In this document: piece by piece, positions 1-64,000 of the stretch | Layout: each line of letters starts with the position of its first letter | How positions within the stretch are numbered: position 1 is the first letter of the stretch | From: an uncultured virus (IMG/VR IMGVR_UViG_3300000302_000058) | Taxonomy: Duplodnaviria; Heunggongvirae; Uroviricota; Caudoviricetes | IMG/VR virus record: IMGVR_UViG_3300000302_000058 | Direction: 5' to 3' (one strand) | Length of the DNA: 64,000 bases | The notes under the pieces: model-generated | Databases searched by the model: none | Seen by the model: the letters and a program-made list of their open reading frames with translations, nothing else | Told to the model about the DNA's origin: nothing | Made by a program: the position numbers and the translations under genes

Positions 1-83
1 TTCCATCTATTTTCTATATCTGTGCTTTGTCCAATATAGGAATGACCATTGATGCGATTTGTAATTTTATAGATACCTATCAT
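1..83 (-). CDS. GIY-YIG homing endonuclease (N-terminal part, intron-encoded; runs off window)
   Basis: Minus strand reads MIGIYKITNRINGHSYIGQSTDIENRW after a GAAAGGTGA RBS; GIY and YIG motifs are both present. Confidence 0.85.
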   Translation of the reverse strand, partial: MIGIYKITNRINGHSYIGQSTDIENRW

Positions 84-289
84 ATTAAATTCACCTTTCA
101 TACTTATCGTAGAAAGATGATATACTATACAACCGTCTTCCCACGAGATTATCTTCCTATTATATATAAAGTTTCTAGCCCCTATTTTATTCAATATTGA
201 CCAGAAGCAATAAAAAGACTTCCTCGTTAGCCGCAATTAAGCGACCCCGCTGATAAACGGAAAAGTAGATAAGGGCCAGACTATCTCTT
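1..289 (-). mobile_element. Group I intron in topoisomerase B gene (5' part)
   Basis: ORF stops inside the conserved RxKG|LGEM motif; exon end AAGGGU pairs with intron GCCCUU, giving the P1 U.G wobble at the splice site; GIY-YIG ORF lies inside. Confidence 0.8.
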
Positions 290-2009
290 ACCCTTTTAAT
301 CTTCCAATAGATTGAATCTTCTTACCATTCTTCTTTTGGTATTCACTTAGAGCAGTCTCATCTTTTAAATAGATATATTCATTCTTCTTAGTAGTTACTC
401 TAAATAACGGTGGAATAGTTGAATATACATGTCCATTTAAAAGAAGTTCTGGACATATATACCACAAAATGTTGAACAGAAGATTCTCAATTGCCGCACC
501 TGCTGGGTCAGCGTCAGTACAGGCAATAATTTTATTATAACGAAGTTTATTTTTATCATAGACAAGATGATTGTGACTGTCAAAATCCAAACCAAGAGCA
601 ACGATAAGATTATTTACCTCTTGATTTTTTAACAGCTTATCCATCGTTGTTTTACGGGCAGAAATCATCATGCCCCGAACACCATAAATAGCTTGCGTCT
701 CAGAATCACGTGCGGCCACAAGACCTGACATAGCACTTTTACCTTCGCAAATCAGTAGCTCTGCTTTACTTCTATCTTTAGTCCAAGCATCTACCAGTGT
801 TGTTGGAAGTTTAAACACCTTGTCTTTTTTCTCAGCCTTTTTCTTTACTGCTTCGCGAGCCTTTTTAGCAGCTTCAGCCGCACGTCTAGCAAGCAAAGCT
901 TTTTCGATAATCTTGCGGCCATCGTCGGGGTTGTTATCCAACCAAACTTCTAGTTGTTCACTAAAGACTTCGTTAAGGAATGGAACAAAATCTTTACTCA
1001 CGATTCGACTTTTAGTCTGGGCATCGTAAGAGATATTAGGCGAAACAAGATTAAAAACTAGCACTAATCCTTCTTGCAGAGAATCGCCATCTAGATTTTT
1101 ATCTTTCTCCTTTAGGATATTTTGTTCACGTGCCCATTTATTCATAATCTTGGTAATACAAGTCTTAATTGCGGTAATGTGTGGCCCCTGTTCTGTAAGT
1201 CCATAGTTCACATAAGCCACGATATGAGAGGAATTCTTGTCTGCATATCCTAGGCCGCAATCAATACTATATTTATCTTGTTGCTTTTGGAAAAAGAAAG
1301 GTTCTGAAATGGATTTATCTTTACCAGTAATTTGATTGACGAGATATCGCAGCCCCTCGGGATGATAAATCTTTTCTACCTTCTTATCGACAGAAAAGAT
1401 TATTTGTAGACTTGGGCACATGCCGCAAATATCATGGAACATTTTCCGTAAAAGATTAATATCTGGCAGGGGGGTTTCAAAAAATTCTTCGCTAGGTTTA
1501 AAAACGATAGTCGTACCGGAAAAGTGGTCTAATTTACCTCGTTCTCTTTTTTGAAAGACACCTTCTTTAAAAGTAATTTTTTCATAAGAAGAACCATCAT
1601 AAGAGGTAACAATAAAATAATGTGCAAGGAAGTTTGCGGCTTTACCGCCGACTCCGTTTAAACCAAGACTTGTGCCACCATATACGCCATCATCTGAATA
1701 TTTACCAGAGGTATTGATTTCATCAAATGAAGCTTGAAGAATTGTCTTACCGTCTTCTCGATGTTCCAAAAGAGGGAAACCTTGTCCTTGGTCAGAGACA
1801 ACACATTCTCCTGTTTTAGTATTGATTCCGATTTCAATCACATTACCGTGACCAAGATTATGTTCATCAAGAGCATTAGAAAAAAGCTCTACCAAGAGCT
1901 GTGTTGAATCCTTGGTAGAGCCTACATACATACCGGGCCTAAGCCGCACGTGCTCTAAAGGAGATAACGATTGAATTGAGTCTTTATCGTATAAAGTCTT
2001 ATCTTTCAT
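288..2009 (-). CDS. gyrB: Type II topoisomerase subunit B (GyrB/ParE-like), 5' exon
   Basis: EHVRLRPGMYVG, ELFSNALDE, GLNGVG ATPase motifs; TOPRIM EGKSA and DAD. Confidence 0.93.
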   Translation of the reverse strand: MKDKTLYDKDSIQSLSPLEHVRLRPGMYVGSTKDSTQLLVELFSNALDEHNLGHGNVIEIGINTKTGECVVSDQGQGFPLLEHREDGKTILQASFDEINTSGKYSDDGVYGGTSLGLNGVGGKAANFLAHYFIVTSYDGSSYEKITFKEGVFQKRERGKLDHFSGTTIVFKPSEEFFETPLPDINLLRKMFHDICGMCPSLQIIFSVDKKVEKIYHPEGLRYLVNQITGKDKSISEPFFFQKQQDKYSIDCGLGYADKNSSHIVAYVNYGLTEQGPHITAIKTCITKIMNKWAREQNILKEKDKNLDGDSLQEGLVLVFNLVSPNISYDAQTKSRIVSKDFVPFLNEVFSEQLEVWLDNNPDDGRKIIEKALLARRAAEAAKKAREAVKKKAEKKDKVFKLPTTLVDAWTKDRSKAELLICEGKSAMSGLVAARDSETQAIYGVRGMMISARKTTMDKLLKNQEVNNLIVALGLDFDSHNHLVYDKNKLRYNKIIACTDADPAGAAIENLLFNILWYICPELLLNGHVYSTIPPLFRVTTKKNEYIYLKDETALSEYQKKNGKKIQSIGRLKG

Positions 2010-2024
2010 ATTCTCCTCTACTTA

Positions 2025-2477
2025 TTATCGTTGTGGCTCCCAATCATAGAGGGGAGCGTACTTATTATAATCAGTAATTGTAATAGTTGTGGTAAGAGCT
2101 GGGAAATGATGCGGTTCAAACTCTTGTTCCGCAGTTACGAAATACTCGACGTTCCACTTGTTGCAGTAAGCGTGAATCGACTCCATAATTGCATGGAATT
2201 CATCAGACTTTTCTTTATTAGCTTTGCGTTCGAGATAATCCTTGGTGTCAATCTTATCCACAATATATTTATAAGTAATATCATTACGACGCCACTTATT
2301 AAAGTCTGCCGTACATTCTACAACCTTGACTACTTTATACGGCATATCGCCATATCCCGCAGGAACAATTACATAGTCCCCAGTACAGACTTGTCCAATA
2401 AGAGCCGATGGAAGAAGATAGGTATACTTCTTGTCGCTAGTACCAAATTGAACTTTTACAGCGACCGCCTTTTCCAT
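2025..2477 (-). CDS. hypothetical phage protein
   Basis: ORF with AGGAG RBS in co-oriented gene run. Confidence 0.6.
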   Translation of the reverse strand: MEKAVAVKVQFGTSDKKYTYLLPSALIGQVCTGDYVIVPAGYGDMPYKVVKVVECTADFNKWRRNDITYKYIVDKIDTKDYLERKANKEKSDEFHAIMESIHAYCNKWNVEYFVTAEQEFEPHHFPALTTTITITDYNKYAPLYDWEPQR

Positions 2478-2478
2478 T

Positions 2479-2928
2479 TTATTTCTCCTTCTTGCCAAAG
2501 TTGCGACGAGATTCTAGAGTTTCTTCAATGAACTCAGGATAACGCTGACGCATTTCCTCAGCAACTTTGAGATACTTTCGGCCATCACGTTCTGCATAGT
2601 AAGCTTGGTCACGCATCATACCAAGAACTTTGTTAAATTCTTTGTTATTTGCGATACGCGGTACACCATCAGTATACATAGCACGAGCAATTACCGTAGC
2701 AGCGTGATTAATACCATTAGACCGCTCAATAAAAGCGTGCCCCTTAGCGATAAGCTTGTCAATTACACAAAGATAGTGGGCGAATTTACAGCCGTCCCAA
2801 CGATTAGCTACGTCTGTGTCCTCCGGGTCTACTACAACAGTACGAGTAAAAGTTCCCCAATGCGTTCCAAGAGTCACTTGAGAAAGGCCGGAATCTTCAT
2901 CGTACCAAGCATCAATAATCTTATCCAT
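2479..2928 (-). CDS. hypothetical phage protein
   Basis: ORF with AAGGAG RBS, tightly packed. Confidence 0.65.
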   Translation of the reverse strand: MDKIIDAWYDEDSGLSQVTLGTHWGTFTRTVVVDPEDTDVANRWDGCKFAHYLCVIDKLIAKGHAFIERSNGINHAATVIARAMYTDGVPRIANNKEFNKVLGMMRDQAYYAERDGRKYLKVAEEMRQRYPEFIEETLESRRNFGKKEK

Positions 2929-3766
2929 GACACTCCTTCGTTATACTTTGTTTAATCATTTGAAAAGCAATTTCATTTAATATCTCTTTTACGTTTGCGG
3001 CTAAAACGGCGAAATCTTTTTTACAAGGTTCAATTGCCGCCAAATATTTTTCTATTTCTTGGTCCAATATCTCTAAAGACAATTTCGCATTTTCAACCGC
3101 TTGTTTTTTCGTGCAAGTGTTTTGTGGTGTTTTGATATATTTAATATAACTTCGATTATGTGGTATTTCGTTATTTTGCAAACACTCCTCGTAAGAAGTC
3201 CCTTTCATAAAACGAGTTCCAAATAAAGCACATCTAGCCAAATGATGCAGAGATTTTTTATCATATCCCCATTTAACAATATCTTGTTCACGAGAAGGAG
3301 ATATTTTTAACATTTGCTCATATTTTTGATGCGCTGTTCCTTGAACACATTTTACAGTTGCTATTGGATTACAACCAGAAATAACATCTCGCATTTGATG
3401 AATATAATCAAAATACTTGTCGTATTTTGGATTAATGATATATACCTGTGCATATAAGGTTTCAACATAGTTAATATTCTGTTTTAACATCGTAGCAAAA
3501 TAATGCCGAATATCTTTAACTTCTACATGCTCATCGTTATCAGACATGTGATGCACATAATTCAACTCATTTTTAAAAACCAGTTGCTCTAACGACGGAA
3601 TAACTAATAATTTACTATCAACGTCAGATTGCGGCGTATCCATATTATAGTTATAAGAACCGTTGACCGCAATCATAAACCAATCGTGAATTTTCGGATT
3701 TTGAAGAACTTCGTCTAAATGCTCTTTTAGTCTTTTATGGACTCTATTATATTTCTCTAATTCCAT
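2921..3766 (-). CDS. Pol-beta-superfamily nucleotidyltransferase (phage NrdC.11/YcgL-like)
   Basis: GSYNYNMDTPQSDVD (GS...DxD) motif; KQNINYVETLY; GYDKKSLHHLAR. Confidence 0.75.
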   Translation of the reverse strand: MELEKYNRVHKRLKEHLDEVLQNPKIHDWFMIAVNGSYNYNMDTPQSDVDSKLLVIPSLEQLVFKNELNYVHHMSDNDEHVEVKDIRHYFATMLKQNINYVETLYAQVYIINPKYDKYFDYIHQMRDVISGCNPIATVKCVQGTAHQKYEQMLKISPSREQDIVKWGYDKKSLHHLARCALFGTRFMKGTSYEECLQNNEIPHNRSYIKYIKTPQNTCTKKQAVENAKLSLEILDQEIEKYLAAIEPCKKDFAVLAANVKEILNEIAFQMIKQSITKECHG

Positions 3767-3768
3767 AT

Positions 3769-3966
3769 CTACTCACTATCTAGTTCAGAGTCCTTTGTCA
3801 TTTGTTCACGTTCACGTTCTTTCTGTTGACGTTTGCGACGAATCGAGTCTCCTTTACGTTCACGACGATAAGATTCGTCTTTAAAACCGGGCTTACGACC
3901 AAAACGTTCAACCGTTAGAAAATCATCATCCTCGTAATCTTCTAGGTCGCGCATGATGTTACGCAT
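3769..3966 (-). CDS. hypothetical small charged protein
   Basis: ORF with GGAGG RBS. Confidence 0.55.
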   Translation of the reverse strand: MRNIMRDLEDYEDDDFLTVERFGRKPGFKDESYRRERKGDSIRRKRQQKEREREQMTKDSELDSE

Positions 3967-3974
3967 TATTCCTC

Positions 3975-4157
3975 CTAACGGACGTTATCGAAGATGAAAA
4001 AATTCTTACAAGAAGAGCAAGCCATAGTATTGGTACCCTCGATTTGAATCATTGGGGCACCACATTGGTGGCACTTATACTCACGAGGCTTACGCTTACG
4101 CTCCTTCGGCTTTTCCGCAAGACCAGCATCTACAAGACTCTTCTGAAGTGCGTTCAT
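3975..4157 (-). CDS. small zinc-ribbon protein
   Basis: CHQC...CSSC motif, RBS present. Confidence 0.6.
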   Translation of the reverse strand: MNALQKSLVDAGLAEKPKERKRKPREYKCHQCGAPMIQIEGTNTMACSSCKNFFIFDNVR

Positions 4158-4179
4158 TAATTAACTCCTTTTGTTTTAA

Positions 4180-4449
4180 TTACCAAATAGAATCAACGTG
4201 GTTATCAGTTACATGAACTGAAGTGTACCCCTCTTTGGCAAGGTTCATACCTAGTTCAATGAATTTAACAATTTCTTCCGCAGAAGTCAAGCTGCGTAGA
4301 ATAATGGCATCTTCGGGGCAATCGGTTAGATTACAAACATCGTAAAGCAGATTCCCTGCACTATCTTCAAGATGTTGAATGCGCGGATAATCATCGCCTA
4401 AGTCTGAATCAGATTCCCACGTAATAGTTACTTCAAAAGGCTTATCCAT
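4180..4449 (-). CDS. hypothetical phage protein
   Basis: ORF with AGGAG RBS before MDKPFEV. Confidence 0.55.
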   Translation of the reverse strand: MDKPFEVTITWESDSDLGDDYPRIQHLEDSAGNLLYDVCNLTDCPEDAIILRSLTSAEEIVKFIELGMNLAKEGYTSVHVTDNHVDSIW

Positions 4450-4545
4450 TTTATCTCCTATCAATATTTTGTTCCGCACCAGATAATAAAAGCTATCAAA
4501 TCAATAATAACCAGTGTCACACACATATATAGTAAAGTCATTATA

Positions 4546-4914
4546 TCACACATCCAAATCTTGAATCAAGTGTAAATAAACTGGCACTCCAAGCTTTGCG
4601 GCGAAATCAATAGTATATTTTGTTCCGTGACTTTTACCATCCCAAAAGGCAACAACAAGGTCACTATATGCCACTAAATCTTCATCACGTTTTAACGGAG
4701 CATATTTGCCACCATAAATTTCATACTGCGGGAGAAATGCCACAAATTCAATACCATTCTTTTTTGCCCACTTCTCGGCTATGGTATCTACTCCGTTGGC
4801 CCCACCGCAAATCAATTCTCCATAATCTTTTGGGTCAAGATAAAAATCAAGATTTAAATCTTTGATAGACCTTGAACCGCAAACACAAACAATTGGTTTA
4901 CTACTCTTGGGCAT
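4546..4914 (-). CDS. SLOG/YspA (DUF2493)-like protein
   Basis: VCGSR, GGANGVD, AFWDGKSHGT motifs. Confidence 0.75.
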   Translation of the reverse strand: MPKSSKPIVCVCGSRSIKDLNLDFYLDPKDYGELICGGANGVDTIAEKWAKKNGIEFVAFLPQYEIYGGKYAPLKRDEDLVAYSDLVVAFWDGKSHGTKYTIDFAAKLGVPVYLHLIQDLDV

Positions 4915-5158
4915 ATATCTCACCAATATCGTATTCGAAATAATCTTCCTCGGTGACTGTCACATCGCCATAATCTCCATTTTTCTCAATGATAAGGTGC
5001 GGCGTACCATATCGTCCACGATATTTATCAGCAACAGTGCCGTTCTCAAACGTAGCACTAGTACAACTGTTTACTGCAATTGCCAAGAAGAAAATAATCA
5101 CTAATAGAACGCCAGCAATAATTACAGCATCCAGCGAAGTATCATCACCGTAATACAT
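4901..5158 (-). CDS. small membrane protein
   Basis: N-terminal hydrophobic helix. Confidence 0.55.
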   Translation of the reverse strand: MYYGDDTSLDAVIIAGVLLVIIFFLAIAVNSCTSATFENGTVADKYRGRYGTPHLIIEKNGDYGDVTVTEEDYFEYDIGEIYAQE

Positions 5159-5520
5159 TAATCATCCTCATTCCAAACTATAATATAGAATTGAGAAGTG
5201 GTATAATAAATAGCATCACAGTCATTAATATCATACCCAAAAGGCTTAAGTAGTTGACGAAGAAGAAGATAACTGGCTTGATAATCTAGCTTCATCTTTT
5301 GATTAAAATCCTGAAGATAAACTCCCAGTTCAGAATCTTGCGGCCAAACGCAAGTAAAATCATTACCAGTCTTCTCTTTATGTCCTTTTAATGCTTGTTG
5401 CACAATCTGTTCAGGAATACGAATACNNNNNNNNNNNNNNNNNNNNNNNNNNNNNNNNNNNNNNNNNNNNNNNNNNNNNNNNNNNNNNNNNNNNNNNNNN
5501 NNNNNNNNNNNNNNNTACAC

Positions 5521-5814
5521 TTACTCATTATCTAACTCCTCTTGGACCCCATCAATTACAATTACATCAATTCCACGACGGGTATAGATATACCCAACCT
5601 CACAATAAATAGACACGGCATTGGGTGAGATATTCAGCTCTGGCCGCATCTTGCTAAGAATCTCTGCGAAATAAATAAGTTCATCGCCAAGCTTTGCCTG
5701 AACAATTGCTCCCACGTATTTTACCTCGGCATTAGGACTCCACTCTCGAATAATATCTTCTACCTCTTCATAAGAAAAGCCAAAGCATCGAATATTAGAA
5801 GAGAACATTACCAA
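5521..5814 (-). CDS. hypothetical phage protein
   Basis: ORF overlapping neighbours in the operon. Confidence 0.5.
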   Translation of the reverse strand: MVMFSSNIRCFGFSYEEVEDIIREWSPNAEVKYVGAIVQAKLGDELIYFAEILSKMRPELNISPNAVSIYCEVGYIYTRRGIDVIVIDGVQEELDNE

Positions 5815-6257
5815 ATCCTTTCATGAGCATATCCCATATCGGTGGTATAATAAAAGTCTCGGATTCCCTTGTCTCGCATAGCTTTCATACAAGCCGCACA
5901 CGGACGGCTAAGACCGATACCATACTCTAGTCCGGGACAGATACGTACAGTATAGCACTTAACTTTCTTCCAGTCAACCTGCTGAGCTATTGGATAACTG
6001 ACCTTCTTCAAAGCCATCATTTCAGCGTGACCAGAATGATTGATACACCCCTTGGTAGTATGATTGAAATGGCGATAACGATTATACTTCTTCTGAATGG
6101 GGTCAGACTTCTCGGTATTATGGGCCGCAGAAAGAATCTTTCCCTGATATACTAAAACACAGCCGACATGAAAACGCGGGAAATCACTCTGTTCCGCAAT
6201 CTCATAAGCAAGATTAAAGAATCGTATATCAGAGTTCTTAATATCAAACAAATCCAT
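5808..6257 (-). CDS. Zn-dependent nucleotide/tRNA deaminase (CDA/TadA fold)
   Basis: HAE and PCAAC motifs, VGCVLV strand. Confidence 0.8.
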   Translation of the reverse strand: MDLFDIKNSDIRFFNLAYEIAEQSDFPRFHVGCVLVYQGKILSAAHNTEKSDPIQKKYNRYRHFNHTTKGCINHSGHAEMMALKKVSYPIAQQVDWKKVKCYTVRICPGLEYGIGLSRPCAACMKAMRDKGIRDFYYTTDMGYAHERIW

Positions 6258-6319
6258 AATAAAAAACTCTTTCTCTCGAATATAATATTATTATACTATA
6301 TCCAAGAGAAAGAGTCAAA

Positions 6320-6826
6320 TTATTTTAGGCCTTTCTTTTTACGTTCTTCTTCGATTCGTTTATCTAAACAAGAAGCCCAGCCACTATCTGTCTCAATATC
6401 ATATCGTTTTAAATGATATCTAGCATCTGAATCTTTACTAGCTTCTGCGGCAATGCCCGGAGGTTGATTTCTTACCGCGATACAATACGCATACATAGTT
6501 AGTTTATAAATATCGCTAGGATAAAGATTCTCTAACATGATAACTTGGTCATTACGAAAAATCAAATAAGTAAGTTCAGAACGCGCAAAACCTACCCTTT
6601 GAGTCGCAGTACAATTTTCTCTTTGCTGGGCTTTGACAATGCAACTAATAATATCTTCAAGCGTTGCTACATGCTGACGGTAGCCATTATGAATACGCCA
6701 GCCAAGATATAATTCTATTTCGTGGCACATGCGGCGAAACATATATCGTTCTTCAGGAATATCTTTTTCAAGCCACCACTGATGAATAGATTCTAATGTT
6801 TCTCTCCCAAATTCTTGAGCAAGCAT
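6320..6826 (-). CDS. hypothetical phage protein
   Basis: 168-aa ORF in gene run. Confidence 0.5.
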   Translation of the reverse strand: MLAQEFGRETLESIHQWWLEKDIPEERYMFRRMCHEIELYLGWRIHNGYRQHVATLEDIISCIVKAQQRENCTATQRVGFARSELTYLIFRNDQVIMLENLYPSDIYKLTMYAYCIAVRNQPPGIAAEASKDSDARYHLKRYDIETDSGWASCLDKRIEEERKKKGLK

Positions 6827-6970
6827 TTTTTTAAATCAAGCATTTGCAGACTTCTATTGCCACATGGAAATTTAAAATCACCATTAGGATAACGATATTC
6901 TTCTTTTGCATATTGCGCGGGGTCGAACTCTCGTTCTTCACCCCAATAGTCTACAATAGTTACCATTCTT

Positions 6971-8155
6971 TTACCCCTTAGCCTTAAAATTATAGATTGG
7001 ATAAATATGCTCGATAATTTCTGCGTTATCTCCAATAGCCTGCTCAATTAGTTCTGCGGGCTTGTAAGCATCAGGAGCTTCGTCAATCGTAGAAGAGCAA
7101 ACCGAGGTAGTATAGATGCCCTCCATCGACTTCTCGTAGTTGGCAAGGTCAAGAGTGCGGCGAGCCTCACCACGAGAGAGAATGCGACCAGCACCGTGCG
7201 GCAAAGAACAATTCCAATCGGGGTTACCCTTGCCCCGCACGATTAGAGAACCGTCACGCATATTCAGAGGAATAATACCAAGTTCTTCCTCATAAGCCGC
7301 AATTGCCCCCTTACGAATAATCTTATGCTCAGTATCAACATAGTTATGAATAGAGGAAATATCCTCGGAATACGTCCATCCAGTTTTCATAGCGATAAAA
7401 GAAGCAATCGTGCAATGATTCAAATAAGACCACTTACGTAGCATGTCCATATCGTGAAGATAGTCTTCCATATCCTGACCTTCAATATAGCAAAGGTCAT
7501 CAATAGGCTCGGCGGCAATCTCGATGTTACGAATTTCAATAAGCTGCTGAATAGCGTCAAAGTATTCCTTCTTACGCTTCTCAGCAATCATTTGTCCATA
7601 ACGGTCGTAGATTTCCTTCTTGCGGGCATCGCGAGCTGCAATAGCAAGCTTCTGATAATAATTGGCTACACGAAGACCGAGGTTACGAGAGCCGCAGTGA
7701 ACCGCAAGATACTTGTTTTCGTCATTCCCCTCAACAGCGATATAGTGGTTTCCCGAACCGAGAGTTCCCATCGACTTACGGTAACGCTCTTCACCATCCT
7801 TGATACCATTCCAACAACGCAACTCCTTATAAGGAAACTGCTGAGACTCTACTGGCTCGTTTTGACGAATAGAATTTCCAGAAGGAACGTGCTCGTGAAT
7901 AGCCTTATCAAGAACATCAAGGTCGATTTCGCCGTCGATACGAAAAAGAGAAACGCGGCAAGCGATATCTACTCCAACAGTACAAGGAACAATCTTATCA
8001 TCGTAAGTAGAAGTAAAACCTACAACCGCTCCCTTTCCAGCGTGAGCATCGGGCATAATAGCAATATCCTGCTCGCGGTAAGCCTCAGACTCACGAATAA
8101 TCTTCAACTGTTCGTCAAGCGTATCGTTTCCACAAACAGCGTAGTTATGAAACAT
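6971..8155 (-). CDS. rtcB: RNA-splicing/repair ligase RtcB
   Basis: MPDAHAGKG, VGVDIAC, GTLGSGNHY, HNY, HGAGR, DEAPDAYK motifs. Confidence 0.95.
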   Translation of the reverse strand: MFHNYAVCGNDTLDEQLKIIRESEAYREQDIAIMPDAHAGKGAVVGFTSTYDDKIVPCTVGVDIACRVSLFRIDGEIDLDVLDKAIHEHVPSGNSIRQNEPVESQQFPYKELRCWNGIKDGEERYRKSMGTLGSGNHYIAVEGNDENKYLAVHCGSRNLGLRVANYYQKLAIAARDARKKEIYDRYGQMIAEKRKKEYFDAIQQLIEIRNIEIAAEPIDDLCYIEGQDMEDYLHDMDMLRKWSYLNHCTIASFIAMKTGWTYSEDISSIHNYVDTEHKIIRKGAIAAYEEELGIIPLNMRDGSLIVRGKGNPDWNCSLPHGAGRILSRGEARRTLDLANYEKSMEGIYTTSVCSSTIDEAPDAYKPAELIEQAIGDNAEIIEHIYPIYNFKAKG

Positions 8156-8158
8156 TTA

Positions 8159-8722
8159 TTACCCCTTCTTAGCCTTGTTCCTATCAACACAAGGCATTAC
8201 AATAACATCAAAATATCCATTACAGCCAGCATTGATGTGAGCGTGAAGAACCTCCTGTGTCCAATCAATATCGGTCGTACCGTTAGAACCACACTTATCT
8301 GCTTTGACCGCCTTACCAAGTGCTGCAATCGCCGCAAGATACTCAGGATTCACGCCCATCACAATATCAAGAGGGTGCTTATAATCACTTTCAATAATCT
8401 TATCAGGGTCTTTAACCATCTTAGACTCATAATCAACATCGCAAGCAGTACCGTCAATGTAGATTGTCGTACCTGCGGGAATCTTATTCATTCGTGGAGC
8501 AAAGTAAAACTCGTTATCGTTACCCTCGTGACCATCGGGGTCTGCTGACCGCACAGCAACATACTCTTCCTTGGGAGTCCAGCGACACATAGCGAAAGAA
8601 TTAGTTGCATACACTTTACCATGATAGAAAAACAGATTAGCAAGCTGCGGAGCTGCCTTGGTGCCGCCTGCAAACTTCATCATAGCGTTATAGATACGAC
8701 CGGACATTTTCAGAGCACTCAC
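8159..8722 (-). CDS. hypothetical protein, weakly sliding-clamp(beta)-domain-like
   Basis: YATNSFAM and GVNPEYL segments recall beta-clamp motifs; has own promoter. Confidence 0.35.
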   Translation of the reverse strand: MSALKMSGRIYNAMMKFAGGTKAAPQLANLFFYHGKVYATNSFAMCRWTPKEEYVAVRSADPDGHEGNDNEFYFAPRMNKIPAGTTIYIDGTACDVDYESKMVKDPDKIIESDYKHPLDIVMGVNPEYLAAIAALGKAVKADKCGSNGTTDIDWTQEVLHAHINAGCNGYFDVIVMPCVDRNKAKKG

Positions 8723-9207
8723 GTGTTTTTCCTTTCTCTCTTGAACTATATATATTATAGCACAAGAAAAAAGGGCAGTCAAACACGTTACCGTGTCTAA
8801 CTGCCCAAGTATTTAAAACTCTGTATAATTAATAGCAAAGTTTTTAAGTCTTTTTAAAGTTTCATTATCCTCTTGGAAAAAATTAATTCTATCTGTAGAA
8901 TCTCCAAGAGCACAAACATTGGAAAATAATTGTGTTAAACGCCAATCAGGGTATGCGTGCCAAATAGCCGCAATTAAATCACAAATCTCGTCAATTCGCT
9001 CAGGGTCACGCATAAGTATCATCCTCAATTTTCGCCCGACAATTAGCACATCTTTTATTACTAAGAAAATTTCCTGTCCCGCATAGTGAACAAGTTCCAG
9101 TAAATTCTTGTATATCAGAATGAAATTTTAACGAAAGTAAATGACAGGTTTTATTATAATTATCTACTAATCGTTTAGAAGGTTCACATTTCCGCATAAA
9201 AGGCGGT

Positions 9208-10290
9208 TTAAGCCACTCTTTCATTATCATATCTATCAAAAACCTCCAACATTCTAGTAATCATAGGATTATAAGAAACCATAAATCGTTCTGTGTTATG
9301 TTCTATTATACTCAAAATATCCTCAATGTCAATATTATTAATTTGACTAAAAGGAATTCTAATAAGTAAAATATCATGATTGGTACAATAATCTGATTTA
9401 ATTTTATCTCTATATTGAATATCTTCTAAAGATTCTAGTTCAGCAAAAGAGCCTTTTGATTGAAAATGTTGTTTTCCATCAAATTCTATACAAGTGTTAT
9501 AATCTGGCAAATAAAAATCAAATCTCAGTTTTCTATTTGTTTTAGGATTGACACAATTTTCAAAACTATACTCTCTTAAAAAATCAATTCCTTTTTTCGA
9601 TAATAATGAAGATATAACGGTTTCTCCAATAGACATTTGACAACCACAAGAACTATGTCCAGACATAATTGCCGATTGTGTTCTAATAACAGTATTTCCA
9701 CAATCACATCGACATTTCCAAAAACGATTATTTTTATTCTTGCCAATATATTCTATAACAGTTAGTTTACCATATGTCTCTTCTGTTAAGTCAATAAAAT
9801 ATTTTTGGTCTAAAATTTCTTGTTCTAAGCAGCCGCAAGAGCGAGTATTTCCGCTCGTTAAATTTCCACCTTTTACAACCGTATTGTTTCCACAATCGCA
9901 ATGGCATTTATACATAATGGTATTATCTATAATAACTTGTTCTGTAACTATTAATTTGCCAAAACGTTTTCCAAGAAATTTTTTAGCAGCCTTTTTGCGT
10001 ATATTCTTAGCTAAAAGACAACCGCAAGATTTAGTAGCATTGTTTTTTACATTTGGTATTGTAGCCATAAAAGAAGTTCCGCAAAATCCACATTTAAATA
10101 TCGCTCTTCGAGTTTTCTTGCCTTGTGGAGAAACATAGGGATCTATTTCTTGAATAAATGTTACTCCATACTTTCCAACCGGTTCTCCCTCAGTGTATAT
10201 ATAAGGCTTAGGCATTTTAATATCCCGCTTCCGTAAAGCGTTTAATAACTTCTGCGGTAATACCAGAACGTACAATATCTTCAAATCCAA
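9208..10290 (-). CDS. Cys-rich free-standing endonuclease (repeated CxCxCG modules plus C-terminal PD-(D/E)xK/Vsr-like domain)
   Basis: KSCGC repeats; [21 protein letters not shown]...LIRIPF; AT-rich; true start probably MPKPY near 10215. Confidence 0.75.
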   Translation of the reverse strand: MDLKILYVLVLPQKLLNALRKRDIKMPKPYIYTEGEPVGKYGVTFIQEIDPYVSPQGKKTRRAIFKCGFCGTSFMATIPNVKNNATKSCGCLLAKNIRKKAAKKFLGKRFGKLIVTEQVIIDNTIMYKCHCDCGNNTVVKGGNLTSGNTRSCGCLEQEILDQKYFIDLTEETYGKLTVIEYIGKNKNNRFWKCRCDCGNTVIRTQSAIMSGHSSCGCQMSIGETVISSLLSKKGIDFLREYSFENCVNPKTNRKLRFDFYLPDYNTCIEFDGKQHFQSKGSFAELESLEDIQYRDKIKSDYCTNHDILLIRIPFSQINNIDIEDILSIIEHNTERFMVSYNPMITRMLEVFDRYDNERVA

Positions 10291-11182
10291 ATCTTATGAT
10301 GCTAACTCCTTTAGCCCCTTCCATAATACGAGCAGCAGTTTCTAATCCACTCATACCATTAATATCTGTTTGTTTAGTATCACCGCAAATTACTAATTTA
10401 CTACCAACCCCAAGACGAGTCATAACAGATTTAAACGCACTCACTGAAACATTCTGGGCTTCATCTAAACATACAAAACTATTCTCAAAAGAGCGCCCAC
10501 GTATATAAGCCATAGGAACAGCTTCTATAGTCTTAGCTTCTATCATGGCATTTAATTTTTCAGGAGTATAAAATTTACTAAATACATCAATCAATGGGGC
10601 AATCCAAGGAGCCATCTTATCTCCATCTGTTCCCGGAATGAACCCCATATTATATCCTTCGAGCGCTATTGGAGAACGAGTAACAATAATTTTTTCTATC
10701 TGTTTTTCTTTTAAGGCTTTTACGGCAGCTGTAGCTGCTAAATAACTTTTAGCTGTTCCTGCGGGGCCGATAGCAAAAGTAATAATATTATTTTCTATAG
10801 CATCAACATATTCTTTTTGGTGTTTGGTCTTTGCTTTTACCACTGTGCGTCCAATTTTTAAAATAATATCATTAGAAAGCTCTGGCACAAAACCAGTCAA
10901 TGCTTGTTGAGCATATAAATCTACATCTTGTTCCAAAACCTTTTCACCTGTTCCAAGAACCTCTAAGATATGGTTAAAGACTTTCTGAGCATTATTAACC
11001 CCTTCTTCGCTACCAAATAGATATAATTTGCGATTATTTAAAGTGATTTTTACATCGCATCTATTCTTAACCACATTGAGAAAACTATCTTTAGGCCCTA
11101 AAAAATCTATAAGGTCTATAAAATTAGGAATCTCAATAACTTCTTGAACAGGTTCCAAAATATACTCCTTTTCTATAGACAA
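10217..11182 (-). CDS. phoH: PhoH-family ATPase with N-terminal KH-like domain
   Basis: GPAGTAKS, GFIPG, AYIRGRSF, DEAQN, GDTKQTD, DIVRS. Confidence 0.92.
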   Translation of the reverse strand: MSIEKEYILEPVQEVIEIPNFIDLIDFLGPKDSFLNVVKNRCDVKITLNNRKLYLFGSEEGVNNAQKVFNHILEVLGTGEKVLEQDVDLYAQQALTGFVPELSNDIILKIGRTVVKAKTKHQKEYVDAIENNIITFAIGPAGTAKSYLAATAAVKALKEKQIEKIIVTRSPIALEGYNMGFIPGTDGDKMAPWIAPLIDVFSKFYTPEKLNAMIEAKTIEAVPMAYIRGRSFENSFVCLDEAQNVSVSAFKSVMTRLGVGSKLVICGDTKQTDINGMSGLETAARIMEGAKGVSIIRFGFEDIVRSGITAEVIKRFTEAGY

Positions 11183-11244
11183 TAAAAAAATAGATAGGCG
11201 GAAAAGGCACCACCTATCTATTATTGAAAAATTCGATTAAGACT

Positions 11245-11943
11245 TTATTCAATCTCGCCAGACTTGTTGTGTGCCCCTTGATTAAGACGCTGTATTACAC
11301 GACTCGCCGCAAGGTCAATGTTCCCATCTTTATCACAAATACAATCTTCTTTCTTTTGGGTGAACTTATAATAAGGGGCAAACCATTCCCAGAGAAAACG
11401 AATATCACGCTTAGGTAGAGAGCCAAGCTTGCCCTGAGCTTGCTGGCTTGTAATCGGCTTGTAATTATTGACGTGAAGAGACGCGCACATATAGTTAGGA
11501 AGATTAAGCGTAGAACCGTGGAGGTGCCCCGAAATATTAAGAACACTGGTATCCATTTCCACGTGCGGACGATGGCTAAGAACTAGCCTTTCAGAAATAT
11601 AAATTGGATAATCATACACTTCATCAAAGAGTTGCTTCAGCTGGGCTGTCTCGGCTTCGTGGTCGTGATTCCCACGAATAGCAATTTTGTGGCACTTAGC
11701 AGTCTTGAAAAGATAAAGTAGTTCATAGAAAATATCGGAGGTAGGACGGCCAAAGTCCCCAAGAAAATAGAAGGTATCATCCTTATGAAGCTTCTTTAGC
11801 CACTGCCGTACAAGGTTAACAATATACCTATCATGCTCTTGGATTGTAGCAAACTTATCTCCTCGCTCAAACTTCAAGATTCCACCGGTGTTAGCATCGT
11901 TGGAGTGGTTTAGGTGCCAGTCGCTCGTACACATCCAAGCCAT
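11245..11943 (-). CDS. calcineurin-like metallophosphoesterase
   Basis: SDWH, LGDF, RGNHD, SH, GHLH motifs. Confidence 0.85.
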   Translation of the reverse strand: MAWMCTSDWHLNHSNDANTGGILKFERGDKFATIQEHDRYIVNLVRQWLKKLHKDDTFYFLGDFGRPTSDIFYELLYLFKTAKCHKIAIRGNHDHEAETAQLKQLFDEVYDYPIYISERLVLSHRPHVEMDTSVLNISGHLHGSTLNLPNYMCASLHVNNYKPITSQQAQGKLGSLPKRDIRFLWEWFAPYYKFTQKKEDCICDKDGNIDLAASRVIQRLNQGAHNKSGEIE

Positions 11944-12182
11944 TGCTTATCACCCCAAAAACGACATTAACGAAGATAAAAGCCGAGATTTTGAAAACAT
12001 CATTTTGATTTTTACATATTCCTCTAGCACATCATCATATCGAAACTTCATCGCCCATAGATATGCTCCCAAGAATACAATCCAATCAATTAGAAAAGCA
12101 TCACCCAACATCTATTTTATCAACCTTTCCTTCTATACCATATTCCATATTAGCTCGATTGGCAACAAAAAATACGCCCATC

Positions 12183-12428
12183 CTAACCAGCATCATAAAG
12201 AAATTCTGGTGGCTCTTTAGAGATACTATTAATAGATGGATTAGTAATATAATAGTTTGTATCAGTTTCAAATCTAGGACGAAAACCTCCGTCGCCATCA
12301 GACATAAAAGCAACTACTCCACTATGCACAACAAGTCCATTATACTGCATCTTTTTTAGAAAAGAAATAAAATATGGAATCCATCTTTCTTCCATAGTAC
12401 ATTCAACATTAAAAGTTTTTTCAGCCAT
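12183..12428 (-). CDS. conserved-looking hypothetical phage protein
   Basis: ORF with SDGDGGFRP and YDAG end. Confidence 0.55.
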   Translation of the reverse strand: MAEKTFNVECTMEERWIPYFISFLKKMQYNGLVVHSGVVAFMSDGDGGFRPRFETDTNYYITNPSINSISKEPPEFLYDAG

Positions 12429-12436
12429 TATGCTAT

Positions 12437-12835
12437 TCACCAACTAAGACTAATATAGTCGGCTTGTTCATCAGTATTTACAGTGAAACCAGCATTATTA
12501 AGTTGCTGTACAATAATATACCACTCTGGGTCGCTAAGATGCATAGAATCTACATCTTCCCAATTATAAGCATAAATCAAAACAGGAAGTACACTATCAT
12601 TAAAAACACGGCCAATTCTAACTTTTGTGTAACCACAGCTTAGATATTCTTTGATATGGGCATTGATTTCTCTAATAGCCTTGGCAATCTTGGCATAGTC
12701 ACAACGTTTCTTTAGCTGCTCATTCTTTTTATGACAATCTTCGGCAGTGAATTGTAGAATGCTATTTTTCTTTTTAGACACTTTAGCTCCTAACGATAAC
12801 GACGTGAATATTCGGCCATAATTACAGTAGCACAA
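12437..12835 (-). CDS. hypothetical phage protein (start uncertain)
   Basis: ORF in operon. Confidence 0.45.
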   Translation of the reverse strand: MCYCNYGRIFTSLSLGAKVSKKKNSILQFTAEDCHKKNEQLKKRCDYAKIAKAIREINAHIKEYLSCGYTKVRIGRVFNDSVLPVLIYAYNWEDVDSMHLSDPEWYIIVQQLNNAGFTVNTDEQADYISLSW

Positions 12836-13356
12836 CTAGCAACGTTCAGACTGCGGACAGAGCCATACATCGCCACATAAATCATCTTATCACAGATTTC
12901 AATTTCCTCTTGGGAAAGACCTCGCTGCTCTTCGCCAAACACAAAGGCAGATTTGCGAGGAAAATCTTCGTCCCAAAGATTGACAGGATGATATTCCATT
13001 TGATTATCTACTGCATATACAGTATACCCCTCTTGATGAAGCTTGTCAATTATTTCACGGAGATTATCAGCGTGAAGAACTCGTTCATAGTGACGCGCAC
13101 CAACGTCACCAACGGTATTATACTTTCTCCGTCCAACAATATAAACTTCCTTGCCAAGAAAAGCATTGTTACTACGAATCACCGAACTCTTATTAAAGTC
13201 GCTTGTAAGATTTTGGCATACACAAACAAGGTCGGTTCGATTCTTTTGGAGGTCTGCTCGAACTTCTGCGGCTGTCCATTCCTTGTAAATGTCTCGAACA
13301 TTATTAGAAGCTGCCGCAGCAAGATTCTTCCCAAAAGAGTATTGAGTAATTGCCAT
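12790..13356 (-). CDS. SpoU/TrmH-family RNA 2'-O-methyltransferase
   Basis: FNKSSVIRS, VFGEEQRGLS, SVRSLNVASCATV SPOUT motifs. Confidence 0.9.
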   Translation of the reverse strand: MAITQYSFGKNLAAAASNNVRDIYKEWTAAEVRADLQKNRTDLVCVCQNLTSDFNKSSVIRSNNAFLGKEVYIVGRRKYNTVGDVGARHYERVLHADNLREIIDKLHQEGYTVYAVDNQMEYHPVNLWDEDFPRKSAFVFGEEQRGLSQEEIEICDKMIYVAMYGSVRSLNVASCATVIMAEYSRRYR

Positions 13357-13517
13357 TACCAGTCGCTTTCTCCAAAGTGCTTATCAAGCCAAGGGGTAAT
13401 ATAGTTCGGCCATACTCTAGTTATAATCGCAATAGTCAGAGTAATTAATCCGCCAAAGAGAGCTATTAGTAGAGCAATAAGAATCATAAGGTCGAAAAAT
13501 AGAAGAAGTTGAATCAT

Positions 13518-13760
13518 TTATTCCCCAATCATATACATAAGAACAAAACCATAAGCCGCAACCTCTCGGTCACTGGTCAAAATATCACCACGATAATCGG
13601 TAAAGTTACGGGTAAAAGTAGGATGGTTCTTAATAAACCAGTCTCCGAACTCCATTGCCTCGACAAATCCTGCCACCTCGTCGTGATGTTCATAGAGAAA
13701 GTCATATACATCAGAAAACTTACGAAGAAAATCACGACGAATAAGCTCAAAGTCCTTCAT
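13518..13760 (-). CDS. hypothetical phage protein
   Basis: ORF MKDFELIRR, FRGDILTSDRE-like motif. Confidence 0.55.
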   Translation of the reverse strand: MKDFELIRRDFLRKFSDVYDFLYEHHDEVAGFVEAMEFGDWFIKNHPTFTRNFTDYRGDILTSDREVAAYGFVLMYMIGE

Positions 13761-13909
13761 CTTAATACTTCTCGTCCTTCCAAGACTTATCTTTGCGGTC
13801 ATAGGCTTTCTTATTTTTATGCTTGCCATGTCCTGTTTGCCAACCGTTATAGCGTGGCTTTTTTATCTGCCACGCTTCTTCAGCAGACATAACGTGTACT
13901 GTATTGTCG

Positions 13910-14266
13910 TTATTCTCCATCTTCTTCTTCATCGTCATGCTCTCCTTCAAGCCACACGTAGATAATAATTACATCATCCGTCATGTCGATATCATCATTA
14001 ATCACATAGTCATGCAACATCGTCTCAAGGTCATCCTCGTCCCAATAATCAACATGATGCTCGACATGCCCCTTATCAATAGTCATATAAGGAGTATCTT
14101 CCACATAGACATTAATCGGCATACGAGCAAAACGANNNNNNNNNNNNNNNNNNNNNNNNNNNNNNNNNNNNNNNNNNNNNNNNNNNNNNNNNNNNNNNNN
14201 NNNNNNNNNNNNNNNNNNNNNNNNNGCAAAAAGCATGTTAGCAATATAAGACTTGAGAGTAATCAT
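13910..14266 (-). CDS. acidic hypothetical protein (gap inside)
   Basis: ORF downstream of promoter and AAAGGA RBS. Confidence 0.5.
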   Translation of the reverse strand: MITLKSYIANMLFXXXXXXXXXXXXXXXXXXXXXXXXXXXXXXXRFARMPINVYVEDTPYMTIDKGHVEHHVDYWDEDDLETMLHDYVINDDIDMTDDVIIIYVWLEGEHDDEEEDGE

Positions 14267-14379
14267 GAAAATCCTTTCTTTTCTTTCTTTTCTCTCTCAG
14301 TGTATATCTATTATAACACAAAATTTTCCAAGAGTCGATAAGAAAAAAGCCCTGTGCGGCGAAAGCACAGGGCTATACA

Positions 14380-14988
14380 TTAAAGAATTAGGTCTTGAAC
14401 CTCGTCATAAAGTGACATTAGTTGACTCCATTGTCCATTATAGTTTCGAGCTGCATCAAGCATACGCGCCGCAAGTTCACGAATTTCTAGTTGAGCTTTT
14501 GGAGAAAGCCGCAGATTGAGCATAGAGAAAAACTCACGAGCATTCATCGTCATAGTCAGAGCGGTCTTAGTTCCCTCTGGCAGTACATATCGAGCGTCCT
14601 CAGCGTGAACTCCTTCCGCGATTAAATTCATATAAGTCTGTCCGGCAAAATTGATACTATTGCGGAACTGCTGTTCTTTTTTGTAATCTTGCTTAATCGC
14701 TTCTGGAATGACATACCAATCATCAACATTAAGGTCGTACTTGCAATAACGTTGAGACTCTTGGACAAAACTTGCCAGTCGATGCCGCACAAGCTGGTGA
14801 GAACAGGAACGAGAAATCTCTTCAATCTTAAAAGTAATTGTTGCGTGCTCTAGGACACTAGTATGACGATGCTTCACGCAGCTTTCAACACGCTTATAAC
14901 TTACGTTGTCTTTCTGATAACTCGTTCCAGCCGCAAGAGAGATAGTATCAACTGGGGCTTCTGTCGCTGTCATTACAGTTACTTTCAT
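14380..14988 (-). CDS. thyX: flavin-dependent thymidylate synthase
   Basis: HTSVLEH, RHRLASFVQESQRY, EDARYVLP, AQLEIR. Confidence 0.95.
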   Translation of the reverse strand: MKVTVMTATEAPVDTISLAAGTSYQKDNVSYKRVESCVKHRHTSVLEHATITFKIEEISRSCSHQLVRHRLASFVQESQRYCKYDLNVDDWYVIPEAIKQDYKKEQQFRNSINFAGQTYMNLIAEGVHAEDARYVLPEGTKTALTMTMNAREFFSMLNLRLSPKAQLEIRELAARMLDAARNYNGQWSQLMSLYDEVQDLIL

Positions 14989-15042
14989 TTAACCTCCAAA
15001 TAAAAAACAGGGGAGAATTATTTCTCCCCTATTATACCCTAT

Positions 15043-15966
15043 TTAGTTAGCAGTCGTACCGACAATCGGTTGAGAATCTTCTGGAACAACAATTAGCGAA
15101 CCGTTGTCAGCCGCACTCTTTAATGCTTCAATATACTGCTGCTGAAGAACTTCGGGCGTAAGAGACTGCGTAAGGGTCTGATTAGCTTCGGCTTCCTTCT
15201 GAGCTTCGATTACCTTAGTATCACCTTCAATACGAGCGGTTTCCTGCTTATTAGTGGCAGCTTGCTGCTCAACTTGAGCACTCTGAGCCGCAGCATAAGC
15301 ATCGGTAATAGAATCTGCATAACGAATATCCTGAACGCTTACAGACTCAACCACTACACCACTCTCAGCCCAACGCTCGGAAAGAGTGTCTTGAATAGAC
15401 TTGGCGAAAGCTTCCTTATCGGTTAGAAGCTGAATCGTGGTAAACTGACCGGCACAATCACGAGTAGTCTGTCGAACATCATTAGAGACGTAACTAGACA
15501 CATAAGCCTCTTGGGTGCCATAATCAGCGTAAAGCTGCTCAACCGCATCAGGGTTAATAGAATAAATTACCTGAACATCACAATCAGCCTTCGTGCCAGA
15601 AGAATCATTAATGGTAACCGCAGCACCGCTATAAGAGCCGTTGTCATAAGTATACTCAGCATCACGATAAAAGTTGATAAGACGATTACGAATATCCCAA
15701 TCTAGAGCATCTTGCCACGGTGCCTTGAAGTGGATACCAGCATCGGCAGTATAGCCAGCAAGGGAACCGCCAAAATTACGAAGAACAATAGCTTCACCGA
15801 TATCCTGAGTATAGACGCATTGACCACCCGCAAGCACCAGCGAAAGTGCTAGAATAACTCCGGGGAGAGCTATAGGCAGCTTTGGGTCTTCATCTTGCTT
15901 AGCTCGAATAACAAATATACCAATAGACATAAGGAAGAAAATACACGCTACAATAAACCAGAACAT
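15043..15966 (-). CDS. SPFH/Band7 (prohibitin-like) membrane protein
   Basis: Two N-terminal TM helices, GIHFKAPW, coiled-coil AE-rich tail. Confidence 0.85.
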   Translation of the reverse strand: MFWFIVACIFFLMSIGIFVIRAKQDEDPKLPIALPGVILALSLVLAGGQCVYTQDIGEAIVLRNFGGSLAGYTADAGIHFKAPWQDALDWDIRNRLINFYRDAEYTYDNGSYSGAAVTINDSSGTKADCDVQVIYSINPDAVEQLYADYGTQEAYVSSYVSNDVRQTTRDCAGQFTTIQLLTDKEAFAKSIQDTLSERWAESGVVVESVSVQDIRYADSITDAYAAAQSAQVEQQAATNKQETARIEGDTKVIEAQKEAEANQTLTQSLTPEVLQQQYIEALKSAADNGSLIVVPEDSQPIVGTTAN

Positions 15967-15976
15967 TTTTACTCCT

Positions 15977-16327
15977 TTACCACATTCTGTTGACAAGATA
16001 GAATTGCGGCTTATCATTCTTTGCTTTACTAATATCAACCGCAAATAGTTCCAAAACTCCACAAAGTTGTTTATCGTATTTGTCGCGGTCAAATAAACAA
16101 TCTTCGTCAAGAATACAATAATCCATTGTTGAACTGATTTGAGTACCGATGATAAAATCGCTATTATCATCATAAGCATTTATTCGATGCCAGCAATCAT
16201 ATGGGTCAAATTTTAGAACGTCACAAACAAGCCAAGATTTTTCGTCAAGATATTTACTATTAATGTGGTCTTTGTCATGCGGAAAGATATAACCATAATA
16301 CAATTCCGCACTGTAATCTACGCTCAA
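15977..16327 (-). CDS. hypothetical phage protein
   Basis: ORF with GGAGG RBS. Confidence 0.55.
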   Translation of the reverse strand: MSVDYSAELYYGYIFPHDKDHINSKYLDEKSWLVCDVLKFDPYDCWHRINAYDDNSDFIIGTQISSTMDYCILDEDCLFDRDKYDKQLCGVLELFAVDISKAKNDKPQFYLVNRMW

Positions 16328-16550
16328 CTATCCTCCTTTCGTTCTATTGGAGTTACCTCTATCGGCTGCGGTTCTTCAGGAAAACTATCGTCTCCCATCA
16401 TTCGCCGCATAAGAACATCAATAAAATATTCTCGAATCTGAGCACGTCCAAGAGGATGAATAGAAGCAAGTGGGATGATTCTAGTACAAGCATCATCCCA
16501 AGCCTTGCGAACATCGTCAATACTGAATAATTGCATATTGTGAATGCCCA

Positions 16551-16871
16551 CTATACCACCTTCATATCTGTGAACATCATAAATTTGGGGTCAAAAGGAG
16601 GTTTGCGGCCAAAGGTCTTTTCGTACTCTTCATTCAAAGCACGTGTCATACAACCATTCAAATCTTTGACGGCAATCTCTGATAGGTCGAATTCAATATA
16701 TGCTTGCTTAGAGTTAATAGTTTGCAAAATCAGACCGAAGAAGTAAGGGGATTGGCCGCAAGTGTTACACATTGGCCGCAGAAGATATTCATCTGCCGAA
16801 CTCTCTATCCCCTTGGCTTGGTCACGTGATACGTGAAAGCCATATCCTAGAATAGTCTCAATCTGAATCAT
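16551..16871 (-). CDS. hypothetical phage protein
   Basis: ORF with AAGGAG RBS. Confidence 0.55.
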   Translation of the reverse strand: MIQIETILGYGFHVSRDQAKGIESSADEYLLRPMCNTCGQSPYFFGLILQTINSKQAYIEFDLSEIAVKDLNGCMTRALNEEYEKTFGRKPPFDPKFMMFTDMKVV

Positions 16872-16896
16872 ATATCAACTCCTTTAATAATTATCA

Positions 16897-16970
16897 TGGC
16901 ACAGGCGGAAAGATTCGAACTCTCACCAAAAGTTTTGGAGACTCTTATGCTACCATTACACCACGCCTGT
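16897..16970 (-). tRNA. tRNA-Trp(CCA)
   Basis: Cloverleaf, loop CTCCAAA, TTCGAAT, CCA end. Confidence 0.92.
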
Positions 16971-16973
16971 ATC

Positions 16974-17050
16974 TGGTGTGCTCGACCTGACTTGAACAGG
17001 CAGCTTCCAACTTAGGAGGATGGCACTCTTTCCAGTTGAGTTACGAGCAC
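16974..17050 (-). tRNA. tRNA-Arg(CCT)
   Basis: Cloverleaf, loop CTCCTAA, CCA end. Confidence 0.9.
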
Positions 17051-17062
17051 ATTGTAAATATA

Positions 17063-17524
17063 TTATACCTCAGCCGGTATGATTTTGTCAAGGTTAAGAA
17101 AGGTCTGACCACGCCAAGCAGACTCCCAATAATCGGGCATAGAATAGTGCGGATAATGCTCTAAGGCCCACTGCTCATAATCGTTACATTCCTGCTCATG
17201 TCCAGCGATATGAGCGATAAAACCAAAATGTCCAGTGTAAATATTTGGAAAAAGCTTAACCGCTACAGGGTCTTGAATAGCACAGTTCAACTTGCCGCAA
17301 ATGGGGCAGTAAGATTCAAGAGCATAAGCAGGCTTACCAGCCAATCGCCGCACAGGATAATTCTTATCATAAACATACTCGATAACAATATTCTGATATT
17401 CGTGCTTATGGTCTGCCTTCTTAGGAGCTTTCTTCTTTGCCTTCTTCTTAGGCTTAGCATCTGCTTCACCATCGACATAGCTATACTTTAGGTCAAGATA
17501 TTCTTGTTTAAGGTCAGAAGCCAT
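17063..17524 (-). CDS. hypothetical protein with HxH...CPICG motif
   Basis: ORF with own promoter and RBS. Confidence 0.6.
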   Translation of the reverse strand: MASDLKQEYLDLKYSYVDGEADAKPKKKAKKKAPKKADHKHEYQNIVIEYVYDKNYPVRRLAGKPAYALESYCPICGKLNCAIQDPVAVKLFPNIYTGHFGFIAHIAGHEQECNDYEQWALEHYPHYSMPDYWESAWRGQTFLNLDKIIPAEV

Positions 17525-17623
17525 ATCATTTCCTTTCTCTTGGAATAAATATATTATACCCTATTTAAGAGAAAAAGGCAAATAAAAAAAGCCATAAACT
17601 TATAAAAAGTCTATGGCCGCAAA

Positions 17624-17827
17624 TTAAAAATCGCAAGTAATGTTACAATTGTACTTACCTGCTAATCGTTGAGCTTTCCAATAGGCTCGATTCAAAGCTA
17701 GTGAACGAGACAAAAGAGTAGAATAAGCGTGCATATATTTCAATTTACCATTACAACGTAAAACAACCAGATAGGCAATTTGCACGTTACAATCATTTAC
17801 AAAATTTCGGATTTCAACTTCATACAT
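17624..17827 (-). CDS. hypothetical protein
   Basis: ORF followed by terminator-like hairpin. Confidence 0.45.
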   Translation of the reverse strand: MYEVEIRNFVNDCNVQIAYLVVLRCNGKLKYMHAYSTLLSRSLALNRAYWKAQRLAGKYNCNITCDF

Positions 17828-17988
17828 TATTTCTCTCGTTCCAGCTTGCGGATTTGACGCTCAATCTTACGAAGAACACCCAACCCTTCTGAGTTTTTGC
17901 CATTGCGTTCAAGCCGAGTCTTACGACTATAGAGTTCTGTCAGCATGGCTTCCTTATTCATTGTTTCTCCTTTTCTGCTAAAAACACA

Positions 17989-18360
17989 TCAATCACGGTC
18001 GTTATAGATACGCTCAGCCGCATCTTCTCCAAGAGCAGCTTCAATCTTCTCGCAGCAATCGTCGGTAAGATAGGCAATAGCCTCGTCCCCACCCCAATAG
18101 CCGTGGACAGTCTTCTCGAAAGTGTCCACCCAGATATTCGGACCACCACAAGCGACCATAACCCGCACGCCCATCAGACCATAGCCAAGACGCCAGATAT
18201 AATCAATGTTATAGGTATCCTCGAAATACCAATTACCCTCTTCGTCGGTTTCTTCATCTACCTGCTCGTAAAAACCGTAATCCTTGATTTCTTCGAGAGT
18301 ATCGGCGATATGGTCAACGGTCTTCTGAAACTCCTTCTGAAAATCCTCTTCGTAAGACAT
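17989..18360 (-). CDS. acidic hypothetical phage protein
   Basis: GGPNIWVDT motif; own promoter and RBS. Confidence 0.65.
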   Translation of the reverse strand: MSYEEDFQKEFQKTVDHIADTLEEIKDYGFYEQVDEETDEEGNWYFEDTYNIDYIWRLGYGLMGVRVMVACGGPNIWVDTFEKTVHGYWGGDEAIAYLTDDCCEKIEAALGEDAAERIYNDRD

Positions 18361-18438
18361 TTATTCCCTTTCTCTCTCTTGGACATATATATTATAGCAT
18401 ATTTTCAATCCAAGAGTCAAATGAAAAAATAGACTCTG

Positions 18439-18529
18439 TGCGCCCGGTCAGATTTGAACTGACATACGGAATGATTACCGTCAAAGGCTTTTGAGGCCCC
18501 GTCCTCTGGACCAATCGGGATGCGAGCGC
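18439..18529 (-). tRNA. tRNA-Leu(CAA)
   Basis: Loop CTCAAAA, long variable arm, TTCAAAT; no encoded CCA. Confidence 0.85.
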
Positions 18530-18559
18530 ACAGAGCCTATTCTTTTAACAAAATCACGG

Positions 18560-18865
18560 TTAAATAATCTTCTCTTCAAATCCAGAATCTACAAACGGAT
18601 TCGGCTGAACGTGAAACACCTCGTCAGAGAAATGGAACTCCCCATTCTTATCGATGACATAACAATGAGCACCGTTATGCTCACCGTCATAAGCGCCAAT
18701 GCCCATCACCGCAAAAGGATTCTTGCAGTCGGTGTCGCACTCGTCACAAACCAAATCCCCCGGAAAGCAAGGAATGCCGTTGCGGTCAGGCGAAACGATG
18801 ATGTGCGGCTGACCCGCCGCATCCTCAAGAGTGCAATAGTTGAAGGTGTAACCAGAGACGTTCAT
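18560..18865 (-). CDS. hypothetical protein
   Basis: ORF with own promoter and RBS. Confidence 0.55.
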   Translation of the reverse strand: MNVSGYTFNYCTLEDAAGQPHIIVSPDRNGIPCFPGDLVCDECDTDCKNPFAVMGIGAYDGEHNGAHCYVIDKNGEFHFSDEVFHVQPNPFVDSGFEEKII

Positions 18866-19015
18866 TAAGTTCCTTTCTCTCTCTTGGATAAGGATATTAT
18901 AACATAATCCAAAAGCAAAAGTCAAATATAAAACAGAGGACAGAGCGTGTTATCCTCGCATGCTTCAGTTTCGGGCCGAAGCCTAGTGCCACCCCACCCC
19001 ACGGGGGTAAAAAGC

Positions 19016-19175
19016 TGGTACCCTTGAAGAGATTCGAACTCTTACTGACAGCCACCTTAAANNNNNNNNNNNNNNNNNNNNNNNNNNNNNNNNNNNNNNN
19101 NNNNNNNNNNNNNNNNNNNNNNNNNNNNNNNNNNNNNNNNNNNNNNNNNNNNNTCTGCCGTTGGGCTACAAGGGC
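19016..19175 (-). tRNA. tRNA, probably Leu(TAA) (N-gap inside)
   Basis: Acceptor GCCCTTG/CAAGGGT-ACCA, T-arm TTCGAAT, Leu-type D arm; anticodon borders the gap. Confidence 0.7.
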
Positions 19176-19183
19176 AAATAAAA

Positions 19184-19288
19184 AAGCGGAAACAGAAGAA
19201 CGGCAAGTATGTTGGAATCGAACCAACTTAGATAGTTTTGCAGACTATTTTCAATCCATATGAAGTAAGCCGTTCTATCATCACGCTT
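19184..19288 (-). ncRNA. Y-RNA-like RNA (family copy 4) carrying an anticodon arm (GCA) and a T-arm
   Basis: AAGCG-T-GATGA...TTACTTC...TTTC-CGCTT scaffold shared with the Ro60-adjacent RNAs. Confidence 0.7.
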
Positions 19289-19392
19289 ATTTAATATATT
19301 GGGGTTAGCTATTTCAATATCTTCAGAAGTTTGCTAAACATCTTACTGTCACCCGGTCAATAGCTAGTTTAAGCGTTTCCCCAAAATATCTG

Positions 19393-19483
19393 TGGCGGTT
19401 GGTTGAGGTCACGCTCCCCAACGGTTTTTACCCGTCCCATCGCTTTCGAGGCGAGTCCGGCACGCTTGTCCGGTTAACCAACC
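19393..19483 (-). tRNA. tRNA-Ser(CGA), non-canonical T-loop
   Basis: Loop CTCGAAA, long variable arm, GCCA end. Confidence 0.8.
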
Positions 19484-19495
19484 AATAATAATCTG

Positions 19496-19584
19496 TGGCG
19501 GAAGACTGAGATGCTGACTCCCATACCATCGCTGGTACCAACCGGCTTCCAACCGGTGCCCGAGGCCGCTCGGGTTAATCTTCC
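19496..19584 (-). tRNA. tRNA-Ser(GGA), non-canonical T-loop
   Basis: Loop TTGGAAG, long variable arm, GCCA end. Confidence 0.85.
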
Positions 19585-19587
19585 ATA

Positions 19588-19678
19588 TGGCAGAGACGGT
19601 GGGTGCTGACCCCACTCACGGTCATAAACCGCCTAGCAGTTTAGCAAACTGCCCCCTTTACCGATTGGGTACGTCTCT
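19588..19678 (-). tRNA. tRNA-Ser(GCT), non-canonical T-loop
   Basis: Loop TTGCTAA, long variable arm, GCCA end. Confidence 0.87.
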
Positions 19679-19690
19679 GTTTTCAAAATC

Positions 19691-20268
19691 AAGAACCTTG
19701 AAAAGAGAATAATTAGATGGACCTTCGTCCTACTGACAATTATCTTCTTTCATGTTCGACCATAGAGAAGCAACAGGCTGAGGTTGGCTAGCTACTTCCA
19801 TACCTTCTGTTGCCAAGTAAACTCTAGCGGGATTGTCTACCCGCACGCTTCACCCACAATTCAGCAAATTAGAATGATATACGTAGATTTCAAGTCTACC
19901 AACTGTATAACGGACTTGGGCTACACACGACACGATTGCTGTGTTATACACGGATTTCTCCGCTTCACGTCCACGAGGATTATTGGTATTACCGCTGGTT
20001 TCCTAAGCTACCACACCTAAGACCTTTCGGCTTATTGCTCACTGAGCCGTCTATTGCTCCCCGCACACCAATCGCTGTCTTTGAAAGCGATAATCTCAGC
20101 ACCACGACTTGCTCTTATATCCGTCCGGTTTCATACATAGCATCACTGCTATGCGTAAGGCTTTACCAGAGTATCCCCTGTTTAGGCCCCGTGCGTTCGT
20201 CGTGTCTCAGCACCAGCTGTTTACTGGCTCTTCACTGAGTTATCTATTATCCTCTTTTCAAGGTTCTT
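19691..20268 (-). ncRNA. large structured ncRNA, ROOL-like candidate (about 578 nt)
   Basis: Ends pair as a 17-bp perfect stem (AAGAACCTTGAAAAGAG), many internal hairpins, no credible ORF, perfect TTGACA-17-TATAAT promoter at 20276-20304, inside tRNA cluster. Confidence 0.7.
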
Positions 20269-20275
20269 TATATCA

Positions 20276-20304
20276 ATTATAACATAAGCTATAATTGGTG
20301 TCAA
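20276..20304 (-). promoter_or_regulatory. sigmaA-type promoter of the large ncRNA
   Basis: TTGACA-ccaattatagcttatgt-TATAAT. Confidence 0.8.
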
Positions 20305-20444
20305 GTAAAAAACTTTACCTTTTGATTTTAAAACCGAAGTGATAAAATCTTTAACCGTCTCGACCGAAGCCTTCCGGTGAGCTGACTATTATATATTATC
20401 AAATCCAATAGAAACTGTCAACTATAAACTTATCATTTACGATA

Positions 20445-20530
20445 AAAGACGGAAACCATATAAACAGCTAAACTGTGAATGGCCTTTTCTATTTCGAAAA
20501 AGAAGTAAGCCGTTTATTCATCACGTCTTT
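20445..20530 (-). ncRNA. Y-RNA-like RNA (family copy 5)
   Basis: AAAGACG-T-GATGA-ATAAACGGC-TTACTTC...GCTGTTTAT...TTTC-CGTCTTT; own TTGACA-18-TATAAT promoter. Confidence 0.7.
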
Positions 20531-20571
20531 ATGTATATTATACCATATAAAGTATACGATTGTCAAATAGA

Positions 20572-20655
20572 GGTGCGCCATCAAAGAATCGAACTTTGCG
20601 GGGCATAGCCAAGAGCTTTACAGGCTCCACCGTCTCCATAGCGGGCTAATGACGC
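20572..20655 (-). tRNA. tRNA-Tyr(GTA)
   Basis: Loop CTGTAAA, variable arm, TTCGATT. Confidence 0.85.
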
Positions 20656-20666
20656 ATATATAAACG

Positions 20667-20743
20667 TGGTAGGCAGGGGGAGAATCGAACTCGCCGTTTT
20701 CCGGTTATAAGCCAGATGTTCTCGGCCACTAAACTACCCGCCC
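20667..20743 (-). tRNA. tRNA-Ile(TAT)
   Basis: Loop CTTATAA, ACCA end. Confidence 0.85.
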
Positions 20744-20768
20744 AAAACAGGTTTATAACAAAATCATA

Positions 20769-20847
20769 TGGCACCTTCGCTAGGATTCGAACCTAGATAA
20801 GACACAGTTTTGGAGACTGTCGCACTAGCCAGTTGTGCTACGAAGGT
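20769..20847 (-). tRNA. tRNA-Trp(CCA)
   Basis: Loop CTCCAAA, GCCA end. Confidence 0.9.
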
Positions 20848-20851
20848 ATTG

Positions 20852-20925
20852 GGAGCGAATAGCCAGAATCGAACTGGCATCTTCTCGTTGGCAACGAGAA
20901 ATTCTAACCGTTAAACTATATTCGC
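20852..20925 (-). tRNA. tRNA-Gly(GCC)
   Basis: Loop TTGCCAA, cloverleaf. Confidence 0.9.
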
Positions 20926-20926
20926 G

Positions 20927-21000
20927 TCTGCTATGACGGATTTGAACCGCCGACCCCCTGAACCCAAATCAGGTGCCCTACCAAACTAGGCCAATAGCAG
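20927..21000 (-). tRNA. tRNA-Pro(TGG)
   Basis: Loop TTTGGGT, cloverleaf, no CCA. Confidence 0.88.
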
Positions 21001-21003
21001 ATA

Positions 21004-21088
21004 TGGTGGGTCTGACAGGATTTGCACCTGCGCGCCTTACGGCACTTGCTTCTAAGGCAAGCGTGTATGCTAGTTCCACCACAGACCC
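21004..21088 (-). tRNA. tRNA-Leu(TAG)
   Basis: Loop CTTAGAA, variable arm, ACCA. Confidence 0.9.
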
Positions 21089-21134
21089 ATATTATATATT
21101 AACAGATTGACCAATAGAAGTCAACTGTAATATT

Positions 21135-21209
21135 TGGAGTTCCGTTCAGGAGTCGCACCTGACTAAACGCTTTTGCAGAGCGGTGCCTAAACTGCTCGGC
21201 CAACGGAAC
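21135..21209 (-). tRNA. tRNA-Cys(GCA)
   Basis: Loop CTGCAAA, TCCA end. Confidence 0.9.
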
Positions 21210-21211
21210 AG

Positions 21212-21286
21212 TGGAGCGACAGACGGGATTCCAACCCGCACTAAGAGCTTGGAAGGCTCGTGTGCTAAGCATTACACTACAGTCGC
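21212..21286 (-). tRNA. tRNA-Gly(TCC)
   Basis: Loop CTTCCAA, TCCA end. Confidence 0.9.
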
Positions 21287-21292
21287 ATTTTT

Positions 21293-21367
21293 TGGGGTAT
21301 CTACAGAGACTTGAACTCTGAACTACAGAGCCACAGTCTGTCGTGTTACCGTTACACCATAGACACC
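21293..21367 (-). tRNA. tRNA-His(GTG)
   Basis: Loop CTGTGGC, G-1 and CCCA end. Confidence 0.9.
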
Positions 21368-21380
21368 GTAATAATTAAGA

Positions 21381-21456
21381 TGGTAGCCGCACGGTGACTT
21401 GAACACCGATTTTCTGCTTGAGAGACAGATTTCCTGACCAGTTAGAAGATGCGGCC
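21381..21456 (-). tRNA. tRNA-Glu(CTC)
   Basis: Loop CTCTCAA, ACCA end. Confidence 0.9.
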
Positions 21457-21461
21457 AAATA

Positions 21462-21536
21462 TGGTAGCGGATAGGGGTTACGCTCCCCTTTCTCAGGCTT
21501 GAAAGGCCCGCGAACTAACTATTATTCTAATCCGCC
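21462..21536 (-). tRNA. tRNA-Glu(TTC), non-canonical T-loop
   Basis: Loop CTTTCAA; T-loop AGCGTAA. Confidence 0.82.
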
Positions 21537-21547
21537 GAATAAACATA

Positions 21548-21621
21548 GGCGCACACGAGGGATTACGATACCCCGACCTCTTGCGTGACAGGCAAGCGTT
21601 CTTCCTCTGAACTACGTGTGC
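21548..21621 (-). tRNA. tRNA-Asp(GTC)
   Basis: Loop CTGTCAC; T-loop ATCGTAA. Confidence 0.85.
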
Positions 21622-21626
21622 ATATA

Positions 21627-21703
21627 TGGTGGAGCTAGTGGGGGTCGAACCCACGACCTTTTGCTTGCAAAGCAACTGCTCATCCCAACTGAGCTATAGC
21701 CCC
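21627..21703 (-). tRNA. tRNA-Ala(TGC)
   Basis: GGGGCTATAGCTCAG, G3.U70, loop TTTGCAA. Confidence 0.93.
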
Positions 21704-21715
21704 AAGATAACAGAA

Positions 21716-21791
21716 TGGTGCTCGGTAGAAGACTTGAACTTCTGACCTTATGCTTGTAGGGCATCTGCGCTACCAACTGCGCCAACCGAGC
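21716..21791 (-). tRNA. tRNA-Val(TAC)
   Basis: Loop CCTACAA, ACCA. Confidence 0.9.
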
Positions 21792-21796
21792 ATTTA

Positions 21797-21872
21797 TGGT
21801 GGGGACTCTTGGAGTCGAACCAAGTACACTTTGCTCTTCAGGCAAATGCTCTACCAATTGAGCTAAGTCCCC
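21797..21872 (-). tRNA. tRNA-Phe(GAA)
   Basis: Loop CTGAAGA, ACCA. Confidence 0.92.
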
Positions 21873-21874
21873 AA

Positions 21875-21951
21875 TGGTAGCACGTACAAGAGTTGAACTT
21901 GTGACCTCTCGCTTATCAGGCGAGCGCTCTAACCAACTGAGCTAACGTGCT
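21875..21951 (-). tRNA. tRNA-Ile(GAT)
   Basis: Loop CTGATAA, ACCA. Confidence 0.92.
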
Positions 21952-21953
21952 AT

Positions 21954-22029
21954 TGGTGCTACCGGATAGATTTGAACTATCACCACCGAAGGTATGAGCT
22001 TCGTGCTCTACCGATTAAGCTACAGTAGC
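21954..22029 (-). tRNA. tRNA-Met/Ile2(CAT)
   Basis: Loop CTCATAC, ACCA. Confidence 0.88.
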
Positions 22030-22030
22030 A

Positions 22031-22108
22031 TGGTGCGCCATGAGGGACTCGAACCCCCACCACACGCATTCGTAGTGCGTTGCTCTAATCCAACTGAGCT
22101 AATGGCGC
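22031..22108 (-). tRNA. tRNA-Arg(ACG)
   Basis: Loop CTACGAA, ACCA. Confidence 0.92.
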
Positions 22109-22110
22109 AA

Positions 22111-22187
22111 TGGTGCCCTCGCTGGGACTTGAACCCAGACTCTTGGGATTAAGAGTCCCCTGCTTTAGCCAATTAAGCTACGAAGGC
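22111..22187 (-). tRNA. tRNA-Lys(CTT)
   Basis: Loop CTCTTAA, ACCA. Confidence 0.92.
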
Positions 22188-22218
22188 ATTTTGAAGAATA
22201 TTCTCTGAATACCCTTCG

Positions 22219-22289
22219 CTCCCAGCTTGGGTTCCGCCCCCAAAATTCTTGATTAACAGTCAAGTGTGATACTATTTCACCAGCCGGGA
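22219..22289 (-). tRNA. tRNA-Asn(GTT), non-canonical T-loop, no CCA
   Basis: CTTGA-CTGTTAA-TCAAG anticodon arm; T-loop GGCGGAA. Confidence 0.75.
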
Positions 22290-22306
22290 GCGAAAGATAT
22301 TCGTTC

Positions 22307-22961
22307 TTATACCATCTTCCATTTAAAACCATAAGCTATTTTCCCATAATTACGAGCCGCACGAGATAAATGAATATGCACTCCGTCAGGATTTTTAGTT
22401 TTAGCAATCTTCATATCTATCAAATACCGAGCAGCTTCGTTTATAGAAGTAAATATACTTATTACTTGCTCAGATTTAGAATCTATCATTGCTATCTTTT
22501 TACTTTGGTTTTGAATGGATATTTGTTGTGAAGACAAGGTCTGAATACCACATTCTTTACAAGCTGTTTGTACGACTCCAACATCACAATTAAAAAATTC
22601 AGCAGTTGCTTTTTGGTTTTGCAATTCTAAATATTTATGAGCAATTTTATCATAATCATAATATTTCTTACTATCTCCGCCTTTAGTGGCATTATATCCA
22701 CCACTTCCATAAGTTTGGAAGTTTATCAATCCAATAAATTTCTTTGTTAGCAGCTTCTTCTGCTAAGCATTCTTCTAGAATCTCTATATAAAAATGTTCT
22801 ACTCCATACTTTCTCATAGCATTATAAAGAGGACGTTTTTCACATCGTCTTTTTCTACTATCTAGAACATGCTCATGGAATCTTTTTTGAATATTTCCAT
22901 TTGTTTTGCCAACATATTGCTTGTTATTTATATCGTTAGTAATAACATAAATAAAAGCCAT
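22307..22961 (-). pseudogene. GIY-YIG endonuclease with NUMOD1-type HTH, frameshifted near 22730
   Basis: FIYVITN...YVGKT in 22692-22961 continues in another frame as GYNATKGG...AYGFKW (22307-22729). Confidence 0.7.
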
Positions 22962-22984
22962 AGCTTATACCCTTCTCGAAAAAA

Positions 22985-23060
22985 TGGAGCCGCCATCCAG
23001 ACTTGAACTGGAAACCCCTTCATTACTAGTGAAGTGCTCTACCATTTGAGCTATGGCGGC
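22985..23060 (-). tRNA. tRNA-Thr(AGT)
   Basis: CTTCA-CTAGTAA-TGAAG arm, GCCGCCA acceptor, TCCA end. Confidence 0.88.
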
Positions 23061-23063
23061 AAA

Positions 23064-23139
23064 TGGTCGCGGGAATCGGAGTCGAACCGAATGTCTTCGG
23101 CTTATGAGGCCGCTGTGGAAACCGTTTCACCCTCCCGCT
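23064..23139 (-). tRNA. tRNA-Met(CAT), initiator-like
   Basis: Loop CTCATAA; 1:72 mismatch; ACCA. Confidence 0.8.
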
Positions 23140-23184
23140 ATATTATAATATATCAAATCCTATAGTAATTGTCAAATGAAAAAT

Positions 23185-23258
23185 TGGCTGGCTCGGAAGG
23201 TACCGCCCCCTCGTTCTATCATCCAAAGTGATATGTTCTACTATTGAACTACGAGCCA
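23185..23258 (-). tRNA. tRNA-Gln(TTG), non-canonical T-loop
   Basis: Loop CTTTGGA; T-loop GGCGGTA; GCCA. Confidence 0.82.
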
Positions 23259-23259
23259 A

Positions 23260-23421
23260 TGGCTTCTCCGCTACGACTTGAACGTAGAATGAATGAACCA
23301 GAGTCATTCGTGTTGCNNNNNNNNNNNNNNNNNNNNNNNNNNNNNNNNNNNNNNNNNNNNNNNNNNNNNNNNNNNNNNNNNNNNNNNNNNNNNNNNNNNN
23401 NNNNNNNNNNNNCACGGAGAA
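23260..23421 (-). tRNA. tRNA-Gln(CTG) (N-gap in D arm)
   Basis: Loop CTCTGGT, TTCAAGT, GCCA. Confidence 0.8.
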
Positions 23422-23424
23422 ATA

Positions 23425-24095
23425 AACGCGAATTTTTAACACCAAAATCCGCAAACGACCTCTTCGCCTAGTTCGCCTTTGTTTTAATCAAGAAACAAAA
23501 TGGTAAAAAGAGGAGCAGTTTCATATCTCCTGAAACTCCGCTATCCGTTAGCTAGACGGAATCACTTGAAACCGGAAGCTGCCAAGGTTGCTTCTCCTCG
23601 AACAGGGGTTTAAAGCTCTACCCACACTCCGATGAAACTGGGCCTTTATGCCTTTTACGTCATCAAAAGACTCTAAAATAAGACGTTCCTAATATAATGC
23701 GTCCATTATATAGGCATCGTTGGTTTTACTTAACGCCCCAAACCAACTAAAGCGGCTGCATTCAGTTCTCACAGCTCACTGGATTTACTCATTGTTTATA
23801 CTCGTAGAACTCCAAAACATTCGAGTGCATTTTGATAAGCCGTGGCAAGTTCAAGGCTTGCTCGTGCTTTTGGAATACACTGACAACTACTCACCGTTTC
23901 GTATGCGGGACGAACGACAACAGACCATACTACTTTAGCTTTTGTCTCCTGTGTATCCTAAAAGCACGGCTGAAAATGTTTCAGCTAGGCTTCGTCCTGT
24001 CGGACTCTTTGAACCAAGACCCTGTGCTATCAATCTTGGCTCAAAGAAACCGGCGGCGGGTTGTTCGAAGCGAACACCCGTAAAACGCTTTTCTC
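23425..24095 (-). ncRNA. large structured ncRNA candidate (about 670 nt; GOLLD-like or new)
   Basis: No credible ORF, many hairpins (e.g. TCTTTGAGCCAAGA/TCTTGGTTCAAAGA), strong promoter at 24111-24140, heads the tRNA operon. Confidence 0.6.
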
Positions 24096-24154
24096 TCTTG
24101 AACTATATACATTATAGCATATCAGAGAATATATTGTCAAATACTTTTTTTTGA

Positions 24155-24601
24155 CTAACTATCAAACCAAAAGACAACACGAATATCCATATCGCTGCCA
24201 AAAAACCAAGCTTGGTCCCCCATAAAATCAATAGCGTGAATAAGCGGCTTCAAGCTTGCTCGTTCCATCTTATTATAACGCTTTTTATCTTTGGTGGCAA
24301 GCCGAAGTTCTGCCAAAGTTAGCCAAGAGGGCGTATGATATTCGTCTTGATACTCTTCATACTGCTCTCTAATGTAATCGCTAACATCATAAGGAATACC
24401 TCGTGGGTCAACGATAGGGTCGCTGGTCCCACGGACACCGGCAAGTACACTGAACATGGTATAATCGCGTCCATTGTAACACGAAACCTCTTGGTCAGAA
24501 TTTTTGTAACGAATAGGAGTTACCAGTTTCATAACGATGGGTTCCCATTTACCCGTATCCTTATCACGGCATTCCACATAAGGATGGATATCGCAGCCCA
24601 T
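24155..24601 (-). CDS. conserved-looking hypothetical phage protein
   Basis: MGCDIH...GRDYTMFSVLAGVR...RVVFWFDS; GGAGG RBS. Confidence 0.7.
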   Translation of the reverse strand: MGCDIHPYVECRDKDTGKWEPIVMKLVTPIRYKNSDQEVSCYNGRDYTMFSVLAGVRGTSDPIVDPRGIPYDVSDYIREQYEEYQDEYHTPSWLTLAELRLATKDKKRYNKMERASLKPLIHAIDFMGDQAWFFGSDMDIRVVFWFDS

Positions 24602-24655
24602 AAAATCCTCCTTTAACTCTTTGCTTCTTTGATTATATTATAGCATAATCAATGT

Positions 24656-24973
24656 CTAAGAGTCAAATACCAATTCTCGGTTTGCTCGTTCAAGCTGAAA
24701 TTCGTCTTCGGAAATAGCCTGAATGACGAACGTACCCTTACAAATATCTAATCCACTCGTCTGAAAATATCTCTTCAACTGAGTCAGACAATCATTGTAT
24801 GCTTCTTCATATAAAGTTGTCAAGGAATCTTTTACCTCACCGATGGAAGTAACATCTGCTTCTTGACCCGCATTCGCCGCAAACAGATAATATCTGCTCT
24901 GCGGAGCCTTTTGGAAGATTCGCCCCAGACAGAAGATAGAATCTCGATTATCAAGATGCTGAATTTCAATCAA
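24656..24973 (-). CDS. hypothetical protein
   Basis: ORF in operon. Confidence 0.5.
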   Translation of the reverse strand: MIEIQHLDNRDSIFCLGRIFQKAPQSRYYLFAANAGQEADVTSIGEVKDSLTTLYEEAYNDCLTQLKRYFQTSGLDICKGTFVIQAISEDEFQLERANRELVFDS

Positions 24974-25224
24974 CTCAATGAATTTTGAGTCAAAAAAACA
25001 CCATAGGCTTCTTCTTGCGGAATTTGCTGAATATCGCCTATGGTGAATTCCATATCTGAATCTTCAATATCTTCGTCCTCTACAGTAAGTCCCAAATATT
25101 CGATTTGAGCAATACTAGCAACAAGACTAAGTATCTCATCTTCAGTGAACCATTCACTAACAGCGATATAGTATGTCGGTTTAAAGGAGATATTAGAATC
25201 TAGCGCACATTGAAAATACCTCAT
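24970..25224 (-). CDS. acidic hypothetical protein
   Basis: ORF with AAGGAG RBS. Confidence 0.5.
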   Translation of the reverse strand: MRYFQCALDSNISFKPTYYIAVSEWFTEDEILSLVASIAQIEYLGLTVEDEDIEDSDMEFTIGDIQQIPQEEAYGVFLTQNSLS

Positions 25225-25262
25225 TTTTTATATATCTCCTTTCATTAATCGTATAAACAAAA

Positions 25263-25337
25263 TGGAGCTTCCACACCGAATCGAACGGAGACTTTTTCAT
25301 TACAAGTGAAATGTTCTAGCCTTTAAACTATGGAAGC
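25263..25337 (-). tRNA. tRNA-Thr(TGT)
   Basis: Loop CTTGTAA, TCCA end. Confidence 0.88.
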
Positions 25338-25671
25338 AAAAAACAATAGAGTAGTGTGGATGATGGCGGTGGTGGTTATAAACCCACACTACTCTATTGA
25401 ATGGACTCTTTTATGGAATCTCGCTGTCAAAAAAAGTCCAGAAAAACCGCGACCGTCTTCCTCTTTCGAGCGCCTAGAAAACGGTATGAAAAAGGCTCCA
25501 CAGAAGTTTTTTCATCTTTTCCGCTTAAAAACCCTCTAGTTAAAAAGTAGCTGCGGATACAGGTATCCACACTATGAGTCAGTGTATGTCACAGCCTAGT
25601 CATGTACACTCCTAGGTCGTTTCCTGCTGCCCAGGGAATAACTATATTATACAATAAAACAAAATCGTTGT

Positions 25672-26046
25672 CTAGAGAATACCATCCATATTAGAGACAA
25701 TATTCTCAAGTCGGCGAGCAATATCTGCCTTGGTGTTACCCTTGCGACTTGTAGAACGAAGAGCATCAATTTCCGCACGAATCTCTTCCTGAGTATTTCG
25801 AATCTCTTCCTCAGCGTTGTAATAGGCAATGCCCCAAATACCGTCTTGAGTATTATGCTTATTAACCTCAAACTTTTCAAAACAAGATTCAAGCTCAGGA
25901 TACTGAGTATAATTATTAATGGCCTCGCTAATAAGATTAGCAACATCCACAGTATCAAGCTGGTAATCACGTTCAATCATTTCAAGAAGCTGACGAAAAT
26001 CAAAAACCGGCTCAGACTTCCCGCTGTTCATGGCTACAGCAATCAT
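25672..26046 (-). CDS. hypothetical protein
   Basis: ORF with own promoter and GGAG RBS. Confidence 0.6.
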   Translation of the reverse strand: MIAVAMNSGKSEPVFDFRQLLEMIERDYQLDTVDVANLISEAINNYTQYPELESCFEKFEVNKHNTQDGIWGIAYYNAEEEIRNTQEEIRAEIDALRSTSRKGNTKADIARRLENIVSNMDGIL

Positions 26047-26104
26047 TGAATCTCCTCTCTTGCTTATAGATATATTATACTACACCCATAAGCCAAGAGT
26101 CAAC

Positions 26105-26671
26105 TTAAAGCCACGGGAGTTCACGAATAAAGCGATTAAAGTCTGTATCAAAGAAAAAGTCAAATAGGTCAGTCGTGTCACGATGATGATGTTCGTTATG
26201 CGGCTGATAGTTTTCCTTCTGAGAAACACTCTTTTTAGCATCAGCAGAAGAGTCATCTTTCTGAGTAGTATTTACACAAGTTTTCTCTTTTAGAAAACTA
26301 TTTATTTTCTCGTTAAGACGGCGATTTTCTTCCTCTAATTCCGCAAACTTAGAAACTACTGAATTCTCTGTAACAGGAGAGCAATTCTCTATAACAGGAG
26401 AACAATCAGAAGAGATAGTGGTAATAGGAAGTGAAGTAGAAGTCTCTACCTTAACTTGAGACTTAGCCTTTTCCTTCTCTTTGTTCTGCTTTAAAATATC
26501 AAGGTAAACTTCAAGAACCGCCGCAGTAACATCTTGTTCGATATTATCTAGGTCACCAGTCAGACGTTTATCAAAAGAAAAACCATTTGAATCAGAATAG
26601 GTAACACCGATATCATAATCATCATCATTTAAAACCGCAGTGACAGTTGCTTTTAGACCATAACTTGCCAT
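26105..26671 (-). CDS. hypothetical protein with short internal repeat (CSPVIEN/CSPVTEN)
   Basis: ORF with AAGGAG RBS. Confidence 0.6.
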   Translation of the reverse strand: MASYGLKATVTAVLNDDDYDIGVTYSDSNGFSFDKRLTGDLDNIEQDVTAAVLEVYLDILKQNKEKEKAKSQVKVETSTSLPITTISSDCSPVIENCSPVTENSVVSKFAELEEENRRLNEKINSFLKEKTCVNTTQKDDSSADAKKSVSQKENYQPHNEHHHRDTTDLFDFFFDTDFNRFIRELPWL

Positions 26672-26715
26672 ATTTTCTCCTTCTTTCTCTTAGATTACAC
26701 TTCAATATAAGTGTA

Positions 26716-27075
26716 TCATTTCTCTCTAGGAGTGTCAACAATAGCTGTTACTTCTCCATAGACATTTATTCTCTCCTGATTATCAAAATCAATAACCACT
26801 AAATATCCTTGATATTGTTCAACAGTATAATGACCAATATAAGTATCAATTAGCTCGTTTCCCGCATAGATTCTTACGACTCTATTGGGGTCTTGTTTAA
26901 ATGTTTTTTCAAAACTAGTACGAGCGAGCCAACCAGTGTTTGTATGAAATAGCCATATATAGCCCATACCAAGAATCAAAATGCCAGCGTACAGGAACAT
27001 TTTCCATTTCTTATGCCCCTGAAATTTCTCTCCTAGGTTTTGTACCCGACTTTTAATACTATTAAACACTGGCAT
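26716..27075 (-). CDS. membrane-anchored hypothetical protein
   Basis: Single TM segment. Confidence 0.55.
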   Translation of the reverse strand: MPVFNSIKSRVQNLGEKFQGHKKWKMFLYAGILILGMGYIWLFHTNTGWLARTSFEKTFKQDPNRVVRIYAGNELIDTYIGHYTVEQYQGYLVVIDFDNQERINVYGEVTAIVDTPREK

Positions 27076-27102
27076 TTCATTTTTTCCCTTTCTTATATGA
27101 TT

Positions 27103-27351
27103 TTACACATGGTCGTGAAATGTGCGACTGATAACTTCATCTTGTTGGTCTTTAGTAAGATTATGAAAATTTACAGCATAACCGCTGACCCTGATTGTAA
27201 GTTGAGGATATAGTTCAGGATGTTGTTGAGCATGTACAAGCATATCTTTATTTATCACATTAACATTGATATGCTGTCCACCAAATTCTCCATTAAAATA
27301 TCCATCTAGCAAACTAACAAGATTGTCGATTTGATTCTGAGATATCATCAA
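27103..27351 (-). CDS. grcA: autonomous glycyl-radical cofactor (GrcA-like, PFL C-terminal domain)
   Basis: [39 protein letters not shown]. Confidence 0.88.
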
Positions 27352-28345
27352 CTTCGCCTCCTTTATGGTTAACTATTAAATTCCATAAATATTCATTATC
27401 TATATTGTCATAATCCCAATAAGGAATGCGAATTAATTTAATACCTTTTTCTTTGCAATATCTATTTTTAATATTGTCTTTTCTCTGTTCATCTTGCAGA
27501 GTTATATGTCTCCAAGTTGTTTCTTTATAATGTTGTATACCGTCATATTCAATACAACAATTATAGTCTGGCAAATAAAAATCAAAACGTAATTTCTTAT
27601 TAGTCATGTCATTAATACAATTAGAAAAAGAATATTCTCTTTCATAGGATATATTCAAAGAAGATAAAATTTCTACAATTTTATTCTCTCCTTTTGAAAC
27701 TGGAATAGAACATCCACAATGCCAGATATGACCGCTTGTTAAATCTCTTGAATGAACGTCCCGAGTTCCGCCACATTCACAAGAGCAATGCCACAATCTT
27801 CCATATGGGTCTACTCCATCTTGTTCAATTAAATATTCTACAGTTAATTTGCCAAATTTATATCCTGTTAAGTCATGAGCAGAATCTTTTCCGTTGACCA
27901 CACATCTGGTAATATTTTCTTTTTTATAACAACTAGGACATTTTGTAGATTTCCCTGCACACACATCCGATAAACGAGTTATCCAATTGGTATCTCCACA
28001 AATAGGACATGCAAAACGTCCTAATCTAGAATTGCCAGCATGACCCTCTTCTTCTATAAATAAAATATTATAGGGGCCAACACGCATTCTCGGTTGATAC
28101 TTTTTATTTAATGTATTAAAAATACTATTTTCTTTACGCCATTTAATTCGACAGTCAGAACATCTGCAAGCATCTCCAACTTTTACATTTTGATTTAATG
28201 CTTCGAAAAGTTGGCCGCAATCAGGACATTGATACCATCCCCACTTGTGTTTTCCATATTTATCTACTCTATCTGAACGCTTGACTAATAATAGGTTATG
28301 TGGTCCATAAGTATTTCCCGGAACATAGTTTAATTTTCTAGGCAT
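27314..28345 (-). CDS. Cys-rich free-standing endonuclease (paralog of 9208-10290)
   Basis: CxxC/CxCxCG modules; [23 protein letters not shown]...LIRIPYW. Confidence 0.75.
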
Positions 28346-28419
28346 AATATATTCAACCCCTCCATTAAAAGAATGACTTTAGTATTATACCCTATTATTC
28401 TTAAACTATACCATATCCA

Positions 28420-29145
28420 TTACCAATTCGTAGCAATGTCAACAGAATTTGCTGGACAGTAATCAAGAACAATCCCTGTACCAAGACTTGTAGAAATAAT
28501 TGTGCCTTTATCCATCTGAGCCGCAACAATAACGTAATCTCCATACATTTTTACACCATCGTCACGAATCCAATAATTACCTTGAATACCCATGCTTTGA
28601 GCATTAGAAATAACTCCGCTCATATCAAGATTGTAATAAGTTTCCTTATTTCCATTATAATAATTTACGCCACTAGAACGGGTAAGTCTAGAGCCACTGC
28701 TACTATAACTTTGTTGTCGTGCGGCCTGTTGTTGCTGTTGTTGAGCAGCACGCTGTTGACGTTGACTCTCTAGTTGACGCTCTTTTGAAGCCAAAGCTTC
28801 ATCACGCATCGCCGCAAACTGCCCACTAGTTTCTTCTAATTCATTAATATATTTGAAACTATCTAAACTAAAATTATCAACTATTGCCTGATTATCTTCA
28901 GATAAATAATCTCGTAGTTCCAATAGCTCAGAATGAGTAGACTCTAGCTCTGCGGCCTTAGTATTAAACTCGTTTTGCCATTGCTCTTGGTCAACATATC
29001 CTTCTTGAAGATATTCTCGTCCTTCTAATGAGGTATTATAAGCAACCATTGTAGTTGCTACATTATATAGCGATTTGCCAAATACTGTACTAGGTAAAGT
29101 AGAAAATATTACAAAGATACCCACTACAAGAATAAAAATGCCCAT
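28420..29145 (-). CDS. secreted coiled-coil protein with C-terminal 3D/lytic-transglycosylase-like domain
   Basis: Signal/TM, Q-rich linker, ETYYN...GTIISTSLGTGIVLD...VDIAT. Confidence 0.55.
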   Translation of the reverse strand: MGIFILVVGIFVIFSTLPSTVFGKSLYNVATTMVAYNTSLEGREYLQEGYVDQEQWQNEFNTKAAELESTHSELLELRDYLSEDNQAIVDNFSLDSFKYINELEETSGQFAAMRDEALASKERQLESQRQQRAAQQQQQQAARQQSYSSSGSRLTRSSGVNYYNGNKETYYNLDMSGVISNAQSMGIQGNYWIRDDGVKMYGDYVIVAAQMDKGTIISTSLGTGIVLDYCPANSVDIATNW

Positions 29146-29181
29146 TAGAATTTTATATTTGGTACTAATATAATCACATCC

Positions 29182-29877
29182 TTAAATCTGTGCGGCAAAA
29201 CCCCACTTAGGTTCATAAGTATCACCGTATTCGGCAATCCACTCATCTAAAGAAACCTCGATAATCGGCCCAATATTGTGCCGCACCCAATATTGCCCAT
29301 CGTGAGACACAATTACCCCGACATGTCCGTAAATGCCCCCTAAATAGGTTCTTGTGTGGGAAGGAACTGCTATTATCATTCCGGGAACTATATCTTCTCT
29401 ATTGGACGATATACAATAATTCCAGTACATATCACAAGCATTTCCACCGGGATAACCAAAACCCGCAGCCTGATAGACTTGACTGACCCAAGCCGCACAC
29501 AAACCACTTCCTGCGGTTGGTACGGTATATGTAGCATTTTCTATCGCTTGTGCTTGTTCAATTCGTTCTTCACGAATTTTTGCTCGCTCTGCTTCTTCTG
29601 CGACTTGTTGTATTTCTGTCTGAATCTCAGCGAGCTTTTCTTCTGTACGCTCTTGGAAAATCTCTACGAAAGATGCCAGCTGGGTATGATTCTCTTCTTG
29701 TATAAATTCAATTCCTGATTGTGCTCTTAGGACTTCGTGAAGAGAGTCTGCGTATACCGGCATTGGTAAAGACATAACCAAGCATACCATTATTACCACG
29801 ATTGCTTCTTTTATGTGTTTCATTCGATATAAAAATACCTCCTTTATCAACATAAAGAGAAGTCCTAAAAATGGCAC
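29182..29877 (-). CDS. secreted CHAP/NlpC-P60-like peptidoglycan hydrolase
   Basis: Signal peptide; GLCAAWVSQV, GNACDM, YGHVGV (Cys-His dyad). Confidence 0.7.
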   Translation of the reverse strand: MPFLGLLFMLIKEVFLYRMKHIKEAIVVIMVCLVMSLPMPVYADSLHEVLRAQSGIEFIQEENHTQLASFVEIFQERTEEKLAEIQTEIQQVAEEAERAKIREERIEQAQAIENATYTVPTAGSGLCAAWVSQVYQAAGFGYPGGNACDMYWNYCISSNREDIVPGMIIAVPSHTRTYLGGIYGHVGVIVSHDGQYWVRHNIGPIIEVSLDEWIAEYGDTYEPKWGFAAQI

Positions 29878-29932
29878 ATACTACTCTATGTTTTTTTCGG
29901 AGGTATTTTTATTCAAATTTGACCATTTTTTG

Positions 29933-30742
29933 CTAAGTGGCTAATTGTACCCCAATATCTCGAAGACTACGAGCCATCCTGATACAATGTTTACAAGACT
30001 GACAATTGCCACCTCTGCGACAACGTAAACCGCACTGTGAACGCTTCTTGATAAACCCACTCACTAGACCGGGACATGGCATATCAAATCCTTTGAAATC
30101 AATATTCAGCTCTTCCAATTGTCCATACCAAAACCTATTTGTAACATAAGCCTTGTAAAGAACTTTTAGAACATTAAAATCATATGGCGAGCCGCAATCA
30201 AACTCAATAACATCAATCCATTCAGCTATTGCATCCATATCTTGCGGACGATAGAGCGGTGCGGTAAAATCATCTGGCCCAATAGGATAAGAAGTAGGAG
30301 CACGATTAATAACCATTCTAATACGAACGCCATGTGCCGCACAATACTCTTTCACCTTATCTAGTTCATAGGTCAAATCATCACAAACATATACATCACA
30401 CACTTGATGATGCTCTACTAGCCACTTTAGCATAGTCCAACAATTAGCAGACATAGAATTATCAAAGAAGAAGGAGCAACCACGCTCCTTTAGTTGAGAA
30501 GCCTTAGAGATATCTTCTGCTCGCAAACGAAAGCAGACATTATTGCCAACCTTAGCTAGAGCACTCGCGGTCTTAACGTCAACTCCGTTGCGATACTCGA
30601 TATTGATTTGCTTATCTTTGTACTCTTGGATAAATTCAATTAGAGTGTCGAATGAATTTTTGTCAGGGTCAAAAAATATGGAAAATTCATCAACAACATC
30701 ATTTAGTTTAAAATGATTTTTATAAGGTATTGAAATACGCAT
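29933..30742 (-). CDS. hypothetical protein with Cys-rich C-terminus (possibly peptidase-U32-like)
   Basis: CxxxC...CxxC tail; barrel-like alternation. Confidence 0.4.
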   Translation of the reverse strand: MRISIPYKNHFKLNDVVDEFSIFFDPDKNSFDTLIEFIQEYKDKQINIEYRNGVDVKTASALAKVGNNVCFRLRAEDISKASQLKERGCSFFFDNSMSANCWTMLKWLVEHHQVCDVYVCDDLTYELDKVKEYCAAHGVRIRMVINRAPTSYPIGPDDFTAPLYRPQDMDAIAEWIDVIEFDCGSPYDFNVLKVLYKAYVTNRFWYGQLEELNIDFKGFDMPCPGLVSGFIKKRSQCGLRCRRGGNCQSCKHCIRMARSLRDIGVQLAT

Positions 30743-31724
30743 CTAATTGCTCCTTTACTGATTTAAGGCTATTTTTATTTTTATATACGATTCTATACAT
30801 TGTTATACCATTACTTTTACACCAACTGTCTTTTATACTATCAAGATATTGAATATGCTTTAATGTCTGTTCAGTATAGTAACCAGAACCTTTTTCTTGT
30901 CGGTGTTGTTCTCCATCACATTCGATTGCTAGGTTTAATTTAGGAATATAGAAATCTATATATAATTTTTTANNNNNNNNNNNNNNNNNNNNNNNNNNNN
31001 NNNNNNNNNNNNNNNNNNNNNNNNNNNNNNNNNNNNNNNNNNNNNNNNNNNNNNNNNNNNNNNNCTGGGGATTAATTAAATCAGTAAAAGTTTTTTGCAT
31101 TTCAAAAACAATATTTTTATTTTTTAAATATTCTTCAATAAATTTTTCTCCATAAGACGCAATACAACGCCCACAACTTTTTGTTGTCCCCATTAATAAA
31201 TTATTAGATATTACATCAGAATATCTCCCGCAGTCACACTTACAATGCCAAATATAAGAACCGTTTTGCTTGCCGATTGTATATAATGCCGTTAATTTCC
31301 CAAATCGTTTATTTTTTAAATCTTTAAAATGGCTTTGCGAAGTTCTTTCTTTTTGTACACATCCACAAGACGTGGTATTCCCGGAAGTTAGATTACTACC
31401 ATATACTTGTAAAACAGTTTTTTGATGACAAGAACATTGACATTCCCAAATTGGACCATGTCTATCTGAGTATAAATATCTTAAAACTGTTAATCGCCCA
31501 TATGTTCGTCCTGCTAAATCTTCATAAGGTCTTTTTGAGTTACATCCGCAAGATTTAACACTTCCTTTTTGAATATTATCTATAGGGGCGATAAAAAGCT
31601 TTTTACATACTGGGCATTGAAATTCACCAAACCATCTTCGTCCTTTTTTATAAAGACGATGAATCATTTGAATAGGAACTGGCCCTATATAATCCCCATC
31701 TTTATATTTAAAACCCCTCCCCAA
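30720..31724 (-). CDS. Cys-rich free-standing endonuclease (third paralog; gap inside)
   Basis: KSCGC repeats; DFYIPKLNLAIECDGEQH. Confidence 0.72.
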   Translation of the reverse strand: MGRGFKYKDGDYIGPVPIQMIHRLYKKGRRWFGEFQCPVCKKLFIAPIDNIQKGSVKSCGCNSKRPYEDLAGRTYGRLTVLRYLYSDRHGPIWECQCSCHQKTVLQVYGSNLTSGNTTSCGCVQKERTSQSHFKDLKNKRFGKLTALYTIGKQNGSYIWHCKCDCGRYSDVISNNLLMGTTKSCGRCIASYGEKFIEEYLKNKNIVFEMQKTFTDLINPQXXXXXXXXXXXXXXXXXXXXXXXXXXXXXXXKKLYIDFYIPKLNLAIECDGEQHRQEKGSGYYTEQTLKHIQYLDSIKDSWCKSNGITMYRIVYKNKNSLKSVKEQLDAYFNTL

Positions 31725-31738
31725 ATTAAACCTCCCCT

Positions 31739-32044
31739 TTATACAATATCAATCTTATCAATTTCACTTCTGATATGATAAGGTAGGTCATTATATTTGA
31801 CGCCATAACCATCAAGCATTCTATTAACATCAGCCGCAGTGGTCTTCCAATACTGAGCATGATGTTGCATACGATGAATATCTAAAGTCAGTGAATCCTC
31901 GACCATTNNNNNNNNNNNNNNNNNNNNNNNNNNNNNNNNNNNNNNNNNNNNNNNNNNNNNNNNNNNNNNNNNNNNNNNNNNNNNNNNNNNNNNNNNNNNN
32001 NNAGTCATAGGATTGCCAACCTCTAACGGATTGAATTCAAACAT
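31739..32044 (-). CDS. hypothetical protein (gap inside)
   Basis: ORF in operon. Confidence 0.4.
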   Translation of the reverse strand: MFEFNPLEVGNPMTXXXXXXXXXXXXXXXXXXXXXXXXXXXXXXXXMVEDSLTLDIHRMQHHAQYWKTTAADVNRMLDGYGVKYNDLPYHIRSEIDKIDIV

Positions 32045-32247
32045 TAGTATTTACCTGTCTCCACGAGCGTATAATACTTGTCTGCGGCATCTTTGAACAT
32101 CTTCCATCCGTCATATGCCTGATAGATAACTTGACGAAGCTCGGAGTCAACAGTCATTTCCACTTGCTGCGGAATTACGCCTGTGTCAAAGAGTTCGCCA
32201 AGTCCGCCTTCCCAATCACACTTGTTAATAAATTCCACTGCGTTCAA
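32044..32247 (-). CDS. hypothetical protein
   Basis: ORF with GGAGG RBS; KCDWEGG motif. Confidence 0.55.
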   Translation of the reverse strand: MNAVEFINKCDWEGGLGELFDTGVIPQQVEMTVDSELRQVIYQAYDGWKMFKDAADKYYTLVETGKY

Positions 32248-32543
32248 TTAATTTTCCTCCTTTACGGCATAAATAGAGATATAGCAATTAACATTATCAT
32301 ACTCGGGATGTAACCGAAGAAAACCGCAAAGAGCCTCACTAGGCTTGCTATTACTGTCAATCATAGATATACGCCAAATGGTCTTCTCACAGGTAAGATG
32401 ATTATTAATCTTGATAATGTAACAAACACCCATATCTTTCCTTTCTATTGAATACTTCTATAGTATACCATATTGCTGCCAAGATAGTCAAGAAAAAAGC
32501 CGTGTAGACCAAAATCTACACGGCTTATACAGAAAGGAAGAGA

Positions 32544-34095
32544 CTAACAGACGTTAGCGTAGTGAGTGTTGATGTACTGGACGATGTTTCCTCCGCGCTC
32601 TAGGAGGTCAAGCATCTTGAAAATCTTATCGTTAAGACCAGTGAGCATCACGAGGTCCCCACGCGCAGGGTTGGTGAGACGGTTACTGTAATTGCCAAGG
32701 TCGAACGAGTAAGTCTTAGTAGAACCGTAGTGCTTCATGTATTGGTTCAAAGCATTCTGACTCATGTCGGAGCCACCGTACCAATAAGAACGGTTCCCCA
32801 TAACCTGCATATCAGAGAACAGGAAGATACGGTCATAGTGCTTGTCGAGCATATCGAACACAGGAACAATGCAAGTACCATAGCCGCAATCATCGTTCTC
32901 CTGCATCTTGCCGATGATGTTGAAGATGTTGTCAAGACGATTGTAGTTACACATCTTCGCATCATTACCGAACTTGATGAACTCAGAACCGGGGTTGGCA
33001 AGGTAGATTGCGGCTGCGTAGCAAGCACCGACCTCCTTGATGGTCATCTCGCTGTGACCGGACATGGAGTCGTCCATAGAACCGGACACGTCAAGAACGA
33101 CAAGAGAGGTGCCGTCAAGTCCCGGAATGTTCTTGACCGCATAACGAAACGCCTTGTCAAGAGCAACGTTCACGCAAAGCGGACAAGCGTTTAGGAACTT
33201 ATACGCAGTGTAAATCTGATAAGGGAATACCAGAGACTTCTCAATCTTCTTCTCGTTGGAAAGCTGAGGGCAGAGAACGTCCTCTAGCCACTCGACAGAG
33301 ACAGGGCAGGCAAGAATGTTGTTGAGGTTGCGGAGAAGCGCAAGATAGCCAAGATTGCCGCTTNNNNNNNNNNNNNNNNNNNNNNNNNNNNNNNNNNNNN
33401 NNNNNNNNNNNNNNNNNNNNNNNNNNNNNNNNNNNNNNNNNNNNNNNNNNNNNNACAAGCTCAATCCAATTCTGCGCCTTCTCCTCCTCGTTCTTAGAAG
33501 CAGAAATCTTCTGCTCCCAAGTGCCAGCGTGCTCTAGAGTGCCGTTGTAGAACTTATCAACGACCTCGCTCTTAGGGTGGCAGACGTTGATAAGGTCAAT
33601 CATAGACCAGTTCTTGCGACGCATAGCGTACTTGTCCATCTGATAAGCAGATAGACCACTAATGTAATCACCAGCACCACGAACAAGAGCGTGCGAACGC
33701 TTATCTCCAAGAGACTCGACAATGGCGAAAATCTCAGAAACATCATCAGGACGCTTCATATAGTTCTTGAAGAAGTCACGCTTGCCCTCGAACTGAACAG
33801 GATTAAGCATCGCCGCAGTAAGCTGCGAAATGCTACGCATTCCAAGTTCATTTCGAGCAAAATAAGCCGCACGACCAACGAACTTGGCTCCATACTTTTC
33901 CAACATCTTTTGGGTAAGCTGAATATAGCGGTTCATCTGCTCGTCACCGCTTTCGTAGAAGCGATTCTCAAGCATGTTAGAAAACAGGTTATTAAGCCAG
34001 TCCTGCTCAAGAGACTTCTCGAAAGCATCACCACCCTCATAGGTCACAGCGTTAGGCTGAGCAGGGGTCTTAGTTTTATTAAATTTTCCAGCCAT
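32544..34095 (-). CDS. Ro60/TROVE-domain ribonucleoprotein with C-terminal vWA domain (frame break is at the N-gap)
   Basis: TYEGG, ENRFYES, ARNELGMRS, DLINVCHPK, GTWE, YLALLRNLNNI, VFPYQIY, LDVSGSM (MIDAS), FSDMQ. Confidence 0.9.
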
Positions 34096-34128
34096 TTAAA
34101 TCTCCAATCACTCTAACAGAGGTAAACT

Positions 34129-34224
34129 AAAGAAGGAAATGCTTGATAACAGACAAAAAAATGGAGCCTAAGACGGAGGCAAAAATGTTGTCTTTGAAGT
34201 AACTGTTATCATCATCACTTCTTT
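34129..34224 (-). ncRNA. Y-RNA-like RNA (family copy 1)
   Basis: AAAGAAG-T-GATGA-TGATAACAG-TTACTTC...CTGTTATCA...TTTC-CTTCTTT directly upstream of Ro60. Confidence 0.72.
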
Positions 34225-34237
34225 TTAATACAAAGTA

Positions 34238-34331
34238 GACGGTGTGCGGCAAAATCATATCTGAGTAAAAAACACTGTTATTATCCCTTATAATATATGA
34301 AGTAACTCAAATGCTCGTCACGCACACCGTC
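34238..34331 (-). ncRNA. Y-RNA-like RNA (family copy 2)
   Basis: GACGGTGTGCG-T-GACGA...GAGTTACTTC...ACTCAGAT...C-CGCACACCGTC. Confidence 0.7.
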
Positions 34332-34354
34332 GCACGAAGGGAGGTGTTCAAAGA

Positions 34355-34494
34355 AAAGCGAGGAAACAGGGAAAAGAGTGAATATATCGTGCTCTACCCT
34401 TGAGCTAACTCGCAAGCAGTATGCAAGTATAGGATTCGAACCTATAACCGCGCCATTACCAATGGAAGTAACTCTTTTCTTCATCACTCGCTTT
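34355..34494 (-). ncRNA. YrlA-type Y RNA with permuted tRNA domain (family copy 3)
   Basis: Same scaffold; insert has T-arm ATAGG-TTCGAAT-CCTAT, closed acceptor ACTTGCA/TGCGAGT, then D-arm GCTC-AAGGGTA-GAGC; next to Ro60. Confidence 0.85.
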
Positions 34495-34505
34495 ATTATA
34501 TATTA

Positions 34506-34739
34506 CTAATAAATTTTCTCGTTGTCAAGGAAAATCTCGGGGTTTCCATCAATTTTCTCCAAAGACTCAATGGAAACATCGTTCTTGTAATCGACAACAT
34601 AGACTGTGACTGAACCGCCGCCGAAGTATGCGACAGTGGATGCGACCTTTGCTCGCTCGTCCTCTACCTGATGCTCATATACATCATTTACCCAAAAATG
34701 AGCACCGTTAATCGTCAGACCGCAAATAAAGTAACGCAT
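34506..34739 (-). CDS. hypothetical protein
   Basis: ORF with GAGG RBS. Confidence 0.5.
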   Translation of the reverse strand: MRYFICGLTINGAHFWVNDVYEHQVEDERAKVASTVAYFGGGSVTVYVVDYKNDVSIESLEKIDGNPEIFLDNEKIY

Positions 34740-34748
34740 TTCCTCTCC

Positions 34749-35447
34749 TTACTTGTAGAAACTTGAGTAGTCGATAAGACGAATCTTACCATCTCTAAAC
34801 GCTACATTACCATTATGACAGTCTCGGATATCGTTGTCAACCAGAAAATCCAACAACTTATCCGTTAGCTCCTTGCCCCAAGAGTCATAGAACATGCCAA
34901 TCGTATCGTCATCCATGTCCGCAGGGGCATAATAGAATCGCTTTCCCGACTCTTGACGCTTTGACTCGATATAGGCAAGTCCAGCCGCAGAGCTGTGGTG
35001 CGGCGTTGCATCTTCATCTAGAGCGCTTTCGCTCATTTCAGACACATAAACAGGAAATCCCTGAATGTCACAAAGATACCTTGTGCCGCAAAACAAATCA
35101 CCCAGACCTGCGCCGCACGCAAGCTCATAAATAAGCTCTTCCGAGTGACAATAATCCCAATTCTTTTCACCAATTGCGTTGGTAAAGTCATTATAGATTC
35201 CATCTTCAGTGCATTCACCGAGGAACGGAATCTTTAGTACATAGTCTCCAAGATAATTATAAAACAGAACTACTTTGGAGCAGCCGTACTTCACATCGTC
35301 AATGTCCGGGTCACCCCAAAAAGCATCACAATCGTCTATTGGGTCACCGTTTACTGTTGTCCACATAATATCAGAAGGGTCTTCTTGAAAAGAAAATCGA
35401 GATTGTACGATATCTTTAAGTAGTGCAATGTCTGAATTTGAAATCAT
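34749..35447 (-). CDS. protein-kinase-like fold protein
   Basis: GCSK, VLKIP, DCHNGN catalytic loop, LIDYS. Confidence 0.7.
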   Translation of the reverse strand: MISNSDIALLKDIVQSRFSFQEDPSDIMWTTVNGDPIDDCDAFWGDPDIDDVKYGCSKVVLFYNYLGDYVLKIPFLGECTEDGIYNDFTNAIGEKNWDYCHSEELIYELACGAGLGDLFCGTRYLCDIQGFPVYVSEMSESALDEDATPHHSSAAGLAYIESKRQESGKRFYYAPADMDDDTIGMFYDSWGKELTDKLLDFLVDNDIRDCHNGNVAFRDGKIRLIDYSSFYK

Positions 35448-35540
35448 CTTTCTCCTTTCACTGCTTATTATATCATACTAGTTTCTATCTAGCAAGGGTA
35501 TAATAAGGGTATAATTTTATATTGCGGCGAAAGGAGGTAA

Positions 35541-35864
35541 ATGTACGTAACATTAAGATGTGTAACCTGTGACAATGCAGAATGCAACCTTGGCCGCTAT
35601 CTGATTCCAGATGGTAGTCAAGAAGGTTGCACCCGCGAAGTAACAGATGAACAAGCGGAAAAGCTACAACACTACGAAGAAGAAGTGCTGCCGTTTATTC
35701 CTATGTACAAAACTCATATCGCCGCACAGCAAAAGCTGGAAGAGATATATCATTTTCTTCAGACCATCTACTCTTGCCCTCTTGGAAAATTGCTAGACGC
35801 TAAGGGAAAGGTCATACTTGACCCCAATATCGTCGATAATCGACTGCGTAGAGTACCCAAGTAA
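35541..35864 (+). CDS. hypothetical Cys-containing protein (opposite strand)
   Basis: AAGGAGG RBS; CxxC. Confidence 0.55.
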   Translation: MYVTLRCVTCDNAECNLGRYLIPDGSQEGCTREVTDEQAEKLQHYEEEVLPFIPMYKTHIAAQQKLEEIYHFLQTIYSCPLGKLLDAKGKVILDPNIVDNRLRRVPK

Positions 35865-36123
35865 GATAGCGTCCATCATCATCATAGATACGCACGATTG
35901 TCCAGCCGTTGTGCATATAAGAATGAAGCTGAACGCTAATCTGATACACACGGCCATGAACAAGAGTCACAGGCGGACAATTGCTCACCTTGTTATAATA
36001 TTCGGTTTTACCAAGATAGCGAGCATACATCTTCGTGCGGCCAGAGAGATTGGCAAAACCCTCGCCAAGCATCAGCCCGACAGTCGCAAAAGGATTGACT
36101 GCCGCAACAGTTCCCATGTCCAT
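35812..36123 (-). CDS. hypothetical protein
   Basis: GGAGG RBS. Confidence 0.5.
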   Translation of the reverse strand: MDMGTVAAVNPFATVGLMLGEGFANLSGRTKMYARYLGKTEYYNKVSNCPPVTLVHGRVYQISVQLHSYMHNGWTIVRIYDDDGRYLTWVLYAVDYRRYWGQV

Positions 36124-36447
36124 TAATACACCTCCACTCGGTCATACTCGTGGGANNNNNNNNNNNNNNNNNNNNNNNNNNNNNNNNNNNNNNNNNNNNN
36201 NNNNNNNNNNNNNNNNNNNNNNNNNNNNNNNNNNNNNNNNNNNNNNNNNNNNNNNNNNNNNNNTCATCCACGTTGCGAAGAAACATCATATCCTCGTAGA
36301 AGGAATCCACAACCCAAACCTTATCCATATAACGAACGTACATTCCAACCTCGAACATACACAGTCCTTTCTCTTGCTTTGATATAATCATTATAACACA
36401 AGAAAAAGAAAAAGCCTAGTAGAAAACAATCTACTAGGCTTTATTTG

Positions 36448-36915
36448 TTAAAACTTCTCTCGAACTCCACGACTGGTGCCATCAATTGCCGCAAGAGTCC
36501 AATAATATCTAGAAAGCGGAGCGTCTTTCCACGTGCGGTCAGGACGCAAGTTGTCAAGAACATCCTGCTTTTTTACGCGACGAGCAATATCATTCTTGAT
36601 ACATCTACGGATATACTGCTTATATTGCTCTTCCTCGCGTCGAGTAATCGCGTCTACAGCGTCTACGATACTCTCAGGGTATCTATCCTCTAGATATCCA
36701 AGAGAACAAGCAGTATCCTCTACAAGGTCATGGAGACAAGCGACAATAGCCGCATCGGCATCGTTTAGCTCTTGGAAGTGTGCGGCGATACGCAAAGGAT
36801 GAAGATAATACGGCTCACCGCACTTATCAACCTGCCCTTTGTGAAAGCTAAACATATCATTCAGAGCGTCTTGATAGAGAATGAATCCATAATTATCATT
36901 GTCATTAAACCGCAT
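36448..36915 (-). CDS. HD-domain hydrolase, small alarmone hydrolase (SpoT-HD/Mesh1)-like
   Basis: HKGQVDKCGEPYYLHP, ACLHDLVEDT, VKKQDVLDN. Confidence 0.85.
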   Translation of the reverse strand: MRFNDNDNYGFILYQDALNDMFSFHKGQVDKCGEPYYLHPLRIAAHFQELNDADAAIVACLHDLVEDTACSLGYLEDRYPESIVDAVDAITRREEEQYKQYIRRCIKNDIARRVKKQDVLDNLRPDRTWKDAPLSRYYWTLAAIDGTSRGVREKF

Positions 36916-36923
36916 AACTCTCC

Positions 36924-37175
36924 TTAGATATGAATATCTACAACGGTAATTCGATACTCTTTAGGATTTAGAGAGTATAGAAAATTCTTATGGAAGTCCT
37001 GTGCCCAACTAATCTCTTGAATAATATTCGTAAAGAAAGAGTCGTTCTCGTGCCACTTACCGTCTGCGTCAACAACATAATTAAAGTAGAACATTCCACG
37101 CAGAGCGGCATAGATATCCTTGGTAAGATAGTGAGATATCATATACTGGGGAGAGTCAAAAGTCTTATTCTGCAT
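36924..37175 (-). CDS. hypothetical protein (possibly C-terminal part of the 37546-start gene broken by the gap)
   Basis: VVDADGKWHE...TVVDIHI. Confidence 0.45.
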   Translation of the reverse strand: MQNKTFDSPQYMISHYLTKDIYAALRGMFYFNYVVDADGKWHENDSFFTNIIQEISWAQDFHKNFLYSLNPKEYRITVVDIHI

Positions 37176-37556
37176 AGCATCGTTCCAATATGCTAGTGCA
37201 TTGTTGTAAGCTGCTATGCTAAAACCTGTATCAATATCACATAGCAGAGCTGAATCGGCTCGTTCACCATTTGTCAGACGAAGACGGCCANNNNNNNNNN
37301 NNNNNNNNNNNNNNNNNNNNNNNNNNNNNNNNNNNNNNNNNNNNNNNNNNNNNNNNNNNNNNNNNNNNNNNNNNNNNNNNNNNNNNNNNNNNTCTCAAAC
37401 CGGTCCCACTTGGCATTTGGATTAGTCCAATATTCGTCCCCATCCTCTTCGACAATCTTCTGAATCTCTAGGCTTTCATCATATGGCCGCATAATATCAT
37501 CAATATCCGTACCATCACGATGAATGACACCAACGCAAAAGTGCATATATTACCTC

Positions 37557-38483
37557 CTAGAGCTTAAGAAACTGACGAACACGAGCATTAACAAGACCGT
37601 TGAGCTGACCAAAGTTGATAGTCGGCTTCTTCTTCTTAATGAAATCGAAGATGTTCTCCTCGACCGAATCCTTCCAAGCGAGGTTAATCATCATACCCAT
37701 ATGCTTCTTGTTGCGGTAATCAAACTTATCATCGCCGCAAGCTTGAAGCACCTTGTTCTGGCATTTATCAAGAAAAGCATCAGTTACGTACTTATCGACA
37801 AACTCCTGCTCAGTTTCACCAGCGACATAGGTCTTCTTTGGCTTAGACTTGTCCTGCTTGAACTCGTCGCGGACAATCTTGGCAATCTGAATGTTGCCCC
37901 ACTCGTCACGATAGGACGGCTCACGCTTAATGACAATACCCTCTCCAAGAACCCCATCGGGGAGATTGAAACCATTCTTCTCGATGCAACTCTCGATATC
38001 GGTACCAGAGGGATTATCAAACTCAGCAATAAGCGGAACGATGCGGTCATAGAACTCCGCAATCATCGGCTCCCACTCATTATAGGGAAGATAAGTGGCA
38101 TCGGGAATAGAGAACACATCAAAAATATAGAATCCACCCTCAAGATAACGCTTGATGCTGCCAATGAACTTGCCGCAATAGGGATTCACGTTTCCAAGCC
38201 ACTCACCATATACAATATACTCAGGGTGAGCAAGGACGAAAGCACGAAGCTTCACAATTCGCGGCTCATTAGAACTATGAATATAGGTATCAAAACCAGC
38301 GTTATCCTTCTCGCCGCCAAGCTCACGAGTACGAGAACCGGTATAAATCTCACCATTGCGAGAGTAAACAAGACTGTTACTGCCATCAAGCTTAGGCTGC
38401 ACTACGCAATGACCGGCAAGAATGCCCTTTACCTCGTCACGGTCGATACGCTCAACATGAGTGTACTTACGGAAATCGGCCAT
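37557..38483 (-). CDS. ATP-dependent RNA ligase, Rnl2-like
   Basis: KLDGSN (motif I), YGEW, FDV, EGIVIK, AKIV. Confidence 0.85.
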   Translation of the reverse strand: MADFRKYTHVERIDRDEVKGILAGHCVVQPKLDGSNSLVYSRNGEIYTGSRTRELGGEKDNAGFDTYIHSSNEPRIVKLRAFVLAHPEYIVYGEWLGNVNPYCGKFIGSIKRYLEGGFYIFDVFSIPDATYLPYNEWEPMIAEFYDRIVPLIAEFDNPSGTDIESCIEKNGFNLPDGVLGEGIVIKREPSYRDEWGNIQIAKIVRDEFKQDKSKPKKTYVAGETEQEFVDKYVTDAFLDKCQNKVLQACGDDKFDYRNKKHMGMMINLAWKDSVEENIFDFIKKKKPTINFGQLNGLVNARVRQFLKL

Positions 38484-38517
38484 CTTTTCTCCTTTCTATT
38501 GGAACGCTATTATAATA

Positions 38518-38904
38518 CTATTCCTGAACCTTAGAGTCAATTGAATTCTCAACTGCAAACCGCATAAACGGTGTATTGATAGCATCAACATCCGGCATAT
38601 TCTTGCCCTCCGGGCTATTCCAAGAATCCATCAGGCGGTTAGCATCGCGGAATGCCTCTTCAATAGTTTCAAATTGATACGTCTTCGTGCGAGAATCAAG
38701 CACACGATAATTTGCGTTACCGCTCTTGCGATTCTTGCGGCCATGAGCGGTATATCGGACTTCTACATTAAACTTGTTGGGGAAGTCTGGGTCACTCACA
38801 ATAAACACGATTCGATTATTAGAATACTTGCACTGAAGATAACACAGCCCCGCACGCTGAGTGCGACGAAGAACCCACTTATCACGGAAATCAACAGCGT
38901 CCAT
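38518..38904 (-). CDS. hypothetical protein
   Basis: ORF with own promoter. Confidence 0.55.
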   Translation of the reverse strand: MDAVDFRDKWVLRRTQRAGLCYLQCKYSNNRIVFIVSDPDFPNKFNVEVRYTAHGRKNRKSGNANYRVLDSRTKTYQFETIEEAFRDANRLMDSWNSPEGKNMPDVDAINTPFMRFAVENSIDSKVQE

Positions 38905-38986
38905 GTATTAATCCTTCCTAAAAAAAGACTCTCTTCTTTATTACACTAATAGTATAGCAGAAGAGAGCCTTATAGTCAAATGTTAT

Positions 38987-40135
38987 TTAAACGATTGGAA
39001 CCTTGATAAGAGAAGTACAATTCTTACTCTTGGAATAAAACATGTTGTCAAAAATAGTCGTAGGAATCTTAATCTCCGCAACTTCATTAGTGTGGGTTAC
39101 AACGAGATTACAAATGACATTGTCCATAGCGAATGTCTCACGCTTATCCTTGTAAATACGACCTAGCATATCAGCAATAGACTTAGAAGTAAACGCCGCA
39201 AGACGAAGAGTGCCCTGCCAAGGGTTAGGCTGATTGGTCATATCTTGCTCAATCATACGATGGTCAAGATATCCAATAGGCATGGGTCCATTGCCATGAC
39301 GAGTCAGATAAGAGCGAGTAACATAATATAGCTCAACAGGAACATCTTCCCCAAGAGTCTCAATAATAAATGGAATCATCTTCTTACAGCCTGTATTAGA
39401 GGGAGTAAGATGCGGAAAGTCCGCTATATTCTCCATGTCCAGAGCAAGTCCCTGTCCACCCTCGAAGATAACAGTATCATATTTATTGAAGAAGTCTACG
39501 ATATCGCGGTCGTGCATAGGACGAGTAACATCCCGCATGGTATTGAAGTCCTTAATCCAATGTTCCTTCAATCCCCTGATATCGAGTCCGGGGATATTAT
39601 CGAACCGGATACCCTTGGACTCATAGTAAATTTGCACCTCAGAGATATAGTCATAGAGTTCCGCATCGCCAGCGACGTTTAGAAAACCATATTTATACTT
39701 TGTCTGAACGGAATTCTGATACCGCTTAATAGTCTCAAAAATACCCATTCCACAAGACCCGTGCCGCACATCGCGCCCCTGCTCGATAAGCTGGTTCGCC
39801 ATCATGTCAAACGGAGTAACGACGCGGCAACCAGTACTGATATAGCAGTTAGCGATTATCCTATCGTACTCTTGGACAAAAGTCATAGGATTGACAAGGA
39901 AGTCCTCGTGAAAGAATGTATCAGAATCAAAAGCAGTGCCAGCCGCAAAGTGATGGAATACATGGCAGAATCCCTCATATTCAACTGTATGGCCGCGCTG
40001 AGCACCCCCGTTATACAGAACGGTCAAGCAACTTTCTCCACGCTCTTGAGCATTAGCCGCAAGATTGGCAGACACCAATCCCTTGCCCTCGTCACCATAG
40101 TTGGCTCCGATAACAAACTTCACATTAGGCATCAA
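38987..40135 (-). CDS. purA: adenylosuccinate synthetase-like protein
   Basis: GANYGDEGKG, NGGAQRGHT, FEGGQGLALD, PHLTPSNTG, TRSYLTRHGNGP. Confidence 0.8.
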   Translation of the reverse strand: MMPNVKFVIGANYGDEGKGLVSANLAANAQERGESCLTVLYNGGAQRGHTVEYEGFCHVFHHFAAGTAFDSDTFFHEDFLVNPMTFVQEYDRIIANCYISTGCRVVTPFDMMANQLIEQGRDVRHGSCGMGIFETIKRYQNSVQTKYKYGFLNVAGDAELYDYISEVQIYYESKGIRFDNIPGLDIRGLKEHWIKDFNTMRDVTRPMHDRDIVDFFNKYDTVIFEGGQGLALDMENIADFPHLTPSNTGCKKMIPFIIETLGEDVPVELYYVTRSYLTRHGNGPMPIGYLDHRMIEQDMTNQPNPWQGTLRLAAFTSKSIADMLGRIYKDKRETFAMDNVICNLVVTHTNEVAEIKIPTTIFDNMFYSKSKNCTSLIKVPIV

Positions 40136-41132
40136 TTACCATCCAATCCCATCAGAATCAATAGAGGTATCATCAACGGTATTATTATCCCAAATGTCTA
40201 CGAAAGTGTCAACAATAGTATCATCACTATTGGACTTCTTCACAATTTCCGCAATGGTCTTTGGTAGTTCGTTAAGCGTGCTGATATATAGATGGTCACC
40301 AATAAGCGGCTTCCAACTGTTTTCAATAGAGCTATCGTACCAGCGATAACTAGTGCTTTTATCATCAAGAGCGATATGATAAACGTTATACTTTTCAATT
40401 ACAGCTTGATAAAGGTCTTCNNNNNNNNNNNNNNNNNNNNNNNNNNNNNNNNNNNNNNNNNNNNNNNNNNNNNNNNNNNNNNNNNNNNNNNNNNNNNNNN
40501 NNNNNGGTTTCAGTCGGCGTATCATGCCCGATATTGCCAAGGACGCGCTTAAGCTCGCTTTCCTGAAGATATGGGTTAAGTGGTTCGTCACCAATGGTAA
40601 TGATAGTACCCTTTTTACCACGCTTCCAGCAGTCAAGCTCACAGTTATAAAGGCCGAAATACCAAGCCGCAGTGTACGACTCATAGCCGTTACCGCCACC
40701 GCCACCCTCGAAGTAAATCTTGTCAAGCTGCTCGGCGATACGAATGTCACTCTCGAACTGAGAAGCCTGAATCGGGGCATCATCACAGTAAAGGTCACCA
40801 ATGCCCATCACCATGAACTCAACATCCTCAACGGACTCGTAGAGGTTTTCCATGATGTTATTCAGACTCTTGGCAACCTTGACCGCACCATCACCCATAG
40901 AACCGGTAACATCAAGAGCAAGAATCACAGGCTTGGAGTTAGGATGCTCGTCAGAGTCACAACACTCTCGCCGCACATTCTTAGGGTCAAGCACCGGGTC
41001 GATGCGGCGAGACTTAAACATATCCTGAGCGGAATAATTGCCAACGATAGAACCGCTGGCGTGGTCAAAATCGTAACCACGAGAGGTAGAATAGCCTGCG
41101 AAACTCTGAACAGTCCAAGTGCCATAACCCAT
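40136..41132 (-). CDS. vWA-domain protein (split by N-gap)
   Basis: LDVTGSMG MIDAS, QASQFESD, EGGGGGNGYESY, IGDE. Confidence 0.8.
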
Positions 41133-41134
41133 AT

Positions 41135-41707
41135 TTAGTTCTCCTCAGTCTTGTCGTTAGCAGAATCGAACATGCCATCAAACATGTTATCGAACATATT
41201 AGAATTGCCGCCCATCAGCATGAATGGAATCATGGCGTTCATCCCATCACCAGAGTTACCCGAACCATTCATCATCTTGGAGAGCATCATATACTTCATC
41301 ATGTTTTCCATGCCACCCTTGCCGCTAAGGACATTGCCGAACATGGAAACAATCTTACCGTAGAAGTACGTGTTGCCCATGAACATATGACGCTCAGGAA
41401 CAATCTCGTCAATTGTAGAATTCTCGTAATTGAGAACCTTGATAGTAGAATTCTCAATCTCAATTACACAATTGGGCTTGCCATTGACAAGAATGATATC
41501 GCCAACTTCAACCTTATTGGTCGGAATCACGAAGAACATTTCCTCGCCGACGTTGAATACAAACTGGTCACAGTTCACAAGGCGATTCTCTTTAACATTA
41601 TATGCCTTGTAACCGCCAGAGGTCTTAACCGCAATCTTGCCGTCCATAGATAGGCGGCACATACCGGGCTTTACGTTACCAAACATACCATTAAAAGGAT
41701 TCGTCAT
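41135..41707 (-). CDS. hypothetical protein with Met/Asn/Gly-rich tail
   Basis: ORF with AAGGAG RBS, first gene of the vWA-purA run. Confidence 0.7.
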   Translation of the reverse strand: MTNPFNGMFGNVKPGMCRLSMDGKIAVKTSGGYKAYNVKENRLVNCDQFVFNVGEEMFFVIPTNKVEVGDIILVNGKPNCVIEIENSTIKVLNYENSTIDEIVPERHMFMGNTYFYGKIVSMFGNVLSGKGGMENMMKYMMLSKMMNGSGNSGDGMNAMIPFMLMGGNSNMFDNMFDGMFDSANDKTEEN

Positions 41708-41781
41708 ATTATTCTCCTTTCTTTTGCTTTTTAGGCGATATTAATTATGCTACCTTTGGCCGCAATTGTCAACCATCAATC

Positions 41782-42171
41782 CTACTTATTCTCGCAATCG
41801 CCGCCAGAAATATACTCATCAACATCCCCCTCAGTATCGCGGGCAATGTCATAATAATAATTATTTTCGACAACAGCATCATTATAAGTAGCAAGAAAAT
41901 ATTGGTTGCGATGGCCGCACCAATTATACTCAACATGAATATTCAGAACATCGAGAAGGAATCTATCAATTGCACCTGCAATGCCCTCGGCACGATGCCA
42001 AGCCTGTCGAAAACACTCGCTTTCGTCTGTACCCTTGTGTTTTTGATAGTCCCGCCACAGTTTTGCGGCATAACCACGATACTCTTTGACCGCACACAGA
42101 ATATTCTCTTGTTGCTCTTGAGTCAACCAGTCATAGTTAGCAGGAAAACAATCTTCATCGAGGTAGTACAT
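41782..42171 (-). CDS. hypothetical protein
   Basis: ORF with own promoter. Confidence 0.55.
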   Translation of the reverse strand: MYYLDEDCFPANYDWLTQEQQENILCAVKEYRGYAAKLWRDYQKHKGTDESECFRQAWHRAEGIAGAIDRFLLDVLNIHVEYNWCGHRNQYFLATYNDAVVENNYYYDIARDTEGDVDEYISGGDCENK

Positions 42172-42363
42172 ATCCCTTTCCTTTCTGTTGGTGTGATACC
42201 ATTATATTACAGCTTCTACAAGTTGTCCAATCGAATTCACTGAGATAAAATCATTTGGCCGCAAGATTACACACACCTATCATAATACCCCCTAGAATCG
42301 CCGCAGACAACCCAAATCACCTGTGCTATAATATACTTGTCAGCAAGGGAGAAAGGAAACCTA

Positions 42364-42756
42364 ATGAACTACAACGACTATTATCAGCAGGTCAAGAACG
42401 ATGCCATCGCCGCCATTGACGAGCAGTTTGATTGCGGCTATTGGGACGGCGATACCGAGTGGGATGTTGTTTATGACAACCTCTTCGTTGACGATGGCGT
42501 GACCGGTAACGGTAGCGGTTCCTACTTCTTCAACGCCGCCAAGGCTCGTGAGGCAGTTGCCGACGCTATCTGGGACGAGAAGATTCTCAACGCTCTCTCT
42601 GAGCTTGGCATTAGCGGTGACCGGATTGCTCAGTATCTCCGTGACAACGATGCCGAGTCTCTGGACGTTTGCATTCGCTGTGCAATGCTTGGCGAGGTTT
42701 ACAGCAAGATTGAGGAGCACTTCTCTGACCGCAAGTCTGAGCTTGAGGAAAAGTAA
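42364..42756 (+). CDS. acidic early protein (possible DNA mimic)
   Basis: Own promoter, RBS and terminator; D/E-rich; DDGVTGNGSGSY. Confidence 0.65.
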   Translation: MNYNDYYQQVKNDAIAAIDEQFDCGYWDGDTEWDVVYDNLFVDDGVTGNGSGSYFFNAAKAREAVADAIWDEKILNALSELGISGDRIAQYLRDNDAESLDVCIRCAMLGEVYSKIEEHFSDRKSELEEK

Positions 42757-42809
42757 ATAACAACCTGTAAGAAAAAGGAGTCGCTTTCGCGGCTCCTTTT
42801 TCTTATTCG

Positions 42810-43706
42810 TTAAAATCGTTGTTTCGATACGCAAACAAGCGTGCCGAACCAATATTCTTCATTGGTATCCAGTTTAAAAATTTCCTTATATAGACACACA
42901 CATTTATGGTTACCGAAAACAGTATCCTTTTGCGGCCCGTAGAAAGCAAATCCGTGCATATGCCCGTGAATAAAAAAGCGATGGGGAACTTTTCGCCGCA
43001 CAAGCTCTAAAAACTTTTCCCCCTCTGTAGGAGTAAACCTAGGTCCTCCAAGAGGTGAGATATCGGTAAAGGTAGATGGGCAGTCATGCGTAAAAATATA
43101 TTGCACCTTGAGGTCGCCGTACATTTCCTGATAGTCCCATAGAAGTGACTTCACATAAGGAATATTGATATCCTCATCGGGCCACCAATCCACACCGACT
43201 GTGCGGTAAAAACGTCCTTTCGCCCTATAGTGCTTGATGCGGCCTTTCTCATTAGAGTTAGGATACACCAGGTTATCGATATCATGCGACTTAGCGCCCG
43301 CGATATGAAGCGTTCTAATACCGCAAATATCAAGGATGGCCGCATCAGATACCCAAAACACATTATCATAGGTTTTATCGCCGTAAAACGGATTAGAGAG
43401 CGTTCCAGATACGCATTTGACCAATCCATTTCCCGCACTAGGTAAGCTATAGTTGCGTATGGTTTCTGAATTATCGTGGTTTCCCCGAATGAAAACATAT
43501 GTTTCAGGTCTATTGGAAAGCCAATCTAAAATATATCTATACTCCTTATTCGGGCCATCGAACCCCAACCCCACATCGCCGCACACAACCACGACATCAT
43601 CTTTGCCGAGACAGCGCAAAGCAGGATTGCGGCTATAGGAAAACTTTTCTACAATATTTCCGTGACAATCGGCAGTTATATATAGACTCATTACTTTAAA
43701 TCCCAA
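42810..43706 (-). CDS. metallophosphoesterase
   Basis: ADCHG, CGDVG, RGNHD, THDCP, HGHMH. Confidence 0.85.
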   Translation of the reverse strand: MGFKVMSLYITADCHGNIVEKFSYSRNPALRCLGKDDVVVVCGDVGLGFDGPNKEYRYILDWLSNRPETYVFIRGNHDNSETIRNYSLPSAGNGLVKCVSGTLSNPFYGDKTYDNVFWVSDAAILDICGIRTLHIAGAKSHDIDNLVYPNSNEKGRIKHYRAKGRFYRTVGVDWWPDEDINIPYVKSLLWDYQEMYGDLKVQYIFTHDCPSTFTDISPLGGPRFTPTEGEKFLELVRRKVPHRFFIHGHMHGFAFYGPQKDTVFGNHKCVCLYKEIFKLDTNEEYWFGTLVCVSKQRF

Positions 43707-44113
43707 TCTTCATCGAAATGCTCAAGTCTCTTGGGGTCATCTTTATACGTGAGATAATCCACAAACCCCATCATCTCGTCATCATTAAATTCATGAAAGT
43801 AAATAAAATAATCATCATCTGGGTCACCAGCATAGATACGTAGTTCAACATACTCGTGGTCTGGCGTAAAACTAAAGATAGCAGTATAGTCACGACGCGA
43901 ACGGCTTTCATCGCCGCCAAACTCGTACTCAGTCTGATTCTTATCAGTATTGAATCGGTGAGTCCAAGAGCCATCGTAAATGGCACTCAGAACATCACAG
44001 CTTTTGTCTGTGTCCCATGCGGCCATTTGCCGCACAATCAAACCGACGCACTCAATCTCAGTCAGATAACACTTATCCATCTTGTACTCAATAAAAGGTG
44101 CAAACTTAATCAT
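43691..44113 (-). CDS. hypothetical protein
   Basis: GGAGG RBS before MIKFAP. Confidence 0.5.
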   Translation of the reverse strand: MIKFAPFIEYKMDKCYLTEIECVGLIVRQMAAWDTDKSCDVLSAIYDGSWTHRFNTDKNQTEYEFGGDESRSRRDYTAIFSFTPDHEYVELRIYAGDPDDDYFIYFHEFNDDEMMGFVDYLTYKDDPKRLEHFDEDWDLK

Positions 44114-44289
44114 TATAATCCTCCGAATCCTCAATACCTTTCAATCGAGATTACGGTTTTATATTACAAGTTATCGCCGCAATTGTCAAGGGATTTTTAT
44201 CTACTCTATCTCGATAAAATATATTTGCGACTTTTGTTTTTTCGTGTTATAATATATATAGAAAGAAAGGGAAAGGAAAGGAGACGCGG

Positions 44290-44550
44290 ATGCGCAAGTT
44301 CCAGATTGCAAACGTCGATTGCGACACCTTCGGCAAGGTCAACGAGGAGTTCTACGACGAGAAGCTTATCGAAGCGAAACGTCTAATCGCTATGTACGGC
44401 GATAACGGCCTTGTCATGCTCAATCGTGACCTGACCAATCTCAATCGCCGCATGATGCGCTACAAGGGCGTAGACGAGGATATGTATAATGCTATGGCCG
44501 AAGACGTTCGTGCTCTTCACCATGTTATTCAGGATGTGAACGAATGGTAG
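44290..44550 (+). CDS. hypothetical early protein
   Basis: Promoter and AAGGAG RBS. Confidence 0.6.
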   Translation: MRKFQIANVDCDTFGKVNEEFYDEKLIEAKRLIAMYGDNGLVMLNRDLTNLNRRMMRYKGVDEDMYNAMAEDVRALHHVIQDVNEW

Positions 44551-44635
44551 AACAGTTTATCGGAATGGCAATTTTCACTATCTTTTATTATCTTGTTAAA
44601 AAGTATCTATAAAATTCTAGGAAAGGATTCGCCGC

Positions 44636-44821
44636 ATGTCTCATGCCGCCATCGGTTACAAGGAGCAGGTTCTCCGCACAGGCGATATCGTCAAAGACAC
44701 CCGCATCAAAGACTCCGCCCCCATTCTTCTTATCAACACCATGCGCACGCTCGTGGTTTACGCCACTAGCGACGGGCATATCCATTATCGTCCTGCGCGT
44801 TTTTTCAAGAAGGTGAGCTGA
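44636..44821 (+). CDS. hypothetical protein
   Basis: AAAGGA RBS. Confidence 0.5.
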   Translation: MSHAAIGYKEQVLRTGDIVKDTRIKDSAPILLINTMRTLVVYATSDGHIHYRPARFFKKVS

Positions 44822-45394
44822 TGTTTGTTATGTTCGCCATCGCCGCCATTCTCCTTTTTATTTCTGCGGCCAGTGCTTTAATTATGTTTATTTTTGCAAT
44901 CAAGTACGGTTCAAACGATTTCGCTGGAATCTGCATCGGTATCTTTACCATCATTGCAGTATACATCATTTATATTCTTATTAATTTTGGAGGAATGTAA
45001 ATTGTTGAATGTGGCTTTCTTTTTCGCCGCCGCATATATCTTCTGTCTGTTCGTCTGCTATTTCGCTTATTTTCTAGTTCGCGCCGTGGACAGCTTCATG
45101 CTAGGTGAATATCTAGAGTTTATTGTAGATGTATTGTTTCTAATCGGGCCTATCGCTTGCGGTTATATCGCTTATATTATCTGTCTATAGCCGCCCCAAT
45201 AGAAAGGTAAAGTGTTATGCAAGTATTCGAGGAGATGTTTTAATGAAAGTCGATATTGGATGGCTATTTACAGCCATTTTATTTGGAGTGCTTCTTGGAG
45301 GACGGTTTACAGATTTCATCCCAGTTTTATCGCTAGTAATTGTTATCGCACACACTGTCTATACTTTTTATATTATATTTAGGGAGACATATTT

Positions 45395-45700
45395 ATGAAA
45401 GTAAAAGAAATGTACAAATCCATCAAGCGAGACTATTGGAACATATCGCAATCCAAGAGTCTAAACACTAGCTATCTTTTTCTCTTTACCGAATACAACA
45501 AGCAGACGAGAGACAAGCGTGCGGCGAAACTTAAAAAGAAGCTTGACCGCAAATGCCCCTTTGAATTTCAAGTTAATACCAGTTGGCATAATATTATCGT
45601 GTATCTAACGTCTAAGCGCAGGCCGCACATCAAGTTCAATGACCGCAAGGCTTATAAGCGTTATCTCAAGTATTATTCAAAGGAAGTGATGCCACTGTGA
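45395..45700 (+). CDS. basic hypothetical protein
   Basis: GGAG RBS, operon overlap. Confidence 0.5.
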   Translation: MKVKEMYKSIKRDYWNISQSKSLNTSYLFLFTEYNKQTRDKRAAKLKKKLDRKCPFEFQVNTSWHNIIVYLTSKRRPHIKFNDRKAYKRYLKYYSKEVMPL

Positions 45701-45906
45701 AACAAGGGACTTTTATTACCGAGAAGAACATCTACGAGTTTCTAGTTGAAGAAAGTATCTTTAGTCATAATAAATATACTATCAGTTATATTAAGAGTGG
45801 TCAACCGACAACTCACGTGATAGAGAAGCTGTTTTCCAAGAGCCAAATTGAAGATGATAGCAATGTCATCAAAGTGATTCTGGAACAGGAAGGAGAGAAC
45901 TGGTGA
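45697..45906 (+). CDS. hypothetical protein
   Basis: Overlapping start and stop. Confidence 0.45.
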   Translation: MKQGTFITEKNIYEFLVEESIFSHNKYTISYIKSGQPTTHVIEKLFSKSQIEDDSNVIKVILEQEGENW

Positions 45907-46277
45907 AACGATATCTAAGTATAGACCAAATCTATGTTGAGAAACTAGCCGAGTTGTGCGGCGAGAGTTATGCCGCCAACAACTCGCATAATCTAATTAA
46001 ATGTCAGGAGCTTAACCGTAGCGGGTGGCACTGGAAGGTAATCTACTTTGCATTGATTGACTACTTTGGCCGCATGGACGAAGAATGGAAGCAGAAGGCA
46101 GACAACGGTGTGTTGGCTGAGCATGACTTTCTTTGCGGCCAGTGGTTCATCGGTGACACGCAGGAACATCTCAATGTCCTTTATGATTGTTTGAAGACTG
46201 TAAACGCAGAGCCGCACAAGTATAAGACAGCGGAAGAGTTTTTCTTCGACTGGGAAAAGGAAAATAGATTTCGTTAG
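45903..46277 (+). CDS. hypothetical protein
   Basis: AAGGAG RBS, terminator downstream. Confidence 0.55.
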   Translation: MKRYLSIDQIYVEKLAELCGESYAANNSHNLIKCQELNRSGWHWKVIYFALIDYFGRMDEEWKQKADNGVLAEHDFLCGQWFIGDTQEHLNVLYDCLKTVNAEPHKYKTAEEFFFDWEKENRFR

Positions 46278-46463
46278 CCTAGCGGGCGGTACGCAAGTAC
46301 CGCCCCTATTTTTTATCTGGGTCTTTTAATCAAAAAATCAATGTATAGGCATAGAAAAAATGGGGTATAATTTAAACGAAAAAGGGGTCTTTATTACTAT
46401 GTATGGTACTGTGTATTCTTTTATGTATGGTACTATATGCGAGTAGGCTAGAAAGGATAAAGA

Positions 46464-47327
46464 ATGTTTGAAGGAGAACAAATAAAAAGTAAAATATATG
46501 TAGTTTGCGGTGTATCAATTATGAAAGATAAAAATTATTATCCGCAAATAACCGCATTATTTGATAATTATAGAGATAATTATAGTATGCCTAAAGACGA
46601 GTTTAGAACGATGCTTCGTTATGCTCTGGGATGGTCAGAAGAAAAAATAGAGAGAGCTATTCAAGCCGCATTAGATAATAACGTTCTTGTTGATACAAAT
46701 TTGATTACTGAAGAACTGTTGACACCTTTGTTTAGAGATGGTAGTTTGAAGAGAGATTCGTATATTACTTCTACATCATTGGCAAAAATATACTCAAGAT
46801 GTTCGTGTGAAAAATATATCACGCCGCATCATCAAGGAAATCACATATTTTCTATAACTATGACAGGAGAAACACTTTTCTACCTCTTGGAGCAAAAGAA
46901 TGATTTATTATTTAAGCTTTATATCTATTTTCGTATGAATAAATCTTATTGGACAGATTACAAAAAAGAAACATTTAATTTTTATATTAAAGGCAAAGGC
47001 GGCGCAGTAGAGAATCTAGGGTATTCGATAAAATCTGGTAGCACTGCGGACAGAATCAGAGAATGTCTTAATTTTCTTGAAAAGAGTAATCTAATTATTA
47101 TGGGGGAACCGATAAGCAGAGGCTGCAAATATGGTAAATCATTGGGCTATTGGCGTCCGCTATATGAAACAAGAGAACTGGAAAAAGAGCCGGTTTTTAC
47201 TGACTATACCTTAATGCGCATTCCTAATTTTTGTATTGATGAAGTAACAGATATCGTGTATACTAGGATGGAAGAGAAGGGTTTTCCTGAAAGTGTTCCC
47301 GAGAGATTAATGTTTGATAATATTTAA
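46464..47327 (+). CDS. putative winged-helix replication-initiator-like protein
   Basis: FKLYIYF...LGYS...IRECLNFLEKSNLI helix-turn-helix pattern; flanked by 13-bp direct repeats and the DnaA-box-like array. Confidence 0.45.
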   Translation: MFEGEQIKSKIYVVCGVSIMKDKNYYPQITALFDNYRDNYSMPKDEFRTMLRYALGWSEEKIERAIQAALDNNVLVDTNLITEELLTPLFRDGSLKRDSYITSTSLAKIYSRCSCEKYITPHHQGNHIFSITMTGETLFYLLEQKNDLLFKLYIYFRMNKSYWTDYKKETFNFYIKGKGGAVENLGYSIKSGSTADRIRECLNFLEKSNLIIMGEPISRGCKYGKSLGYWRPLYETRELEKEPVFTDYTLMRIPNFCIDEVTDIVYTRMEEKGFPESVPERLMFDNI

Positions 47328-47426
47328 AAAGTGGAGTAAAGTGGGGCTTAGTGTAGTTTTATCTTAGTTTTTGTAGTTCATTACAACACGTTTACCAATT
47401 TAAAAAACATAATATATCATCGTTAT

Positions 47427-47520
47427 TGTGGAAAACTTGTGGAAAAGTGGAAAAGTTTTCCACTTTTGTGGAAAACCTGTGGAAAACTTTTGTGGAAAAC
47501 TTTGTGGAAATGTGGAAAAC
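47427..47520. repeat. array of DnaA-box-like 9-mers (TTTTCCACA)
   Basis: Six exact TGTGGAAAA plus three variants in 94 bp; one mismatch from TTATCCACA. Confidence 0.75.
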
Positions 47521-48076
47521 TCGGATATCAAAAATAGATTATGGCGAATTATGGGATTCTGAGAGGGGTGGTGTGTGTTCCACAATTGTCAATCCTATAA
47601 CACTTGGCACTTTTAATTCCATAAAAATAACACAAAAATCCAGAAAATTCATTTTAACAATTATCAAGTGACTCCCCAAGAACTATTTTCGTTTTTAACG
47701 ACGGGAGTCTCAGGGAATTAATTTCATTTTTGACAGGAATTTCATTTTTAACCGCAAAGGTACCTACCATTATTTTCATTTTTAACCATTGGCCGCACAC
47801 CTCTATTTTCCTTTGTCTATTGGATACACTTGACTGTTCATCAACTTCTCTGTATTATGTGATATACACAAGTTCAAGGACTGAACAAGGTGCTAAAAGT
47901 TCCGCCCGAGAATTTGAATAGACAGAGGTTTTGCATTGGACTCTTGGGTTTCAGATATGCTATAATATAATCGTTCCAAGGGGAGAAGGAGCATAATCTT
48001 CACTCAGAGCACGACCGATAAAGTGTTCCCCCTTGTCTATATAATAAAGTAAGTTCCTACACTAAGGAGTCTTTTT

Positions 48077-48415
48077 ATGTCCAAGCGTACCGAGATGTTT
48101 GCCCGTATCGCCGCTGCTATGCCCGAGGATGCGGAGGTTCAGGAGTGGGTGGCTAAGGAGCTTGAGCGTGCGGGGAAGTCTTCCGCCAAGACTGCCGAGC
48201 GTCTTGATATGGCTATCGAGGTGCTGAAGCGTCACGTTGCCGAGGACGAAGCTGTGTGTGCCAAGGAGTTCGCTCACGAGGTTAACGCCCTATTCCCCGG
48301 ACAGAATTGGAATACTCGTACCGCGTCGTACTACCTGCGGTTGATGGTCGAGCGTAAACTTGCTGAGGTCGTACCGGGTGGAAAGTCCTCGCCTAAGATG
48401 TACGTGTGGTTCTAG
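48077..48415 (+). CDS. winged-helix protein, distant relative of 50058 and 52759
   Basis: AKEFA...TRTASYYLRLMVERKLAE wHTH pattern; AAGGAG RBS. Confidence 0.55.
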   Translation: MSKRTEMFARIAAAMPEDAEVQEWVAKELERAGKSSAKTAERLDMAIEVLKRHVAEDEAVCAKEFAHEVNALFPGQNWNTRTASYYLRLMVERKLAEVVPGGKSSPKMYVWF

Positions 48416-48476
48416 TTGACAACGTGGCTTGTGTGTAGTATACTATAATAGTACACAGTAAGAGAAAGGTTTCTCT

Positions 48477-48788
48477 ATGCCGTTTATGATTCGCACAAAT
48501 GTTATTGACAACTGTCCCGAGAAGGGCACCTTTGGCACTGAGACTGTGGACTATTTTGATAATAGAATTGATGCTACCAAAGCTTATAACCAGCTTATTG
48601 TGGATATTCGTAATGATTACGCTGACAGTGCTAACCGTGAGTCGATGACTCTTGTGTATCTTTATGAGTACCAGAGCCTTGACCACGGTGACCATACTAA
48701 CATCTTCATCACTTCGCTTATCAATTTTGCTTCTATTAGCTGGTATAATTACGAGCTTTTTATCGGGGTTTGCGTCAGTAGAATATAA
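48477..48788 (+). CDS. hypothetical early protein
   Basis: TTGACA..TATAAT promoter and RBS. Confidence 0.55.
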   Translation: MPFMIRTNVIDNCPEKGTFGTETVDYFDNRIDATKAYNQLIVDIRNDYADSANRESMTLVYLYEYQSLDHGDHTNIFITSLINFASISWYNYELFIGVCVSRI

Positions 48789-49172
48789 AAAAGATAAAAG
48801 ATTAGGGTAAAATCCGTGCGGTTTTACCCTATTTTGTTACAGATTCAGATACTTTTTATATAAAAATTATATTAAATTAATACAAAATTGCCTCACATCT
48901 GTCCTCTTTTGGATAAGATGTGAGGCTTTTTTTATAAAAATAAATTGTTTTGTGTAAAAAATTTATAAAAATATATATTATATATGGGAATTTCTGTGAA
49001 TTTTTTGCCTATAGGGCGGTTTTCGCTTGACAAAAAAATCCCACGGGCGATTGTGAGCGAGCCTATAGAGGTTTTTCGCTTGACAATTTCAAAAAACCCG
49101 GGGAGTTATGAGAGAATCGCCTATAGAGGGCTGTTTTGCACTTGACAACGGGAAACCCCTGCTCACGAGGGG

Positions 49173-49186
49173 CGAACACTCGTTCG
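49173..49186. promoter_or_regulatory. LexA (Cheo-type) SOS box
   Basis: CGAAC-ACTC-GTTCG; similar boxes at 49350 and 53506. Confidence 0.6.
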
Positions 49187-50057
49187 TGTGGAGTTGTGGA
49201 TTTTCCATGCTTTCCCCCTTTCCCCTGTTGACTTAACTATTATACCATGCTAGGGGGTCAAGTGGCAACGCACAAGCAGCCGGGTACGTCAAGTGTTAAA
49301 AATGAGAATTCACAAAATTTACAAGTTAGCCTCGGTTAACTTTGAGGGTAGAACAAACGTTCGGTTTCAGGGGTAGGGCTATTGCAATTACCCTTGCTAG
49401 TTCCGCCCGCCGTCGCTCTCGCTAGACGCTGATATAACGGCTTGTTTACCTCTCAGACGTTGCGGTATTGCCGCCCGTGCCGTGGTACCGATTAACAATA
49501 ATAATAATGGTTTGCGGCAATAGTGCAATAGGTTCACAAACTCTACACAGTCGCGTTAGAACGATTGTAAGCCCGTTTAAGGCGTTGGAATAGTCCACGG
49601 GTAGGGGAATAGCGGGGCAAGCGTTAAAACGCTTTAGAATGGCTTAGAACGGCTCTAGTGACGTTTCCCACGGTTTAGGGTATCGCCGCGCGGTTAGCGT
49701 TTGTTATTTTTTTTAGATAGCGTGATATCGTGAAATGCTTTGTGAGCCATTCTAAGCACGTTTAAGACGTTTTAACGGGTTGGCGGGTATCCTAGTCCAT
49801 AGAAACAATTTTAGGGGCTTAAAACGGCTCCGGTAGCCCTGCAAGGGCTACCCGGCGTGGGCTTTGCCCACGGCGAAAATAAGTATGCAGGTTTTGTGAA
49901 AGTCCTTGACGTGGGCGGGTTCTAGTGTTATCCTTAAAGGGAGGGAGGGCGGGGAATGGACGTTAAAAGTTAGCCGGGGTTAACTTTCACTATATCAAAA
50001 CGCCCACCCTCGGGCGTGGATACCTGCGAGGGTGGGCGGCGCTAGGCTAGTCTAGTA

Positions 50058-50507
50058 TTAGTTGTTCTCCTTAGTATCCTCAGTCTTAGCCTTGCGCTTG
50101 CGGGTCGGCTTAGGCGCGAACTCAAAGCCCACGGGGGCGTAATGTTTAACGCTCCACGGCTCCGGGGAAACCGCGATAAGTCCCATAGCCACCGCCTGAC
50201 GCAGCAGGGCACCAACCTTGCGAGCCGTGAGCGGCATACCGTCCGGGTCGGTGTAGAATTCCGCGATATCCGCAGCGGTGAATTCCGCATTGCGGGCGGC
50301 AATCTCATCGGCAAGTTCGGTAGCAATCTGGTGGTTGCGCAGCGTTTCGGCTGACGGCTTGCTGACGCGCTTACGATTGGCGGACTCCACCATCTTGATA
50401 ATCGTGGCGGTAACGTCGGCCACGTCCGCACCCATAGCGTCGGCGATAACGTCGGCGATGCCCTCAGCGGCGAGAGTGTTAATAATCTGCTTACGAGTGA
50501 TAGCCAT
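50058..50507 (-). CDS. winged-helix DNA-binding protein (paralog A)
   Basis: KPSAETL..TAADIAEFYTDPDG..RKVGALL..WSVKHYAP shared with 52759. Confidence 0.75.
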   Translation of the reverse strand: MAITRKQIINTLAAEGIADVIADAMGADVADVTATIIKMVESANRKRVSKPSAETLRNHQIATELADEIAARNAEFTAADIAEFYTDPDGMPLTARKVGALLRQAVAMGLIAVSPEPWSVKHYAPVGFEFAPKPTRKRKAKTEDTKENN

Positions 50508-50929
50508 AGTAAATTCCTTCCTGTTTGTCTGATACTATATGCTGTTATCAAATGTTGCAGTTGGCAAGGGCCGAGGTTCCATCCTTCCATCCGTGGGGCC
50601 TTGCCGTTCCCCGTCCCCTTTGGACAATTACAGTATGCCATGTGTGGGGCTAGGTGTCTAGTAGAATGCTAGCAGCTCCGGTGAACGGTAGGTTTTCGCC
50701 GGTGAACGGTCGGTGTTGCCGTAGGCAACCCCGGCGTTCGCTACGCGAACGGCGATTCCCGCAGGTAGATGCCCCAGAAAAAAATAGTTGTGTTGATTCT
50801 GTGAAACTACTTGACGTGGGTACCGTGAAACGGTACCCTTTCAGGGCGTGGAGGGTGGGCATAGGCCGCACAAGTTAGACTAGGGTAACTTTGTAGGTAA
50901 AGTAAAGCGCCCCGCGTAGGGGCGCTAGA

Positions 50930-51649
50930 CTAAAGCGTCTTTAGAGTTTTTGCCGCATCGCGCCAACCTTGCCCCATAGAGTGCCGGGTTTTAGTCTTGC
51001 GTCGGCGCGCCATGGTTAAAATAAAGTCCTCGGTTAGCGCGTCAGACAATGCGGTATGGTCCTCAATAAAACTAATATCGTCGGTCAGGTAGCGATATAC
51101 CGTTTCCGCGCTAGTGCTTGGGTTGCCCTTGCCGGTAAGGAAACCATGTTTAAGGCACCACTTAACATATTTTCTGGTGCTAGTGATATTGCTAGAGTAG
51201 TCCCAAATATCCGCAAACTTTACGCCATAGGGGAGCAACTTGTATCCCGGAACGAACCCATTCGAATAGGTTTCCAAAGTGTTACGCAAGGTTAACATGT
51301 CAAAGCGGGCATTATAGGCCCAAACCTTGCGCACGTCGTTGTCCCGAATGTCGCGCGTTAGCGTTTGCCACGCCTCAAGAAACGTTGCTATCGTCCATTG
51401 TCCGCTATCGTCCATCCTCATACCCTCATGATAGCGCGGCAACTTTGACGCATAGTAGGCGCTATTCATAACGTCGTGCTTACTAAACGTGTCACTAATA
51501 GCGAAGGACCGTTGCGCGATACCCTCACCATCTTTAACAACTATCCATCCCATATCATAAACTAGACTGTTCTCGGGTTCGGGTTGGTTCGTCTTGCGTG
51601 CGTACTGGTCCGCTGTTTCAGTGTCCAACACGATATAAGCTCTACCCAT
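50930..51649 (-). CDS. DEDDh 3'-5' exonuclease
   Basis: VLDTET, AYNARFD, HTALSDA. Confidence 0.85.
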   Translation of the reverse strand: MGRAYIVLDTETADQYARKTNQPEPENSLVYDMGWIVVKDGEGIAQRSFAISDTFSKHDVMNSAYYASKLPRYHEGMRMDDSGQWTIATFLEAWQTLTRDIRDNDVRKVWAYNARFDMLTLRNTLETYSNGFVPGYKLLPYGVKFADIWDYSSNITSTRKYVKWCLKHGFLTGKGNPSTSAETVYRYLTDDISFIEDHTALSDALTEDFILTMARRRKTKTRHSMGQGWRDAAKTLKTL

Positions 51650-52758
51650 CGTTACCACCTCACTTGCGCCGGTTGTGGTGTGGCGCGCTCACCTTGCCGC
51701 ACGTTGCGGCACGTGACTAGCTTAGCATGTTTAAGCATACAACGGTGTGGAGGTTTTATGGAGAAACTACCAAAATTGAACTTGTGAAGAAAATATGATT
51801 GTCAAGTTCAATTTTAGTTCAATTTATCCAATAGATAGGCAAAAATATACATATGTAAAATTTGTGTGCGGTCTTGACAAACCAGATTTTCTGTATTTCC
51901 GCAGATAAATGGGGTAGTTCAATTTTGAACTTGGTTCAAATACATAGTTCAATATGTTTGTCAATAGTTCATTTTATTCATTTTACGGCGATTGTGAAAG
52001 TTTTGTGAATCACAAAAAATCCAAACTTGACAAAACCGAAAAAACAATTACACTATAGGGTGTGGAGGGCGGGGAATGGACGCAAAAAGTTAGACGAGGT
52101 TAACTTTATGACCGCGAGTTAACCTAGGTTAACTTTAAAATGGCCGTCACTTCCATTGTACCATAAAAAAACTTTTGTGTCAATAGTGAATTTTATCTTC
52201 ACAAATTCTACACGAAAAAATAGTCATACCCCATCTTAATAATAATAATAGGATAGGCGAAAAATCCTGTCAAGTACTTTTTTTAAAATTCACAAAAACA
52301 ACATAATTAAAGACACGTCACTTCCATTATACCATAAACACGCTCCAACAGTCAATAGAAAAATAGTTATTCATATTATCTTCACATTTGGACGCTCGTG
52401 GGGTTGATCGAGTCGATACTGCATACATGCCTGAAATAGGCCGCACTTGCGCGTGCTTGATGCCCTTGTACGGCCTTGTAATAGCTATTTTAGGGCACGT
52501 TTTGTATAATGGTGTACTTATTCGGGCCATGTATGTATATCGCCGTAAACGCGATTCTAGCGGCCACGTTTACCTGCGGAAACGTTGTTTTTGTAAAATG
52601 CGGCCCAGAAAATGAATAATGTGCGTTTTGTGAAAGTGCTTGCTTGAAGCGCTTCAACATGTTATCATGTCAAGGGAGGGAGGGCGGGATAGGGCAACAA
52701 AGTTAGCCTTGGTTAACTTTTACGGTAAGGAAAAGCCCCGCATGTGCGGAGCTGTCGG

Positions 52759-53241
52759 TTACTCGGTCACATCCTCGGGCGCGTCCGTGTCCTCGGCCTT
52801 AGCCTTGCGGACGCGCTTGGGCTTCTCGGCAAACTCCACGCCAAGCGGGGCATAGTGGGCCACGCTCCACTTGTACGGAGATTTAGCGATAAGCTCCTCA
52901 CGAGCCGCACGAGCAAGGGCAGCGCCCACCTTGCGAGGGTTCAGCACGTTACCTTCGGGGTCGGTGTACACGTCGGCAAGCTCGGCAGCGGTCATCTCCT
53001 TGCCGCGCGCGTTCAGCTCCTCCACCAGCTCGGCCATGATAGCGCGATTCTTGAGCGTCTCGGCGCTAGGCTTGGACTTGCGCGGACGGTGCATCGCGGT
53101 GTCGAAGTCGGCGACGGCTTGACGGGTGCCCTCGGGGTCAAAGCCCAGAGCGTCGGCAGCGTCCCAGATGGTGCAGCCGTTCTCAGCGGCATAAAGGACG
53201 ATAGCGGACAGGGACTTGCGGGAAACGGTGGTCTTGGTCAT
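52759..53241 (-). CDS. winged-helix DNA-binding protein (paralog B)
   Basis: KPSAETL..TAAELADVYTDPEG..RKVGAAL..WSVAHYAP; AAGGAG RBS. Confidence 0.75.
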   Translation of the reverse strand: MTKTTVSRKSLSAIVLYAAENGCTIWDAADALGFDPEGTRQAVADFDTAMHRPRKSKPSAETLKNRAIMAELVEELNARGKEMTAAELADVYTDPEGNVLNPRKVGAALARAAREELIAKSPYKWSVAHYAPLGVEFAEKPKRVRKAKAEDTDAPEDVTE

Positions 53242-53644
53242 AATTTTCTCCTTCGTCTGTATGACCGTGCAGTTTCGCGTCCGTGTGCCTTGGGGCTTGC
53301 GGTGTGTTCCCTTCTCTTCGGCTCCCCTTCGGACAACTATGGTATGCCATAGGGTAGGCCACAGGGCAAGCGTCACGTCGCGCCTTCACATTTTCTACAC
53401 ATTCTAGCGTTTGTGTTAGTTTTGTGTATGGTATTGACTTGGGGGACGTGGAACGTTACCATAGGGACTAGGGTGGGCGGGAAAAACACGCACAGGCCGC
53501 ACACCAGAACACCAGTTCGATAAAATGTTCTAAAAATAGACAGCATTTCCATTGTACCATAAAAGACTACTGAAAAGCAATAGCCGCACACAATCTCCAC
53601 ATTCTTTTGGACAAAATAAAAGCCCCCTTTCGGGGGCTGTTGGG

Positions 53645-53875
53645 TTAGTATTCCCAAAGCGTTTTCCAGTTCTGTTGTACCTTAATGCTTTCAATGCAAG
53701 TATAGTCGTTGCAATCCCGGTCGTACTTGCCCATAATCTCCTGCACGTAATCCCACGCATCGCGCTTGGTCCCAAAAGCCTTGACGATGGTCTTCTCGTC
53801 CTCATAGTCAAAGCAGGTATCAGCCAGAAAAACGATGGTAGCACGGACAAAGTAGGGATTCTCGAAGCGGGTCAT
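53645..53875 (-). CDS. hypothetical early protein
   Basis: Own promoter, RBS and terminator. Confidence 0.55.
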   Translation of the reverse strand: MTRFENPYFVRATIVFLADTCFDYEDEKTIVKAFGTKRDAWDYVQEIMGKYDRDCNDYTCIESIKVQQNWKTLWEY

Positions 53876-54342
53876 GGCGTGTGCCTTTCTCTCTGTTCCT
53901 CTTGGACAACTACAGTATAGCACTACCCAACGGGATAACGCAAGAACTTTTTAGAACTTTTTTAGGGCGATTCTCGGCGTTGTTGTAGATAACCCCGGTT
54001 AGCCCGTAGGGGCTACAGAATCCGTTTTAAGGGCTTGGATTGGCAGGGCTAGGTACTTACTCCAACCTTGCCTTGAAAGCCCGTTAAAAGCCCTTAGAAT
54101 GGCTCTCCTAGTCGATCAAGTAGTAGAGACGGATGTGGCACTACAGACCAGTAGACAAAAAAATGCCCCACCATAAGGTGGGGCGTTGGTGGTTATTCTC
54201 CACATTCCAAAAGTTAGTCAGGGCTAATAAAAAAATAGACAGATTTGTAGATTCATTGACCGGTATGGCTCCCGCCCCGGCACAATATTATTATTGCAAA
54301 AAAATACCCCCGCGTCAAGCGAGGGCAAGTTCTCCATATCTT

Positions 54343-54573
54343 CTACACAAGTCCGTGATAGCGTCCGATACACTTGTTGGTGCGCTCACGCCTGCTATTC
54401 GTCATGGCTTTCATAGCACGACGATGGACTTCTGCACGCCGCACGCGCTCAAGGCCCTGCTCGTGCTTCTCGTCCTCGTAGTCCGTCCAAAGCATCCAAA
54501 CACTGAAAGCAAGGACGCCATACATAACGATGAACACGGGAATGTTCTGAATAGGCAAGCAACCGAACAACAT
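54343..54573 (-). CDS. small membrane protein
   Basis: Hydrophobic segment; AAAGG RBS. Confidence 0.45.
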   Translation of the reverse strand: MLFGCLPIQNIPVFIVMYGVLAFSVWMLWTDYEDEKHEQGLERVRRAEVHRRAMKAMTNSRRERTNKCIGRYHGLV

Positions 54574-54612
54574 TTCAGTACCTTTCTCTTGGGGTCGTTG
54601 CGTAGCTTTATT

Positions 54613-55077
54613 TTAGCACGTCTTTCTAATCTGTGCAACTAGAAATCTGTAAAGACTTTTGGGGTATCGAGCTTGCCCGCCTGCACGCCTGAAAGCGTCT
54701 CGGTTAGGCTGTTCATCATCAAACAACACCGTGTTACGAACGTCTTTGACAACGAGTTCCTTAGGCGTGCCGTACTCAACGATACGCACGTCCTCGATAG
54801 CGGGCAAATGCTCACGTAGCCAAAGCATCTTAGCGGCCTGTGTAGCGGTAAAATAGGCGTGCGGAATATCCCCCTTAGCAGTCCACGATACCACGCACAC
54901 ATGCCCGCCAGCGTCCTTGTACAGCTCGATCAAGGCGTTAATAACGTCCGTGTCGGTAAGGGTATCGGCTTCAAAGTAAGGGCTTGCGTCGTGGGCTTGC
55001 AGGGCTTCTAGCCAATCACGCACGCCGTAAAGGTCACAAATACAACCGTCAAGGTCTAAAGCGATTGTTGGCAACAT
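54613..55077 (-). CDS. HAD-superfamily phosphatase (5'(3')-nucleotidase-like)
   Basis: DLDGCI motif I, K..WL..HLP, LFDD. Confidence 0.8.
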   Translation of the reverse strand: MLPTIALDLDGCICDLYGVRDWLEALQAHDASPYFEADTLTDTDVINALIELYKDAGGHVCVVSWTAKGDIPHAYFTATQAAKMLWLREHLPAIEDVRIVEYGTPKELVVKDVRNTVLFDDEQPNRDAFRRAGGQARYPKSLYRFLVAQIRKTC

Positions 55078-55446
55078 AGTGCTTACCCCGTTCTGTTAGT
55101 AGGTTACTAGAACACTACCATAGTACCATACCCATACACCAATGCATCACCATCACATAATATACACATCTGTGTATTGTGTAGGCTTTGTGTAGAGCCT
55201 TGTGCTTGTGGTGCTACTAGTGTACTATGTACTTAGTCGGTAGCCGAGGACTTGCCCAATACGGTTAGCGGAGCTAACCGTGCAAAGCATAGGCAAGGCA
55301 GAGGCATAGAGGAACCGTCGCACCACGCTACAGGAATGTGTGTTTAATTGTGGAGGAATTGTGAAGACAAATTCGTGCTTGCATAACGCTTGCCAATGGG
55401 GCATAATATAAGTGTCAAGAGGGACACACACAGAAAGGAACAGACC

Positions 55447-55728
55447 ATGACTACCTACTTCCAGATGCTCGCCAACGCCTTCGCCATCGCCAAGTCCGCC
55501 ACCACTACCGCCGACCTTGAGGATGCCGTGTACGACTTTCTGAACGTGCTGTGGGGCACGCCGAGCGACCCGACTTATCAGACGTTCACGAGCGTGCTTA
55601 TCCCCAATCTGGCGAATTGCGTTCGGTTCTGCGAAACCCCCACGGATTTGGAGACTATCGCGAACGGAATGCGGAACACATATTTTCAGGGGGTTGGCGT
55701 GGGCATCGCACAGGGCGAGAATCACTAG
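55447..55728 (+). CDS. hypothetical early protein
   Basis: Promoter and AAAGGA RBS. Confidence 0.55.
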   Translation: MTTYFQMLANAFAIAKSATTTADLEDAVYDFLNVLWGTPSDPTYQTFTSVLIPNLANCVRFCETPTDLETIANGMRNTYFQGVGVGIAQGENH

Positions 55729-55770
55729 GCGAACACGTGTTTTGGGGGGGGGCGCTCCGCGCTCCCCTCG

Positions 55771-55786
55771 CGTTTCACGTGAAACA
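55771..55786. promoter_or_regulatory. parS site
   Basis: CGTTTCACGTGAAACA, 15/16 match to TGTTTCACGTGAAACA, intergenic. Confidence 0.75.
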
Positions 55787-56481
55787 TCCTAGTACCGTAT
55801 GAGGTTTTTGTGTTTTTTGTTGGGGGGGGGTGGTTTTACAAGTTTTGTGTTTTTTGTGTGAAAAAGGGGCTCGCCCACGACAAACTCACACTCCCAAGCA
55901 AAATTCCTCTACTCTATATACTTAGCCCTACGTAGGAAAAGACAACGTTTTACGCTCGCTCCCATCCCAAAAGCAACCAAGTTGGTAACGTTGTCGAAGG
56001 CATCCTTAATATTATCCGTGCTTTCGCGGCACAAGCGACTGACTTGTTCACTTCCCTGCCTAATCAGTGTGAGAAAGGATATAATCCTCCCGCCGCACAC
56101 CCCTTCACCAAGAGCTGCTAGATATAACTATCTCGTTACTCGACCTCTTGGATAAAAGGTGTAGACCCGATTATTCGTCTCAACCTGTGGCGGAACTTTA
56201 TACGATTGTCAATCGTGCCGACCGGGAACGGCCATATCGTTAGGGGGGGGGGTATATTTTACAATTTCAATTTAGCTGTTACGCCAATTGGAAATATTCG
56301 CAATCTGTGCCAGAACCGCACATCCAATAGCAATCGCTCCGAAGATGAACAGAGCTGGATTGTATATAATGAACAGATAAATGAGTGCGGCTACTACAAT
56401 AAGAAAAATCATGGTATCCTCTATTCATACTAAAGAATGATATACTCGTTGAATTCAGGAACTTCTTCTGGATAAAGTCTG

Positions 56482-56757
56482 CTAGTTTTCACTGTTATAC
56501 ACTTCGTAAAGCGTGCCAAAGCCGCACTCGTTAGCCGCCACCTCTGCGATGAAGTGTGCGTTGTACTGCTCATCCGCACACAGAATCGCCTGTGGGTCGA
56601 TTAGGTCGAACCAACTGGTCTTTCGGAGCTGGTCTGCGGCCCATTCTGTCATGTCATTAAGTGTATCGGCATCGTTGGGAAGACCATTGACCCCAAAATG
56701 AGTATAGGTGGCGAGTTGAATGTCAAACAGTCTGTTCGCAATATCTACATAATCCAT
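56482..56757 (-). CDS. acidic hypothetical protein
   Basis: Own TTGACA..TATAAT promoter and AAAGGA RBS. Confidence 0.55.
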   Translation of the reverse strand: MDYVDIANRLFDIQLATYTHFGVNGLPNDADTLNDMTEWAADQLRKTSWFDLIDPQAILCADEQYNAHFIAEVAANECGFGTLYEVYNSEN

Positions 56758-56987
56758 ACACTATCCTTTCTCTTGGTTTACCTATATTATAACACATCAT
56801 AAAAATATTGTCAAAGCACGTAAAATTGGATATTAAATTTAATCAATATCTAATTTTACACACTTTGCGGGCAAAAAACGATAAATTTTGCCGCAATTCT
56901 ATTATATTTTAATAGTTCTTGGATTGTCAACTGCAATTTTTGGGAATAATTAAGACAAAGTAAACTCTATTAAAGGAGGATAATGTT

Positions 56988-58100
56988 TTGAAACTTGACT
57001 ATTCCCTAAAGACTCTTGAAGAGCGTAAGGCTCTTGTACAGGATATAGTGGATTCCAGTGAGAATCTTTCGTCTAAGCAACTAGGATATATGACAGATTA
57101 TCTTCTCTTCACGGCTGATTCAAAACAGACTGGTAAAGAGAAGAAGAAATCTCACCCCATCATCACGAAGAATAGAGATGTTACTATCTCTAAGCGACAG
57201 ATTTCTTTGGAGGATACAATAGCGTCTTTATCAAATGGCGAGGATGGGCTGTATTCTATGATAGTGGATGATAAGGATATGCTTCTTGATAATCGACAAC
57301 CGATTACTCAAGATGATATTGATAAGATTCCCGGTATCAAAAACAAACTGGATACCATCGAAGTTCTTAAGACACAGCTTGATAAGAGCGATGGTCGTGA
57401 GCGCTTTCTTATCAAACAGCAGATTATCTCGACGTACAAGGAAATCTATTCAATCAAGAGTTCGTATATGAATGCGGTTACAAAGGCACACGTCAACTCT
57501 CAAATCAATCATATGTCGCACATGCCGCTAGTCGAGAACATTACCATTGATGAAAACGGTATGCCACACAGCGATGGCGTGATTTCTCTTTTGCGGCCAG
57601 ACCATGTTGCCTTTCTTCTTAAATACTATAGTAAGCTGAAAGGTAGCTGCTGGGACGATTTGAACAGCGATATGCACTGGCTGTTGATAGATTTAGAGGA
57701 ATTGGTCGTGCGGGCCTTGCTACCGGAAAACGAAGTTCTTTACGACCTTCTGGTTTGGGAGATTGACGGTCTTACCGGTGTCGAGATTGTGCGGCAAATG
57801 GAACGTAAGTACGGTATCGTTCATTCTGAGCAATACTTCTCTACTTTATGGTGCAAGCGAATTCCGAAGATGATTGCGGAAGCTGCCCAAAAGAAATGGC
57901 TGATTTGGTACTACACCTTTAAATGCCCGGAAGAAGCTCAGTGGAAGATTTGTAAGACTTGCGGCAGGAAGCTTCTCGCTCACCCGCTCTTTTTTCATAA
58001 GAACACATCCAAGGACGGTTTTTATTCTAAATGCCGCGATTGTCGTTCTAAGAAAGGAAAGGTGAGAGCGAACAATGGAACAACAGAAGAAGACGTGTAA
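56988..58100 (+). CDS. phage protein with C-terminal Zn finger (possible late regulator)
   Basis: CKTCG...CRDC; helix-turn-helix-like segment; first gene of packaging operon. Confidence 0.65.
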   Translation: MKLDYSLKTLEERKALVQDIVDSSENLSSKQLGYMTDYLLFTADSKQTGKEKKKSHPIITKNRDVTISKRQISLEDTIASLSNGEDGLYSMIVDDKDMLLDNRQPITQDDIDKIPGIKNKLDTIEVLKTQLDKSDGRERFLIKQQIISTYKEIYSIKSSYMNAVTKAHVNSQINHMSHMPLVENITIDENGMPHSDGVISLLRPDHVAFLLKYYSKLKGSCWDDLNSDMHWLLIDLEELVVRALLPENEVLYDLLVWEIDGLTGVEIVRQMERKYGIVHSEQYFSTLWCKRIPKMIAEAAQKKWLIWYYTFKCPEEAQWKICKTCGRKLLAHPLFFHKNTSKDGFYSKCRDCRSKKGKVRANNGTTEEDV

Positions 58101-59469
58101 GGAGTGCGGCAAAACCAAGCCAATTAACAAATTTTGGCATCGTAAGAACGGTACTCTTTTTGATGTTTGTAAAGAGTGTGCTTGGAAATATATCGACAAC
58201 AAGAAACCGAACACTTTTCTGTGGATTCTAAAAGAAGCCGACGTTCCGTTCATCGAGGAACGTTGGGTTGACTTGTGCCGCAAAAAGTATAACAAAGACC
58301 CGCATCACTTTGGTTGTAGTTCTGTTATTGGTACTTATTTACGAATTATGTATACAAAAGGTTTTACCAACTACAACTATAGTGATACCTTAGAATTGAA
58401 CAAGAATCTAATCGAAGACCGCAAGCGTGCGGCTGAAAGTAAGGCAAACGCCGCAGAACGAGCAAAGCAATTTGAAGAAGAGGTTAACGAGGTTTCTTTT
58501 TCCGGCGACCTTTTTAAGAACGCCGTGCCGGATATGGCACCAAACGAAGAATATGAGATTGAAGAAGTTACTGAAATGGAGCTTGCTGGGCCGGAACAGC
58601 CTTTGCCGCCAATTGATTATCGTAATACGCCAGTTGCTCCACAAGGCGTTAAGATTGAATATTCAAATCGTGTTCCAAAAGAACAAAAGACAACTGCCCC
58701 TACGAGCATCCAATCTTACGATGTTGTAGATGTTGACGAGCAATCCATTCTAAATGATTTGACTCCGAATGATGTTCAATATCTTGCAATGAAGTGGGGT
58801 AGTAGTTTTAAACCATCTGAATGGGTAAAGATGGAAGACATGTATCAAAAGTATTGCGGTGAATTTGAGATTAGTGTAGACCGTGAAGCTGTACTTATCT
58901 CGATGTGTAAAACAAGTGTCAATATGCAGCGTTGTCTTGATTCTGGAGATGCGGCCAATGCTCAAAAGTTCTCTTCTATGTTTGACCAACTCCGTAAGTC
59001 AGGCGCATTCACTGAGGCACAGAAGAAAGAGGAAAAAGACCATTATCTTGACTCTCTTGGAGAGCTGGTTGCAACTGTTGAGAGAGAAGGAGGGGTCATT
59101 CCTAAGTTTGACTATGAGTTTGAGGTGAATCCTGACAAGGTTGATTTAACCCTCAAAGATATGAAGTCATATACTTATAATCTTGTTAAGAACGAAATGG
59201 GTCTTGGTGACCTTATCGAATCTTACATTCAGAAACTTGAACAGCAAATGGAAGAAGAAAAAAATAAAAGCTTGTCTGATGGTCTTGTCACAAGTAAAGC
59301 AGAAGAGCAACAAATTCAAAACGATGAATTTGCTGACGATTGGCTTAATAATCTTGAAGATTCTATTGCGGCTGATGCTGATGAACTTTACGCTAAGATT
59401 GGCGATGAAGATGATAATAAATATATCGAAATGATTCGTGCCAATCAACAAGAGGACGGAGAGGAATAA
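58075..59469 (+). CDS. putative terminase small subunit (N-terminal Zn finger)
   Basis: CKEC...CKEC; position directly before the large subunit. Confidence 0.5.
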   Translation: MEQQKKTCKECGKTKPINKFWHRKNGTLFDVCKECAWKYIDNKKPNTFLWILKEADVPFIEERWVDLCRKKYNKDPHHFGCSSVIGTYLRIMYTKGFTNYNYSDTLELNKNLIEDRKRAAESKANAAERAKQFEEEVNEVSFSGDLFKNAVPDMAPNEEYEIEEVTEMELAGPEQPLPPIDYRNTPVAPQGVKIEYSNRVPKEQKTTAPTSIQSYDVVDVDEQSILNDLTPNDVQYLAMKWGSSFKPSEWVKMEDMYQKYCGEFEISVDREAVLISMCKTSVNMQRCLDSGDAANAQKFSSMFDQLRKSGAFTEAQKKEEKDHYLDSLGELVATVEREGGVIPKFDYEFEVNPDKVDLTLKDMKSYTYNLVKNEMGLGDLIESYIQKLEQQMEEEKNKSLSDGLVTSKAEEQQIQNDEFADDWLNNLEDSIAADADELYAKIGDEDDNKYIEMIRANQQEDGEE

Positions 59470-61250
59470 TGGCTCTTAAAGATTTGCTCTCCGTGGAAAA
59501 GAGTATATCTGCTCCAACGGTGGCGTTAGAAGATATCACCAAAGATAGAATTAAAAAGGATTTGCCGCAATTGAGAAAGCTGATTGCTTACTGGCGAGTA
59601 TATCCCGATAAGTTCGTAGATTATCTTTGTTCGTTGAATCCAGACAATACTTTTAAGTTCTTCTTTTATCAACGAGTCTTTTTGCGGGCGATTTTGCGGC
59701 ACAAGTATGTATACTGCGTGTTTTGCCGTGCTTATTCGAAATCCTTTTTGACAGCTATGGGGTCGATGATTAAGTGCATTCTTTATCCCGGAAGTCGAAT
59801 CTTTGTGGCTTCTGCGGGTAAAGAACAGTCAGCGTCAATTCTTAGTAGCAAGGTACAGGAGATTTGTAAACTTATTCCTGCTTTTGAGCACGAGATTATC
59901 TGGGATGTACGCGGGTCACAAGGCAAAGCCCGCACACGTAACACTAAAGACAGTGTTATCTATACTTTTCGCAACGGTTCGTCTTTAGAGAACGTTGCTA
60001 TGACTGAATCTACTCGTGGACAGCGTTTCACTAGCGGCGTTCTTGAAGAATGTGCCAGTATGGACCAAGATAAACTTAACGAGATTATTCTTCCGACTCT
60101 TAATGTTTCTCGTAATGTACCGGGATATGGCGTTGACGAAAATGAAGTTGCCAACCAGAGTGCGGTTTATATTACTACAGCTGGATACAAGGGTACATTT
60201 AGTTATGATAAGTTGATTCAAATTCTTTGTCAATCGGTTGCTCGCCCAGACCAAGCGATTATTCTTGGTGGTACTTATCGCACACCGATGATGGAACGAC
60301 TACTTAGCCGTAACTTTATTTCTGACCTTAAGCAAGACGGTACTTTTAACGAAGCATCTTTTGACCGTGAATATAATTCTATTTGGAGCGGTAGTATTGA
60401 AGGTGCGTTCTTTGATACCGAAAAGTTTGATAAATACAGAGATATTCAATTGCCGGAGTGGGAAGCAAATAATAAGTCTTCCAAGAACGCTTATTATCTT
60501 CTTGGCGTAGACGTTGGCCGTCTTGGTTGTACTACAGAGGTTATTGTTTGTAAGGTAACACCTGCTCCTACAGGAGTTTCCCAAAAGCATATTGTCAATC
60601 TATATAGTTACGAAGCAGAACATTTTGGTGAACAATCTATTAATATTAAGCGTTTATTCCATAAATATAAATGTCGCATAGCTGTTATCGACGCCAATGG
60701 TTTGGGTGCAGGACTTGTAGACTGGTTAGTTGTTGACCAAGATGACCCTGATACTGGTGAACCTCTTGGGGCGTTTGGCGTTTACAATGACGATGATGGT
60801 AACTATAAAAAGTTTTTGAATAATTCTGCGTATCCATTCCCGAATTCAATTTATCTTATGAAAGCAAATGCCACAATCAACACTGAGCTTTACTCTTACT
60901 GTCAGACTCAAATGGGTAGCGGTAAGATTCGTTTCTTAATTGACGAAAACACTGCGAAGAATAAGTTAATGTCTCAGGCTCAGAGTAAGAGAATGGGTAA
61001 GGCAAAGCGAGCGGAATATTTGCGGCCATATGTTCTCACTTCTATTCTTGAAGACCAGATGGCTAATCTTATTCAAGAAAATGAGGGTATGAATATTATT
61101 TTGAAGCAGAACAACCGTACAATTAAGAAGGATAAATTTTCGGCGTTGATTTATGCTCTTTCTTGGCCGAAGATGATAGAAGAGAAAGGCGGGCGTAAAC
61201 GCCGAGGAAATATCAAAGACTTGATGTTGTTCACGAAAGCGAAGCGTTAA
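59469..61250 (+). CDS. terL: terminase large subunit
   Basis: RAYSKSF Walker A variant, RGQR, VLEE Walker B, ITTAG, GVDVGR and KDKFSA nuclease motifs. Confidence 0.9.
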   Translation: MALKDLLSVEKSISAPTVALEDITKDRIKKDLPQLRKLIAYWRVYPDKFVDYLCSLNPDNTFKFFFYQRVFLRAILRHKYVYCVFCRAYSKSFLTAMGSMIKCILYPGSRIFVASAGKEQSASILSSKVQEICKLIPAFEHEIIWDVRGSQGKARTRNTKDSVIYTFRNGSSLENVAMTESTRGQRFTSGVLEECASMDQDKLNEIILPTLNVSRNVPGYGVDENEVANQSAVYITTAGYKGTFSYDKLIQILCQSVARPDQAIILGGTYRTPMMERLLSRNFISDLKQDGTFNEASFDREYNSIWSGSIEGAFFDTEKFDKYRDIQLPEWEANNKSSKNAYYLLGVDVGRLGCTTEVIVCKVTPAPTGVSQKHIVNLYSYEAEHFGEQSINIKRLFHKYKCRIAVIDANGLGAGLVDWLVVDQDDPDTGEPLGAFGVYNDDDGNYKKFLNNSAYPFPNSIYLMKANATINTELYSYCQTQMGSGKIRFLIDENTAKNKLMSQAQSKRMGKAKRAEYLRPYVLTSILEDQMANLIQENEGMNIILKQNNRTIKKDKFSALIYALSWPKMIEEKGGRKRRGNIKDLMLFTKAKR

Positions 61251-61308
61251 AACTTTTTTGGGCAAAAGATGTTTATTCGCAGCTTTGTTTTTTGATAATA
61301 AGTGATAT

Positions 61309-61686
61309 ATGCTAAAAAGGAGGGATTCTGTGCTAAGTTCTAAAGGTGAAAAAAAGATTCACGCTGTTCTAGAGCAATATGGAATCCCTTTTACTGAAGA
61401 GTATGAATTTCCCGATTTGATTTCTACAAGTGGGAGGCACTTGCGATTTGATTTTGCGGTATTTAACGACGATGGGTCTTTAGATTTCTTAATCGAGTAC
61501 CAAGGCAGACAACATTACGAAGCTGTTAAGCATTTTGGTGGAGATAAGGCGGCTCAACGTCAAAAATACAATGATTCCGTCAAACGAGCATATTGTGTCA
61601 AACATCATATTCAACTTGTTACGATTCCATTCTGGGATGAAGATAAAATATCTTATGAATACATCATGCAGGCTGCGGGATATTAA
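61309..61686 (+). CDS. PD-(D/E)xK/Vsr-like endonuclease domain protein
   Basis: SKGE..LRFDF..IEYQGRQHY..K..YC..IPFW. Confidence 0.7.
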   Translation: MLKRRDSVLSSKGEKKIHAVLEQYGIPFTEEYEFPDLISTSGRHLRFDFAVFNDDGSLDFLIEYQGRQHYEAVKHFGGDKAAQRQKYNDSVKRAYCVKHHIQLVTIPFWDEDKISYEYIMQAAGY

Positions 61687-61697
61687 AAGGAGGTGCT

Positions 61698-63296
61698 ATG
61701 GCAAAACTATCTCAAACCCGTCAAAAAGAGATTGACTTTTCTAACTGGTATAAAAATAGTACCTACTATAATAAAATCAAAGTTGGTAGTAAGACGCTTC
61801 GTGATGATGCTTTTTTAAATGTTGATGCAACTACTGCGATTCAGACCAACAGACCAATCAAGAAAGATTTGGTTGTCAAAGCTATTAACTCTAAAGATTA
61901 TAAACAGCTTAGAGTCATTTCGAATTACTTCTATAATAAGAGTGGTATTTATGAACGTCTTATTAAATATATGGCTCACTTTTTCCGTTACGACTTTTTT
62001 GTTACACCGGTACAATATGATAAAACTGTGCCGCAAACGAAGATAATTGAAGGATGGTATAAGGCTTGTTTATTCTTAGAGAATTCTAAACCTAAGAAGC
62101 ATCTTTCAGAGATTGCGGTCAAAGTGATTAAGAATGGTTGCTTTTATGGCTATCGTCTAGCTCAGAAAGACCGAGAGTTTTTACAGGAACTTCCAATCGA
62201 CTATTGCCGCAGTCGTTACAATTATAACGGCAAGCCCGCAGTCGAATTTAATGTTAAATATTTTGACGATACTTTTGCAGATAATGACTATCGTCTTCGT
62301 GTAGTGAAGATGTTTCCGAAAGAAATCCAACAGGCGTATGTTGCTTTTAAGAAGGGTATTTTGCCACAAGACTTTAACGGTGATGATAAGGGTTGGGTGC
62401 TTTTAGACCCAACAAAGACCGTTAAGTTTAATATTGATGGTTCTGATATGCCATTATTTATTAGTATCATTCCACATCTTTTGGATTTGGAAAAGGCTCA
62501 AGAAATTGACCTTCAAAAGATGCTTCAACAGATTTTGAAGATTATTATCCAAAAGTTCCCGCTTGATAAGAACAATGACCTTGTATTCGATATTGACGAA
62601 ATGCAAGCATTTCACAATATGGCTGTCGATATGTTGGGCGATGCGGTTGGAGTAGACGTTCTTTCTACTCTTGCGGATGTTGATGTTGCGGATATGTCTG
62701 ATAAGGGCAATGTCTCTTCAGTTGACCAACTTGAAAAAGTAGAGCGTACAGTTTACAACGAAGCTGGCGTTTCTCAAATGCAATTTAATAGTGAAGGTTC
62801 TGTTGCTCTTGAACGCTCTATTTCTAATGACGAAGGTAGCTTAACCGATTTGATTCAACAGTTTGAAGAATATCTTGAAGATATGATTCTTCCTTTGAAT
62901 CGCAATATTAAGAAGAAGTTAATCTATCGAGTTAATATTTTACCAACTACTGTTTACAATTACAAGGATATGGCATCTACTTATCGTGAACAGACGATGC
63001 TTGGTTATTCTAAGCTTCTTACTCAGGTTGCTCTTGGAATGCCGCAAACCGTTGTTATGTCTGCGGCGATGTTTGAGAACCAGATGCTTAAACTTGATGA
63101 AGTATTTATTCCGCCTCAAATGTCTTCTACTATGAGTGGAAACGACAGCGAGGATGAAGATAATAATAAAGACAGTGGTACTACTCAAAGTGGAGACACT
63201 GGTAATGTTCAACCTCACGACGAGGGCGGCAGACCAGAAGTTGATACGGTTGAGAAGTCTGAAACCACTATCGAGACAGAAGAATCAAGACAGTAG
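61698..63296 (+). CDS. portal protein
   Basis: Size, position after terL, acidic tail with GGRP. Confidence 0.75.
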   Translation: MAKLSQTRQKEIDFSNWYKNSTYYNKIKVGSKTLRDDAFLNVDATTAIQTNRPIKKDLVVKAINSKDYKQLRVISNYFYNKSGIYERLIKYMAHFFRYDFFVTPVQYDKTVPQTKIIEGWYKACLFLENSKPKKHLSEIAVKVIKNGCFYGYRLAQKDREFLQELPIDYCRSRYNYNGKPAVEFNVKYFDDTFADNDYRLRVVKMFPKEIQQAYVAFKKGILPQDFNGDDKGWVLLDPTKTVKFNIDGSDMPLFISIIPHLLDLEKAQEIDLQKMLQQILKIIIQKFPLDKNNDLVFDIDEMQAFHNMAVDMLGDAVGVDVLSTLADVDVADMSDKGNVSSVDQLEKVERTVYNEAGVSQMQFNSEGSVALERSISNDEGSLTDLIQQFEEYLEDMILPLNRNIKKKLIYRVNILPTTVYNYKDMASTYREQTMLGYSKLLTQVALGMPQTVVMSAAMFENQMLKLDEVFIPPQMSSTMSGNDSEDEDNNKDSGTTQSGDTGNVQPHDEGGRPEVDTVEKSETTIETEESRQ

Positions 63297-63308
63297 GAGG
63301 TTATAAGA

Positions 63309-64000
63309 ATGATTTCTAATCGCTCTGTAGCCACTATTGATAGACCGGAATTTATTGATATTCAACCTTACAATCCTCTTATCTCACAATGTACCATCAA
63401 GGTGCTTTATCTTGGTAAGAATCGTAACGGTTCTTTTATTGATAAGAATACGGCTATTCAAATGGCTAATTCATTACCGGGCACGCCGATTGTTGGGGCG
63501 TGGCGTAAGGATATCGAAGACTTTGGTGACCACGGCCATGTAATCACTATTGAAGATGGCGAGATTAAGTTTGCTTGCAAGACCGTTCCTTACGGCTTTG
63601 TTGCTCCCGGTGCTCGTGTTTGGTTCCAGAAGTTTAACGATATTGATGATTTTGGAAACGAAACTGAACGTGAATATATGATGACCACTGGCTATCTATG
63701 GACTGGACAGTTCCCAGAAGCTCAGAAGGTTATTGATGAAGGCCAAAATCAATCAATGGAACTAGATGAAGAACATTTGGACGGTCATTGGGCAAATGAC
63801 GCTAAAAGTGGGATGGACTTTTTCATTATCAATGATGCGGTATTCAGTAAACTCTGTATTCTAGGAGACGATGTAGAACCTTGTTTCGAAGGTGCCTCAG
63901 TCTTAGGTGGAGTTGACAACAACTATACAGAAGATACTGAATTCACGCATACATTATATACTATGATTAAACAACTTCAGGATATAATCGGCACCACAGA
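63309..64000 (+). CDS. prohead protease/scaffold-like protein (partial)
   Basis: MISNRSV...GKNRNGSFI...PIVG...GYLWT...QSMEL...LCILG...PCF; GGAGG RBS; follows portal. Confidence 0.7.
   Translation, partial: MISNRSVATIDRPEFIDIQPYNPLISQCTIKVLYLGKNRNGSFIDKNTAIQMANSLPGTPIVGAWRKDIEDFGDHGHVITIEDGEIKFACKTVPYGFVAPGARVWFQKFNDIDDFGNETEREYMMTTGYLWTGQFPEAQKVIDEGQNQSMELDEEHLDGHWANDAKSGMDFFIINDAVFSKLCILGDDVEPCFEGASVLGGVDNNYTEDTEFTHTLYTMIKQLQDIIGTT

Follow-up and report, generated by a model that had tools for sequence, protein, structure and literature searches.

A large structured non-coding RNA of a family outside Rfam at the head of a phage tRNA operon

What is the business of some 680 nt of hairpin-rich DNA that separates a perfect promoter from a tRNA gene and offers no usable open reading frame (ORF)? 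The question is posed by a 64,000-nt stretch of DNA from an uncultured virus (IMG/VR IMGVR_UViG_3300000302_000058), referred to below, at its full length, as the window. The window belongs to a large tailed phage with a large terminase that shares 44% identity with its counterparts in the Enterococcus phages VRE9_4 and H1, Phass-1 being also among the matches. All of its tRNA genes (26 identified by ARAGORN, two more by Rfam) lie on the minus strand, and the candidate RNA is accordingly to be read on that strand. A reading made from the sequence alone had suggested that this tRNA operon begins with a second large non-coding RNA, and the proposal stands: homologues have been found, their helices covary, and protein coding is excluded. 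We conclude that the stretch specifies a large structured non-coding RNA, from a family that is absent from Rfam and narrowly distributed.

The homologues are carried by four other sequences, two of them IMG/VR phage contigs and two distinct metagenome contigs, so that five distinct sequences are at hand, four of them full length. G001 (143.6 kb, with terminal repeats) has a terminase 100% identical to the window's and a candidate locus that is only partly alike; G002 is a 43.9-kb IMG/VR fragment whose homologue is designated L011; L073 is a distinct variant on a 143-kb metagenome contig; L071, the closest relative, is a 1.8-kb metagenome contig with the 3' part only. A further locus, L075, is identical to G001 over 1,200 nt.

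The locus: promoter, reading frames and neighbours

The landmarks of the locus and of its larger surroundings are as follows.

24140-24111, minus strand: promoter of the sigma-70 type, TTGACA-18-TATAAT with TG (extended -10), 12/12 consensus matches
24085..24104, minus strand: leader that goes back to the phage's promoter-RBS cassette, GAAAGGA having become GAAAAGC and the start codon being absent
23318..23413: masked as N; judging by the relatives, home to most of the tRNA-Gln with which the element ends
20304-20276, minus strand: ROOL's own perfect promoter
19699..20263, minus strand: ROOL RNA (RF03087), the "first" of the giant RNAs, matched over the full model (1-574) at 302.7 bits, the gathering score being 99.1

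The candidate is thus a minus-strand stretch of about 680 nt, without a usable ORF, that extends from its promoter to the position of tRNA-Gln (~23425). Transcription would start near 24104, 7 nt after the -10 box, to judge by the promoter, which is one of three perfect (12/12) sites between 19000 and 26000; exact TTGACA-N16-19-TATAAT sites number seven in the whole window, the candidate's included, where 0.08 are expected, and a perfect promoter is found at the equivalent place in G001, L011 and L073. The strong promoter cassette of the sequence-only reading, with its ribosome-binding site GAAAGGA turned into GAAAAGC and no start codon, is present as described, on the minus strand. That the leader derives from this cassette is readily appreciated: TATAAT followed by GAAAGGA within 8-38 nt occurs in 12 copies in the window (0.14 expected), and the copy at 8730-8759 (minus strand) has a leader almost identical to the candidate's. 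The full-length relatives G001, L011 and L073 have a different 5' hairpin, GAGGAU..AUCCUC, at the place of the leader; the window is without it.

Does any part of the stretch encode protein? The longest minus-strand ORF in 23425-24140 is of 36 aa, and the four hairpins that had been quoted in support of a hairpin-rich, ORF-free sequence of ~670 nt are all found. Each of the six frames of the conserved core has at least one stop in 5/5 variants; the longest open stretch runs for 46 codons and is broken by a 1-nt indel in L073, and no ATG, GTG or TTG start within it gives at least 30 aa. The seven longest ORF fragments, taken from both strands, matched no Pfam family; compared with PHROG, ORF fragments of the same region yielded only two noise-level matches, from one plus-strand TTG frame (E 0.008 and 0.3). 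Protein coding is excluded for the candidate stretch by the stops in all six core frames of all five variants, the missing start codon and the 1-nt indel in L073, and the degraded gene that had been held out as the alternative is not what is found.

The element had also been said to run into tRNA-Gln. The position of that gene in the window is hidden by N (23318-23413), and the claim is upheld by the relatives: tRNA-Gln(CUG) follows the element in 4/4 of them, and in L071 its start lies 5 nt beyond the terminal hairpin shared with the window, which corresponds to ~23424 in the window.

Rfam 15 accounts for 24 gathering-score matches in the whole window, one ROOL and 23 tRNAs, and none of these lies in 23425-24103. 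Searching 23414-24200 against 4227 Rfam models at E<=10 with permissive filters gave no credible match: the candidate's three matches at that level are all to animal or plant miRNA models (E 2-3.9), and are noise, since all three fall on one long hairpin. Within the candidate, no Rfam 15 model for introns, RNase P, tmRNA, OLE, raiA, HEARO, ribozymes or riboswitches was matched; ARAGORN found no tmRNA in the window; L003, compared with Rfam, gave tRNAs and noise only. ROOL (RF03087, threshold 99.1 bits) has no match within 23414-24200 even at E<=10, and GOLLD (RF02032, threshold 150 bits, conserved 3' domain) has none there at the same cutoff, nor any at E<=10 in G001 (32/32 candidates scored) or G002 (8/8). 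The candidate is therefore a member of no catalogued Rfam family, and the covariance-model search in which GOLLD, ROOL, OLE, RNase P, tmRNA and introns had been singled out comes back empty for every one of them. The sequence-only reading had likened the element to GOLLD: the likeness of setting (phage or prophage, next to tRNA genes) is real, and the element shares it; membership of RF02032 is what fell away.

Two different giant RNAs within 4 kb of each other had also been anticipated, and that is what the locus holds, the first being ROOL, some 3 kb downstream, at 302.7 bits and the second the RNA without an Rfam family. ROOL is also found in G001 and G002, 3-4 kb downstream of the candidate RNA, with scores of 302-307 bits in these phages and the window; Phass-1, VRE9_4 and Geobacillus virus E3 lack it.

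Complementarity between the two neighbouring RNAs was also considered. A shared complementary 10-mer of candidate and ROOL is of a length reached in 46/200 shuffles for the window and 69/200 for G001, no better than chance; a 14-mer in L011 (0/200 shuffles) is not conserved in the other phages. Both were set aside as signals.

Anatomy and conservation of the RNA

Counted from 7 nt after the -10 box, the RNA is ~680 nt long in the window, ~854 in G001, ~471 in L011 and ~817 in L073. These differences are accommodated by a modular architecture, with the following elements in the window.

24080-24057, minus strand: hairpin H1, CGGGTGTTCG/CGAACAACCCG
23971..24053, minus strand: insertion confined to the window type, with three additional hairpins, among them a 15-bp stem and GCUGAAA/UUUCAGC
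23985-23969, minus strand: hairpin GCTGAAA/TTTCAGC
23839..23970, minus strand: 5' three-way junction (closing helix, P2, P3)
23970-68 with 23841-39, minus strand: junction closing helix, 3 bp
23967-49 with 23882-64, minus strand: long helix P2, 17-19 bp, tip variable
23861-45, minus strand: hairpin P3
23717..23838, minus strand: variable middle module, type A (common to the window and L011), including an ACUCG..CGAGU hairpin
23747-23719, minus strand: middle-module hairpin GTTGGTTT/AAACCAAC (also GUUGGUUU..AAACCAAC)
23688..23714, minus strand: hairpin with an invariant GACG tetraloop (23703-23700)
23515..23688, minus strand: conserved 3' core, 175 nt, five helices
23686-82 with 23661-57, minus strand: core helix Pa
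23623-20 with 23609-06, minus strand: core hairpin 2
23594-90 with 23579-75, minus strand: core hairpin 3
23560-44, minus strand: core hairpin 4, 4-bp stem and 9-nt loop UCUAGCUAA (quoted as CCGTCTAGCTAACGG at 23559-23545)
23537-31 with 23523-17, minus strand: core hairpin 5
23425..23514, minus strand: optional 3' tail, directly before the tRNA-Gln position
23453-23427, minus strand: terminator-like hairpin that ends the tail, 10-pair stem followed by a T run

Alignment separates fixed parts (H1, the three-way junction, the GACG-tetraloop hairpin and the 175-nt 3' core) from variable ones (the 5' hairpin, the hairpins between H1 and P2 in the window type, the middle module in its A or B form, and the 3' tail). 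The insertion at 23971..24053 is absent in G001, L011 and L073 and present in copies from two chicken-gut-type DNA runs (X1 and X5; see below). The type A middle modules of the window and L011 are 76% identical; G001 and L073 have an unrelated type B module instead, and where the window has 23747-23719, every variant has a hairpin, its stem differing from one to the next (read from the alignments). The 3' tail is common to the window, L071 and L073 and absent in L011, which has 7 nt between hairpin 5 and tRNA-Gln; the terminator-like hairpin is absent in G001 and L011. Between the core and tRNA-Gln there are consequently anywhere from 7 to ~250 nt, depending on the variant.

The fixed parts keep their shape while changing their letters. 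H1 folds in 4/4 full-length variants on stems that differ (CGGGU/ACCCG, GCUGGU/ACCAGC, GCAGAGU/ACUCUGC), two stem positions being changed on both sides (read by eye). The GACG loop appears in the minimum-energy fold of 4/4 variants on stems of unrelated sequence.

Comparing the window with G001 within 2.5 kb, the best-conserved stretches are blocks of the RNA (169 nt at 91% and 47 nt at 96%), better conserved than an ORF fragment (77%) or a piece comprising promoter and tRNA (81%). The folding energy of the candidate is -218.6 kcal/mol (z -4.4; 0/20 shuffles as good); the opposite strand also folds well (z -6.4), so that folding energy alone does not pick the strand. The strand is picked by the G.U pairs in supported helices (14-97, 15-96, 114-122 and 22-89 in the 5' junction, 3-34 in the core), which would be A.C mismatches on the other strand; the minus strand is the RNA strand.

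Compensatory change was assessed separately in the two domains. 1) In the 5' junction (alignment A7: 4 sequences, 27 pairs), 94.4% of 108 cells are paired, and 9/27 pairs are changed on both sides, against 3.0 +/- 1.3 in shuffles, none of 500 reaching 9; sliding the partners by 1-3 columns drops pairing to 29-44%, a comparison that favours the helices to the extent that they were drawn from the same sequences as were tested. 2) In the 3' core (alignment A6: 5 sequences, 25 pairs, five helices), 99.2% of 120 cells are paired, and 3/25 pairs are changed on both sides, which 3/500 shuffles also reach. The core's double changes lie in Pa (C-G to G-C, L011), hairpin 2 (G-C to U-A, L073) and hairpin 4 (G-C to A-U, G001), with a G.U intermediate at this last pair in run X1; helices 3 and 5 are invariant, leaving two of the five core helices without variation by which to judge covariation. 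In all, 12 pairs (9+3) and two hairpins with wholly different stems show the compensatory change expected of a large structured non-coding RNA. These counts rest on 4-5 related sequences from one narrow clade, and part of the signal may reflect shared descent; relatedness alone can exceed shuffles, as it does rarely (0-1%) for pair-counting measures, the ones that stand out here. The absence of covarying homologues, which had been named as grounds for abandoning the proposal, is thus not what was encountered. That the RNA is real and conserved we regard as very probable, and that it is structured, as opposed to merely conserved, as likely.

Several alternative foldings were discarded. A long-range core pairing proposed by RNAalifold, CAGUUUCAU with AUGAAACUG, would compete with hairpin 5, and was rejected as the main fold because a U-to-C change at 23635 is uncompensated in L011, L071, X1 and a contig from X15, a chicken-gut RNA library. 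A CCCA/UGGG hairpin is disfavoured relative to GGGU/ACCC by a paired loss in L073. For the middle modules, a two-sequence RNAalifold prediction was not counted, the alignment being too poor.

A side observation concerns P3: its loop, CUUGAA, is complementary to UUCAAG in the core over 6 bp, and an A-to-G change in L011 keeps the pairing as G.U. This is a candidate contact between the 5' and 3' domains.

Distribution, setting and traces of expression

The family is not readily found elsewhere. IMG/VR was scanned with three different 19-23-mers, each of which found only G001 and G002; a 20-mer scan of metagenomes returned eight matches, three true loci and five chance matches. No homologue emerged from a 19-mer scan of 185,579 species genomes (13/13 matches due to chance), or from a blastn search (word 11) of the 747-nt stretch against 50,697 phage GenBank records. 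Chicken-gut metagenome runs (X1-X14 and others) also contain the locus. Two chicken-gut-type DNA runs, X1 and X5, provide copies that are ~98% identical, with 14 differences over 734 nt in one and 13 over 695 nt in the other. With R1, a covariance model built on the 3' core, one copy each is found in the window, G001 and G002, the window's sole copy being at 23515-23688 with 218.7 bits; of the nearest named phages, Phass-1 and Geobacillus virus E3 gave no match, and a match in VRE9_4 (10.9 bits, E 0.09) was taken as noise. The known spread of the RNA family is one narrow clade of gut phages, which limits both statistics and generality; it falls short of the wide phylogenetic spread that would suffice for covariation at the level of R-scape.

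The order of the locus is kept in every case: a 148-aa ORF, the promoter, the ORF-free element, tRNA-Gln(CUG), and then more tRNAs. Might the upstream gene suggest what the RNA is for? Its protein (MGCDIH...) is 52-57% identical between variants and matches PHROG 10141, of unknown function; an AlphaFold model (pLDDT 82.8) has no PDB match in Foldseek at E<=0.001, the best VIA-align Z being 3.5. A search of IMG/VR for further members of this protein family found nothing with a single sequence and 54 loci with a 3-sequence alignment. The core profile (nhmmer) finds the RNA in only two of these 54, both already known, and not in the other 52. A PHROG of unknown function and the lack of a structural match being all that it offers, the upstream 148-aa protein therefore gives the candidate RNA no functional context.

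RNA libraries from two studies (X15, chicken gut, and X16, wastewater) contain contigs of 201-576 nt that carry conserved blocks of further variants. They are weak evidence of expression: since they represent other variants, only conserved blocks can be compared and the uncovered parts of the stretch are uninformative; DNA carry-over is possible, one contig extends into the upstream ORF, and transcript ends are not visible in contigs.

One of these contigs is of further interest. The hairpin 4 loop, UCUAGCUAA, contains a 6-nt palindrome, UAGCUA (23554-23549), and is invariant in 5/5 variants. In one X15 contig (depth 6.7) hairpin 4 has the stem CCUG/CAGG and mirrored loop changes, A to G and U to C, so that the loop hexamer, UGGCCG, remains self-complementary. 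A mirrored change, seen here in a single contig at depth 6.7, is what a loop-loop contact between two copies of the RNA predicts, and hairpin 4 may be a candidate kissing loop mediating self-association. That the RNA is self-assembling is nevertheless a conjecture on which we would not bet.

What the RNA may do

How might such an RNA work? The overall best explanation, to which we give an even chance, is that it is a stable RNA, cut from the tRNA precursor, that acts as an RNA particle and probably self-associates; that it is an independent functional RNA released from the tRNA precursor is also a proposition that could fall either way. The proposed sequence of events is the following: 1) The RNA would be transcribed as the 5' part of a polycistronic tRNA precursor; in L011, the 7-nt gap to tRNA-Gln would make the RNA and the tRNAs one primary transcript. 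2) RNase P cuts at the 5' end of every tRNA, and its cut at the 5' end of tRNA-Gln would make the 3' end of the RNA and free a stable folded molecule; in the window type, the terminator-like hairpin and T run before the tRNA could add termination or attenuation. 3) The RNA would then work as a particle, in the manner of the tRNA-island RNAs ROOL and GOLLD, rather than as a cis leader. 4) Self-association would probably be through the palindromic UAGCUA loop of hairpin 4. Candidate roles of the particle include encapsulation, the sequestering of a host factor and the protection of phage tRNAs.

The T4 tRNA cluster encodes "species 1 and 2" (rnaC, rnaD), stable non-tRNA RNAs of ~140 nt that are co-transcribed with tRNAs and released by tRNA processing enzymes; the biogenesis proposed here would resemble theirs, by analogy only. 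The HIV-1 dimerisation initiation site is a hairpin with a 9-nt loop in which a 6-nt palindrome is preceded by two bases and followed by one, and hairpin 4 has the same layout, UC-UAGCUA-A; molecule and context are unrelated, and the likeness is a structural analogy for the kissing-loop contact only.

To our knowledge, no large phage RNAs of tRNA islands have been identified other than ROOL and GOLLD. Both lie near tRNA islands in phages and are described as forming homo-oligomers by way of kissing loops and as building RNA-only cages, OLE being likewise held together by kissing loops (10.1101/2024.12.08.627333). Like ROOL (RF03087, ~0.5-0.6 kb), the candidate is a phage-encoded, multi-helix non-coding RNA in a tRNA island with its own promoter; unlike ROOL, it matches no such sequence or structure model, has different helices and is far more narrowly distributed, and the kissing-loop homo-oligomers that have been described for ROOL (10.1101/2024.12.08.627333) are for the candidate a suspicion. 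Like GOLLD (RF02032), whose locus is described as having tRNAs next to or inside it (10.1101/2024.12.08.627333), the candidate is large, phage-encoded and adjacent to tRNAs, and its 5' part is less conserved than its 3' part, as is described for GOLLD; unlike GOLLD, it has a core of 175 nt against 416 model positions, and a total length of 471-854 nt where GOLLD often exceeds 800. In habit and size it resembles both, and we place it, as a new family, among the large structured phage RNAs that tRNA islands encode. In the literature on ROOL, GOLLD and large noncoding RNAs, mostly at the level of abstracts, no description of this RNA was found, which is no proof of absence.

A large RNA unrelated to ROOL and encoded beside it would mark tRNA islands out as places where big functional RNAs generally reside, and a new family would provide a second handle on what RNAs of the ROOL/GOLLD type do. 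The naturally minimal form (~471 nt, in L011) and the insertion variants would be convenient for cryo-EM and for mutants of the palindrome. One can carry the thought further, to a class of self-assembling phage RNA that would be the third after ROOL and GOLLD and independent of them, cut from the tRNA precursor, forming kissing-loop dimers or larger assemblies, and working with co-resident ROOL and phage tRNAs through a contact in which 10- to 14-nt complementarity would join UCCGGUUUCA, in the invariant core, to a clade-specific segment of ROOL. We consider this elaboration doubtful.

The main rival to a released particle is that the RNA is only a long cis-acting leader of the tRNA operon (an attenuator, a platform for RNase P or RNase E, or a protection of the 5' end), excised without a role of its own. 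tRNA-Gln(CUG) always follows the element immediately; the window type finishes with a terminator-like hairpin and T run, with which the RNA could serve as an attenuator for the tRNAs; and L011 has no independent terminator in its 7-nt gap to the tRNA. That hairpin, however, is missing from G001 and L011, and a distance of 7 to ~250 nt between core and tRNA-Gln is odd for a cis device; the same variable spacing speaks against an action of the core on tRNA-Gln in cis. Elsewhere in this phage, tRNA blocks make do with plain promoters (23175-23147 and 20566-20537) and no such leader, and a 175-nt core conserved at ~91%, together with a covarying three-way junction, far exceeds what an attenuator needs. 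A leader and nothing else is accordingly improbable in our estimation, and, should it be one, it would still be an unusually elaborate leader.

Alternatively, the RNA might act in trans without assembling, as a decoy or sponge that titrates 30S subunits or an RNA-binding host factor through its recurring motifs, the purine-rich GGAG and, in loops, CCUUG, or as a decoy for a tRNA-targeting defence. GGAG is 2-3 times commoner than in shuffles (6 against 2.0 expected in L011, reached in 1/500 shuffles; 6 against 2.9 in the window, 31/500), and the invariant core accounts for four of the GGAG motifs; in 3/4 variants the heptamer CCUUGAA is repeated in the loops of H1 and P3; and ribosome binding by GOLLD in pull-downs is mentioned in a recent report (10.1101/2024.12.08.627333). 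The excess of GGAG is weak, however, and in L073 it is not significant (129/500 shuffles); we think the decoy unlikely.

That the stretch is a functionless relic, left by the decay of a protein gene or by a mobile element (a homing-endonuclease or intron remnant), with merely incidental hairpins, is suggested by a leader taken from an ORF-type promoter-RBS cassette, by homing endonuclease genes in the neighbourhood (GIY-YIG at 22692-22961, HNH at 27314-28345) and by the swapping of modules between variants; yet at least five helices have pairs with both partners changed, conservation of the core exceeds that of the neighbouring gene, and neither Pfam (for the ORF fragments) nor any intron or ribozyme model was matched, all of which makes decay very unlikely. 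Most improbable of all is a highly diverged GOLLD, ROOL or other known large RNA missed by the Rfam models: the genomic habit (phage, tRNA island) is the same and the layout of variable 5' and conserved 3' parts is that of GOLLD, but 4227 Rfam models at E<=10 gave no credible match, GOLLD scored zero matches in G001 and G002, and the same phages carry a canonical ROOL at 302-307 bits, so that divergence of the clade is not the reason.

Complementarity between the new RNA and ROOL

The window phage encodes a full-length ROOL RNA (the large phage RNA family Rfam RF03087; 302.7 bits), which lies inside the tRNA array and has a perfect promoter of its own. In the ROOL RNAs of this clade, the consensus hairpin at model positions ~136-150 is swapped for GAAACCGGACGGAUAU.

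19699-20263 (-): ROOL RNA, full-length
20304-20276 (-): perfect promoter of ROOL
20111-20137 (-): ROOL side of the UCCGGUUUCA complementarity (also in L093 and L094)

An invariant segment in the core of the new RNA, the structured RNA that heads the tRNA cluster, is complementary to positions 131-140 of ROOL in 3/3 phages (the window phage, the 143.6-kb contig G001 and the 43.9-kb fragment G002). This segment, UCCGGUUUCA, is located at 23565-23578 (-) in the window; its complementarity to ROOL comprises 13 Watson-Crick pairs in G002 and, when wobbles are counted, extends over 13-14 of 14 positions in each phage. By itself, the 10-mer is no better than chance, being reached by 46/200 and 69/200 shuffles. 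A second match is confined to G002: 14 nt made up of the 5' strand of H1 (a hairpin of the new RNA) and the bases preceding it (L011 2360-2373 (-)) are complementary at every base to positions 89-102 of ROOL (L093). This match, reached by 0/200 shuffles, is not kept in the window or in G001.

The tRNA array and an extra module

By homology, most of the tRNA-Gln is placed within the masked stretch that separates the candidate RNA from the next tRNAs. Two tRNA-like genes were detected with Rfam (48.6 and 40.6 bits in the order listed); neither was called by ARAGORN.

23318-23413: 96 masked N
23188-23258 (-): tRNA-like gene
23175-23147 (-): further promoter, ahead of the second tRNA-like gene
23067-23139 (-): tRNA-like gene

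G001 and L073, a 143-kb metagenome contig with a distinct variant of the new RNA, share an extra module of ~140 nt (~85% identity) between the core and tRNA-Gln (L003 1676-1815; L073 ~1206-1360, minus strand). It contains the T-arm-like GGUUGGAAUCC, finds no match with Rfam or ARAGORN, and could be an additional RNA element.

The promoter cassette and the upstream protein

A repeated promoter-leader-RBS cassette (TATAAT ... AAGAGAGAAAGGA) has 12 matches in the window vs 0.14 expected, and drives many of the small genes in this phage. Examples among the 12:

8730-8759
17531-17558
18871-18901
56764-56791

Upstream of the new RNA is a conserved protein of unknown function (PHROG 10141). Its predicted model is confident (pLDDT 82.8); Foldseek found no PDB fold match at E<=0.001, and the best VIA-align Z was 3.5.

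24155-24601 (-): 148-aa protein, N-terminus MGCDIH

Mosaicism of the locus

The large terminase (59469-61250 (+)) is 100% identical to that of G001 (L002), yet the tRNA/RNA locus is heavily rearranged between the two phages; judged by this comparison, strong mosaicism is evident within a single phage lineage. Two homing endonucleases near the locus fit its mosaic state.

22692-22961 (-): short GIY-YIG homing-endonuclease ORF, within the tRNA array
27314-28345 (-): HNH homing endonuclease, upstream

Follow-up and report, generated by a model that had tools for sequence, protein, structure and literature searches.

Ordered promoter and palindrome modules in a gene-poor island beside the terminase operon of an uncultured Caudoviricetes phage

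Among described systems, phi29 has five parS sites and Spo0A boxes (PMC2731898), and GIL01 is reported to be a non-integrating prophage whose repressor is the host LexA (PMC4551915 and PMC11511902). We liken the island analyzed here to these two phages, to the PeSLs of T4, and to the host-takeover module of SPO1, from all of which it differs as a variant of these known kinds; as at the T4 PeSLs, cassettes are gained and lost at modules in this phage clade. The island occupies positions 47400 to 55830 of the window, by which we mean the whole 64,000-nt stretch of DNA that was analyzed, and it was compared with related phage contigs of ~125 to 145 kb. An initial annotation had read it as a gene-poor array of sites that would titrate or recruit host regulators.

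Gene poverty was borne out. Curated genes account for 3,513 of 8,431 nt (41.7% coding, 58% noncoding), and greedy cover with ORFs of at least 60 aa reaches 0.63 in the island versus 0.83 to 0.91 in four stretches elsewhere in the window. GC content is raised, to 0.45 to 0.58 versus about 0.40. Since the same island, equally raised in GC, is syntenic in independent assemblies (G001, L039/L040, and L041), it is not an assembly artifact. It adjoins the terminase operon, as had been noted, with TerL at 59469 to 61250, and the minimum of the cumulative GC skew (~44 to 45 kb) lies near it. The TerL is closest in type to those of large Enterococcus, Geobacillus, and phAss-type phages; the phage is ~143 kb long and has 26 tRNAs and nucleotide-metabolism genes. 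All motif families named in the initial annotation exceed chance in the island, and the counts of promoters, LexA-type boxes, and a palindrome that we call PAL are all above those of shuffled sequence. Its genes are small, as had been said, but they number nine rather than a handful:

48077-48415, plus strand: 112-aa gene, GC 0.57, 94% identical in G001
48477-48788, plus strand: 103-aa gene
50058-50507, minus strand: 149-aa gene, predicted structure with a helical N-terminal part and a C-terminal winged helix
50930-51649, minus strand: 239-aa gene, DnaQ-like exonuclease family (phrog_20187, E 2.7e-30; phrog_192, E 2.7e-6)
52759-53241, minus strand: 160-aa gene, paralog of the 149-aa winged-helix gene (46% identity)
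53645-53875, minus strand: 76-aa candidate gene
54343-54573, minus strand: 76-aa candidate gene, hydrophobic
54613-55077, minus strand: 154-aa gene, 5'-deoxyribonucleotidase-like (phrog_2643, E 3.1e-7; NT5C at 22.5 bits, under the cut-off)
55447-55728, plus strand: 93-aa candidate gene, preceded by TGTGGAG-N4-TGTGAAG

The 149-aa protein has 491 homologs (30 representatives), with no Pfam match, and an AF2 model with a pLDDT of 93.5, for which Foldseek ranks PadR/LmrR/ArsR-type winged helices highest (E 0.06 to 0.3). The presence of predicted winged-helix candidates among the island proteins counts for the reading that we favor below.

Promoter-like sequences are abundant. The stretch from 47000 to 57000 holds 34 sigma70-like (sigmaA-like) sites versus 13.9 +/- 3.2 in shuffles, and a control stretch (27001 to 47000) holds 58 versus 51.1 +/- 8.2; judged by these counts, the excess is island specific. 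No gene follows several of the strong promoters, as the initial annotation had proposed. These geneless promoters and the 58% of noncoding DNA exceed what a simple array of cassettes would call for, which weighs against the reading favored below. The promoters, the units built on them, and the neighboring repeats are as follows:

47682-47815, plus strand: ATTTCATTTTTAAC direct repeats, 4 to 5 copies, upstream of tandem promoters
47830-47858 and 47937-47966, plus strand: tandem sigmaA-type promoters, predicted drivers of the 112-aa gene
48416-48444, plus strand: promoter ahead of the 103-aa gene
48803-48831, plus strand: terminator after the 103-aa gene
48832-49002: very AT-rich spacer
49003-49150, plus strand: three direct repeats CCTATAG...TTTTCGCTTGACAA, 81% three-way identity
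49239-49268, minus strand: strong promoter TTGCCA-18-TATAAT with TG, no gene behind
49323-49342: PAL, followed by a LexA-type box (49351-49363)
49906-49986, plus strand: type A unit 1, TTGACG-17-TATCCT, G-rich start GGGAGGGAGGGCGGGG, PAL at 49967-49986
50614-50660, minus strand: type B promoter block TAGACA-17-CATACT then GTAATTGTCCAAAGGGGA, for the 149-aa gene
50811-50891, plus strand: type A unit 2 with PAL at 50872-50891, facing the 3' end of gene 50930-51649
51775-51953: AGTTCAAT cluster, five of nine window copies
52027-52135, plus strand: type A unit 3 with a pair of PALs (52087-52106 and 52116-52135)
52183-52155, 52273-52245, and 52355-52326, minus strand: three strong tandem promoters, 11/12 matches each
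52640-52719, plus strand: type A unit 4 with PAL at 52700-52719, facing the 3' end of gene 52759-53241
53434-53519, plus strand: type A unit 5 with a LexA-type box, facing gene 53645-53875
55744-55752 (G9), 55822-55830 (G9), and 56243-56252 (G10): three G runs, the sole long homopolymers in the window

PAL is a 20-bp palindrome, AAGTTARCC-NN-GGYTAACTT. All six window sites fall within 49323 to 52719, where 0.47 would be expected and none of 100 shuffles reaches the count. The six or seven DtxR/MntR-like palindromes reported earlier are real as six nonrandom sites, but the factor assignment does not hold: the DtxR consensus has a half-site spacing that differs from that of PAL, which is moreover clade specific and fixed within promoter/terminator modules. 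PAL occurs clade-wide, in 21 stretches on 13 IMG/VR contigs and as 91 distinct sites across the examined loci. Each genome has its PAL sites in a single region (in G001, 5 sites in a 3.4-kb part of the 143.6 kb; in G004, 11 in 8 kb; in G005, 9 across the contig ends), and a reversed-pattern control gave no match in all five genomes. A host-genome PAL regulon was not seen in 596 Gb of genome contigs, with 23 exact matches versus ~17 calculated by chance; 5 of the contigs with these matches are phage-island fragments. The island winged-helix proteins have matches in only one and two of five PAL-bearing genomes and thus cannot be the common PAL binder.

In relatives, the elements follow a set order: terminator, PAL, upstream direct repeat, promoter, conserved leader, and small gene. 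In 14 such units PAL is followed by the TGTG repeat within 100 nt, and in most of them a promoter, a leader, and a start codon come next. The upstream repeat, TGTGnAG-N4-TGTGAAG, bears on the OmpR/PhoB-like direct repeats of the initial annotation, which are present above chance but sit as an upstream element of promoters with a full -35; their assignment to these regulators is not supported. The direct-repeat families of the island include ATTTCATTTTTAAC, with four copies at 47686 to 47786, AGTTCAAT, a TTCACA-N4/5-TnCACA family, and several more. The ATTTCATTTTTAAC repeats are conserved in G001 and L041, and G003 has a similar TTTTCATTTTCAA run of ~5 copies. Type A promoters start with GGGAGGGAGGGCGGGG and type B promoters with AATTGTCnnAGGGG; type B copies at 53323-53350 and 53896-53923 stand ahead of two other minus-strand genes, and the type B leader motif recurs in relatives. 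Among 16 type A units from five phage lineages, PAL lies 12 to 17 nt past the G-rich start in 13. PAL and LexA-type boxes swap at one module position, as seen in the alignment of relatives and in type A unit 5, where a LexA-type box occupies the slot held by PAL in the other units. These comparisons of sequence show that the modules exist, are ordered and oriented, and are limited to one region per genome.

The type A units point against minus-strand genes. By the greedy-ORF rule, two of the five in the window face curated minus-strand ORFs (50058-50507, at whose 3' end unit 1 points, and 50930-51649); two others face curated minus-strand genes, and unit 3 stands face to face with the three minus-strand promoters, giving convergent promoters ~100 bp apart at 52027 to 52183. 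The convergent arrangement recurs in L012 (3/3). One reading is that small noncoding RNAs, made from the geneless promoters and having a G-rich 5' end and a PAL hairpin, are the real products of the island. In its favor, type A promoters lead into a conserved G-rich start and then a palindrome able to form a hairpin; the palindrome reads as G-U on the plus strand at five of six window sites, and a plus-strand terminator-like hairpin (50917-50943) lies ~100 nt downstream of one unit. However, no Rfam match appeared even at E <=1, most type A units lack a plus-strand terminator, and a 2-nt loop leaves no room for the central pair of PAL, which is nevertheless conserved in the DNA palindrome. PAL precedes the promoter in the canonical modules of relatives, in a spacer predicted to be untranscribed, and the 412-nt ORF-free stretch flanked by the G runs folds no better than shuffles (z-scores, -0.47 and -0.55). 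We regard such RNAs as a highly improbable explanation.

The noncoding DNA is unevenly conserved. Three-way identity is 88% at 47560-48076, 90% at 48416-48476, 87% at 48789-49002, and 81% in the type A and PAL unit, versus 67 to 76% at third codon positions of two adjacent genes (codon-position conservation in the 112-aa gene is 96/96/76%). Parts of the island noncoding DNA are shown by this sequence comparison to be under purifying selection. The ~700 nt from 49151 to 49875, only 62 to 67% identical with indels taken as mismatches, are at or below the third-codon-position rate. This stretch would fit functionless decaying DNA, in which promoters and operators were orphaned as genes were lost and a hyperplastic region rearranged, as would the numerous indels among relatives, degenerate sites such as the window copy of a G001 parS, and the window type A units, which, unlike those of L019 and L025, have no downstream type B promoter and gene. 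Decay sits poorly with the better-conserved blocks, with a convergent arrangement common to L012 and the window, and with an island architecture kept across lineages that have few genes in common, and we judge it quite unlikely.

Turnover occurs at the modules. The gene at 50930-51649 and the adjoining 51650-52010 form a cassette missing from G001 and L041. The stretch 50893-52042, which has no match in these two relatives, is bounded exactly, on either side, by a type A-PAL unit, and both of these units match G001 units; metagenome contigs of diverged relatives join across cassettes (e.g., 49631 to 50731 and 50222 to 52958). Sequence alignments thus show that close relatives gain and lose cassettes at modules.

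We turn to sites resembling those of host proteins:

47427-47519, plus strand: iteron array, nine copies of TGTGGAAAA(C), one inverted, mostly 11 bp apart
49173-49186: LexA-type (Cheo) box CGAACACTCGTTCG
49351-49363: LexA-type box after PAL 49323-49342
53507-53519: LexA-type box in type A unit 5
55771-55786: parS-like palindrome CGTTTCACGTGAAACA, 15/16, the only site in the island

The three or four LexA-type boxes proposed earlier proved well founded. GAAC-N4-GTTCG has four distinct sites in 64 kb, three of them in the island, where 0.23 is expected and none of 100 shuffles reaches the count. In relatives these boxes all lie in or beside the PAL cluster (six in G001, five each in G004 and G005, one in G002), often paired 15 to 17 bp apart, and L022 has six GAAC-N4-GTTC boxes within about 350 bp. 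In both G001 and L041, two boxes stand at the position of 49173-49186 and a second PAL-like site replaces 49351-49363. Because the reversed-pattern control gave five matches in G001 and is not clean there, the argument rests on clustering, not on count. The boxes lie 37 to 60 nt downstream of promoters without overlapping them, and many have the spacer ACCA. A LexA DNA-binding domain and an S24 peptidase were each found in none of nine related genomes. Assignment to host LexA is supported by the restriction of the boxes to the island in four related genomes, but a phage protein with LexA-like specificity may bind them instead. The parS assignment is likewise supported by comparison of sequences. 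Sites with at most one mismatch occur in 4 of 10 genomes, always in or beside the island (control, 0), one per genome where present, and none occurs in the other 6. The variant at 55771-55786 recurs in G002 and G004, and G001 has a perfect site; at ~48944 to 48959, G001 and L041 have a perfect parS where the window copy is degenerate. ParB_N was found in none of five related genomes.

The DnaA-like boxes fared differently. TGTGGAAAA has six exact copies in the window, all in 47427-47519, where 0.83 is expected, and nine at up to one mismatch. The repeats are above chance, but they are 8/9-match variants of the DnaA box, which the two nearest lineages (G001 and L041) either lack or carry in changed form, and the strict box TTATNCACA occurs nowhere in the island and once in the 64-kb window. 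G003 keeps the iteron as nine copies, one on the other strand. The window and G003 have no detectable common neighboring protein; they may have a common trans factor, DnaA included. Just upstream of the array lies one gene:

46464-47327, plus strand: 287-aa gene

It has no Pfam or PHROG match and 13 homologs, none with a Pfam match; a 29%-identical homolog lies at the same place in G001. Its AF2 model (pLDDT 55.3) has no Foldseek match at E <=0.001 and only weak winged-helix/RepA_N/DnaD-type rows, making a winged-helix product possible.

The island could instead be a maintenance or decision region of a phage that is temperate without integrating, lives in a carrier state, or hitch-hikes on spore formation or segregation. 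In such a phage the iterons would mark an origin or centromere, the host ParB system would take charge of the phage genome through parS, and the SOS response would release a switch built from the LexA boxes and the face-to-face promoters. The proposal partly coincides with the reading we favor and adds a claim about lifestyle. It draws on the absence of tyrosine integrases and of serine recombinases (0/9 related genomes each), on the island-restricted LexA-type boxes, on parS in 4/10 genomes without a phage ParB_N, on 11-bp-spaced iterons adjoining a possible winged-helix protein, on convergent promoters, on the nearby GC skew minimum, and on the phi29 and GIL01 precedents cited at the outset. 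Against it stand the single parS per genome and its absence from 6/10, iterons absent or altered in the nearest relatives, the lack of an identified ParB-type gene (ParB_N, five genomes), Spo0A boxes at 8 versus 8.6 expected, and the virulent-phage look of 143 kb with 26 tRNAs and nucleotide-metabolism genes. A genome-contig scan found no isolate genome with the phage as an episome; only MAG-binned fragments resemble the island. We think this lifestyle rather unlikely.

In the decoy reading that goes back to the initial annotation, the DNA of the island, on entry or as it replicates, would titrate host RNA polymerase along with LexA, DnaA, ParB, and the regulators of metals and phosphate, so that the host is taken over by sequence alone. 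There are more sites than genes, the promoter excess includes geneless promoters, the LexA boxes and parS are of host type with phage LexA and ParB absent from the relatives searched, and relatives such as L022 have denser arrays; with hundreds of replicated copies, even three to six boxes per genome could matter. However, each genome copy carries only three LexA-type boxes and one parS, the DtxR and DnaA assignments are unsupported as described, PAL was not seen as a host-genome regulon, and a sink needs no fixed order or orientation of motifs in promoter/terminator modules by genes. The LexA and parS assignments survive from that interpretation; the DtxR/MntR, DnaA, and OmpR/PhoB assignments are not supported, and neither is titration. 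We consider titration very unlikely, and module order and orientation, noncoding conservation, and cassette indels at modules favor cis-regulation.

The ordered, oriented modules point to cis-regulation of the phage's own transcription. On balance we consider it somewhat probable that this is an early/control island of gene cassettes whose cis-regulatory modules are in part plugged into host LexA and ParB. It would be an array of small genes, each with its own promoter and terminator, separated by clade-wide composite modules of a terminator hairpin, one or two PALs, an upstream direct repeat, and then a type A or B sigmaA-type promoter. Host RNA polymerase would read these promoters early, and PAL would be an operator for a protein. 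The five type A promoters would fire antisense at the 3' ends of minus-strand genes or against their promoters, so that, with PAL or a LexA box as a gate between convergent promoters, convergent transcription would determine expression. Next to the 287-aa gene, the iterons may work in the manner of an origin or centromere, with a specificity that varies. The phage would be a ~143-kb non-integrating siphophage of gut Bacillota with the island as its hyperplastic cassette region, in which the LexA-type boxes and single parS, as genuine host-protein sites, would serve to feed in host signals (the SOS state; positioning or segregation through ParB) and not as sinks.

The window belongs to a large tailed phage. 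Its TerL gene (59469-61250) encodes a protein that shares 52% identity with the terminase of an unannotated gut phage fragment and 41 to 44% with those of ~134- to 142-kb Enterococcus phages, Geobacillus virus E3, and phage phAss-1. One protein of the site-rich island described here is recorded on a 142,796-bp contig, and a 94%-identical relative, G001, is an IMG/VR contig of 143,581 bp. No near-identical DNA was found among GenBank phages, and tyrosine integrase (Phage_integrase) and serine recombinase (Resolvase) domains were detected in none of nine related genomes. A set of 26 tRNA genes, mostly in one tight array, occupies 16897-25337 on the minus strand, with no suppressor tRNA among them. 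The related phAss-1 group recodes TAG, according to a published account (PMC10607447); unlike in these phAss-type phages, there was no sign of recoding in the window genes examined, and alternative codes (TAG=Q, table 4) opened no convincing long ORFs in the island.

Leftward genes extend to ~43.7 kb and rightward ones start at 56,988; the island (47400-55830) lies in the divergent zone that separates them, within which the cumulative GC skew turns; GC content goes from ~0.40 to 0.45-0.565 across 49-56 kb. The initial annotation had portrayed this segment as gene poor and packed with binding sites, and that description proved real. Nine curated small genes cover 3,513 of its 8,431 nt (41.7%), the greedy ORF cover elsewhere in the window being 0.83 to 0.91, and 34 promoter-like sites were observed at 47-57 kb against 13.9 ± 3.2 expected, with no excess in the preceding 20 kb (58 against 51.1 ± 8.2). 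Every motif family is enriched and localized: all six exact copies of TGTGGAAAA fall in 47427-47519, all six copies of an 18- to 20-bp palindrome (PAL) are in the island (0.47 expected), as are three of the four GAAC-N4-GTTCG sites (0.23 expected per window), and the ATTTCATTTTTAAC and AGTTCAAT repeat families behave likewise. Since G001 and the island-bearing contigs L039/L040 and L041 are syntenic with it and share the GC shift, the island is not a chimera. Its genes are as follows.

48077-48415, plus strand, gene for a 112-aa protein
48477-48788, plus strand, small gene
50058-50507, minus strand, gene for a 149-aa protein
50930-51649, minus strand, small gene
52759-53241, minus strand, gene for a 160-aa paralog of the 149-aa protein
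53645-53875, minus strand, small gene
54343-54573, minus strand, small gene
54613-55077, minus strand, small gene
55447-55728, plus strand, small gene

The PAL sites (AAGTTARCC-NN-GGYTAACTT) had been assigned to DtxR/MntR. The DtxR/IdeR/MntR operator is a 19-bp palindrome with a central GTTAG-S-CTAAC; in PAL, CC-NN-GG intervenes between the GTTAG/CTAAC arms, a gap of 6 bp instead of 1, in all six window sites and in the clade consensus. Judged against the operator consensus, the assignment fails on half-site spacing. PAL was found in 21 stretches on 13 viral contigs of 17 to 145 kb, with 91 distinct sites at the loci examined. Among the related genomes, G001 has 5 sites, all within 74.7-78.1 kb; G004 has 11, all within 98-106 kb; G005 has 9, spanning the contig ends; and G002 and G003 have one each. 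PAL is thus restricted to a single region per whole genome, the reversed-pattern control giving zero in all five, and it is a hallmark of a phage clade. A host regulon was also considered and rejected: genome_contigs yielded 23 exact matches where ~17 are expected by arithmetic, and only five of the matching entries (L045, L047/L048, L052, L063, and L064) bear further island motifs. These five look like phage fragments binned into MAGs. The MAG labels (Bacilli, Nanosyncoccus, Clostridia, Anaerovoracaceae, and Parabacteroides) probably reflect misbinning of phage contigs and are no reliable guide to the host.

In relatives with denser arrays (L019, L022, and L025; 14 units), PAL is one part of a module of fixed order. 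Downstream of the preceding gene's terminator are one or two PALs (36 to 37 bp apart), GGCCGGCC, and the direct repeat TGTGnAG-N4-TGTGAAG. The promoter, TTGACA-17-TATTAT, comes next and leads through the conserved leader AATTGTCAGAGGGG and a ribosome-binding site into a small gene. Type A, the other class of promoter, takes the form TTGACn-17-TAC(C/A)nT with the start GGGAGGGAGGGCGGGG; 16 units were seen in five lineages, and PAL lies 12 to 17 nt past that start in 13 of them. The direct repeats, present in the window in the form TTCACA-N4/5-TnCACA, had been called OmpR/PhoB-like. PhoP/OmpR-type sites are hexamers directly repeated at a spacing of ~11 bp, beside a weak -35 element or in its place; in the relatives the repeat is directly upstream of the promoter and many units have a full TTGACA -35, a layout atypical of activator dependence. 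Given the fixed module order, the repeats are therefore best described as an upstream element of these promoters, and the palindromes as their operators or boundary elements. Two plus-strand genes precede TerL: 56988-58100 matches phrog_5767, labelled sigma factor (E = 9.5e-33), and 58075-59469 matches phrog_3314; both also weakly match zinc-ribbon/HNH-type PHROG families (E = 8.5e-6 to 0.005). If the product of the former is truly sigma-like, it could read the unusual type A -10 element, TAC(C/A)nT.

The LexA assignment fared better. The Bacillota LexA (Cheo) box is the palindrome CGAAC-N4-GTTCG, and the island has three sites of this type, one of them perfect on both sides. Every GAAC-N4-GTTCG site of G001 (six), G004 (five), G005 (five), and G002 (one) is in or beside the PAL cluster; the boxes of relatives are often tandem pairs 15 to 17 bp apart, with spacers that differ by lineage (ACCA, ATTT, ATCT, and others). 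LexA_DNA_bind and Peptidase_S24 domains were each found in none of nine related genomes. The fit to the Bacillota consensus, the restriction to the island in four relatives, and the lack of a phage LexA/S24 protein in these nine genomes uphold the assignment. A LexA box characteristically overlaps the promoter under its control or lies against it; in the window the boxes lie ~37 to 60 nt downstream of predicted promoters, which are arranged in this phage as follows.

49906, plus strand, type A unit 1
50811, plus strand, type A unit 2
52027, plus strand, type A unit 3
52640, plus strand, type A unit 4
53434, plus strand, type A unit 5
50614-50641, minus strand, type B -10/leader block (repeat family D9) of a minus-strand gene
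53323-53350, minus strand, type B -10/leader block (D9) of a minus-strand gene
53896-53923, minus strand, type B -10/leader block (D9) of a minus-strand gene

Four of the five type A units aim at the 3' ends of minus-strand genes 40 to 130 nt away, and the remaining one faces three strong minus-strand promoters (52183, 52273, and 52355) at ~100 bp. PAL sits between the type A promoter and the opposing gene; unit 5 has a LexA-type box there (53507-53519), and the box at 49351 occupies the exact position of a second PAL-like site in G001 and L041. Because the two elements share these positions, PAL and the LexA-type box can be regarded as interchangeable parts of one module, and the type A promoters would be gated antisense or convergent promoters.

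The ParB/Spo0J site parS is the 16-bp palindrome TGTTNCACGTGNAACA. The window copy (55771-55786) matches at 15 of 16 positions, a variant shared by G002 and G004, and the G001 copy is perfect. At one mismatch or fewer, parS is present in 4 of 10 genomes (the window, G001, G002, and G004), always in or adjoining the island, and absent from the other six, with reversed-pattern controls at zero. The L041 alignment shows the parS of G001, and the G005 copy has two mismatches. ParB_N domains were found in none of five related phage genomes; a ParB bound at this site would have to be that of the host. The recurrence beside the island, the clean controls, and this lack of ParB_N argue that the putative parS was correctly named. 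Spo0A boxes were not enriched.

Three G runs, the only long homopolymers in the 64 kb (55744-55752, 9 nt; 55822-55830, 9 nt; 56243-56252, 10 nt), lie at the right edge of the island and bracket parS and a 412-nt ORF-free stretch; the related contig L019 opens with a run of G and then has ~44 consecutive T residues. The 412-nt segment was considered as a structured RNA and rejected (fold z, -0.47 and -0.55). Two minus-strand genes to the left of the island touch on how its DNA may be read.

38987-40135, minus strand, PurZ-like gene for a 382-aa protein
42810-43706, minus strand, metallo-phosphoesterase gene (phrog_1649)

The 382-aa protein matches phrog_1211 (E = 1.2e-44), labelled 2-amino-type adenylosuccinate synthetase, and solved PurA structures only at E of ~1e-11. 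The phage may make 2-aminoadenine DNA, altering the reading of island sites by host proteins.

The iterons taken for DnaA boxes are nine copies of TTTTCCACA, an 8/9 match to the 9-bp DnaA box, TTATNCACA. Exact boxes number zero in the island and one in the window (at 2254). G001 has TGTTGAAAAC/TGTAGAAAAT in place of the window iteron, beside a 29%-identical neighbor protein, and L041 has no array. An array read by a conserved host protein would be expected to persist in relatives; a role for host DnaA survives poorly on these grounds. Among the five related genomes G001 to G005 only G003 has the array (nine copies, one on the other strand), and it lacks a detectable homolog of the neighboring 287-aa protein; its IMG/VR "DTR" is an assembly overlap of 55 bp that falls within the iterons. 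For the 287-aa protein, language-model look-up was at chance level (155 shared features), and the low-confidence AF2 model gave no Foldseek match at E ≤ 0.001.

Thus, of the five regulators proposed, LexA and parS passed the comparative test, and DtxR/MntR and DnaA failed it; with two of five lost to so simple a test, consensus resemblance alone is an unsafe basis for assigning regulators. The results also bear on the proposal that the island is a decoy array whose sites titrate host regulators. Its promoters and sites do outnumber its genes, and relatives carry up to six LexA-type boxes within ~350 bp; against this, the architecture is ordered, two of the five assignments failed, and host-type sites are few per genome, so that we consider a decoy very unlikely.

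Conservation was measured as three-way identity among the window, G001, and L041.

47560-48076, direct repeats and tandem promoters, 88%
48416-48476, 90%
48789-49002, 87%
49003-49150, 81%
Type A plus PAL unit, 81%
Third codon positions of two neighboring genes, 67 to 76%
First and second codon positions of the same genes, 92 to 96%

The noncoding blocks at 81 to 90% identity are, on these alignments, under purifying selection. The segment 49151-49875 has 62 to 67% identity (indels scored as mismatches) and may evolve by drift. An island of decaying DNA is a reading to set beside these values, and we regard it as quite unlikely. Rfam searches gave no match at gathering scores (44-60 kb) and none at E ≤ 1 (47.3-56.9 kb); that the island serves small RNAs is highly improbable.

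The island is also plastic. Compared with G001 and L041, the window contains one more cassette (50893-52042), comprising a DnaQ-like exonuclease gene and AGTTCAAT repeats, inserted exactly between two type A-PAL units. The four runs compared consisted of contigs from diverged relatives; contigs of 85 to 99%-alike relatives, from runs labelled chicken gut and other gut metagenomes, show joints spanning cassettes. In one example 49631 is joined to 50731 through 25 intervening letters, and in another 50222 is joined to 52958, a link from one to the other of the 149-aa and 160-aa paralogs; short-sided joints cannot be relied on. Short GC-rich hairpin modules at 49826-49870, 50708-50760, and 53990-54020, and in an L041 insertion at ~49636 (e.g., GGTAGCCC...GGGCTACC and GGCGTTCGCTACGCGAACGGCG), are gained and lost among relatives and resemble miniature mobile hairpins. 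A further family, CGTTAAAACG...TTAGAATGGCTC, inverted and direct (D15, D20, I2, I3, and I11), joins the distant spacers 49622-49777 and 54010-54105.

The 149-aa/160-aa proteins belong to a phage-restricted family of 491 homologs (30 representatives at 50% identity), many of those listed being on ~140-kb contigs. In the confident model (pLDDT 93.5) the N-terminal part is helical and the C-terminal part forms a winged helix; the best, nonsignificant structural neighbors are PadR/LmrR/ArsR regulators. The paralogs are absent from other PAL-bearing genomes, and since the island's winged-helix proteins are not conserved across those genomes, a role as the common PAL binder was rejected; it is plausible that they bind lineage-specific repeats. 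Kinship of the 112-aa protein with this family is not supported (hhalign probability, 1%).

The island combines features of several known systems and, as far as sequence goes, is a member of none of the PeSL, SPO1, phi29, and GIL01 systems. The stoperators of cluster A mycobacteriophages are asymmetric, spread genome-wide, and bound by a known phage repressor. Like them, PAL is a short putative operator present in many copies in intergenic spacers, where it would be placed to block transcription, but it is palindromic and limited to one island. The SPO1 host-takeover module is the first DNA to enter the cell and has many strong early sigmaA-type promoters and terminators. Its 24 small genes occupy a 13,185-bp terminal redundancy, according to PMC10531801. 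The likeness lies in a ~9- to 13-kb block of small genes without annotated function beside a genome landmark in a large Bacillota phage, and in the many strong sigmaA-type promoters and terminators, here predicted; however, no homology to SPO1 genes was seen (most genes have no PHROG function), genes are far sparser here, and the island also carries operator palindromes, LexA boxes, and parS.

In T4-type phages, PMC4122927 describes PeSL (promoter-early stem-loop) cassettes with variation at composite repeats in hyperplastic regions. As in the PeSL accounts (PMC2839356 and PMC4122927), the island has short composite terminator and promoter repeats among small, variable genes of mostly unknown function in a hyperplastic region, and the borders of indels and replacements among close relatives, here 50893-52042, fall at repeats. 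Host phylum and phage family are not the same, and the sequences are unrelated. The island modules are larger and multipart (a 20-bp palindromic operator, GGCCGGCC, an upstream direct repeat, and two promoter classes with conserved leaders) and include host-type LexA boxes; in this phage many of them oppose genes, and noncoding DNA makes up over half of the island.

Virulent phi29 carries parS sites recognized by Spo0J and 0A boxes recognized by Spo0A, according to PMC2731898. It too is a Bacillota phage without its own ParB in which, by that account, host-type parS and regulator boxes at promoters act as inputs rather than decoys; phi29 has five parS sites and Spo0A boxes, whereas the present clade has a single parS (in 4 of 10 genomes) and LexA-type boxes. 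GIL01 and other LexA-governed phages (PMC4551915, PMC6182141, and PMC11511902) are reported to be likewise nonintegrating Bacillota phages with SOS boxes in an early control region, and our clade resembles them in having no CI-type S24 repressor (0/9 related genomes). GIL01 is reportedly a 15-kb tectivirus with boxes in promoter P1 and the LexA cofactor gp7, whereas the island boxes lie downstream of promoters. Literature on host-type parS in phage genomes comprised the phi29 work and phage-plasmid papers; none was found on the repeats of this clade in searches that did not use the motif itself as query.

On balance we lean toward reading the island as a hyperplastic early/control region in which the repeats serve as cis-regulatory modules and as points of recombination, and in which LexA boxes and parS are true inputs from the host. 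An extension of this reading to lifestyle, a phi29- or GIL01-like carrier or episomal state, is attractive because there is no integrase. Phage-plasmids and episomal prophages have partition and replication genes of their own and occur as episomes in host isolates. The absence of an integrase fits this family but is not diagnostic; ParB_N was not found in the five related genomes searched, nor did the genome_contigs scan find an isolate genome carrying the phage. We rate such a state as unlikely, though not negligible. Bolder, and a little more doubtful still, is the idea that the clade-wide ~8- to 10-kb island, more than half noncoding here, is a host-state sensor made of DNA sites, permitting a reversible carrier or episomal state with no phage integrase, ParB, or repressor. 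Host LexA boxes and PAL would control antisense promoters that converge on each early gene, and parS and, in some lineages, DnaA-box-like iterons would tie the genome to host segregation and replication machinery in a widespread clade of nonintegrating ~140-kb gut Bacillota phages; once copy number is high, these sites would deplete LexA as well.

If the reading is true, a phage group abundant in gut metagenomes shows how the early genes of a large Gram-positive phage are organized, namely, as swappable cassettes behind a multipart module that accepts different operators, host LexA boxes included. The cis elements are defined: PAL, the TGTGAAG repeat, and two promoter classes with conserved leaders. 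The clade may also provide a second case, after phi29, of a phage that uses host ParB/parS without a ParB of its own.
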